Assembly: GCA_902806365.1 (NCBI GenBank)
Contig: CADCWJ010000488.1
Location: 1 to 31,723, forward strand
Source of the DNA: an uncultured Thermomicrobiales bacterium
GTDB lineage: Bacteria; Chloroflexota; Chloroflexia; Thermomicrobiales; UBA6265
Direction: 5' to 3'
Length of the DNA stretch: 31,723 nucleotides
In this document: piece by piece, positions 1 through 31,723 of the stretch
Position numbering within the stretch: the stretch's first letter is position 1
How the letters are laid out: each line of letters begins with the position of its first letter
The notes under the pieces: generated by a model
What the model was told of the DNA's origin: nothing
What the model saw: only the letters and a program-made list of their open reading frames with translations
The model's database searches: none
Translations under genes and position numbers: made by a program

Positions 1-272
1 ACCACCAGGCACGTGCCGACACGCCCGGTAACCCGGGCGTAGCCGTCCGCCATGTAGGCCGCGGTCTGCTCGTGGCGCACATGGAGCACGCGCAGGCGCC
101 CGAGGCGCTGAGCGTCGTAGAGGGCATCGAACGCGCCGTCGAGCTGCACGCCGGGCAGGGCGAAGACGGTGTCGATCCCATTGGCGAGCAACGACGCAAC
201 GAGCGCCTGGCCACCGGTCATTGTCTGGGCTGGAGCGACGTTGGGCGACGTGCGTTCCCGGATATCAACCAC
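1..272 (-). CDS. TPP-dependent enzyme (acetolactate synthase-like), 5' part only; runs off the left edge
   Basis: Not in the ORF track. Manual translation gives MTGGQALVASLLANGIDTVFALPGVQLDGAFDALY...VRHEQTAAYMADGYARVTGRVG, the N-terminal TPP-binding domain with the RHEQ catalytic Glu. GTG at 272 has GGAG 8 nt upstream; the in-frame ATG at 221 is an alternative start. Confidence 0.88.
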   Translation of the reverse strand, partial: MVDIRERTSPNVAPAQTMTGGQALVASLLANGIDTVFALPGVQLDGAFDALYDAQRLGRLRVLHVRHEQTAAYMADGYARVTGRVGTCLV

Positions 273-365
273 CGTATCGACTCCATTCGAAACAAGGAAA
301 ACAGGTCATGCCGTCCGCGCGGTAGTGAAGGCACGGTGGCGATGTCGCGCCCCGTGTCCTGATGT

Positions 366-1709
366 TCAGGCTACCCAATACCATTGCGCGAACTGCATCG
401 TCAGGATCACGAGCAGGAACGAGGAGCCAACCGCCAGCGGCACCGCGAGCTTCCTGCCCCGGAGGAGGATCGCGATCATCACGAACAGCGGGAACAGCGG
501 CAGCACGAAACGCGGCATGCTCATCAGGGGATTGACCGAGCTCGGCGTCAGGAGGGGCACGATGAGGGGTGGGACGATGAACGCGGTGTAGTAGAGGGGA
601 AGCTTTTTGAGCCCGACCAGGACGAGAGCGAAGGCAACGACGGTGACCAGGAACTCCAGGATGTGGCTTTCCCCGACTCGATACCGGAAATCGCTCGATG
701 TGATAAAGCGCCAGTTGAGATTGGACAGCAGCTCGCCTGGCCAGCCCCAGTCGATCGGTTTGATGTAGCTGTCCCGGACACCGCCGAACTGGCGGACTTC
801 TTCCCGGCAACCCCGGATCGTGCAGTCGATCGTGCGCCAGGGCGTCGCCGAGAACCGGTTCCACTGCCATTGCTCCTCCGCGAAGGCGAAGAAACTGCGC
901 CCGTTTGCGCGGAGGAACCATCCGAAGATGATCGGCCCAAGTACCGGCAGCGCTGCTGGCACGACGTGGGGAAACCAGCGTCGTGGCGACATTCCGTACT
1001 GCTGGATGAAGAGAACGCCGAACGGCGCCAGCAGCATGAACCCCGATGACCGGGTCAGCGCGGCAAACAACCCAAGGATTCCCGCGACGAGCCACTCGCC
1101 GCGCCGGGCGCCGAGCAGCGCCGCCGAGGCAAGGAGCAGAAAGAGCGATTCGGTGTACACAGCGGTGAAGAAGAACGCCGTCGGGAACAGGGCCAGAACC
1201 CAAAGCGTGCGGCGGGCGATCTCCGCGTTGAAATCCATGCCGATCAGGCGATAGAGGACGATCAGCGCGCCGAGAAAGGCGACATTCGAGATCAGGTAGC
1301 CGACCGTCTCCGGCGCCAGACCGGTGATCCCGGCGCCGAACTCCATCAGCCACGGATAAAGCGGCCAGAACGCCGCCTTGGCCGCTCCACCTTCGGCATA
1401 GCCTTCGACGGCGACCAGCCGGTACCAGGTGCCGTCCCAATGGCGGAACGGCTCCGCGATCCAGCCCGCAATACCTCCCAGCGGTTCCAGAATGCCACCG
1501 TAGGCGCCTGATTTCGGACCAAAGCCTTGGGTGGACCGGAAGTTCCCGAACTGGTAGGCGAGCGTCGCCGGAATTTGCGTGAGGAGCAGGTGGATGGCCC
1601 AGACCGCGAGCGGAAACGCCAGCGACTCGGCGACGGACCCCGCCGCACTGCGACCCCTGGCTCGCGCTCGTCGCTGCACGTTGTCGATTCGGGCGGTATC
1701 GCTGCTCAC
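366..1709 (-). CDS. Polytopic GT-C glycosyltransferase, PIG-V/mannosyltransferase-like
   Basis: Motifs HWDGTWY..VAVEGY, AAFWPLYP, YTESLFL, RSSG and SMPRFVLPLFP, with many hydrophobic segments. Start placed at GTG 1709 (AAGAGAG upstream); the ORF-track extension to 1874 looks non-coding. Confidence 0.8.
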   Translation of the reverse strand: MSSDTARIDNVQRRARARGRSAAGSVAESLAFPLAVWAIHLLLTQIPATLAYQFGNFRSTQGFGPKSGAYGGILEPLGGIAGWIAEPFRHWDGTWYRLVAVEGYAEGGAAKAAFWPLYPWLMEFGAGITGLAPETVGYLISNVAFLGALIVLYRLIGMDFNAEIARRTLWVLALFPTAFFFTAVYTESLFLLLASAALLGARRGEWLVAGILGLFAALTRSSGFMLLAPFGVLFIQQYGMSPRRWFPHVVPAALPVLGPIIFGWFLRANGRSFFAFAEEQWQWNRFSATPWRTIDCTIRGCREEVRQFGGVRDSYIKPIDWGWPGELLSNLNWRFITSSDFRYRVGESHILEFLVTVVAFALVLVGLKKLPLYYTAFIVPPLIVPLLTPSSVNPLMSMPRFVLPLFPLFVMIAILLRGRKLAVPLAVGSSFLLVILTMQFAQWYWVA

Positions 1710-1887
1710 ACGCGCTCTCTTGATTGGCCGGCGGACTGTGGGAAGATGATCCTCGTCACCACGCTGCCCGGATCGCTTCGCCCAAAGGATAGGCGTCGAC
1801 GACCCGGTTTCGCCAGCGGTTCTCCGCAATGGAGACGACTGGCAGGGACGGGACCAGACCACGCAAGAGCGCATGGGAGAGAGTCAA

Positions 1888-2682
1888 ATGGACCTGGGAC
1901 TCGCTGGCAAGATCGCGATTGTCGCGGCATCGAGCAAGGGGTTGGGCAGGGCGACGGCGCTCGTGCTGGCGCGTGAGGGGGCGCTGGTCACAGTCAACGG
2001 ACGCGACAAGGAGCGGCTGGCGGAGACGGCGCAGACGATCCGCGACGAGACCGGTGGGGATGTGATCGAAGTCGTTGGCGATTTGTCGGACGCGGCCGCC
2101 GCGGCGGACCTCGTCGGTCGGACGGTGGACCAGCGGGGAGGCCTCGATATCCTCGTCTGCAACGCCGGTGGGCCGCCGCCAGGTACCTTCGCGACGTTCC
2201 CCGACGATCAACCCTGGCTCGACGCCATCAACCTCAACCTGATGAGCACGCTGCGACTGTCCCGCGCGGCCCTTCCTCATCTCGAAGCGCGGGGAGCGGG
2301 GAGTATCACCAACATCGTCTCGATCTCGGTCAAGCAGCCGATCCCGAATCTCGTGCTCTCGAACACCGCGCGGACGGCGGTGATCGGGATGGCAAAGTCG
2401 CTGGCGACCGAGGTGGCGGATAAAAACATCCGGGTCAACAGCATCTGCCCGGGGTCGATCCTCACCGACCGGATCCGCTCGATCTCGGAGATGCGGTCCC
2501 GCGAGACTGGCGAGGATGTCAATTCCATTCTGAAGGCGGAGGGCGACGCGATCCCGATGGGCCGTCACGGCACTGCCGAGGAGTTCGCCAACGTGGTCGC
2601 CTTCTTCGCCTCGCCAGCCGCATCCTATGTCACCGGCGTGACCGTCCAGGTCGATGGCGGTTCCTACAAGGGCCTGCTGTAG
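1888..2682 (+). CDS. Short-chain dehydrogenase/reductase (3-oxoacyl-ACP reductase-like subgroup)
   Basis: ASSKGLG Rossmann motif, NAGGPP, RVNSICPG and VDGG. The active-site helix reads SNTAR instead of YxxxK. ATG at 1888 follows GGAGAGAG. Confidence 0.9.
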   Translation: MDLGLAGKIAIVAASSKGLGRATALVLAREGALVTVNGRDKERLAETAQTIRDETGGDVIEVVGDLSDAAAAADLVGRTVDQRGGLDILVCNAGGPPPGTFATFPDDQPWLDAINLNLMSTLRLSRAALPHLEARGAGSITNIVSISVKQPIPNLVLSNTARTAVIGMAKSLATEVADKNIRVNSICPGSILTDRIRSISEMRSRETGEDVNSILKAEGDAIPMGRHGTAEEFANVVAFFASPAASYVTGVTVQVDGGSYKGLL

Positions 2683-2683
2683 G

Positions 2684-5518
2684 TCAGAGCTCGCCAATGT
2701 CCTCGCCGGCGGAAAGGACTCGCAACTGGCTGGAACCGTCCGTGGTCTCCTCGATCCGCCAGACCTCGTCGAACACCGCCGACGTGCGCACATCATCGAC
2801 ATGGCTGATGATGAAGAGTTGGCGGAAGTCATCGAACGAGCCGGAGAGCGTGCCGAGCAGATCGAGCAAACGGGTGCGGCGGTCGCGATCGAGCGATCCG
2901 AACACCTCGTCGAGGACGAGAAACCCCGGCGGGTTGGCTGCCTGACCGGCGATCATGCGCGACAACGCCAGCCGAGCCGCGAGCGAGATCGCATCCTGCT
3001 CGCCGCCGGAGAATCCTTCCAGGGGAAAGCGCTCCTCTTCGCCGTCGTAGACCTGGACTCCAAAGTTGTTGTCGAACTCGACGCGGTCGTACTTGCCATC
3101 GGTGACCTCGCGAACGAGCTCGCTTGTCAGATCGCCGAGAACAGGTGTGAGCCGTCCGGCGGCGTAACGCTCGAACTCGGAGAACTCACGGTACATCCGG
3201 TCGAGGAGGTCGGCATCGCGGCGGCGGCTATCCGCCCGCTCGGCAAGTTGCGTGACACGCGCCTGCTCGGCCTCGAGTGTCATCTGATGCTGTTCCGCAT
3301 CCCTCAAGGCGGTCTGGGCCGCATGATATGCCTGCTGGGAGACGCGTTCGTCCCGGCGGGTCGTCTCGACGGTCTGGATCGCCTCAGCCAGCGCGGCGGG
3401 ATCGAACCCCAGGGCGACGCGCCGCTCCCGCAGTGACTCAACGCCGGCCGTCAGCTCGACGACGCTCGCCGCCACCCGATCCCACTCCTGCAGCAACATG
3501 GGCCGGCGGGCAAGATCGTGATCTATCTGTTCCATCGTGATCTGGGCGCGGCTGGCTTCCCGGTGTCGTGCGACCGCCTCGCGGTGGATGTCTTCGTCGA
3601 ATACGGCCTCGCCGACTTCGCGCAGCTCGGCCTCGGCCTGCGATCGCACCGAGTCGATTTCGAGCAGCCGGGCCCTTGCGGCCGTCAAGGACGGCCGGGT
3701 GGAGATCATCGAGCGATACTGGACCACCATCAGGTTGGCGTCGCGGAGCGTTTGCCGGGTCGGCGGGGTTGTCGCGCCCACCGCGCCAAGCGCATGCTCG
3801 AGCGCGGCCCGCTGGCGGGCAACGATCTCCTCCTGCTCGCGGAGGTGGGTGACGCTGCCCTGGATCGAGCTTTGCACCTTCACCAACGCGGTGACTCGTG
3901 CCCCGAGTTCCGCGCGTCGGGCGGTGAGAAACTGGCTTCGCTGGATTAACTGTTCCCGCTCCCTCTCGGCGCACGTGAGCTCGGCGGTGATCGTCGCGAC
4001 CTGGGCGCGGAGCGAATCAGCGACCAGGGCGGCGTCATTTTCCGTGAACGGCCGGGCGCAGGTGGGGCAGCGATCGTCGAACTCAGCGCGTTCGAGGTTG
4101 GCGATCAGCTGCCGGGCTTGATCGCGCTGCCCTTCGAGCGTGGTCCGCCGGGCATCGAGCCCGGCGATGAGTTGCTGATCGCGCTCGCGCTCCCCTTCCA
4201 GCGTCGAAATCTCCGCGGAGGGATCACCTCCCTCGAGCAGTGCTCGCTCTTCCTCATCGAGCGCTGTGCGGCGGGTCATCCAGAGCTCGAGCTGCTCCGA
4301 CACGCGCTCCAGTTCCCGGGCAAGTTCTTGGCATTGGACGAGCGCGGATTCCCTCGCTTCGACATTGGGCAGATCCAGCACCTCGATCGCGGCGGCCAGC
4401 CGGGCGAGGGCGCTGACGGGTTGCTCGTCATCGTCCGGTTCCCAGACCCATCCGTCGACCTGGTGGACGATGTTGATGTTGAGCACCGTCGAACGCGTCG
4501 CGTCGATCGCGTCACGGCGACGCTTGTGCAATTGCCGCAGCCCGGCCGATATTTCCTGTCTCCGGTTGAACGCGGCCCGCCGCTGTTCAAGTTCGGCGAT
4601 CTCCCCGGAGAGCGCGGCAAGTGTCGCGGCGACCGGCATGAGCGCCGCCCGCTCCATTTCCCGTGCGTCAAGCCGGGTCAGCTCGGACGAGATCGCCTCG
4701 TGCCGCTGGACCGCTGCCTGGTGCGCACCGCTCCCTTCAGCGATCGCCTGCCCCAGCGCGGCATCCTGGTCCTTGGTCGCCAGAAGCGCCTCCCGTGACG
4801 CTTCCGCCGCCGCCAACCTTTCCGCAAGTTGCGCTATCGCGGAGGCCGCCGCCGCGGTTTCGGCTTCCCGTTCCCGGATGTGCGCCGTCGCCGCCGCTCG
4901 ATCGGCCGCAAAGTCCCTGCCCGATGCCTGCTCATCGTATTGCCGTGCGAGGACCTCGGCCTCATTCTGGGCACGCTTGCGATCCACCGCGATCAGCTCC
5001 TGGGCACCCCGGATCGTTTCCAGCCCGAGCAGCTTGCCAACCTCGCGCCGCCGGTCCGTGGCTCCCAGGTCGCCGAAGAAGTGCAACTCCTTCTGCCGGG
5101 TGAAGAAGGTGGCGGCGAACGCGACGTGCGACAGGCCGATCAGCTTCGTGGCAACGTGGGCGCTCACCTGCCGTGGTCCCTGGATGATGACCTGTTCGTC
5201 GCCGCACTCGTCAATCTCGTAGATGACCGCCGCCGCCGAGGCGCGTTTCAGTTCGCGCTCGACAATGAACTGGCCCTTGCCGTCCACACGCTGGAGGAGG
5301 ACCGCCACCTTCGTCAGCCCACCATGCCCTCTTGGTCGGATATCCCTGGCACTGATCGACGGAGGGCTGTAGAGACACCATTCGATCGCCTCGAACAGGG
5401 TGGTCTTGCCGACTCCGTTGGCGCCGATCACGCCGATCGTCGCACCGCCCGGTATCTCGAACTCATGATGCCCCCGGTACTGCTTGTAGTTGTCGATGGT
5501 GACCTTGGCGAGGATCAT
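2684..5518 (-). CDS. sbcC: Rad50/SbcC SMC-like ATPase, 944 aa
   Basis: Walker A GANGVGKT, long coiled coils, central zinc hook CPTC (4058-4069, residue 484), signature FSGGEQ, Walker B/D-loop FLVLDEVFGSLD and H-loop ISH. The ATG overlaps the upstream stop (ATGA). Confidence 0.95.
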   Translation of the reverse strand: MILAKVTIDNYKQYRGHHEFEIPGGATIGVIGANGVGKTTLFEAIEWCLYSPPSISARDIRPRGHGGLTKVAVLLQRVDGKGQFIVERELKRASAAAVIYEIDECGDEQVIIQGPRQVSAHVATKLIGLSHVAFAATFFTRQKELHFFGDLGATDRRREVGKLLGLETIRGAQELIAVDRKRAQNEAEVLARQYDEQASGRDFAADRAAATAHIREREAETAAAASAIAQLAERLAAAEASREALLATKDQDAALGQAIAEGSGAHQAAVQRHEAISSELTRLDAREMERAALMPVAATLAALSGEIAELEQRRAAFNRRQEISAGLRQLHKRRRDAIDATRSTVLNINIVHQVDGWVWEPDDDEQPVSALARLAAAIEVLDLPNVEARESALVQCQELARELERVSEQLELWMTRRTALDEEERALLEGGDPSAEISTLEGERERDQQLIAGLDARRTTLEGQRDQARQLIANLERAEFDDRCPTCARPFTENDAALVADSLRAQVATITAELTCAEREREQLIQRSQFLTARRAELGARVTALVKVQSSIQGSVTHLREQEEIVARQRAALEHALGAVGATTPPTRQTLRDANLMVVQYRSMISTRPSLTAARARLLEIDSVRSQAEAELREVGEAVFDEDIHREAVARHREASRAQITMEQIDHDLARRPMLLQEWDRVAASVVELTAGVESLRERRVALGFDPAALAEAIQTVETTRRDERVSQQAYHAAQTALRDAEQHQMTLEAEQARVTQLAERADSRRRDADLLDRMYREFSEFERYAAGRLTPVLGDLTSELVREVTDGKYDRVEFDNNFGVQVYDGEEERFPLEGFSGGEQDAISLAARLALSRMIAGQAANPPGFLVLDEVFGSLDRDRRTRLLDLLGTLSGSFDDFRQLFIISHVDDVRTSAVFDEVWRIEETTDGSSQLRVLSAGEDIGEL

Positions 5519-6714
5519 CCGACGTTGTCCTCTTCCGGAGTTGGAGCTTCTTGCGCCAGGGCGGCATCGACCAGCGCCCGGCCTCCCCGTTCGAGGAACA
5601 GCTGGGCGAACTCTTCGTTGAAGTGCTCGCCGGTGCGAAGCGCCACGAACTCGGTGAAGAGCGTGTGCAGATCGGCGACGCCTTCTCGCCCGAGATGCTG
5701 TTCGACCCCAGGCATAAACGCCGTTCGCTCGGCCGCCAGCGTGAATGAGAACGCGAGCGGTCCCGTCTCCCGGCCCAGAAGGCTCTCCGCTTCGCGCCGG
5801 GTCGCTCTGTCCACATCGCGCAGCTCGACGCGCGTCATGGCATGCGGTGACCCAAGCGTCGTCAATTGAGCGATCACGGCATCCGCAATATCCCGCGCGC
5901 GGAGGTTTCGGCCGTTGACGGGTTGCAGATTGATCATCGGGCGGGCGGGGATCTCGATGTGCTCGACCGCGACAGGCTCACCCGGAGCCCCCATCGTCAC
6001 GATCGCATACCCCGGATTCGCATCGTGATCGCCCCAGCCGAAACGCTCGGTCGAACCGCTGTACCAGGCCTTGCCGGCCGCCTGGGTAAAAACGTGATAA
6101 TGCCCGAGCGCGATGTAATCGAACGCCGGGTCGAGCAGCGCCCCGGTCAATTGCTGCTCACCGGGCTCGCTGTGGATACCGGGTGCCAGGATCCCTGGCA
6201 CCATTCCGTGGCAGACGAGGATGTTCCGACGGTCCGGCGCGACCTGCGAAAGCACTGGATCGGGATTCGTCAGGGCGCCATGCGGAATAGCGTGGACGTG
6301 AAGGTCGAGATGCCTGAACAAGTCCGTTTCGTGCGTGTCGGTGTACTCGGCGACGAATCGGACGTCGGACAGGGCGAGTTCGATCACGCTGTACGCCGAC
6401 CCTCCGGTCCGGATACGGGGAGTGTCGTGGTTCCCGGCGATTACCAGCGTGGGGATCCCGGCCCGCTCGACACGACGCATCTGGCGGATGAAGTGTCGCA
6501 TCGATTGCCAGGTCGGGCGGGCATGGTGGAAGACGTCGCCACCGTGGATCACGGCGTCCACCCGGCGGGTCAGGATGTCATCGATCGTTCGCTCGAAGGC
6601 GCGGTCGACATCGACCGAGCGCTGGTTGCGGCCGGTGTCCGGATCGGCCTTGTTCAGGGCCCGGTAGCCAAGATGGGTGTCGGAGAGATGGGCGATCCGG
6701 ATCCGTTCGCTCAC
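5515..6714 (-). CDS. sbcD: Mre11/SbcD metallophosphoesterase nuclease, 399 aa
   Basis: All five phosphoesterase motifs are present: DTHLG, GGDVFH, GNHD, CHG, GHYH. GTG at 6714 overlaps the herA stop (GTGA) and has GGAG upstream. Confidence 0.93.
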   Translation of the reverse strand: MSERIRIAHLSDTHLGYRALNKADPDTGRNQRSVDVDRAFERTIDDILTRRVDAVIHGGDVFHHARPTWQSMRHFIRQMRRVERAGIPTLVIAGNHDTPRIRTGGSAYSVIELALSDVRFVAEYTDTHETDLFRHLDLHVHAIPHGALTNPDPVLSQVAPDRRNILVCHGMVPGILAPGIHSEPGEQQLTGALLDPAFDYIALGHYHVFTQAAGKAWYSGSTERFGWGDHDANPGYAIVTMGAPGEPVAVEHIEIPARPMINLQPVNGRNLRARDIADAVIAQLTTLGSPHAMTRVELRDVDRATRREAESLLGRETGPLAFSFTLAAERTAFMPGVEQHLGREGVADLHTLFTEFVALRTGEHFNEEFAQLFLERGGRALVDAALAQEAPTPEEDNVG

Positions 6715-8906
6715 GTCCGGCTCCACAAGTCGCGTGCCGAGTTGAGCATCTTCTGGGTGTTGCGCCATGGGTCGCCATGACCGTTGGACGACGTACCGTA
6801 GATGCTTTCGATCTTGCGGCGCGTGTCATCGACGGCTTCGGGCTCGATCCCGTCGGCGAGGTTGCGAACATCCGCCAGGGCGGGAGCGCGATCGCCCATC
6901 AGCTTCTTAAGCGTGCGGTGAAGGGCATCCGCCGGGTCGCGCCGGGCGGCTTCGGACCCGAAAATACGCTGCCCGTAGACGCCGGGCAAGGTAGGCGGAT
7001 GCGGGAATGTCCCGAATAGTGGTGCCCGGAAGTGAGCGTGCCGCACCAGTAATCGACCCTTGGGCAGGCCCAGCAACTCCTGCTTTGCGGTCTCCGAGAT
7101 CGAGCGGTAGGCGGCGTTGATGATCTCCTCGTCGCCGACCCGTCCGTAGAACGATGTGCCGCAGTTGCCCAGGATCTCGCCATCCACCTTGGAGCGGAAT
7201 TGCTGGGCCCCGAGCAGTACCACATTGAGGTGACGCCCGCGGGCGGCGATATCCACCAGCGTGTCGCGGAGCCCTCCGTCGCCACCGGATGGTGCGTACT
7301 TGTTAAGCTCGTCGACGAACACGATCAGCTTGTCGACGCCCATCTCGCTGCGCTCGGCGAGCCGCCAGATTGTGTTGATCGTGGAGGTTACGATCAACTC
7401 CTGGGCGGTGGTGTTGCAATTCGAGATATCCACGACGCGAAGCTCGTGATTCGCGAAAGGGTGATCGACTCTCGGCTCGCTGCCAAAGTCGACCCCGCCC
7501 TCCGCCAGCAATCCACCCAGCTTGTCCTTGAGCCCCTTGAAGCGGTTCTGCGCCTTGCGGATCGTCGCCTTGTGGTGGCCATGCCAGTTGTCGGCCCGTT
7601 CATCGTTGGCGAAATGGGCGTTGATCTCGGCGAACTTTTCATTGAGAGCGGCCAGCGAGTCGATCTTCATCTCCCGCAGCTCGTAGATGAAGCCCCACAT
7701 CTTGTCGTCGAGATCGCTGAAATCGAAGACTTTGTGCGGAAAGGTGAGCGCGGTCTTGAGGGACCACAGGATTGGAAAGACGCGGTCCGTCTCTCCCGGC
7801 GCCTGCCGCGCCGTATTGAGCGCCTTGTGATCGCTAAACCCGTCGAGCCGGGCCGAGCCATTGATCGGCTGGGGGTCCATCCCCGGTCGGAAGGGCGCGA
7901 ACACCCGTGTTCCGTCGAACGGCTCGGGGCGCACCCCGAGCGACTCGTACGCCTTCAGGTCATCCGGTCCCAGGCCCTTCCAGTCGGCGGCCCGGTACGC
8001 GCTTTCGTGAACCGGGTCGGGCTGCGCTGGCTTGTCGAGCCAGAGCAGGTCCGGCCCCTTGACGTTGAACATGATCGCGGCAACCGATTTCTGCTCCCGC
8101 TCCATCGTCTGGAAGACCGAGCCGATCAGGAAGAGGGCGTGGCTCGTTTTCGTCGCCAGTCCCGATTGACCGGTCCAATTGGCGTGCCCCGCCTCCGGGC
8201 CGAGCAAATAGTCCTCATCGAGAAACAGCGGGGTCCGCTGGAACCGGGGACGCCCCGCATCATCGAGGAGAATCTCGCCGTCGTCGTCGCGCTCGTAGTT
8301 GCCGTTGGTGTGCATCAGCGCCGGAATCCCGGCCCCGGTGAAGTTGTGCGTGCCCAGCGCGAAGCGAATCGCGGTCTCGTTCGCGAAAAAGACCGGGCCG
8401 TTGACGGCCGGTCGGTGCGACTGCACGTCGTCGCGCAGGTGCCGCGTGGCGAGCACCTTGACGGTGAAGACCAGAATCTCTGGCCGCACGGTCGGGGCGC
8501 TCTGCGAAAGCGCGTGCTCCATGTGGCGATCGAAATAGTCGTCCAGGAATGACCGCAGATCGGAATAACGGCGTGGCTCGTCGACCACGCCGATTACCGC
8601 CGCCTGCTCCGAGAAGGCGACCACGATGTGTCCCACGTCGAGTGTTTGGGCGTCATCGCCCGCCCAGAAGAAGAACTCGTGCGAACCGGCGGGCTCCCGT
8701 TCGCTGCTCACGACACGGCCGATCACCCCCGTGTCGCGGTCGATCAGGTTCTGGAACGCTTCGTGATCCCAGGCCAGCGATGCCCGCTCCCCGGTATCGA
8801 CCGTGTCCTGCACCGGATCGAGGGGCACCTGTCCCGTCTCCATCGGCACGTGTTCTCGTTCAAGGCGGGCGAAGCCCGGTAGGGAAATGGATTCCCGCGT
8901 GGTCAT
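6711..8906 (-). CDS. herA: HerA (FtsK/HerA family) DNA translocase, 731 aa
   Basis: N-terminal HAS-barrel-like segment, variant Walker A GQSGLATKT, Walker B IVFVDELNKYAP and RGRHLNVVLLGAQQ. ATG at 8906 overlaps the nurA stop (ATGA). Confidence 0.9.
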   Translation of the reverse strand: MTTRESISLPGFARLEREHVPMETGQVPLDPVQDTVDTGERASLAWDHEAFQNLIDRDTGVIGRVVSSEREPAGSHEFFFWAGDDAQTLDVGHIVVAFSEQAAVIGVVDEPRRYSDLRSFLDDYFDRHMEHALSQSAPTVRPEILVFTVKVLATRHLRDDVQSHRPAVNGPVFFANETAIRFALGTHNFTGAGIPALMHTNGNYERDDDGEILLDDAGRPRFQRTPLFLDEDYLLGPEAGHANWTGQSGLATKTSHALFLIGSVFQTMEREQKSVAAIMFNVKGPDLLWLDKPAQPDPVHESAYRAADWKGLGPDDLKAYESLGVRPEPFDGTRVFAPFRPGMDPQPINGSARLDGFSDHKALNTARQAPGETDRVFPILWSLKTALTFPHKVFDFSDLDDKMWGFIYELREMKIDSLAALNEKFAEINAHFANDERADNWHGHHKATIRKAQNRFKGLKDKLGGLLAEGGVDFGSEPRVDHPFANHELRVVDISNCNTTAQELIVTSTINTIWRLAERSEMGVDKLIVFVDELNKYAPSGGDGGLRDTLVDIAARGRHLNVVLLGAQQFRSKVDGEILGNCGTSFYGRVGDEEIINAAYRSISETAKQELLGLPKGRLLVRHAHFRAPLFGTFPHPPTLPGVYGQRIFGSEAARRDPADALHRTLKKLMGDRAPALADVRNLADGIEPEAVDDTRRKIESIYGTSSNGHGDPWRNTQKMLNSARDLWSRT

Positions 8907-10030
8907 GACGGCCATCCAGCGGTGAGGGAGGCGAGGTGACGCTTCAGGATCAATTCGAGGTAATGGATCGGATAGAGCAGTGTCGGCCAGCGCGGGTCGT
9001 TCCGTGCTCGCGGAATCCGCTCGGCCAGCAACCAACCGGAGATCTCGTCGATCTGTTCCGTGGTGCAGACCTCGTGGGCAGCTTCGACGCGGACCAGCGA
9101 ATGCCGGGCGTCCATCCCCGAGGCATCCCACAGCCGCATGTACCACATCGTTCGTCCCTCCGACACCGTGCCCGCTTCATCGGAGGTGTCGGTATTGCTG
9201 ACATAGCGGAAGGCGGTCGTCCGGTGCCCTTGGGGCAGGTTGAACAAGGTCTCGGCCTCGTCGCCGACGAGATGTTGCGTCTGGAGATCCTTGACCAGCC
9301 CGACGGCATTCGGGACATTTTCGGAAAGCCGGCCATCGACGGCGATCCAGGCGTCGGAAGCGAGGGGCGAGATGTCGCGCCTCCAGTGGGTGAGAAGATG
9401 ATCCTCCTGTTCCGCTCGGAGCCGGTTGGCGAGATCCCGGGAATTATAGACAAGCTTTCCGTAATGACCGGCGAGGAACTCGTAATGCTCGAAGCGTCGT
9501 CCGTGCCGGTCGTACAGGGGATCGTGGAGATCCCCGAAGTGATTCAGGATCTCCGCGAGGCGTTTCAGGTCGGGTCGACCAGTTTCAAGGGGGAAGATCC
9601 AGGATTGTTTCGACCCGAACGTCTCGCCGGCGAGCCAGGGCGCCCCGGCGTCGTCGCGTTCGAGAATGCCCACAGCGCTGAGCCCGACCACGATCGGGAC
9701 CAACCCGATCCGCCAGACCGGCAGCGTCTGCTGGCTGCCATCGAGAAAGTAGCGGAACCGCGAGGCTCCGGGCATGGCCTGCGCCACGGCCCGCGCGGCG
9801 ATCCGGCCCTCGATCCGCTCGATCGTCAATGGCCAAACGCTTGGAAGCCGGCTGGGATCTTCGATAACGCCGCCTCCGCCGATCCCAAGCTCCAGCGACC
9901 CTGATCGGCTCATATCGTTGGCGCCGATCCGTTCGCGATCGAGCATGCCTTGAATCCGGCCCACGTTGGTTTTCAGGGTCGGAGTCATGGCGGTGCTTGA
10001 AAAGTCCTGCGGTTGGGGAACGGCGTGCAT
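8903..10030 (-). CDS. nurA: NurA-family nuclease (RNase H fold), about 361-375 aa
   Basis: Motifs YFLDGSQ, IAVDGRL, GLVKD, YMRL, RVE and the C-terminal LYPIHYLE..LK match NurA spacing, and the gene is coupled to herA. Start is uncertain: ATG 10030 or ATG 9988. Confidence 0.78.
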   Translation of the reverse strand: MHAVPQPQDFSSTAMTPTLKTNVGRIQGMLDRERIGANDMSRSGSLELGIGGGGVIEDPSRLPSVWPLTIERIEGRIAARAVAQAMPGASRFRYFLDGSQQTLPVWRIGLVPIVVGLSAVGILERDDAGAPWLAGETFGSKQSWIFPLETGRPDLKRLAEILNHFGDLHDPLYDRHGRRFEHYEFLAGHYGKLVYNSRDLANRLRAEQEDHLLTHWRRDISPLASDAWIAVDGRLSENVPNAVGLVKDLQTQHLVGDEAETLFNLPQGHRTTAFRYVSNTDTSDEAGTVSEGRTMWYMRLWDASGMDARHSLVRVEAAHEVCTTEQIDEISGWLLAERIPRARNDPRWPTLLYPIHYLELILKRHLASLTAGWPS

Positions 10031-10060
10031 CACGGAAACCCGATTCGTTTGGCCGGAAGG

Positions 10061-10074
10061 CGAACACCTGTGCT
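10061..10074 (-). promoter_or_regulatory. Candidate LexA (GAAC-N4-GTTC type) operator upstream of nurA
   Basis: CGAAC-ACCT-GTGCT has one mismatch in the core. It lies 8 nt downstream of a minus-strand TATACT -10-like hexamer (10082-10087). Confidence 0.4.
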
Positions 10075-10294
10075 GACGCGGAGTATAGCGGAGAGGTGGA
10101 GCAATATTCCGGTGCCGGCGACGTTGGGAGACCACCGGCTTCGGCCGGGAATTCACGGATGTTGGAACCATGCCGGAACCGGAACTCACCTTGCCGACCG
10201 ACACAAAACACCGGCTGACCAGCGAATCGGTCGACTGGGCCCGCATATCACACGCGGGACTCCAACAGCTTCCGGTACGTGCCGCCTATGTACG

Positions 10295-10303
10295 TACACT
10301 ATA
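10295..10303. promoter_or_regulatory. Overlapping divergent -10-like hexamers
   Basis: TACACT on + (10295-10300) and TATAGT on - (10298-10303) sit in an AT-rich palindromic island. No clear -35 was found. Confidence 0.35.
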
Positions 10304-10366
10304 GGTTGAGTCCCTTGCTCGCGTCAATCGAGGTTTCGAGGCCGGAACCGGAATAGCGGAGAGAAG

Positions 10367-10426
10367 GTGGTACGGTTCACTCTCCGTGCGACTTCGCCCG
10401 CTCGGCGGCGATCCCTTCCGCCGTGA
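10367..10426 (+). CDS. Putative 19-aa Arg-rich leader peptide (MVRFTLRATSPARRRSLPP) upstream of argH
   Basis: GTG is preceded by GGAGAG. There are 5 Arg codons, including CGG CGG CGA, and the stop is TGA at 10424-10426. The ORF overlaps alternative hairpins. Confidence 0.35.
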   Translation: MVRFTLRATSPARRRSLPP

Positions 10427-10509
10427 AAACCACCAACGGCCCGACGCGAGAACCGTGAACCGGTAGCAACGAGCGGCGCGATATCGACGCAAAGGAGACG
10501 TTCTCGAGC

Positions 10510-12018
<1,509 letters not shown>

Positions 12019-12054
12019 ACCCACACGGGCGACGTGTCTTCAATCGGTCGGGCG

Positions 12055-12075
12055 CTACAGGTGATCCTGTAGACT
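12055..12075 (+). promoter_or_regulatory. Inverted repeat overlapping a -10-like hexamer upstream of treY
   Basis: CTACAGG-TGAT-CCTGTAG (12055-12072) overlaps TAGACT (12070-12075). Confidence 0.3.
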
Positions 12076-12135
12076 CGGGAGCAGCGCTCACCTTGCCGGA
12101 AGCAAATTTTTCACCTTCGCGTTTCGGGAGCAACC

Positions 12136-15100
12136 TTGGCACAATCGACCTCTTATGACCTGTCACGGGCCGTGTCTGAAGTCATGGCCGCCTTCCGCGA
12201 TCGGCCCCGGCCGAGAGCAACCTATCGCCTGCAGCTCAATCACGAGTTCACATTTCGGCAGGCCGAGGCGATCGCCCCCTATCTCGCGTCGCTGGGCGTA
12301 TCGCATGTATACGTCTCACCGATTCTGAAAGCGGTGCCTGGTTCGATGCACGGCTACGACGTCGTGGATTACGGGGTGCTCAATCCGGAGATCGGCACCC
12401 AAGGCGACTTCGATTCGTTCGTGTCCACATTGCACGGGCTGGACCTCAAGCTGATCGTCGACTTCGTTCCCAACCACATGGGAATCGAGAGCGGGCAGAA
12501 TGCCTGGTGGCAGGATGTGCTGGAACACGGAGAACAGTCCCCGTACGCTGGATATTTCGACATCGACTGGAGCCCGGTCAAGCAGGAAATTCGCGGCAAG
12601 GTGCTGTTGCCGTTTCTCGGTGATCAGTACGGCGCGGTGCTCGAACGGGGTGAGCTGAAGCTGGTTTTCGAGAATGGCGAGTTTCGGATCCATTACTGGG
12701 AACAGCCTTTGCCGATCTCGCCAGCGACGTACCCGCTGATCTTGCGACTCGTCGATGAACGACTTGAGGGGCAGATTGCTTCGGACGACCTCGAGCTTCT
12801 GGAGCTTCGGAGTGTGCGGACCGCGCTCGAACGCCTGGACAGCCTCCTCGATGCCGAAGAGCCGGCGACGCTGGAGACGCAGCGAGCAACCTGGCGGCAG
12901 GAACAGATCCTTGCCAAGCATCGCCTTAACGCGCTCTGCGAGCGATCGCTTCTGGTTGAAGAGGCCCTGACGGATGTCGTCACTGCGATGAATGGCGTTG
13001 TCGGCAAGTCGGCAACCTTCGATCTCCTGGACGATCTGCTCGATCACCAGCACTACCGCCTGAGTTCATGGCGCGTCGCCGCTGAGGAAATCAACTACCG
13101 GCGATTCTTCGCGATCAACTCCCTCGCCGCAGTCCGTCAGGAGATCCCCGAGGTTTTCGATGACGCTCATTGCTTCGTGGCAACCCTGATTGCGGATGGC
13201 CAGATCGATGGGCTCCGGATCGATCATCCGGACGGATTGTGGGACCCTGCGGAATACTTCCGGTCGTTGCAACGGCTGGTAGTCGAGGTGGCAGTGCGCC
13301 GGAGAATGAATCTCGACCGTTCCGCCCCCATGAGCGACGACGAGTGGGCTGAGAACCGCACCGCGGTGCGCTCCGAAATCGACGCGGCGCTCGATGGGCA
13401 GGCGGGAACTGGCGACCGCTGGCCACTCTATGTGGTCGCCGAGAAAATCCTGGAGCATGGGGAAACGCTGCGGGATGACTGGGCGGTCGCTGGCACCGTC
13501 GGGTACGAATTCGCCCAGGCAGCCACTGGCGTGTTCGTCGAGGGCGCGCATCGTCAGCGTTTTGATCGCCTGTACGCTCAGTACACCGGGGACCGCATCC
13601 GATTCAATGACCTTGTGTACGACATGAAGCAGCGGATGATGCAGGAGGCCTTCGCCAGTGAAGTCAACGTGCTGGCCCACGAGCTTAACCGGATCTCGGA
13701 GCAGGACCGGCACTTCCGAGACTTTACGCTCAACAATCTGCGCAACGCGCTGCGAGAAATCCTCGCCTGCTTTTCCGTCTATCGGACCTACACCACGACC
13801 GACGAACTCGCCGACGACAATCGCGACCGCCGGTACATTGAGAGCGCGGTGGCTCAGGCCAAGCGCCGGAATCCGGCTATCGACATGTCAGTGTTCGATT
13901 TCATTGCCGCGGTGATGTTGAGCGCGGTTCCGGAGGATCCGGCGGTTCCCTCGCGGGCACGGCGAAACCGGTTCTCCATGAAACTTCAGCAGTTGTCTGG
14001 ACCAGTGATGGCGAAGGGGCTGGAGGACACGGCCTTCTATCGCTTCAACCGCCTGGTGTCGCTAAACGAGGTCGGTGGCGATCCCAGCAGCTTTGGAATG
14101 GCGGTCGAGGAGTTCCATCGCCAGAACCAGGCCCGGCGCCGATCCTGGCCCTTTGCCATGATCAACTCGTCGACGCACGATACGAAGCGTGCTGAAGACG
14201 TCCGTGCGCGCATCTGTGTCCTCAGTGAGATCCCGGCGGAGTGGCGCGCCGCGCTCACGCGATGGAGCCGAGCGAACCGGAAACTGAAGCGCCGGGTGGA
14301 CGGTGTGCTGGCGCCGAGGCGCGCTGACGAGTACGTCCTGTATCAAACACTGGTCGGGACCTGGCCACTCCTGGAAACAGACGCCGATGGTTGGAAACGC
14401 TACGTGACGCGGGTACAGGAGTACGTCGTGAAGGTCGGCCGCGAGGCCAACCGGTTCACGAACTGGGTGAACCCGGACGAAGCGTACGAGGCGGCCCTGA
14501 CCGGGTTCGTGGCCGGGATCCTGGATTCCAGGAAGTCCCGCGCATTTCTCGCCGATTTCCAGGGGTTCATCGACCGTTTCGCCGACGCGGGCATGCGGAA
14601 CGCGCTCGGGCAGCAGGTCCTGAAGCTGACGTCACCAGGCGTTCCGGATCTCTACCAAGGCACGGAATTGTGGGACGACAGCCTGGTCGATCCTGACAAC
14701 CGACGCCCGGTTGATTTCGACGTCAGAGCGGCGTTGCTGGCCTCTGGTGACGGCGCGGCGTCGCTCTGGAATGCTCGGCGGAGTGGCACGGTCAAGCTGG
14801 CAGTGACGAAGACGCTTCTGGACGTGCGTGCCAGGCATCCGGACCTCTTTGCTGACGGTGATTACAAGCCGATCTCGATCAGCGGTGACCGGCAGCGCCA
14901 CGCCGTCGCGTTCTCGCGGCGGCGGGGACGCGAGCAAGCGATCGTGGTCGTGGCCCGGCTGACTGCGGGTCTCGATCCCGGTGATGGCGACGGCCCATGG
15001 GCGAATACCCGGATCGTCCTGCCCGACCACGCGGCGGATTCGCCCTTCACGGATGTGCTGACAGGTGCGACGCCGACCATCTCAACGGGCGACGACGGAC

Positions 15101-15189
15101 AGCCAACCCTGATGCTTTCGGAGCTTTTGTTCCCGCTGCCCGTTGCGGTCTTGCTGTCATCCGGGCCCGAGGAAGGAGATGCGGCGTGA
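12136..15189 (+). CDS. treY: Malto-oligosyltrehalose synthase (GH13), 1017 aa
   Basis: PRATYRLQL, GSMHGYDVVD, DFVPNHMG, GLRIDHPDGL, VAEKIL, STHDTKR and PGVPDLYQG. TTG start follows GGGAG. Confidence 0.96.
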   Translation: MAQSTSYDLSRAVSEVMAAFRDRPRPRATYRLQLNHEFTFRQAEAIAPYLASLGVSHVYVSPILKAVPGSMHGYDVVDYGVLNPEIGTQGDFDSFVSTLHGLDLKLIVDFVPNHMGIESGQNAWWQDVLEHGEQSPYAGYFDIDWSPVKQEIRGKVLLPFLGDQYGAVLERGELKLVFENGEFRIHYWEQPLPISPATYPLILRLVDERLEGQIASDDLELLELRSVRTALERLDSLLDAEEPATLETQRATWRQEQILAKHRLNALCERSLLVEEALTDVVTAMNGVVGKSATFDLLDDLLDHQHYRLSSWRVAAEEINYRRFFAINSLAAVRQEIPEVFDDAHCFVATLIADGQIDGLRIDHPDGLWDPAEYFRSLQRLVVEVAVRRRMNLDRSAPMSDDEWAENRTAVRSEIDAALDGQAGTGDRWPLYVVAEKILEHGETLRDDWAVAGTVGYEFAQAATGVFVEGAHRQRFDRLYAQYTGDRIRFNDLVYDMKQRMMQEAFASEVNVLAHELNRISEQDRHFRDFTLNNLRNALREILACFSVYRTYTTTDELADDNRDRRYIESAVAQAKRRNPAIDMSVFDFIAAVMLSAVPEDPAVPSRARRNRFSMKLQQLSGPVMAKGLEDTAFYRFNRLVSLNEVGGDPSSFGMAVEEFHRQNQARRRSWPFAMINSSTHDTKRAEDVRARICVLSEIPAEWRAALTRWSRANRKLKRRVDGVLAPRRADEYVLYQTLVGTWPLLETDADGWKRYVTRVQEYVVKVGREANRFTNWVNPDEAYEAALTGFVAGILDSRKSRAFLADFQGFIDRFADAGMRNALGQQVLKLTSPGVPDLYQGTELWDDSLVDPDNRRPVDFDVRAALLASGDGAASLWNARRSGTVKLAVTKTLLDVRARHPDLFADGDYKPISISGDRQRHAVAFSRRRGREQAIVVVARLTAGLDPGDGDGPWANTRIVLPDHAADSPFTDVLTGATPTISTGDDGQPTLMLSELLFPLPVAVLLSSGPEEGDAA

Positions 15190-17057
15190 GTGATGGCTGG
15201 CGGCCGGCAGCCGGCGCGAACGTTGGTTCTGGAGGGGTGGAGTTCAGGGTTTGGGCCCCGAACGCTGAATCGGCCGAGGCCGAGGTCGTGAGCCCCGAAG
15301 ACGTAGAGCCGAGGAGGGTGGCACTGGAGCGCGGAGCTGAAGGGTGGTTCCAGGGCGTGGACCCGCATGCTCGCGCAGGATCGCGCTATGGATTCCGGCT
15401 GGACGGACGGGCCGCCCTGCCTGATCCGTACTCGCGGTTCCAGCCGGACGGCGTGCACGGGCTTTCGGAGGTGATCGACCCGTTCGCCTATCGCTGGGGC
15501 GACGACGGGTGGACTGGCGTCGTAAGCGATAATCTGATCATTTACGAGCTCCATGTCGGCACGATGACCGGAGCCGGAACCTTTGAAGGTGTGATTGGTC
15601 AGCTCGACGCCCTTGTCGACCTCGGTATCAATCTGATTGAGCTCATGCCGGTTGCGCAATGCCCCGGAGATCGGAACTGGGGTTACGACGGCGTCGGCAT
15701 TTTCGCGCCCTCCCATGCCTATGGCCGCCCGGACGATCTTCGCTGGCTGGTAGACGAAGCGCACCGGCGGAAGATCTGGGTGATCCTCGACGTCGTCTAC
15801 AACCATCTCGGCCCGGAGGGGAACTACCTCCACGCCTATGCTGACGCCTACTTCACCGACCGGCACCCCACACCGTGGGGCGACGGGTTCAATTGGGACG
15901 GGCCGGCGAGCGAGCCGGTCCGGCAGTTCGCGATCGACAATGCGTGCTCCTGGGTCGCGGAATTCCATGTCGACGGGTTCCGGCTGGACGCCACGCATGC
16001 CCTGATCGACAACAGCCCGGTGCATATCGTGCAGGAGCTGACCGCACGTTCGCGGGAAGCTGCTGCACCGCGGTTGATCGTCGTCTTCGCGGAAGACGGT
16101 CGCCACGAGATCACCCGCGCCCGCTCCCTGGAGCGAGGTGGCGAAGGGCTCGACGGTATCTGGGCCGACGAGTTTCACCACGAGATGCGGGTGCTGCTGA
16201 CGAACGCCCGCGAGAACTACTACGCGTCCTATACCGGGACGACGACCGCGATCGGGACCGCCATCGCCACCGGGTTGGAGCAGGATTTCGCTGGGAAGGG
16301 CCATCCGGTCGGGACGCCGATCACCGCGGAAGACCCGGCTTCCGCGTTTGTCTTTTGCATCCAGAATCACGATCAGGTTGGGAACCGGCCATTCGGCGAC
16401 CGGCTCCACCACGAGATCAACCTCGACCGCTACCTGGTCGCCTCGGCCCTGCTCCTGTTTGCGCCCGAGACGCCGCTCCTGTTCATGGGGCAGGAATTCG
16501 CGGCGTCAACACCGTTTCTCTATTTCACCGACCACCCCGAGGAGCTTGGTCGCCTCGTCACGGAGGGGCGACGCAATGAGTTCGCCGGATTTCGGGCGTT
16601 CCACGATGAGCGGCTGCGCGAGACGATTCCCGATCCGCAGGCGGAGTCGACGTTCGTGCGCTCGAAGCTCGACCTCACCGACCGGGAGGTGAATGCAGGT
16701 GTCCTTCAGCTCTACACCTCGCTGATCCGGTTGCGGCGGAGCGACCAGGTGCTTCGGGTCAATGACCGCTCTCAGACGTCCGCCCATGGCGTGACCGCCG
16801 AAGTGGTGCTTGTTCACCGCTGGGCGGGTGACGAGCATCGCCTCCTGATCGCGAACTTCGGCAGCGCGATCACGTTACCGGTCGCAGGTGATGCCTGGCG
16901 CAATGTTCCCGGGCTGGAAACGGCCGAGCTGATGTTCTCGACGTCGGACCGGCGATTCGGCGGAACCCCCGGCACGCCGCTGGTCGAGCGGCATGGAACA
17001 CGCTGGATGGTCACCGTACCGGGCCGGTCGGCGGCGATCTGGTCGCTTACCACATAG
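15186..17057 (+). CDS. treZ: Malto-oligosyltrehalose trehalohydrolase (GH13), 623 aa
   Basis: FRVWAP, PDPYSRFQPDGVHG, YELHVGT, NWGYDG, DVVYNHLGP, GFRLDATHA, QNHDQVGNR and FMGQEF. GTG at 15186 overlaps the treY stop (GTGA) and has AGGAG upstream. Confidence 0.96.
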   Translation: MSDGWRPAAGANVGSGGVEFRVWAPNAESAEAEVVSPEDVEPRRVALERGAEGWFQGVDPHARAGSRYGFRLDGRAALPDPYSRFQPDGVHGLSEVIDPFAYRWGDDGWTGVVSDNLIIYELHVGTMTGAGTFEGVIGQLDALVDLGINLIELMPVAQCPGDRNWGYDGVGIFAPSHAYGRPDDLRWLVDEAHRRKIWVILDVVYNHLGPEGNYLHAYADAYFTDRHPTPWGDGFNWDGPASEPVRQFAIDNACSWVAEFHVDGFRLDATHALIDNSPVHIVQELTARSREAAAPRLIVVFAEDGRHEITRARSLERGGEGLDGIWADEFHHEMRVLLTNARENYYASYTGTTTAIGTAIATGLEQDFAGKGHPVGTPITAEDPASAFVFCIQNHDQVGNRPFGDRLHHEINLDRYLVASALLLFAPETPLLFMGQEFAASTPFLYFTDHPEELGRLVTEGRRNEFAGFRAFHDERLRETIPDPQAESTFVRSKLDLTDREVNAGVLQLYTSLIRLRRSDQVLRVNDRSQTSAHGVTAEVVLVHRWAGDEHRLLIANFGSAITLPVAGDAWRNVPGLETAELMFSTSDRRFGGTPGTPLVERHGTRWMVTVPGRSAAIWSLTT

Positions 17058-17093
17058 CGAAAGCGCTCGTCTCACTGTGACGAACGCTTTCGC
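17057..17093. terminator. Hairpin between convergent treZ and the molybdoenzyme gene, probably a bidirectional terminator
   Basis: GCGAAAGCG/CGCTTTCGC (9 bp), a 1x1 mismatch, TCGTC/GACGA (5 bp) and a 7-nt loop. No clear U-tract. Confidence 0.6.
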
Positions 17094-17117
17094 GGGAGTG
17101 GACTAATCGGGACGAAG

Positions 17118-19466
17118 CTAGTCGGCGGCGCTGGCCTGGCGGCTCGCCTCGGCCTCGGTGATCGCCTGCCAGACGCGCTGAGGTGTGAACGGGATATCGA
17201 GGTGCGTGATGCCCCACGGCTCCAGCGCGTCGATCACGGCGTTGGCGGTCGCCGGGGTCGAGCCTATGGTCGCGGCCTCGCCGATGCCCTTCGCCCCGAG
17301 CGGATTCAGGTAGGTAGGCGTCTCGGTGTGGTGCGATTCGAACTCGGGGAAGTGGTGAGCCCTTGGGAATGTGTAGTCGTTGAGCGTACCGGTCATGAGC
17401 TCGCCCGATTCGTCGTACTCCATCTCCTCGAACAGCGCCTGCCCGATGCCCTGGGCGAGACCACCATGGACCTGGCCGGTCACCAGCATCGGGCTGATGA
17501 TCTTGCCGCAGTCGTCGACCGAGACGTAACGCAGGAACTTGATGTCCCCCGTCTCGGGAAGAACCTCGACCACCGCGACATGGGTTCCGAACGGGAACGT
17601 GGTGCCCGCAGGCCGGAAGAAGTCCGTCGATTCAAGGCCGGCATCGAACTCCTTCGGGAGCGATCCGCCATAGGCCGCTTCGGCGACCTCGGCGAGCGTC
17701 AGCCCGCGGCTGGGCACTCCCTTGACGCGATAGGTGCCGCCTTCGAGCTCGATGTCATCCACCGCCGCTTCCAGTAGATGCGCGGCGATCTGGCGGGCCT
17801 TCTCGCGGATCTTGTCCAGCGACAGCATTACCGCCGCGCCACCCACTGCGAGGCCGCGACTGCCCATCGTGCCGTTGCCCTGGGGAGTGTTCCCGGTGTC
17901 CCCGTGCTGGACGACCACATCCTCGAACGAGGCGCCGATATTGTCGGCGGCAAGCTGGGAGAAGGTCGTCTCCTGCCCCTGGCCATGCGGTGAGATGCCG
18001 GTAAAGATCGTCACCGCGCCGCTTGGCTCGACACGGACCGTCGAACTCTCCCATGGTCCGAAACCGCAGATCTCGACATAGCTCGCGAGGCCGATCCCGA
18101 TGTAGCGGCCCTGCTTCCGGGCCTCCGCCTGCTCGCGGCGCAGGTCTGCGTAGCCGACGATCTCGATCGCCTTGTCAAGCGGTTTCTCGTAATCCCCGGA
18201 GTCGTATTGCGGGCCGGCCAGTGTGTCGAATGGAAATCGGTCGGGCTGGATGAAGTTGACGCGGCGGACCTCGACCGGGTCGACGCCGGTGACGTCGGCC
18301 ACCAGATCGGCGACCCGCTCGATGTAGTAGGCGGCCTCCGGACGGCCAGCACCCCGGTACGCCCCGTTGGCGGCGGTGTTGGTATAGACGGTGGTCACGA
18401 CATAATCGAGGGCGGGGATGTCGTAGCAGCCGGTCGACATGATCCATGTCGAAGAACCCAGGTCGAGCCCCTTCGGCCACGCTCCACCGTCGACGTAGAC
18501 TCGCCCGCGCAATCCAAGGATCTTGCCGGTGGGGTCAGCGGCAACCTCGACATCGGCCCACTGATTCCGGCCATGGCTGCTGGCGAGCATGTTCTCGGAG
18601 CGCGTCTCGATCCACTTGACCGGGCGCTTGAGCATGTAGGCGAGGCCGGAGATCAGGTAATCCTCGGGATAGGCGCCGATCTTCTGGCCGAAGCCGCCGC
18701 CCACTTCCGGCGCGATGCAGCGCACCATGTTTTGGCTGATCCCGAGCGCGCTCGCGATCGAATTCCGGTTCCAGTGCGGCGCCTGGGTGGAGGTCCATAC
18801 CGTCAGCCCCCGCGTGATCGGGTCGATCGCGGCGGCAACGGCACGGGTCTCCATCGGTACGGCGTTCAGCCGCTGGCTCCGGATTCGCGCATTCGCGGTG
18901 AACGTGGCGTTCGCGAATGCGGCCTCGATGTCGGCTCCGCGCGTGCCGCCGACGATTGCCCCGATGTTGTTGGGAACCTGATCGTAAAGTTGAGGCGCGC
19001 CGTCTTCCATCGCGGCGAACACGTCGGTCACTGCATCGAGCATGTCGACATCGAGTTCTACCAGTTCGGCGGCATCGACGGCCAGGGCGCGTGTTGCGGC
19101 GACAACGACGGCGACTGGCTCACCGACGTAACGCACCTTGTCGATTGCCAGCGGACGGATGGGTGGCACGAAAATCTCGTCGTTGTCGTCCCCTTCGCCC
19201 GTTGTTTCGTCCTGGGTCTCGGTTTCTGTCGTCTTCAGGATGCGGGTCAGCGTCTCGCCAGTGATCACGGCAACAACACCGGGCGCGGCTTCGGCGGCAG
19301 AGACATCGACGCCCTTGATGACACCATGGGCGTACGGGGAGCGGAAGATCGCGGCGTGCAACAAGCCAGGTATCTGCACGTCGTCAACATAGGTCGACGA
19401 GCCTGTAATCAGTCGCGGATCTTCCTTGCGCCGAACACGGGCGCCGACCATCTTGCTCATGACCAT
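17118..19466 (-). CDS. Xanthine oxidase-family molybdopterin large subunit, form II CoxL/CutL-like
   Basis: RKEDPRLITG, VRYVGEPVA, APEVGGGFG, active-site AYRGAGRPEA (form II; form I CODH has AYRCSFR), HGQGQETTF, GQVHGGLAQGIGQA and GAKGIGE. Confidence 0.92.
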   Translation of the reverse strand: MVMSKMVGARVRRKEDPRLITGSSTYVDDVQIPGLLHAAIFRSPYAHGVIKGVDVSAAEAAPGVVAVITGETLTRILKTTETETQDETTGEGDDNDEIFVPPIRPLAIDKVRYVGEPVAVVVAATRALAVDAAELVELDVDMLDAVTDVFAAMEDGAPQLYDQVPNNIGAIVGGTRGADIEAAFANATFTANARIRSQRLNAVPMETRAVAAAIDPITRGLTVWTSTQAPHWNRNSIASALGISQNMVRCIAPEVGGGFGQKIGAYPEDYLISGLAYMLKRPVKWIETRSENMLASSHGRNQWADVEVAADPTGKILGLRGRVYVDGGAWPKGLDLGSSTWIMSTGCYDIPALDYVVTTVYTNTAANGAYRGAGRPEAAYYIERVADLVADVTGVDPVEVRRVNFIQPDRFPFDTLAGPQYDSGDYEKPLDKAIEIVGYADLRREQAEARKQGRYIGIGLASYVEICGFGPWESSTVRVEPSGAVTIFTGISPHGQGQETTFSQLAADNIGASFEDVVVQHGDTGNTPQGNGTMGSRGLAVGGAAVMLSLDKIREKARQIAAHLLEAAVDDIELEGGTYRVKGVPSRGLTLAEVAEAAYGGSLPKEFDAGLESTDFFRPAGTTFPFGTHVAVVEVLPETGDIKFLRYVSVDDCGKIISPMLVTGQVHGGLAQGIGQALFEEMEYDESGELMTGTLNDYTFPRAHHFPEFESHHTETPTYLNPLGAKGIGEAATIGSTPATANAVIDALEPWGITHLDIPFTPQRVWQAITEAEASRQASAAD

Positions 19467-19676
19467 GGTGTCAGTTGCTCCCGTTTCGATCGTCGTTCCG
19501 TCAGTTGCATCGCCGTGGGCTCCAGGAACCCGCCCAGGACCGTCGCTGGTTCTCGTGGCGGTTGGGGCTCCGGCTCGGGTCTTTGATTGTCACCGCGAAT
19601 CCAGGACCGGTCAACCACACGGTGACGCGGCGCTCGAATCTCAACCGACCATGTTCAGGCAATCACCGTCCGTGCG

Positions 19677-20441
19677 TTACAGATCATCATCCGCGGCGGC
19701 GCCAAGCCGGCTGGTCGGCGTGTCGGTGACGCCCGCGGGAGTGCTGCCATCGAGTGGCGCGTCACTCAGCCTCAGCCAGCCATGGCGAAGGGCGGTTACT
19801 ACTGCTTGGGTGCGATCGTTCACCGCCAGCTTGCGCAGAATTGAGGTCACGTGGTTCTTGACTGTCTGGGGACTGATCCCGAGTGCCTCACCGATCGCCG
19901 CGTTGGTCATGCCGTCGCTGACCTTCCGGAGGATCTCGAGCTCCCGATCGGTCAGCGGCATGAACGCATCGGACAGCGCCACATCGACGATAGTGCTGTT
20001 GCGGAACTGCTCCAGGACCCGAGCGGCGACGTACGGTTTGCTGAGAAGTTGCTCGTTGATGACGTACTCGCCAGTCGCGGATCGCCGGATCAACGCCAGC
20101 AGCATTTCCTCTCCGACGTCCCGGCCGCAATAGGCCGAAGCTCCGGCCCGGATCGCCCCGAACAGCTCGTCGTCACTCTCGCTCGCCGCAATCACGACGA
20201 TCGCGATGGCGGGATACCGGCGGCGCATCTGGGACGCGAGCGTGATTCCCGGCGCGTCGGTCACGGTCGTGCCGACGAGCGCAACATCGGGATCGACGGC
20301 TTCGGCCAGCCGATATCCGTCCTCGGCGTTCTCGGCGTTTCCGGCGGCGTCGAGGTCAGGCGTCGATTCGAGCACAGCGACGAGGCCTCGCCTGAAGAGG
20401 GCTTCCTGTTCGATCACGATGACCCGGATCTGTCCATTCAT
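19677..20441 (-). CDS. NarL/LuxR-family response regulator with an atypical receiver domain, 254 aa
   Basis: LuxR HTH LTDRELEIL...GMTNAAIGEALGISPQTVKNHVTSILRKL..NDRTQAV. A receiver fold is present but the phospho-Asp position is Gly. ATG at 20441 follows GGGAG. Confidence 0.9.
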   Translation of the reverse strand: MNGQIRVIVIEQEALFRRGLVAVLESTPDLDAAGNAENAEDGYRLAEAVDPDVALVGTTVTDAPGITLASQMRRRYPAIAIVVIAASESDDELFGAIRAGASAYCGRDVGEEMLLALIRRSATGEYVINEQLLSKPYVAARVLEQFRNSTIVDVALSDAFMPLTDRELEILRKVSDGMTNAAIGEALGISPQTVKNHVTSILRKLAVNDRTQAVVTALRHGWLRLSDAPLDGSTPAGVTDTPTSRLGAAADDDL

Positions 20442-20658
20442 CGAGTTTCTACTCCCGCCGGGAAATGCGAGTCCGCTGGCGTTGCGACACGATCGATCAC
20501 GAGCGTCCTCCCACGTCTGGCCCACCAGTTGCTCGCCGGCCGAGCAGGCTGGTCCCCGATTGCTGGAGCGTCAATGAGGGATGTTCTCCCCCCATGGTTA
20601 TCATATACGACGGTAAACAGCTTGTGGCGTGCCGTGTCTCTGCGGAAGCGGGGCATTG

Positions 20659-21549
20659 CTACTGCGCGGTGGCGTGCTTTCCGAGTCCTTCCGGCGCCGG
20701 GCTGCCTCGGACCAGACCGGTGATGGCGATCAGGGTCAACAGGTAGGGAAGCGCGACGAGCAAATCTGATGAGACCGGAAAATTGGAGGTCGCCTGCGCC
20801 TGTATCTGCACCGCCGCCGCGGCGCCGAACAGCAGCGTCGCCCCCAAGGCTCCAAAAGGAGTCCAGCCGCCGAAGATGACGGCGGCGAGGGCGATGAAGC
20901 CGCGACCGGCGGTCATGTCCAACGTAAAGTAGGAGAGATCACCGATCGACAGGAAGGCGCCGCCGAGTCCGGCCAACACGCCGCTCAGGATGACCGCGAC
21001 ATAGCGATTGCGGGCGACATCGATGCCAACGCTCTCGGCCGCCTGCGGATGCTCTCCCGCCGCCAGCACGTGCAGTCCCTGGCGCGTTCGGAATAACCCG
21101 ACGTAGACAAGGGGCACCAGCAGCAGGGCGACCGGGATGAGGACGTTGAGCCCGCCAAGGAAGCCCAGATCGGGCAGGCGCTCGACGGAATCCGTGCCAC
21201 CTGCCTTGCCCCAGATCAGCTGGATCAGGAACGCGGTCAGCCCGGCGGCGATCAGGTTGACCGCGGTCCCGGCGACGATCTGGTTCGCCCGCAGCGTGAT
21301 GCACCAGAAGGCGTGGATGGCGCCCGCGACACCGGCGGCGAAGACCCCGAGCAGCAGGCCGAGCCAGGGATTCCCTGTCCAGTGGGTACCCGCGACAGCG
21401 AAGAAAGCGCCAGTCAGCATCATCCCTTCGAGCGCGATGTTGACGACCCCGGAGCGCTCGGAAATCAGCCCGCCCATTGCCGCGAAGATCAGGGGCGTCG
21501 CCATGCGCAGGGTGGCGGAAAGCAACGCCAGGGTGAAAAAGTCGCTCAC
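20659..21549 (-). CDS. ABC transporter permease (nucleoside/BMP-type, second permease)
   Basis: SERSGVVNIALEGMML, AAGEHPQAAESVGIDV, GRGFIALAAVIFG and LPYLLTL. Confidence 0.92.
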   Translation of the reverse strand: MSDFFTLALLSATLRMATPLIFAAMGGLISERSGVVNIALEGMMLTGAFFAVAGTHWTGNPWLGLLLGVFAAGVAGAIHAFWCITLRANQIVAGTAVNLIAAGLTAFLIQLIWGKAGGTDSVERLPDLGFLGGLNVLIPVALLLVPLVYVGLFRTRQGLHVLAAGEHPQAAESVGIDVARNRYVAVILSGVLAGLGGAFLSIGDLSYFTLDMTAGRGFIALAAVIFGGWTPFGALGATLLFGAAAAVQIQAQATSNFPVSSDLLVALPYLLTLIAITGLVRGSPAPEGLGKHATAQ

Positions 21550-21573
21550 AGGAAACCCTCGTGCTACGGGGGG

Positions 21574-22701
21574 TCAGCGCGTCGGCGAGCCCGGCGCGGT
21601 CTCGATTCCGGACCCGCGCGAGGGAGAACGATCGCGCCCGGATGGTGCCGCCGGGTCGATCAGCTTGCGGAAGAAGGGTAACCGGTTGATGGCCTCGAAG
21701 GCGGCGACCGCGAAGATGACCAGACCCTGAAGCACCAGCACGATCTCCCGGCTCACATCCGATTGACTCTGCATCGCGGGCGCACCGGCGCTGAGGAATC
21801 CAAACAGGAGCCCGGAGAAAATGATCCCAAACGGATGGTTCCGCCCCACGAGTCCGACCGCAATCGCCGTGAAGCCCAACCCCGGCGGCGCGCCACTGTG
21901 CCGGCCGTGGAGCCCCAGCGTCTCGCCCGCTCCGGCCAGACCGCCGAGCAACCCGGCGACACCCATCGCGATCGCGATCGTCCTGCCCCAGTGAATCCCG
22001 CCGTACGTGGCCGCGCCGCGCGAAAGGCCGACGGTTCGGATGTTGTATCCAAAGGTCGTCCGGAACAGGACGTACCACAGCACCAGCGCCGCCACCAGGG
22101 CGATCAGCACGCCCGCGTGAAGCCGAGTCCGCTCGAGCAGGATCGGCAGCCGGGCCCCGTCGAGGACCCGGTTCGTGCCCTGGACCTGAGGATCGACCGG
22201 CAGCCACCCGGATTGTTTCTGGATCGAGTAAGTGATGAGTCGGAAAGCGAGGTAGTTCAGCATGATCGTGGTGATCACTTCATGCGCGCCGGTGGCCGCC
22301 TTCAGGATCCCCGGGATCAGGCCCCAGACGCCCCCCGCGAGCGCGGCGCTGAAGACCGCGAGTGGCAGGTGCAGCGCCGCTGGCAGGCCCATGTCAAGCG
22401 AACCGATCAGGCCGGCCGCAAAACCACCCATCACGAGCTGTCCCTCGATCCCGATATTGAACAGCCCGGCTCGCGCCGCGATTCCGAAGGAGAGCCCGCC
22501 AAGGATCAACGGGGCGGCGTAGACCAGCGTTTCCGCCCGGCCCCGGCGGGAACCAAGCGCCCCCTCGGCTAGGGCCCGGTAGGCTTCCCACGGGTTGTGC
22601 CCAGCGATTGCGATGACGATTGCGCCGACCGCCAGCGCGACCACGACGGCAAGCACCGACCCCGCCACATTGACCAGCGCCGCGCCGGGTCGCGCGCCCA
22701 T
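21574..22701 (-). CDS. ABC transporter permease (nucleoside/BMP-type, first permease)
   Basis: GLFNIGIEGQ, AHEVITTIMLNY, GFTAIAVGLVGRNHP. ATG at 22701 overlaps the ATPase stop (TGATG); TTG at 22704 is an alternative start. Confidence 0.92.
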   Translation of the reverse strand: MGARPGAALVNVAGSVLAVVVALAVGAIVIAIAGHNPWEAYRALAEGALGSRRGRAETLVYAAPLILGGLSFGIAARAGLFNIGIEGQLVMGGFAAGLIGSLDMGLPAALHLPLAVFSAALAGGVWGLIPGILKAATGAHEVITTIMLNYLAFRLITYSIQKQSGWLPVDPQVQGTNRVLDGARLPILLERTRLHAGVLIALVAALVLWYVLFRTTFGYNIRTVGLSRGAATYGGIHWGRTIAIAMGVAGLLGGLAGAGETLGLHGRHSGAPPGLGFTAIAVGLVGRNHPFGIIFSGLLFGFLSAGAPAMQSQSDVSREIVLVLQGLVIFAVAAFEAINRLPFFRKLIDPAAPSGRDRSPSRGSGIETAPGSPTR

Positions 22702-24269
22702 CAATCGGCTGCCTGCGCCGGGACGGCGTTGATCGCGCGGCCACCCATCAGCAAGCCAAGCTCGGAGCGGGAGACATCGGCGCTGGCGAACTCGCCCACG
22801 ATCCTGCCGTCGAACAGGACGATGATCCGATCGCTGAGGTCGAGCACTTCGTCCAGGTCGAATGAGAGCAGGAGAACCGCCTTGCCCGCGTCCCGCGTTT
22901 CGATCAGGCTGCGGTGGACGAATTCGATCGCCCCAACATCGAGCCCGCGCGTCGGCTGGATCGCGAGGACGATTCCCGGCTCGCGTTGAAGCTCGCGCGC
23001 AATGATCAGCTTTTGCTGATTGCCGCCGGACAGCGTGCGGGCGGGCACCGCTGGTGACGGCGCGCGAACATCGAACAGGGACATCAGCTTGCGGGTCAGT
23101 GACCGGATCATGCCACCATTGATCCGGCCGTTCCTGGTGAACCCCCGCCGCTCGGTGTTGCCCAGCAGGACGTTCTCCCAGAGCGGAAAATCGAGCACCA
23201 GCCCACGACCGTGACGATCCTCCGGAATGTAGGAGATCCCGGCCCGCCGGAACGCGGTTGCCCCTTCACCCGCGACCTGTTTCCCACCGACGACCAGCGA
23301 GCCGGACGCCGGTGGACGGAGGCCGGAGAGCACCTCGACCAACTCGGTCTGCCCGTTTCCTTCGATACCGCAGACTCCCAGAATCTCGCCTTGCCGGAGC
23401 TCGATCCGGGCGACATCCAGAGTGACCCGGCCATGCTTGCCGACGCACCGCAGGTCCGTTCCAAGGAGGACGGTGTCTCCCGGTCTGGCCGAGCCGCGGT
23501 CCACCCGGAGCAGCACCTCGCGGCCGACCATGAGCTCCGCCAGTTCATCGGCAGAGGTCTCGCCGGTGATCCGCGTGCCGATCGTCTTCCCGCGCCGGAT
23601 TACGGTCACCCGGTCGCTGATCGCGGCGATCTCCTTGAGCTTATGGGTGATGAAGATGATCGTTCCGCCGGCCGCCTTGAGCCGGTTGAGGATCACGTAG
23701 AGGTCGTCGATCTCCTGCGGAGTCAGGAGAGCCGTCGGTTCGTCCATGATCAGGATCCGGCTGCCGAGATAAAGTGCGCGCAGGATTTCGACGCGCTGCT
23801 GCATCCCCACCGGCAGGTCGCCCACGAGGGTTCCCGGATCGACTTCCAGACCGTACGAGGCCCCCAACTCGGCTACCCGTCGCTCTGCGGCCGCGCGGTC
23901 GAGGAGGGGTCCGGAGCCTTCGTTGCCCAGGATCACGTTCTCGGCGACCGTAAACCGGGGGATCAGCATGAAGTGCTGATGAACCATCCCGAGTCCGGCT
24001 TCAACAGCCTGGCGCGTGCCGTGGAAATGAACCGGGGCGCCGTTCACGAGAATCTCGCCTTCATCGGGCGTATACAGCCCGAAAAGGAGATTCATCAGCG
24101 TCGATTTTCCGGCCCCATTCTCGCCGACGAGCGCGTGGATCTCGCCCACACGCACCTCGAAATTGACACCGTCGTTGGCGACGACGCCCGCAAAGCGCTT
24201 GACAACATTCCGCATCTCTACCGCGAGCGGAATGGTCTGGGACTGGGACGGATTCAACGAGTCAGCCAT
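22701..24269 (-). CDS. ABC transporter ATPase with two fused NBDs (CUT2/nucleoside type)
   Basis: GENGAGKS, HQHFML, ILIMDEPT, FITHKL, LSGGNQQK and QPTRGLDVGA. Confidence 0.95.
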   Translation of the reverse strand: MADSLNPSQSQTIPLAVEMRNVVKRFAGVVANDGVNFEVRVGEIHALVGENGAGKSTLMNLLFGLYTPDEGEILVNGAPVHFHGTRQAVEAGLGMVHQHFMLIPRFTVAENVILGNEGSGPLLDRAAAERRVAELGASYGLEVDPGTLVGDLPVGMQQRVEILRALYLGSRILIMDEPTALLTPQEIDDLYVILNRLKAAGGTIIFITHKLKEIAAISDRVTVIRRGKTIGTRITGETSADELAELMVGREVLLRVDRGSARPGDTVLLGTDLRCVGKHGRVTLDVARIELRQGEILGVCGIEGNGQTELVEVLSGLRPPASGSLVVGGKQVAGEGATAFRRAGISYIPEDRHGRGLVLDFPLWENVLLGNTERRGFTRNGRINGGMIRSLTRKLMSLFDVRAPSPAVPARTLSGGNQQKLIIARELQREPGIVLAIQPTRGLDVGAIEFVHRSLIETRDAGKAVLLLSFDLDEVLDLSDRIIVLFDGRIVGEFASADVSRSELGLLMGGRAINAVPAQAAD

Positions 24270-24275
24270 TGCGGC

Positions 24276-24281
24276 ATTCTA
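24276..24281 (-). promoter_or_regulatory. -10 hexamer TAGAAT 6 nt upstream of the ATPase ATG (possible leaderless promoter)
   Basis: The minus strand reads TAGAAT-GCCGCA-ATG, with no Shine-Dalgarno before the ATG. Confidence 0.4.
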
Positions 24282-24288
24282 CACACAA

Positions 24289-24316
24289 ACAGGGAGCCGG
24301 TTGCCCGGCTCCCTGT
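24289..24316 (-). terminator. Intrinsic terminator-like hairpin after the binding-protein gene
   Basis: Perfect 12-bp stem ACAGGGAGCCGG/CCGGCTCCCTGT with a GCAA (GNRA) loop on the minus strand, followed by TTGTGT. Confidence 0.7.
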
Positions 24317-24331
24317 CACGCGTAAAAGACC

Positions 24332-25456
24332 CTAACTGACCGGCGAGGCGGCCGGAGACGCTTCTGGCGAACCTACCGGCGACGCGACCGGCGTGGCGGC
24401 GCCCTCGATCGGCGTCGGCCGGAACGCGGCCAGCTCCTCGTCCGTGGCTGGCGGGACGATCACACCGTCGAGGATCGCCTGCTTGTATGCCATCACGGTC
24501 TCGATGATCGCCGGATCGACGGTCGAGTCGAAGGCATAGATGTCGATTCCTTCTTCGGCGATGCCGAGATTATCGGTCGTGCCGCCGGGAAACGAGCCCT
24601 CGACGAGGAATTGCGTCGCCTCGAAGAAGCCCGTATCGACCCCCTTGCGAGCGGCCCCGAGCTGCCGGCCCGGTCCGAGATGCGACTGATCCGTATCAGC
24701 GGCGATGACCCAGAACCCCGCACCGCGCTCGTTCGCCGCGTCGAACGAGCCGACTCCCGTTCGGCCGGCGATCGGGAAGACGACATCGGCATTGTTGTTG
24801 TACTGGGCGAGTGTGAGCTCCTTGCCCAGCGCCGGGTCCTCGAAGTTGTCGGCGTACGAAATCAATACCTCGATGTCCGGATTGATCGATCGCGCTCCGG
24901 CGACGTAGCCGACCTCGTAGCGGAGCACCGGGGGAACGCGGATGCCGCCAACGACGCCGAGCACCCCGGTCTGGCTGGCAAGGGCGCCGAGCACACCGGC
25001 CAGGAATCCGCCCTCCTGCTCGCGGAACACGATGGAATACACATTGGGCTGCTCGACGACGCCGTCCAGGATCGCGAAGGAACTGTCCGGAAACTGCGGT
25101 GCCACTTCCGCCACCGCGTCACCCAGCAGCGCACCGACGGCAATCGTGAGCTGACCCGCCTCGGCGCCGGCGGTGAGATTGGGCACGTAGTCGGCCTGCG
25201 TCTGGCTCTCCTGGATCTCGAACGTTACGCCGAGTTCCTCGGCTGCCCGGTCTCCCCCGAGCTTCGCAAGGTCGTTGAAGTTCTGGTCGCCGATGCCGGC
25301 GGTGTCGGTCACCATCGTGACCGTGATGTCGGACCCGTCCTGGGCCGCTGCGCTGGTCGCCATTGCCAGTACGCTTGTACCGAGCACGGCGCCCGACGAA
25401 GCGGCGATCAGGCGACGCCGGTTAAGGCGTGAGTCCATGCGTGAAATGCCCGCCAT
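24332..25456 (-). CDS. BMP-family ABC substrate-binding protein with a Tat signal, 374 aa
   Basis: DTAGIGDQNFN, FREQEGGFLAG, PPVLRYEVGY, FEDPALGKE, WVIAADTDQ. N-terminal NRRRLI...SAAA-QD with no lipobox Cys. ATG at 25456 follows GGGAGGG. Confidence 0.92.
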   Translation of the reverse strand: MAGISRMDSRLNRRRLIAASSGAVLGTSVLAMATSAAAQDGSDITVTMVTDTAGIGDQNFNDLAKLGGDRAAEELGVTFEIQESQTQADYVPNLTAGAEAGQLTIAVGALLGDAVAEVAPQFPDSSFAILDGVVEQPNVYSIVFREQEGGFLAGVLGALASQTGVLGVVGGIRVPPVLRYEVGYVAGARSINPDIEVLISYADNFEDPALGKELTLAQYNNNADVVFPIAGRTGVGSFDAANERGAGFWVIAADTDQSHLGPGRQLGAARKGVDTGFFEATQFLVEGSFPGGTTDNLGIAEEGIDIYAFDSTVDPAIIETVMAYKQAILDGVIVPPATDEELAAFRPTPIEGAATPVASPVGSPEASPAASPVS

Positions 25457-25557
25457 CGAGATTCCCTCCCTGTCGTGTGGCCCGCCACATGTCGCCGCCG
25501 GGCCACTCTCCGTTTCCAACGATGTTGCGTGCGATCCGCCGGATGAGCTTCCAGCAC

Positions 25558-25566
25558 ATGGTACCA
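25558..25566 (-). promoter_or_regulatory. Extended -10 candidate for the ABC operon
   Basis: TG-G-TACCAT on the minus strand, about 100 nt upstream of the BMP ATG. Confidence 0.35.
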
Positions 25567-25585
25567 GCATCGACCGTCCCGCCGA

Positions 25586-25622
25586 GGCGACACTAGTCGC
25601 CCAAGTCGTGCAATTTGCACGA
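25586..25622. promoter_or_regulatory. Two adjacent palindromes (candidate operators) in the divergent promoter
   Basis: GGCGAC-ACTA-GTCGCC (25586-25601) and the perfect TCGTGCAA-T-TTGCACGA (25606-25622). Confidence 0.45.
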
Positions 25623-25662
25623 AGTACACGCCGCGCAAGCAGATGAGAGTCGAGATTTCGCC

Positions 25663-27189
25663 ATGTCCGACAACCCCGCGCGCCTTAACCTGTTGACCTA
25701 CCTGCCGCGCAGCTCAACCCCGGCGGGAGCCACCCCGGATACCCGGCCGGCGACCGTATCCGACCCTCCAAAATCGGTGGACGAGGCACTCTGGCTGGTG
25801 CTCGCGGCTCATGTCACCGGGCTCCGGCGCTCCGGAGTTCTGGAGGACGCGGCGCTGCTGATGATCGCGCGAGCCCTCGACATGGCGAGTGCGGCGACCT
25901 CCGGCGATGACGGCCTTCCCTGGCGTCGCGCCACCGCGCTCGACGAGCGCGTCGAGGCGTTCCTGCCTGACTCCCTCTCGGGGGCGGCGACACTGGGCCT
26001 GGCCCGGGAGGAATGGCTGGCGACGGTCGTGCGCGTCCTGCTCCGGGACGCATCGCTCGCCATCCTGAGCGAGGTCGCCGAAATCAGCGCGATTGCCCTG
26101 ACTCTCGCCGACGCGCACACGCTGACCGTGATGTCGGCGTTCACCGGTGGCAGGCCTGCCCAGCCAACGACCCTAGGGCACTATCTTGGCGGGCTGCTCA
26201 GCCCACTCCGGACGACGAGGCGGCGGATGACCGACGCCTTCTCGGCCCTCAACCGGAGTCCACTCGGTGCGGGCGTGCTGGCCGGCGACGTGATTGCCGC
26301 CGATCGGGAGGATCTGGCCGATCGGCTCGGTTTCCTGGCCCCGGTGCCGAACACACTTGATGCCCTGATGGGCGTCGAAGATATCGTTGCATCCGTCGAG
26401 ACCGTGATCGCGGCGCTGGCCACGATCCATCGGCTGGTGCGCGACATGCTCGTCTGGATCCGCACCGACCCGACGAGCTTCGTGTTGGACGAGGGCTGGT
26501 TCTCGCTGCCCGAGCCTGCGCTGCCGACGCTTGTGCGATCGGAGCGGCTCGAATTGCTCGACAGCAGTCTGGCGCAGTCGGTCGCGGGTCTTTCCAGTGT
26601 CGTCCTGCGATTGCGCGCCGTACCGTACGGACCGTTGGGGGCGGCCATTGCTGTCCCGTTCGCACTCACCCAAACCCTGCGGCAGGAAGTGATGCCCCTC
26701 CTGGCCGAAAGCGGAGCATTCATTCGCGAGGGCCTGATCGTCAACCGCGCCTACCTGGGGAACCGTGCCGGTCGCGGCTACACCACGGCCGGCGACCTGG
26801 CGGCATTTCTGATGACCGAGGAGCAGGTGCCGCCCGCCCCGGCGCGCCGCATTGCCGTGCTCGTCCTCAGCCAGCTCCAGAAGGCCGGGCTGGAGGTGAG
26901 CGGGATCACGCAGGACATGATCGACACCGCCGCGCTGTTGACGATCGGCCGGGAGATCAAGGTCGAGATCGAACCGCTGGGACGATTCCTCGCGCCCCGC
27001 CGCTTTCTGGAGCGTCGGGAGGTGACCGGCTCTCCAGCGCCAGCGATGACGCGGGCATGGCTGGCCGACGAACGGTCCGCGCTCGAACAGGATCGAGCGT
27101 GGATGGATGAGACGACCGCCCGGATTTCCACCAGAACCGCCACACTTTCCAGTGCAATCGCGGACGCTGCCTCGCAGGACCAGGACTGA
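25663..27189 (+). CDS. Argininosuccinate lyase-like protein (fumarase/lyase fold) with degenerate catalytic motifs, 508 aa
   Basis: Colinear with ArgH in scaffold positions (AQPTTLGH, LNRSPLGAGVLAG, DRE.LADRLGF, N.LDA, GYTTAGDLAAFL, RREVTGSPAP), but SRND, THLQ and SSxMPQKKNP are all replaced. Confidence 0.8.
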   Translation: MSDNPARLNLLTYLPRSSTPAGATPDTRPATVSDPPKSVDEALWLVLAAHVTGLRRSGVLEDAALLMIARALDMASAATSGDDGLPWRRATALDERVEAFLPDSLSGAATLGLAREEWLATVVRVLLRDASLAILSEVAEISAIALTLADAHTLTVMSAFTGGRPAQPTTLGHYLGGLLSPLRTTRRRMTDAFSALNRSPLGAGVLAGDVIAADREDLADRLGFLAPVPNTLDALMGVEDIVASVETVIAALATIHRLVRDMLVWIRTDPTSFVLDEGWFSLPEPALPTLVRSERLELLDSSLAQSVAGLSSVVLRLRAVPYGPLGAAIAVPFALTQTLRQEVMPLLAESGAFIREGLIVNRAYLGNRAGRGYTTAGDLAAFLMTEEQVPPAPARRIAVLVLSQLQKAGLEVSGITQDMIDTAALLTIGREIKVEIEPLGRFLAPRRFLERREVTGSPAPAMTRAWLADERSALEQDRAWMDETTARISTRTATLSSAIADAASQDQD

Positions 27190-27207
27190 TCCCGACGATC
27201 GCGATGC

Positions 27208-28083
27208 TCAGACGCCGTCCCGGAGCCTCGCGAGCACCATCAGGGCCGATGCGGTGATACTCGGTCGCCAGGCGTCATCGTAGGTCGAGGGCCAACCGCC
27301 GTCTGCCACCACTTCATCCAGCAAGCGGTCCGCCTGCCGCGAGAGTGTCCCTTCCGGGATGCGTTGAACGAGGTCGGGGCCACCACCCAGCGCGAGATCG
27401 AAGAAGTGCCCGGCGTCGGCGAACCGGTCGCCCTCCGCATGCTCGCTCACATGCCGGCCAACGGCATCCAGCCAGGTGGCCCGGTCAGGAACATCATCGA
27501 CGCCACCGAGGTATTCGACGTACGGCAGGAGGGTGTAGAAATCGCCGCTCGCCACATCGTCCAGCGATGCCTTCGCGGCGAACAGCCGCGCCACCCGCTC
27601 CCGCATCTCCGAAGTGGCGATGCCGAGCCGGTTTGCGTGCCCGGCCAGGCAGCAGGATGGATTGAGGCTGGGGAAGGTCCACGCCGCAAACCAGGGCGGC
27701 AATTCACCGGCGTAGACCGCGTCCGAAAAGTGCCAATCACCATCGGGGGCCTGATTGTCCTTGAGCCAGGCGTCAAGGCGGTCGACCATCGGAGAATCCG
27801 GACGATCCCGCAGCGAGAGCATGCTCGCCATCGCCAGGCGCGCCGCAAACGGATTGCTCGCGGGCGCCTTGATGTCCACTTCGAGACCGCGGCCAAAGCC
27901 ACCGTCCTCGTTCTGGTACGTCGAGAGTTCAGCCAGCACGTCGCTCGCGGGGCCGTCGTACCAGTGGTATCGCACAAGTGCCATCCCGAGTGGGAATTGC
28001 CGCTCGTGCAGGAATTCGAGGGCAGGATCGACCAGGGAACGTGCGCGAGTTGCTTGCCGGGTACTTAACTGGAAATGGGTCAT
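27208..28083 (-). CDS. Conserved hypothetical protein, prenyltransferase/squalene-cyclase-like (alpha/alpha)-toroid repeats
   Basis: QW-like repeats YQNEDGGFG, NQAPDGDW and VADGGWP. GGAGAGG Shine-Dalgarno. Confidence 0.6.
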   Translation of the reverse strand: MTHFQLSTRQATRARSLVDPALEFLHERQFPLGMALVRYHWYDGPASDVLAELSTYQNEDGGFGRGLEVDIKAPASNPFAARLAMASMLSLRDRPDSPMVDRLDAWLKDNQAPDGDWHFSDAVYAGELPPWFAAWTFPSLNPSCCLAGHANRLGIATSEMRERVARLFAAKASLDDVASGDFYTLLPYVEYLGGVDDVPDRATWLDAVGRHVSEHAEGDRFADAGHFFDLALGGGPDLVQRIPEGTLSRQADRLLDEVVADGGWPSTYDDAWRPSITASALMVLARLRDGV

Positions 28084-28140
28084 GGTCCTCTCCGTTCATG
28101 GCGATTAACCAACAATGGAGTGGCTGCAATGTGCCCTGGT

Positions 28141-28527
28141 TCAATCGAGGGGCTCCGTCCATCGCGACCGCCACGCCGGGGCGGTGTAGCGGTCGGGCCA
28201 GTACTCGACCAGCATCTGGATCAGCCCCACGCGGATCGTGAAGAAGGAAATCGCCGTGACCGCCGTTGTGTCATCGAACACGCTGGCGACGGTCACCACC
28301 GTTTCGCCCTGGGTGACGAGGCGGGTGATCGTGGCGCGCCAGGTCCCGGGGTAGTGCTCGTTGACCAATCGCCAGGCATCGATCGTGGCCATCCGCTCAT
28401 TCGAAAGTGGCCATTCGACGACCGCCGATTCCGCGCAGAGTTGGGCCGCGCCCGCAAAATCACCCCGATCAACAGCGTTCCACCACGCCCTCGCGACCGC
28501 CTCGGATGTCGCAGCCTCCCCAGTCAA
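28141..28527 (-). CDS. SnoaL/NTF2-like small protein, 128 aa
   Basis: ARAWWNAVDRGDF...VVEWPLSNER...EHYPGTW...AISFFT...LVEYWP. TTG at 28527 follows AGGAGG. Confidence 0.8.
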   Translation of the reverse strand: MTGEAATSEAVARAWWNAVDRGDFAGAAQLCAESAVVEWPLSNERMATIDAWRLVNEHYPGTWRATITRLVTQGETVVTVASVFDDTTAVTAISFFTIRVGLIQMLVEYWPDRYTAPAWRSRWTEPLD

Positions 28528-28575
28528 TGACGCCTCCTGACACGTCGGCAACGAGGACGATCAGCCATCACTGCC

Positions 28576-28611
28576 AACGTACAGGGCGAACGGTGACATC
28601 TGCCTGTCACC
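28576..28611 (-). promoter_or_regulatory. Candidate WYL-regulator operator plus -10 for the SnoaL operon
   Basis: The minus strand reads GGTGACA-GGCAGA-TGTCACC (perfect 7-bp inverted repeat, 28592-28611), then 10 nt, then TACGTT (28576-28581). Confidence 0.55.
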
Positions 28612-29560
28612 ATTCGGCGACGGGTTTCTGGTGATGCTGGAGAAGCTCGGCCAAATGAGCCGCGGTCCAATCACGCCGCGCCTCGGCAGCGTGAATCATG
28701 ACGTCGGTTCCGAACCGCAGAAGCTCACGGCCAAAGTACGGAAGTTCGTCCGGAGGGCACCGGAAACGGAGGGTAGGACCGGCAGGTGTCTGGATCACCG
28801 ACGTGCGCAAGTCCGGGTGATCGAGAGCCCACGCCAGACCCCGGTCGGTCAGGGAGGCTCGCACTTCCGGATGTCTGAGATCCCCATACTCCCGGAGTCC
28901 GGTGGCTACGTGCGTCATGATCGCGTCCGCGTCGGTGGGCGGCACCGCCGATTGGACCGCCGCGATCCGGTCGATCCGGAAGCTTCGGATTGCCTTCCGC
29001 AACGAGTCGATCGCTTCGACGTACCACCGCCCCGCCGCCGTCGATACCGCGATTGGCAGGACGACGCGATGTGTCTGGCCATCGGGGCTCCGATAGTCGA
29101 TCCTGCGCCAGGTGCCATCCGAAGCCGCCGCACGAACCGACGCGAGCACGGCGGCGTCGGGAACGGAGTGATCCCTGCTGACGCGCAGCGAGGCGAGATT
29201 CCTGGCAGCGTCGATGCGGACATTCGGAGTCAGCGCGGCGTGGAGCTTGTCGACCACGGAACGGTGGGCAACTCCGAGCGGCGAGGTGGCTGCTTCTCCA
29301 ACCGTATCGAGGGCGAAGAGCAGGGTGGTCGCCTCGTCGGCGGAGAGATGGAGGGGCGGGAGCCAGAAACCATCGGCAATCCGATAGCCGCCGAGTCGCC
29401 CGGCAAGGGCCATGACCGGCACGCCGAGTTCACCAAGCGCGTCGATGTCGCGCATGATCGTGCGTCGCGAGACCTCGAAGCGCTGGGCGAGCTGGCTCGC
29501 GGAGCGAGTACCCCCCTGGAGCGCGATCAGGATCCCGGTCAGGCGCTCGGTCCGGTTCAT
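28607..29560 (-). CDS. WYL-domain transcriptional regulator (HTH_11-WYL-WCX, YafY/PafB-C-like), 317 aa
   Basis: MNRTERL..IL..LQ...SASQLAQRFEVSRRTIMRDIDAL, GGYRI, LPPLHLS.DEA, GRWYVEA...RSFRIDRI and a WCX-like ELLRFG. Confidence 0.93.
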   Translation of the reverse strand: MNRTERLTGILIALQGGTRSASQLAQRFEVSRRTIMRDIDALGELGVPVMALAGRLGGYRIADGFWLPPLHLSADEATTLLFALDTVGEAATSPLGVAHRSVVDKLHAALTPNVRIDAARNLASLRVSRDHSVPDAAVLASVRAAASDGTWRRIDYRSPDGQTHRVVLPIAVSTAAGRWYVEAIDSLRKAIRSFRIDRIAAVQSAVPPTDADAIMTHVATGLREYGDLRHPEVRASLTDRGLAWALDHPDLRTSVIQTPAGPTLRFRCPPDELPYFGRELLRFGTDVMIHAAEARRDWTAAHLAELLQHHQKPVAEW

Positions 29561-29590
29561 GAGCGTGCCTCGAACCGGCTAGCCGGCCGG

Positions 29591-31723
29591 TTACGTGATC
29601 GCGGCGGCGGCATCAGCCAGGGTGTCATCGTCGATATCGTCAGGTTCCGGATCGTCGTCGGACTCCGTCGCGTCCGCGATCGGCGTGAATCCCAGGCTCA
29701 GCGATTGTTCGACGATCCCCCGTCGAAGGCGCTTTTCGGCGGTCGCCAGCGTCTGGCGCAAGGGGTGGTCGGGCTGGACACCAGCCAGCATTTCGCGGAC
29801 CTGGCGCATCAGGTCGATCGTCTTGTTGAAGGTGATCACCAGGTCACCCTCCGAGAGCTCAAGGTGCTCGCCGATCTTGGCCATCGACCAGCCGCGCGAC
29901 CAGTGCAGCGCGGCGCCATAGAAGTTGGTGTTGTGACCCTCCGAGATGAAAAGGTTGAGATCGCGTTCCTCGGCGAGCACATCGTGCTCCAGGGCTTCGA
30001 GCCGTCGCCGGGCGAGGATCAGCCGGTCCGGAAGGGTGAAGTGGTTGATGCCCCGGTACTCGCGATCGAAGCTGTACCAGGAAAAAAGCTCGGCCAGCTC
30101 ATCGGGTTCCAGGTGATCGAGCGTCCCGCGGTCGACCAGCTCGCAGAGGATCAGGCCGTCGGTATCGAAGATATCGGCAAGCATGTCGGCTTTCGCTGTT
30201 GGGTAGCCCTGGCGTAGATATCCGAACCGGTGAAGGACATCCCGGATTCCCCGGATCACGCTACGAATCCGGAGATCCTCGGCATCGATCTCCCGATCGA
30301 GCACTTCGGCTAGCGCATTCCGCTCCTTGTGAAGTGCGTCGCGCCGTGCCAGGAACGTCTGATGGTCCTTCCGGCGGCGGCTGTCCGCGAACGGGTGCGC
30401 GTTCCGCAAGTCCACGATCGTCCCGATCTCCGCCAGTTGGTCAGACTCGGCCTCCACAAGGTCCTGGACTTTGGCCGCCAACCGGGCCTTTTCACGGCTC
30501 CGGTGCGCGCGCGCGAGCTCGTCCAGATCCGGCAGGTCAAGCGTCTCCAGCGATGCGAGGAGCGCATCCAGCGCGCCTCGGCCGATCAAGGAGGCGGGGT
30601 CTGCGGCCGGGTCGGCCGGCTCGATAAGGGCACTCGGGAGATCGATGACAACATCGTCGGGGATGAAGTCGATGAGCCGGTACTCGGTTACCAGATGAAT
30701 CCTTGCGTCGCTCGCCGCCAGGACCAGTCCCACACCGCCCTGGGCACCGCGTCCCAGGAAGATGCACCATCCAAGCTCCCGAACGTGGATCACGGCGCCG
30801 GAAGGTGCCGACCGGAACAGACGGCGCAGGGCTTGACGTCCCGGTTCGGTCCAGGGGGTTGACGACGTGGACGCCAGCCGGGCGGCGGCAAGATCCTGCT
30901 GGATCCGGCGGAGATCGTGCTGGGCGGTTTGGAGCCGGCGATCGATGCTCCGGAACTCCTCGAAGGAATCGTCGAGCCGGCTGATCTCTTCCCGGCGTCC
31001 AGCGGTGAGGCCGGCAAGCTCGGCCTCGATCTCCACGATGTCGGCTTCGATGATCCGGATGTGCTGCCCGGTCTGGTACTGGGCGAGACTTCGCCGCAGC
31101 ATCTGCCGAACTCGGTCCCCTTCCGGCGGATCCCACAGGTTGAGCACGGTGTTGTAGCGGATCGCGAAGGCGGACTGAACGGGATGCAGCTCTCCGGTGG
31201 CGACCGCCAGCATGTCGCGGAACGGGATCATTGGCGAGTACGGCATCACGACGTGGCCGAACTGGTCCATACCGCGGCGGCCCGCGCGCCCGGCCATCTG
31301 CTGGAACTCGTTCGGGATCAGGGTCCGCCGCCGCCGCCCATCCCATTTCGTCATCCGCCCGATCACGACGGTTCGCGCGGGCATGTTGACCCCAAGCGCG
31401 AGCGTGTCGGTTGCGAACACCACCTGCATCAGGCCCCGGACGAACAGCACCTCGACAAGCTGCTTCAGGATTGGCAGGAGTCCGGCATGGTGAAAACCGA
31501 TCCCGGTCCGGGCAAGGCGGCAGACGACCTCGACCTGGTCGAGCGCACGATCCTCGGGCCGCATGACGCCCAGATACGTCTGCAGGATGTGCTCGATGTG
31601 GTCATGCTGATCCGGCGACACCAGCTTCGGGCGCATCATGGCGAGCTGCTCGGCGTAGGACCGGCAATCGTTGCGGCTGAACAGGAAGTAGATGGCCGGC
31701 AGGAGGTCATCCTTCGCCAGCGC
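29591..31723 (-). CDS. Ski2-like DEAD/DEAH helicase (HelY-like), 3' part; the start lies beyond the right edge
   Basis: The frame is open to 31723 (ALAKDDLLPAIYFLFSRNDC). GIGFHHAGLLP, VFATDTLALGVNMPARTVV, QMAGRAGRRG and a DSHCT-like C-terminus (EGDLV..F.KTIDL..Q). Confidence 0.92.
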   Translation of the reverse strand, partial: ALAKDDLLPAIYFLFSRNDCRSYAEQLAMMRPKLVSPDQHDHIEHILQTYLGVMRPEDRALDQVEVVCRLARTGIGFHHAGLLPILKQLVEVLFVRGLMQVVFATDTLALGVNMPARTVVIGRMTKWDGRRRRTLIPNEFQQMAGRAGRRGMDQFGHVVMPYSPMIPFRDMLAVATGELHPVQSAFAIRYNTVLNLWDPPEGDRVRQMLRRSLAQYQTGQHIRIIEADIVEIEAELAGLTAGRREEISRLDDSFEEFRSIDRRLQTAQHDLRRIQQDLAAARLASTSSTPWTEPGRQALRRLFRSAPSGAVIHVRELGWCIFLGRGAQGGVGLVLAASDARIHLVTEYRLIDFIPDDVVIDLPSALIEPADPAADPASLIGRGALDALLASLETLDLPDLDELARAHRSREKARLAAKVQDLVEAESDQLAEIGTIVDLRNAHPFADSRRRKDHQTFLARRDALHKERNALAEVLDREIDAEDLRIRSVIRGIRDVLHRFGYLRQGYPTAKADMLADIFDTDGLILCELVDRGTLDHLEPDELAELFSWYSFDREYRGINHFTLPDRLILARRRLEALEHDVLAEERDLNLFISEGHNTNFYGAALHWSRGWSMAKIGEHLELSEGDLVITFNKTIDLMRQVREMLAGVQPDHPLRQTLATAEKRLRRGIVEQSLSLGFTPIADATESDDDPEPDDIDDDTLADAAAAIT

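Follow-up and report, generated by a model that had tools for sequence, protein, structure and literature searches.

A codon-overlapping nurA-herA-mre11-rad50 operon in Thermomicrobiales, probably for DNA double-strand end processing

Introduction

When a bacterial genome carries nurA, herA, mre11 and rad50 side by side, do the four genes encode a single archaeal-type machine for the resection of DNA ends, and does such a machine stand in for RecBCD or AddAB? The question is raised by the window analysed in this work, a stretch of 31,723 nucleotides from the MAG of a soil-type Thermomicrobiales bacterium. For Deinococcus, a link between NurA-HerA and SbcCD was left open (PMC4663267). No paper describing a nurA-herA-mre11-rad50 operon in bacteria was found in the literature, and a 2026 review (PMC13748450) denies such synteny in bacteria.

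Results

All four genes are on the minus strand and overlap by 4 nt at each junction, as found from the ORF listing and by reading the junctions (Table 1). ORFs, junctions and motifs agree with the proposal of the initial annotation that the four co-oriented, overlapping genes form one tightly coupled NurA/HerA/Mre11/Rad50 operon. The -4 overlaps between herA and mre11 and between mre11 and rad50 were kept in nearly all Thermomicrobiales loci; because of this recurrence the arrangement is not due to chance. The operon is real and is a core feature fixed in its lineage. The overlapping codons mean co-translation and are not proof of a single holoenzyme. The description of the products as a stoichiometric four-subunit machine was therefore an overstatement, all the more as the nurA-herA and mre11-rad50 halves lie 9 to 52 kb apart in some relatives (loci L014, L016, L021, L037 and L066).

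Table 1. Features of the operon and of its upstream region
Feature	Position	Strand	Description
rad50/sbcC	2684..5518	-	944 aa; ABC-type ATPase, long coiled coil, CPTC zinc hook
mre11/rad50 junction	5518..5515	-	ATGA, read directly from sequence
mre11/sbcD	5515..6714	-	399 aa, GTG start; Mn-dependent phosphoesterase nuclease
herA/mre11 junction	6714..6711	-	GTGA, read directly from sequence
herA	6711..8906	-	731 aa; HAS-barrel and FtsK/HerA-type hexameric translocase ATPase
nurA/herA junction	8906..8903	-	ATGA, read directly from sequence
nurA	8903..10030	-	375 aa; bacterial-type NurA (as in Deinococcus and Thermotoga TM1739), an RNase-H-like 5'-3' nuclease
LexA-type (Cheo-like) box	10061..10074	-	AGCACAGGTGTTCG; 31-44 nt upstream of the nurA ATG; 2 mismatches
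Candidate -10 hexamer	10082..10087	-	TATACT; 7 nt upstream of the box; hexamer as at lexA
Distal promoter-like site	10289..10327	-	TTGACG-18-TATAGT; abuts palindrome TGTACGTACA (10289-10298)

Neither the NurA nor the HerA product had any match in Pfam, even at E<=10, and because Pfam is silent on both, their identity rests on PDB sequence and fold matches. In a phmmer search of PDB sequences, NurA matched Deinococcus radiodurans NurA (7f6d_H, 5.7e-6). Its AF2 model (pLDDT 87.5) was matched by Foldseek to 7f6d_G at 1.6e-11 and to 1zup at 3e-9; the VIA comparison gave Z 17.9 to 7f6d_G of Deinococcus, Z 17.2 to 1zup and Z 13.6 to Sulfolobus NurA 2ygk, so that a structural match to NurA does exist. 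Fold comparison and alignment thus showed the RNase-H-like, toroid-forming nuclease fold together with the two acidic DG motifs, FLDGSQ (D97) and AVDGRL (D232), in which both Asp residues are invariant among 59 homologs. Just 3 of these 59 touched PF09376, and the names that NurA and HerA homologs bore in the protein search were all 'hypothetical', except for one truncated UniRef label that begins with 'Nur'.

HerA was 29% identical to Deinococcus HerA 7f6d_B (1.2e-34, phmmer). In its AF2 model (pLDDT 83.6) roughly 50 N-terminal residues are disordered, and an additional helical tail of roughly 85 residues (about 650-731) forms the C-terminus. The predicted fold gave Z 32.2 to DrHerA 7f6d_B across residues 59-646 and Z 28.1 to Sulfolobus HerA 4d2i (VIA). 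An N-terminal HAS barrel is followed by a RecA-like FtsK/HerA ATPase having P-loop, Walker B and arginine finger; the P-loop reads GQSGLATKTS and Walker B VFVDELNKY, a motif AQQFRS is also present, and P-loop, Walker B and RGR were invariant across 38 sequences. The P-loop is unusual, but that of Deinococcus HerA (GISGVATKTS) has the same form.

The nearest relatives of both proteins are Deinococcus and Thermotoga proteins. Compared with the match to Deinococcus HerA, the archaeal HerA equivalog of NCBIfam matched only at E 0.14 (10.6 bits vs a cut-off of 970) and Thermococcus HerA at 0.003. The label 'archaeal-type' given initially is misleading, since NurA and HerA group with the Deinococcus lineage of bacteria and the genes do not follow an archaeal order. 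An assignment to the archaeal HerA and NurA orthologs, with an archaeal gene order, was considered and rejected on the equivalog score, the lack of a Pfam NurA match and the differing order.

Mre11 and Rad50 were recognised more directly. Mre11 matched Pfam Metallophos (3.8e-14) and the Mre11/SbcD models of NCBIfam (1e-25 to 2e-18, every one under its equivalog cut-off); its nearest PDB sequences were Thermotoga and archaeal Mre11 (2e-13 to 1e-12), with E. coli SbcD at 5e-7. All five calcineurin-like phosphoesterase motifs are present (DTH, GD, GNHD, H and GHYH, at residues 10-16, 58-63, 94-97, 167-170 and 204-207). Rad50 was matched end to end by the NCBIfam Rad50 model PRK03918 (1.3e-35), by PDB Rad50 heads (6e-16) and, in Pfam, by SMC_N, AAA_23, SbcC_Walker_B and, below threshold, Rad50_zn_hook; the search of PDB sequences gave no match to E. 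coli SbcC at E<=0.001. The split ABC head has Walker A (GANGVGKTT), Q-loop, signature (FSGGEQ), Walker B (LVLDEVF) and H-loop (IISH). The hook CPTC lies in the middle of the coiled coil at residues 484-487 of 944 (codons 4058-4069). In the window protein alone it scored 20.5 bits vs the Pfam cut-off of 24.3, and CPTC was at the midpoint in 51 of 51 full-length orthologs. The window's Rad50 was the sole match to SbcC_Walker_B in the MAG, in which one Rad50/SbcC was found. The catalytic motifs reported initially for all four proteins, as well as the zinc hook, were thus found intact. The operon encodes two known sub-complexes, an SbcCD-like Mre11-Rad50 with zinc hook and a Deinococcus-type HerA translocase with NurA nuclease.

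The order nurA-herA-mre11-rad50 recurs in three phyla, in Thermomicrobiales, Rubrobacterales and some Gemmatimonadales. Of 49 genomes from two Thermomicrobiales families, 48 have HerA (f1 43/44, f4 5/5), as do 50 of 53 Rubrobacterales, mostly in single copy, and nurA and herA were adjacent in most related loci whose sequence extends beyond herA on the upstream side. The novelty for the lineage implied by the initial annotation is accordingly not borne out: entire families and orders carry the operon as a fixed feature. In Thermomicrobiales it lies between argH and sugar/lipid genes, and the flanks (argH, amylases, SDR, glycosyltransferase), already described as housekeeping, are syntenic in relatives. 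The HerA and Rad50 trees are congruent, each bacterial phylum forming one well-supported clan. These comparisons indicate that the operon is chromosomal and vertically inherited, and that its parts are of a known kind among bacteria and were not newly acquired from archaea. A second cluster in Gemmatimonadales, with a distant HerA, has the order herA-sbcD-sbcC-nurA; since this differently ordered cluster also exists, the four genes came or stayed together repeatedly.

With its 2 mismatches to the Cheo-type consensus, the LexA-type box upstream of nurA is by itself not above chance. As a candidate it is supported by its conserved position: counting the window, 17 of 21 Thermomicrobiales loci have GAAC-N4-GTTC, with 7-8 of 8 bases matching, at a distance of 24-79 nt upstream of nurA. 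At the lexA gene of the MAG itself the box is perfect (CGAACATGCGTTCG) and stands between TTGACA and TATACT, and comparison with this promoter makes the TATACT hexamer near the nurA box a candidate -10, for which no good -35 was seen. The operon is probably under SOS control, that is LexA-repressed and damage-inducible, through the predicted LexA-type site. The distal promoter-like site, whose possible targets are nurA or the divergent argH, was the only sigma-70-like match within 2300-10600; the palindrome that it abuts has 18 copies in the MAG vs about 1 expected.

RecB, RecC and AddAB/AdnAB-type genes were not found in the MAG (90.7% complete, 897 contigs), and neither was recA. As the MAG is fragmented and is without even recA, these absences are weak evidence. 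RecJ is present, and three sister genomes and one Gemmatimonadales genome have both the operon and a RecBCD/AddAB-type system. The negative search agrees with the initial annotation, whereas replacement of RecBCD/AddAB by the operon had been overstated, and the data are suggestive of it only.

Discussion

The explanation that fits best, and that we consider probable, is that the operon processes DNA double-strand ends, lies on the chromosome, is inherited vertically and is probably repressed by LexA. Judging from the biochemistry of characterised homologs (PMC9960219, PMC3326311), an Mre11 dimer, together with a Rad50 dimer bridged by the zinc hook, would recognise the ends, tether them and clean them where they are blocked or form hairpins, with short 3'-5' trimming. 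Next, a NurA dimer would sit on the HAS-barrel face of a HerA hexamer, which would drive the duplex through the nuclease in long-range resection, leaving a 3' tail for RecA; the HerA6-NurA2 complex and its ATP-driven resection are predicted by homology to 7F6D only. Co-translation through the overlapping codons and damage-induced transcription would deliver both sub-complexes together. In the least certain step, the operon and RecJ may work side by side, the operon providing a main route of resection in this lineage, in which RecBCD, AddAB and AdnAB were not found.

Separable halves in some relatives and the often defensive nature of HerA-nuclease pairs were among the points weighed against this explanation. 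Two published observations also count against it: nurA-herA mutants of Deinococcus had mild phenotypes, and a link to RecJ rather than to SbcCD was proposed (PMC4663267); and, going by the title of Fujii 2018 as cited in PMC13748450, inactivation of nurA/herA in Thermus reportedly increased UV resistance.

A bolder proposal is that in Rubrobacterales and the two Thermomicrobiales families the LexA-controlled operon is the primary DSB resection machine, replacing AddAB/RecBCD, with the sub-complexes physically coupled. We hold this to be rather doubtful. These lineages are typical of dry, irradiated soils.

It is unlikely, in our judgement, that two independent modules share a transcript without a hand-off, SbcCD cleaving hairpins, palindromes and protein-blocked ends while NurA-HerA works elsewhere (at forks, or with RecJ). 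Linkage retained in three phyla, with overlapping codons in Thermomicrobiales, argues against such independence, although the 9 to 52 kb separations mentioned above and the Rubrobacter loci, in which herA and mre11 are often separated by an additional 0.7-4.7 kb, are what it would predict. The pairs are likewise unlinked in Deinococcus, where RecJ binds HerA (PMC4663267), and RecJ is present in the MAG; on the other side are the second Gemmatimonadales cluster, the congruent HerA and Rad50 trees and the binding of HerA by archaeal Mre11 (PMC2288612).

An anti-phage or anti-plasmid system, in which a Rad50-like protein senses free DNA ends and helps HerA-NurA to destroy invading linear DNA, is very improbable, and the initial annotation had also ranked it as less likely: many HerA-effector pairs are defensive (Sir2-HerA, DUF4297-HerA and TdpAB, all PDB neighbours here), the 2026 review sees defence as the main role of NurA-HerA in bacteria (PMC13748450) and PADLOC gave weak matches (mad8 to HerA at 1.8e-6, LmuB and mad3 to Rad50), but these matches reflect generic ATPase similarity with no match at system level, no mobile or defence neighbour was found in the scanned part of the window (1-21549), and a near-universal, mostly single-copy HerA (patchiness being usual for defence systems), a position among housekeeping genes that is fixed in Thermomicrobiales, vertical and congruent phylogeny and the candidate LexA-type box all speak against it.

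For the preferred reading, an operon for end processing, the conserved operon with its overlapping codons, the fixation of HerA in Rubrobacterales and the two Thermomicrobiales families and the probable LexA-type site in Thermomicrobiales are together a genomic argument that NurA-HerA and SbcCD cooperate in bacteria, in contrast to the question left open in PMC4663267. If the primary-resection proposal were true, it would answer whether the two are connected in bacteria, and the putative substitution of AddAB/RecBCD in desiccation-tolerant lineages would bear on extreme DNA-damage tolerance. Rubrobacter species are culturable carriers in which cooperation of the sub-complexes can be tested. 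There is also an annotation gap, these NurA and HerA proteins being invisible to Pfam.

Comparison with known systems

With the archaeal operons the locus shares the clustering of four functions, the NurA and HerA folds (Z 13.6 to 2ygk, Z 28.1 to 4d2i) and an Mre11 and a Rad50 that score best against archaeal NCBIfam models. The archaeal orders are herA-mre11-rad50-nurA or nurA-rad50-mre11-herA in Sulfolobales and Thermococcales (Constantinesco 2002/2004, as cited in PMC13748450), and the order of the window is absent from those given in that review. The NurA and HerA sequences are only remotely related, the operon is hosted by a soil bacterium of mesophile type, and it has a candidate LexA-type box instead of archaeal regulation.

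The closest solved relative of both proteins is Deinococcus radiodurans NurA-HerA (7F6D, 7WRW, 7WRX; PMC9960219), which has the same P-loop form, G-x-S-G-x-A-T-K-T-S, and adjacent, co-oriented genes. In the window this pair is joined to mre11-rad50 in one operon, whereas in Deinococcus the pairs are unlinked, and HerA has 731 aa, with extra N- and C-terminal parts, as against 618 aa. SbcCD and Thermotoga Mre11-Rad50 (2Q8U, 3QF7, 6S6V) agree with the window proteins in the phosphoesterase motifs, the ABC ATPase head and a coiled coil that carries a CxxC hook, and their genes too are adjacent and overlap. The window proteins are nearer to Thermotoga and archaeal sequences than to E. coli SbcCD, and their genes are co-transcribed with a helicase-nuclease pair. 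The defence systems Sir2-HerA/Nezha (8J4U), DUF4297-HerA (9C1M) and TdpAB (8WET) share the hexameric ATPase fold of HerA (Z 19.5-22.6), TdpAB (HerA Z 20.8) also having a NurA-like partner in TdpB (Z 13.0 to NurA). In contrast to these systems, the operon of the window lacks a Sir2, DUF4297 or phosphorothioate-sensing context, is distributed like part of the core genome and lies in synteny with housekeeping genes.

Gene layout and start sites

The coordinates of the four genes and of the associated features are collected in the table. As the initial annotation had it, consecutive genes overlap by 4 nt at all junctions: the stop and start codons are read as ATGA (8906..8903), GTGA (6714..6711) and ATGA (5518..5515). 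Longer reading frames were considered for the first two genes and rejected. A nurA frame starting at 10246 is disfavoured by the homologs, most of which are 360-380 aa long and align from around residue 10-18 of the 375-aa form, and the extension itself resembles non-coding sequence. A herA frame starting at 9146 was discarded because HerA relatives align from around residue 30-50.

Coordinates of the operon genes, associated sequence features and a second gene cluster
Feature	Position	Strand	Description
nurA ORF	8903-10030	minus	375 aa
herA ORF	6711-8906	minus	731 aa
mre11 ORF	5515-6714	minus	399 aa, GTG start
rad50 ORF	2684-5518	minus	944 aa
HerA C-terminal tail	6711-6956 (residues ~650-731)	minus	helical, ~85 residues
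LexA-type box AGCACAGGTGTTCG	10061-10074		31-44 nt before nurA ATG, 7 nt after TATACT
Palindrome TGTACGTACA	10289-10298		upstream of operon
Cluster L112 (Gemmatimonadales genome G211)	L112:9858-16748		herA 566 aa (weak HAS-barrel match), sbcD 398 aa (SbcD_C), sbcC 987 aa, nurA 371 aa

Identity of the four products

The sequences make the identities of Mre11 and Rad50 plain. In Pfam, Mre11 matched Metallophos, and Rad50 matched SMC_N, AAA_23 and SbcC_Walker_B together with a sub-threshold Rad50_zn_hook. The NCBIfam matches, which all lie far under the equivalog cut-offs, were to PRK03918 for Rad50 (end to end, 1.3e-35) and to the Mre11 models for Mre11 (1e-25). The nearest PDB sequences of Mre11 were the Thermotoga and archaeal Mre11 proteins (~1e-13), with E. 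coli SbcD more distant (5e-7), and Rad50 matched the Pyrococcus, Thermotoga and Methanocaldococcus heads (~1e-15). The zinc hook CPTC occupies residues 484-487 of the 944 residues of Rad50, and is found at the midpoint of the coiled coil in 51/51 full-length Rad50 orthologs. This Rad50 is the only SbcC-type protein encoded in the source genome (MAG) of the window.

For NurA and HerA, nothing usable was obtained from Pfam, NCBIfam or PADLOC, with zero Pfam matches even at E<=10, and their identity was therefore drawn from PDB sequence searches and fold searches. In the sequence search, HerA and NurA matched the respective subunits of the Deinococcus radiodurans complex 7F6D (DrHerA and DrNurA) with E values of 1.2e-34 and 5.7e-6. 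The AlphaFold2 model of NurA (pLDDT 87.5) matched DrNurA (Foldseek 1.6e-11, Z 17.9), Thermotoga TM1739 (Z 17.2) and Sulfolobus NurA 2YGK (Z 13.6), and its DG motifs (D97, D232) are invariant across 59 homologs. These sequence and fold matches and the invariant motifs identify the 8903-10030 product as NurA, the assignment made in the initial annotation. The refuting outcome named there, a product with neither a NurA nor a structural match, was thus not observed. In the HerA model (pLDDT 83.6), residues 59-646 matched DrHerA with a Z of 32.2 and 29% identity, and the model matched Sulfolobus HerA 4D2I with a Z of 28.1. The P-loop, Walker B and RGR motifs of HerA are invariant in 38 sequences; the P-loop, GQSGLATKTS, is unusual and has the same form as that of DrHerA.

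Sequences upstream of nurA

Upstream of the MAG's lexA gene, which is split across two contig ends (C788:2298-2507 and C719:24-422), lies a perfect Cheo-type box, CGAACATGCGTTCG, flanked by TTGACA and TATACT. The LexA-type box upstream of nurA has two mismatches and taken alone does not exceed chance, with 35 matches in the window vs 28.8 expected. In 17/21 Thermomicrobiales loci, including that of the window, a sequence agreeing with GAAC-N4-GTTC at 7-8 of 8 positions is present 24-79 nt upstream of nurA; it often reads TAGCAC-N4-GTTCG. The box is a probable LexA operator, as predicted from these sequences. Elsewhere in the MAG (G000), a tandem pair of Cheo-type LexA boxes, GAGAACATGCGTTCGT and CGAACAGCGGTTCG, at C779:2820-2870 probably belongs to a further SOS gene. 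A search of the long 5' region (10031-10295) for structured RNA gave no Rfam family, and the folding of the region was not unusual (z -1.2).

The 3.37 Mb MAG contains 18 copies of the palindrome TGTACGTACA vs about one expected. These copies (e.g. C732:17904, C517:10094) are mostly intergenic, often adjoining a TATAG-like -10 sequence, and the neighbouring genes include those for cell-wall hydrolases (amidase+SH3, glucosaminidase+SH3, LysM+C39-like), FtsK, an AraC regulator, MnmA and a 2-hydroxyacid dehydrogenase. Such neighbours, and the occurrence of the motif before nurA in three relatives only (as GTACGTAC in L005, L008 and L012), led us to reject it as an SOS operator. It looks like the operator of a candidate regulator outside the SOS set, perhaps one governing a cell-wall or division regulon.

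Distribution, synteny and phylogeny

Judged by its closest relatives, the contig belongs to Thermomicrobiales (Chloroflexota). The 80 best related loci include examples of the order nurA-herA-mre11-rad50 from Thermomicrobiales, from Rubrobacteraceae (Actinomycetota) and from Gemmatimonadales. The -4 overlaps of herA with mre11 and of mre11 with rad50 are retained in nearly all Thermomicrobiales loci, the latter also in Rubrobacter. An ortholog of HerA was found in 43/44 genomes of the window's family, in 5/5 of a second Thermomicrobiales family and in 50/53 Rubrobacterales; the first and last counts include the unpublished genomes G075 (window's family) and G135 and G136 (Rubrobacterales), and become 42/43 and 48/51 without them. 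The other three Thermomicrobiales families gave 0/3, 0/12 and 1/31, the single hit being a weak match, and HerA was present in 22/81 sampled Gemmatimonadales genomes, about eight of which carry close orthologs.

The HerA and Rad50 trees, which share 46 rows (45 loci and the window), are congruent, and the window has the same nearest neighbours in both. In each tree the Gemmatimonadota, the Actinomycetota and the Thermomicrobiales set each form one side of a support-100 branch. The flanks are syntenic in Thermomicrobiales: argH lies divergently upstream of the operon in about 18 loci, with two alpha-amylase-family genes beyond it, and SDR and glycosyltransferase genes lie downstream. The vertical trees, the prevalence and the syntenic flanks are the signature of an old core operon that has been vertically inherited, and not of a mobile island.

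A second bacterial cluster, with the different order herA-sbcD-sbcC-nurA, was found in Gemmatimonadales (L112; also L113-L115). Its NurA passes the Pfam NurA model, and its HerA is only ~27% identical to the HerA of the window. About 13/81 sampled Gemmatimonadales gave a HerA match of this kind, at 33-35% identity to the query, and the four-gene order was confirmed in L112 only.

Presence of RecBCD and AddAB

The initial annotation had proposed that the operon may replace RecBCD/AddAB. A search of the MAG, an assembly of 897 contigs with 90.7% completeness, gave just two ORFs for the RecB model, both UvrD-like (797 and 691 aa), and zero matches for RecC; PDDEXK_1 was found only in a 451-aa stand-alone nuclease and at the N-terminal end of a large SF1 helicase (AAA_11/AAA_12). 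No RecB, RecC or AddAB-type gene was found in these searches. Replacement as such is at most suggested: RecJ is present, some relatives have both systems, and recA was likewise not found in the MAG, which calls for caution in reading gene absences from it.

AddAB/AdnAB-like genes, defined as PDDEXK_1 in ORFs of ~930-1250 aa, often paired, were detected in 3/49 genomes of the two HerA-positive Thermomicrobiales families vs roughly 24/46 in the HerA-negative ones; none was detected in the complete genome of Rubrobacter marinus. A strict either/or relationship does not hold, as the operon and AddAB coexist in three members of the window's family and in one Gemmatimonadales carrier, and both are missing from many genomes of the order. 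The negative association of HerA and AddAB is real, but represents very few independent events, with exceptions in both directions.

The large helicase mentioned above (L089, C118:290-4189) combines an N-terminal PD-(D/E)XK nuclease signature with a C-terminal SF1 AAA_11/AAA_12 helicase in a Dna2-like layout; in the MAG a TAG breaks the 5' end of its ORF at the contig edge. Homologs of 1250-1610 aa are present in many genomes of the order, in HerA-positive and HerA-negative families alike, and this protein is another candidate end-processing enzyme.

Proposed mechanism and comparison with known systems

The genes, motifs, coupling, conservation and context of the operon are matters of observation; its mode of action can be proposed by analogy with characterised homologs (PMC9960219, PMC3326311, PMC2288612). 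Mre11-Rad50 would bind and clean DNA ends, after which HerA6-NurA2 would translocate along the duplex, degrading it to leave a 3' tail. The stoichiometric four-subunit machine suggested initially is overstated: in a few genomes the mre11-rad50 half is separated from nurA-herA by 9-52 kb (52 kb in G098, ~9.5 kb in G107), and in Rubrobacter the herA-mre11 gap frequently contains 0.7-4.7 kb of extra DNA (L023-L035 and L050, Rubrobacteraceae). That the two halves are independent modules sharing one transcript appears rather unlikely to us. A defence system is disfavoured by the absence of a system-level PADLOC match, the high prevalence of HerA, the housekeeping synteny, the vertical phylogeny and the LexA-type box.

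The C-terminal tail of HerA has no equivalent in the Deinococcus HerA structure, and is found, weakly conserved, in orthologs of Thermomicrobiales, Rubrobacter and Gemmatimonadales. Its candidacy as a dock for Mre11-Rad50 is weakened by this poor conservation and by the tail-less 566-aa HerA that clusters with sbcD-sbcC-nurA in other Gemmatimonadales.

We found no published description of a bacterial four-gene operon of this kind, although older literature may mention bacterial clusters; for Deinococcus, PMC4663267 describes a link from SbcCD to HerA-NurA as yet to be uncovered. The operon of the window is real; it is a well-preserved bacterial case, poorly annotated, of a known type of DNA-end-processing system. 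Its NurA and HerA are members of the bacterial Deinococcus/Thermotoga lineage, whereas the archaeal operons have NurA and HerA of a different lineage and a gene order unlike that of the window, the Sulfolobus order being the one seen in L112. Thus, the term 'archaeal-type' used in the initial annotation holds for function and fold, but not for membership.

What the first reader, a model, noticed from the sequence alone, without database searches (positions are those of the whole stretch)
25663..27189. Full-length ArgH paralog that has lost all three catalytic regions: a candidate bacterial pseudoenzyme
Seen, by alignment to the intact ArgH in this window: HTARSRNDQVAT becomes TLGLAREEWLAT, GYTHLQRAQP becomes AFTGGRPAQP (catalytic His to Gly, 26146-26148), and TGSSIMPQKKNPD becomes FSLPEPALPTLVRSE (Ser loop and Lys lost, about 26500-26544). 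Scaffold residues and the 508-aa frame are intact, with no stops or frameshifts. Established: the fumarase/ASL superfamily needs the SSxMPxKxN loop for beta-elimination, and delta-crystallin shows this fold can be co-opted for non-enzymatic roles. Inference: a retained non-catalytic protein acting as a metabolite sensor, a regulatory subunit in mixed ArgH tetramers, or a scaffold, or else an enzyme with new chemistry.
Basis: partly seen in the sequence, partly recalled or inferred. Interest (0 to 1): 0.72.

Follow-up and report, generated by a model that had tools for sequence, protein, structure and literature searches.

The report
Catalytically dead lyase-fold protein family
This gene encodes a well-conserved copy of an argininosuccinate/EDDS-lyase-type enzyme that has lost every residue needed for catalysis yet is kept under purifying selection across a family of soil Thermomicrobiales bacteria, so it is a genuine bacterial pseudoenzyme whose job is still unknown.

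Summary
Window 25663-27189(+) is an intact 508-aa lyase-fold ORF in which the SRND motif, the catalytic His and the Ser loop are all replaced, as is the ArgH-specific YNKDLQEDK segment.

It is not decaying:
- dN/dS is 0.20-0.23 overall and 0.06-0.09 in the C-terminal domain.
- Full-length loop-less relatives go down to about 31% identity.
- All named genome records that hold it are Chloroflexota, mostly labelled Thermomicrobiales.

It is not a recent duplicate of the window's ArgH (26% identity). It belongs to the EDDS-lyase-like branch. It is the relocated ortholog of a lineage-specific gene that normally lies between lgt and hflX. At that position, different families of the order carry a catalytic-looking, a half-degenerate or a fully degenerate version.

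Conservation has moved from the active-site regions to domain 3. A homodimer model passes its controls, but similar complexes are already solved.

My best reading is a non-catalytic homo-oligomeric binding or scaffold protein. New chemistry is not excluded. A role in mixed ArgH tetramers has no support.

This scan reached the same reading earlier on an hflX-adjacent copy in another genome (e1-3890214). New here are the relocation, the N-terminal motif, the domain-3 selection and the positional series.

The parts
25663..27189 (+). CDS of the degenerate lyase-fold protein (called pASL here; 508 aa, P0001), clade A
   Evidence: Translation has no stop. Lyase_1 scores 57 bits. Orthologs of 507-510 aa share the same start. 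dN/dS is 0.20-0.23.
25663..25710 (+). Clade-A-specific N-terminal short motif, residues 1-16, of the form M-[ST]-D-x-x-A-R-x-N-L-L-[ST]-[YF]-[LI]
   Evidence: Alignment of N-termini. Present in Bmp-linked copies and absent from lgt-linked copies. Conservation index is 0.50 against 0.22 for the following linker.
25711..25779 (+). Variable, predicted disordered linker (residues 17-39)
   Evidence: pLDDT is below 50 for residues 11-32. It is the least conserved segment, 0.22.
25990..26025 (+). Remnant of conserved region C1 (TLGLAREEWLAT in place of the SRND motif)
26137..26166 (+). Remnant of region C2 (AFTGGRPAQP; catalytic His replaced by Gly162 at 26146-26148)
26500..26544 (+). Remnant of region C3: the Ser loop GSSxMPxKxN is replaced by a proline-rich FSLPEPALPTLVRSE
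   Evidence: The position aligned to catalytic Ser280 of EDDS lyase holds no Ser (PMC6973171).
26623..26634 (+). Family motif PYGP, replacing the Y-N-K-D-L-Q-E-D-K substrate-binding segment of ArgH. It lies in the modelled subunit interface.
26737..27072 (+). Domain 3 (residues 359-470), the best conserved and most strongly selected part (motifs NRAGRG, EEQ, LAPRRFLERR, GSPAP)
   Evidence: Conservation is 0.69 against 0.52 in catalytic relatives. dN/dS is 0.06-0.09 against 0.20-0.25 for domains 1+2. Invariant columns are listed.
27073..27189 (+). C-terminal long helix (residues 471-508) shared with EDDS lyase, plus the stop codon
   Evidence: Full-length alignment to 6g3d, residues 48-502. Helix 460-504 in the model.
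25606..25622 (.). Perfect palindrome TCGTGCA-ATT-TGCACGA, 41 bp upstream of the start codon; a candidate operator
   Evidence: Both arms are conserved and the spacer varies in the two closest orthologous loci. It is the only exact copy in the 3.37-Mb assembly, and 2-mismatch hits are no more frequent than the control.
10510..12018 (+). Intact housekeeping ArgH of the same genome, used as comparator
   Evidence: TIGR00838 scores 592 bits against a cut-off of 279.5, and all motifs are present.
20659..25456 (-). Divergently transcribed BMP/PnrA-type ABC transporter operon (binding protein, ATPase, two permeases). This is the flank that defines the clade A context.
   Evidence: Pfam. The arrangement is conserved in clade A loci.
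27208..28083 (-). Convergent neighbour U291 (291 aa, prenyltransferase/squalene-oxidase-repeat-like, no Pfam family above threshold). Its stop codon lies 18 bp from the pASL stop.
   Evidence: Adjacency is seen in most clade A loci and in five clade B loci.

Best explanation
The gene encodes a retained, catalytically dead member of the aspartase/fumarase superfamily, from its ASL/EDDS-lyase-like branch. It keeps the three-domain helical fold and most likely the homo-oligomeric (tetramer-type) assembly. It has lost the Ser-loop base, the His, and the Arg/Asn/Lys residues that hold the dicarboxylate, so it cannot carry out the superfamily's beta-elimination. It descends from a Thermomicrobiales-specific gene located between lgt and hflX. 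In the window's lineage that gene moved next to a BMP-type ABC transporter operon and acquired a short conserved N-terminal motif on a flexible linker. Shown: selection now acts hardest on the C-terminal domain 3 and, within clade A, on the remodelled interface segments. Inferred: the protein therefore works by binding a partner protein or a new ligand, with an oligomeric core presenting several copies of a conserved, Arg/Glu-rich domain 3 and, in clade A, tethered N-terminal docking peptides. The partner or ligand is unknown.
For: Loss of the catalytic apparatus:
- All signature regions are replaced.
- Ser280 is the catalytic base in the closest solved relative (PMC6973171).

The gene is retained:
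- dN/dS against two orthologs of about 80% identity is 0.20-0.23. The neighbouring transporter and XDH-like genes give 0.04-0.09.
- Domain 3 gives 0.06-0.09.
- The loop-less clade is monophyletic (SH-aLRT 100) and spans 31 cluster representatives in the tree.
- 49 of 66 sampled genomes of the window's family have a hit of 440 bits or more, and all five such hits I checked by motif lack the loop.

Fold and assembly:
- TM to EDDS lyase is 0.80-0.83.
- The homodimer model scores 0.77 against a best control of 0.15. That mark was reached by 20 of 30 proteins solved as pairs of one chain and by 1 of 23 solved as single chains. The runs agree in at least 88% of contacts and the partner's pLDDT is at least 87.
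- Similar tetramers are solved, so this pass may reflect likeness only.

Shift of constraint:
- C1, C2 and C3 score 0.57, 0.58 and 0.43, against 0.70, 0.78 and 0.72 in catalytic relatives.
- Domain 3 scores 0.69 against 0.52.

Origin:
- Catalytic-looking (family f4, genus g50), half-degenerate (f3) and fully degenerate (f1) versions all lie directly upstream of hflX.
- Together they lie on one side of a branch with 99 SH-aLRT support that sets them apart from the other ASL-like proteins.
- Their argH-model scores fall in the order 293, 162, 152 and 112 bits.
- The window's own genome has lgt followed by hflX with neither the gene nor a relic between them.
Against:
- Part of the domain-3 and C1/C2/PYGP conservation is explained simply by subunit contacts in the model. 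That fits a purely structural constraint and does not prove a binding surface.
- Within clade A the remodelled cleft segments are highly conserved (C1 0.81, C2 0.76, against 0.62 overall). They have gained invariant acidic residues (E117, E284), which would also suit a new ligand or catalytic site.
- The contexts (lgt, hflX, an AIRS-family gene, the BMP transporter) are functionally unrelated to one another and may be plain synteny.
Confidence: 0.6

Rival explanations
1. It is an enzyme with new chemistry. The remodelled cleft, formed at the subunit interface and now carrying conserved Glu, Trp and Pro residues in place of Ser, His, Lys and Asn, would bind a different (for example cationic) substrate and catalyse a reaction that does not need the Ser loop.
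For: Within clade A the former C1 and C2 segments are more conserved than the protein average (0.81 and 0.76 against 0.62). Invariant E117, W279, E284, P288, G323 and P324 lie in or near the old site. Each lost motif is replaced by a family-specific motif rather than by random sequence.
Against: Across the whole loop-less clade (A plus B) these segments are only average or below (0.57, 0.58, 0.43), and few cleft residues are invariant: G112, P168 and P288. The cleft motifs differ between clades A and B, which is unexpected for one conserved reaction. The same segments are subunit contacts in the model. Every characterized member of the superfamily uses the SS loop (PMC11880804). There is no conserved pathway-like gene neighbourhood.
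Confidence: 0.22
2. It is a regulatory or poisoning subunit that forms mixed tetramers with the housekeeping ArgH (or with PurB or AspA/FumC) and so tunes arginine or purine metabolism.
For: Active sites in this superfamily are built from three subunits, so a dead subunit could in principle modulate activity. The genome also holds ArgH, PurB and an aspartase/fumarase-type protein. From established knowledge, closely related delta-1 and delta-2 crystallins form heterotetramers.
Against: Identity to ArgH is only 26%, and the clade is separated from ArgH by long branches. The gene is never seen beside arg or pur genes in the 60-odd loci examined; its contexts are lgt-hflX or the BMP transporter. 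The modelled homodimer interface is confident on its own. Heteromers were not tested.
Confidence: 0.05
3. It is a decaying pseudogene or an annotation artefact in a GC-rich genome.
For: The match to Lyase_1 is weak. High-GC DNA has many long spurious ORFs.
Against: Full-length orthologs exist down to about 31% identity with conserved length. dN/dS is 0.2 overall and 0.06-0.09 in domain 3. The fold model is confident.
Confidence: 0.01

Closest known systems
EDDS lyase of Chelativorans sp. BNC1 (PDB 6g3d-6g3i, 6rx8) and the uncharacterised ~500-aa 'argininosuccinate lyase family' proteins around it
   Same: Same length (508 aa). The alignment runs end to end (residues 48-502), including the domain-3 insertion, the RRE-x-G-x-PAP segment and the long C-terminal helix. 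It is the best structural match, TM 0.80-0.83.
   Different: EDDS lyase has the GTSSIMPQKKNP loop with Ser280 as base (PMC6973171), the His of C2 and the SRND motif. The window protein has none of them. Sequence identity is only about 22-23%.
Argininosuccinate lyase ArgH (TIGR00838), e.g. the copy at window 10510-12018
   Same: Same superfamily and three-domain fold. Scaffold motifs are kept (PLGxGxLAG, LGF, xQP, the helix-bundle residues).
   Different: It scores 112 bits against a cut-off of 279.5. All catalytic and substrate-binding segments are replaced. It belongs to a different clade and lies in no arginine context.
Delta-1 crystallin of birds (an ASL recruited as a lens protein)
   Same: An ASL-fold tetramer used for a non-enzymatic role. 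It is among the top structural matches, TM about 0.74-0.76.
   Different: From established knowledge, delta-1 crystallin is more than 90% identical to active delta-2/ASL and keeps the catalytic residues; its inactivity comes from a few N-terminal and loop changes. Here the whole catalytic apparatus has been rewritten. The protein is bacterial and is conserved as its own old family.
The hflX-adjacent degenerate lyase copy reported earlier in this scan (note e1-3890214, another Thermomicrobiales genome)
   Same: Same family and same reading: a dead EDDS/ASL-type lyase under purifying selection, lineage-specific, of unknown role. I reproduced the hflX linkage independently.
   Different: The window's copy is the relocated clade A form. 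It sits beside a BMP ABC transporter operon rather than lgt-hflX, and it has an added N-terminal motif and linker.

Membership tests
Argininosuccinate lyase (ArgH, TIGR00838 equivalog) | Score at or above the curated cut-off of the equivalog model | tested here: not met
   112.4 bits against a cut-off of 279.5. The window's true ArgH scores 591.9.
Argininosuccinate lyase (ArgH, TIGR00838 equivalog) | C1 S-R-N-D motif, C2 T-H (catalytic His), C3 G-S-S-x-M-P-x-K-x-N loop, and the Y-N-K-D-L-Q-E-D-K segment | tested here: not met
   All four are replaced.
Aspartase/fumarase superfamily (Pfam Lyase_1, PF00206) | Significant match to the family model | tested here: met
   57 bits against a gathering score of 27, but only over residues 111-273.
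Aspartase/fumarase superfamily (Pfam Lyase_1, PF00206) | Three-domain, mainly helical fold with a central five-helix bundle | tested here: met
   AF2 model with pLDDT 84.6. Foldseek gives 299 PDB hits at E<=1e-3, and the 50 best listed are all EDDS lyase, argininosuccinate lyase or delta-crystallin, at TM 0.70-0.83.
Aspartase/fumarase superfamily (Pfam Lyase_1, PF00206) | SS loop GSSxxPxKxN, reported as present in all characterized members (PMC11880804) | tested here: not met
   The loop reads SLPEPALPTL. It is absent from every member of the clade examined.
Aspartase/fumarase superfamily (Pfam Lyase_1, PF00206) | Homotetramer through the helix bundle | tested here: inconclusive
   The two-copy model scores 0.77 against a best control of 0.15, with helix-bundle contacts. 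Only a dimer was modelled, and the pass may come from likeness to solved tetramers. Needs SEC-MALS.
EDDS-lyase-like ~500-aa subfamily | End-to-end similarity including the domain-3 insertion and the C-terminal helix | tested here: met
   phmmer E 2e-28 over residues 48-502. Best fold match.
EDDS-lyase-like ~500-aa subfamily | Catalytic Ser280 and fumarate-binding residues; C-N lyase activity | tested here: not met
   No Ser at the aligned loop. Activity itself cannot be tested with these tools.
Pseudoenzyme (homolog of an enzyme that lacks the catalytic residues but is maintained by selection) | Catalytic residues absent, the gene under purifying selection, and conserved across species | tested here: met
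Pseudoenzyme (homolog of an enzyme that lacks the catalytic residues but is maintained by selection) | Experimentally shown lack of activity | not testable with these tools
   Needs purified protein and assays.

The most novel reading that the evidence does not exclude
The family is the first branch of the aspartase/fumarase superfamily that works without the Ser loop. One possibility is an enzyme with new chemistry in a charge-inverted cleft (E117/E284 in clade A). The other is a dedicated non-catalytic factor whose conserved domain 3 acts on a housekeeping machine encoded next to its ancestral position, such as the ribosome-associated GTPase HflX or lipoprotein maturation by Lgt.
Probability: 0.2. 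Interest if true: 0.75.

Novelty: new variant of a known kind. Interest (0 to 1): 0.5.

Why it matters
- Bacterial pseudoenzymes are poorly catalogued. In this superfamily the Ser loop is treated as universal, so a whole family-wide lineage that has rewritten all catalytic regions and still evolves under strong constraint is a clean natural case of an enzyme fold repurposed.
- The catalytic-looking, half-degenerate and fully degenerate versions at one chromosomal position offer a stepwise series for studying how catalysis is lost and what replaces it.
- On the practical side, some sources label these proteins 'argininosuccinate lyase'. That label would mislead metabolic reconstructions of Thermomicrobiales genomes assembled from metagenomes.

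Tried and rejected
- **Fused forms.** The 857-860-aa 'fused' forms (P0129, P0131) looked like Rosetta-stone fusions. Their N-terminal 380 aa have no Pfam domain and lie antisense to a BMP gene (225 bits), so they are miscalled starts.
- **Two copies per genome.** I first read as showing that many genomes carry both a clade A and a clade B copy. A motif check of 60 fetched hits showed that the 220-350-bit 'second copies' are catalytic EDDS-lyase-like paralogs or the half-degenerate type. No genome examined had A and B together, and one (G140) has two A copies.
- **U291 as a partner.** U291 is adjacent in most clade A loci and in five clade B loci. Those B loci are the ones closest to clade A, so inherited synteny explains the pattern. 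I did not pursue it.
- **Regulon.** I searched the genome for the upstream palindrome to find co-regulated genes. It is the only exact copy, near-matches are not above the control, and it is not conserved in more distant clade A loci.
- **Relic at the ancestral site.** No trace of the gene lies between lgt and hflX in the window's genome.
- **RNA elements.** Rfam and the promoter/terminator scans found nothing around the gene.
- **Literature.** No paper in the library links Thermomicrobiales with argininosuccinate lyase, and none describes a bacterial ASL-type pseudoenzyme.
- **Short hits.** The short 'stand-alone domain 3' hits are gene fragments. One (P0179) is a read-through into hflX and is probably an artefact.
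Full report
**1. Observation**

Window 25663-27189(+) is an uninterrupted 508-codon frame. Pfam sees only a partial Lyase_1 match (57 bits, residues 111-273) and no ASL_C2 domain. The ORF at 10510-12018(+) is a full ArgH (Lyase_1 268 bits plus ASL_C2). The NCBIfam argH equivalog gives 112 bits for the target and 592 for the true ArgH, against a cut-off of 279.5.

The coordinates are exact:
- Gly162, replacing the C2 His, is codon 26146-26148.
- The replaced Ser loop, residues 280-294, is nt 26500-26544.

A fourth ArgH substrate-binding segment (LAYNKDMQEDK) is also replaced, by VPYGPLGAAI.

**2. Fold and nearest relatives**

The best solved relative by sequence is the 508-aa EDDS lyase (6g3d and related entries; E 2e-28). 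It aligns end to end, residues 48-502, including the long C-terminal helix. ArgH and delta-crystallins follow.

An AlphaFold2 model built on 36 family members has pLDDT 84.6 and pTM 0.83. It superposes on EDDS lyase at TM 0.80-0.83 and on ASL/delta-crystallins at about 0.74.

In EDDS lyase, Ser280 of the loop is the catalytic base (PMC6973171). [quoted passage not shown] The target has a proline-rich stretch with no Ser at that place.

**3. It is a conserved family, not a decaying gene**

- The word-indexed search returned 234 relatives, with full-length proteins of 500-510 aa down to 45% identity among the 120 listed. Some sources label them 'argininosuccinate lyase', others 'lyase family protein' or hypothetical.
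- The exhaustive representative search found 76 clusters at E<=1e-30. Every full-length member above about 190 bits lacks the SRND motif, the His and the Ser loop.
- A pattern scan of 185,579 species genomes returned 55 loci. All but one (labelled only 'bacterium') are MAGs named Chloroflexota, Chloroflexia, Thermomicrobia, Thermomicrobiales or Sphaerobacteraceae.
- Against two orthologs of about 80% identity, dN/dS is 0.20-0.23. The neighbouring transporter and XDH-like genes give 0.04-0.09, and U291 and the WYL regulator give 0.17-0.25.
- By region, domains 1+2 give 0.20-0.25, domain 3 (residues 359-470) gives 0.06-0.09, and the N-terminal tail and C-terminal helix give 0.2-0.37.

**4. Phylogeny and positional history**

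In a quick ML tree of 69 proteins the loop-less proteins form one clade (SH-aLRT 100, stem length 0.54). The window's subgroup, clade A, is nested inside it with support 99.

Two gene contexts exist:
- Clade A (44-56% identity to the target) lies divergent from a BMP/PnrA-type ABC transporter operon. It is convergent with a 291-aa gene (U291), which is followed by a WYL regulator and a HelY-like helicase.
- Clade B (31-42% identity) lies lgt -> gene -> hflX -> AIRS-family gene, with 4-bp overlaps between lgt and the gene in two called loci.

A half-degenerate group, clade I, has lost the Ser-Ser pair and the His but keeps Q-P-Q-R-x-D-P. It also sits directly upstream of hflX. So does a catalytic-looking type that keeps S-x-N-D, T-H, S-S and M-P-Q-K-E-N-P.

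These three types plus clade A lie together on one side of a branch with 99 support that separates them from all other ASL/EDDS-like proteins. Their argH-model scores fall stepwise: 293, 162, 152 and 112 bits.

In the window's own genome, lgt is followed directly by hflX, with no copy or relic between them. The Pfam search of that genome finds only four Lyase_1 genes: an AspA/FumC-type, PurB, ArgH and the target. The window copy is therefore best read as the relocated ortholog, not an extra paralog.

**5. Distribution in the order**

I searched 151 sampled genomes of the order and corrected the result by motif inspection of 60 fetched hits.

| Group | Result |
|---|---|
| Window's family, f1 (66 genomes) | 49 have a hit of 440 bits or more, a range in which all five hits I inspected lack the loop. 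8 more have fragments at contig ends or a copy with an internal stop. 9 have none, including all four genomes of genus g4. |
| Family f3 (20 genomes) | 10 carry the half-degenerate type. |
| Family f4, genus g50 (2 genomes) | Both carry the catalytic-looking type. |
| Other genomes | Only ArgH and/or a catalytic EDDS-lyase-like paralog. |

These tallies include one unpublished genome (G095, a 562-bit hit). No sequence from it is used or shown, and removing it changes 49 of 66 to 48 of 65.

**6. Where the constraint lies**

The table gives an entropy-based conservation index for 31 loop-less cluster representatives and 25 catalytic relatives.

| Segment | Loop-less clade | Catalytic relatives |
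|---|---|---|
| C1 | 0.57 | 0.70 |
| C2 | 0.58 | 0.78 |
| C3 | 0.43 | 0.72 |
| Domain 3 | 0.69 | 0.52 |

- Invariant or nearly invariant residues cluster in domain 3: N361, R362, N367, R368, T375, D378, E386, E387, D421, E431, E435, E437, P445, R446, R447, E450, R451, R452 and G456.
- Within clade A alone (108 full-length proteins), C1 (0.81), C2 (0.76) and domain 3 (0.83) all exceed the mean of 0.62. Invariant residues there include E117, W279, E284, P288, G323 and P324.
- The old anion-binding site has therefore lost Arg, Lys and Asn and gained Glu in clade A.

**7. Assembly**

A two-copy model of residues 40-508, using the family alignment, scored 0.77 against a best control of 0.15. That mark was reached by 20 of 30 proteins solved as pairs of one chain and by 1 of 23 solved as single chains. 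The runs agree in at least 88% of contacts and the partner's pLDDT is at least 87.

The interface uses the helix bundle (residues 173-264), the C1, C2 and PYGP segments, and parts of domain 3 (378-395, 448-458). Because ASL and EDDS-lyase tetramers are solved, this pass shows likeness rather than proof. It also shows that part of the conservation in section 6 may be purely structural.

**8. Clade A additions and local features**

- Clade A proteins carry a conserved N-terminal peptide (M-[ST]-D-x-x-A-R-x-N-L-L-[ST]-[YF]-[LI], with variants such as D-[LI]-R-A-N-L), followed by a variable, low-confidence linker of about 25 residues. lgt-linked copies lack it.
- Forty-one bp upstream of the start lies a perfect palindrome, TCGTGCA-N3-TGCACGA. 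Its arms are conserved and its spacer varies in the two closest loci. It is unique in the assembly and is not conserved in more distant loci.

**9. Interpretation**

Shown:
- The protein is real, conserved and lyase-fold.
- It lacks all residues the superfamily uses for beta-elimination.
- It is not derived from the local ArgH.
- It is a relocated member of an hflX-linked lineage.
- Its strongest constraint is in domain 3.

Inferred:
- It assembles like its relatives.
- It acts by binding rather than catalysis, possibly with domain 3 and, in clade A, the tethered N-terminal peptide as contact elements.

New chemistry in the remodelled, acidified cleft cannot be excluded (about 0.2). Mixed tetramers with ArgH have no support (about 0.05). 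Decay is refuted.

**10. Relation to earlier notes of this scan**

A follow-up on another genome (e1-3890214) described an hflX-adjacent copy and reached the same reading. Another first-reader note (e1-4335086) flagged a third copy. I reproduced the hflX linkage independently.

New in this report:
- the relocation of the window's copy;
- the mutual exclusivity of clades A and B in the genomes examined;
- the three-state positional series, with motif checks;
- the domain-resolved dN/dS;
- the clade A N-terminal motif;
- the homodimer model.

Noticed in passing
window 25606-25622: Perfect 7-3-7 palindrome TCGTGCA-ATT-TGCACGA, 41 bp upstream of the pASL start. Its arms are conserved and its spacer varies in the two closest orthologous loci, and it is unique in the 3.37-Mb assembly. 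It is a likely single-target operator for an unknown regulator.
   Followed up: partly
window 27208-28083 (-): A 291-aa protein with no Pfam family above threshold. Its language-model neighbours are 'prenyltransferase and squalene oxidase repeat' proteins of Actinomycetota and Chloroflexota. It is convergent with pASL, with only 18 bp between the stop codons and no terminator-like hairpin, so transcripts may overlap.
   Followed up: partly
L013:238-2811 (P0129) and P0131: Public 857-860-aa 'lyase' proteins are gene-call artefacts. The first ~380 residues are read antisense to a BMP binding-protein gene (L013:64-1218, minus strand, Bmp 225 bits).
   Followed up: yes
G000 contig C322 (L079:1623-4751): In the window's own genome lgt is followed directly by hflX and an AIRS-family gene. 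The slot that holds the degenerate lyase in related genera is empty and has no relic.
   Followed up: yes
L075:9796-11277 and neighbours (genome G034); also L077: Many Thermomicrobiales carry a separate, catalytically intact EDDS-lyase-like paralog (QIARSRNDL / GITHTQPAQP / SSIMPQKRNP). In G034 it lies beside an ABC permease and a luciferase-like monooxygenase, and may be a real C-N lyase of unknown substrate.
   Followed up: partly
L102 (G130:C25:192459-193860) = L062: One genome has a loop-less copy split into two pieces, with a TGA between them and a frame change. This is either a truly broken copy or an assembly error.
   Followed up: no
P0179 (335 aa, metagenome): A called protein runs from domain 3 of a degenerate lyase straight through the intergenic stretch into the N-terminal domain of HflX. 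It is probably a read-through or frameshift artefact, but it illustrates how tightly the two genes abut.
   Followed up: no
window 2684-6768 (-): An SMC/SbcC-Rad50-like ATPase (944 aa) and an Mre11-like metallophosphoesterase (417 aa) overlap in one minus-strand operon with two upstream ORFs that have no Pfam hit.
   Followed up: no
window 12136-17057 (+): Two long alpha-amylase-family ORFs (1017 aa and 686 aa, the second with CBM48) overlap by about 190 bp in different frames. This could be a frameshift, a fusion, or two real glycogen/trehalose-type enzymes.
   Followed up: no
window 24332-25570 (-): The mechanical ORF for the BMP binding protein (412 aa) is about 40 residues longer than its orthologs (362-376 aa). 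The true start is probably near 25456, which gives a divergent intergenic region of about 206 bp that is 84% identical among three genomes, more than expected from dS of about 0.55-0.6.
   Followed up: partly
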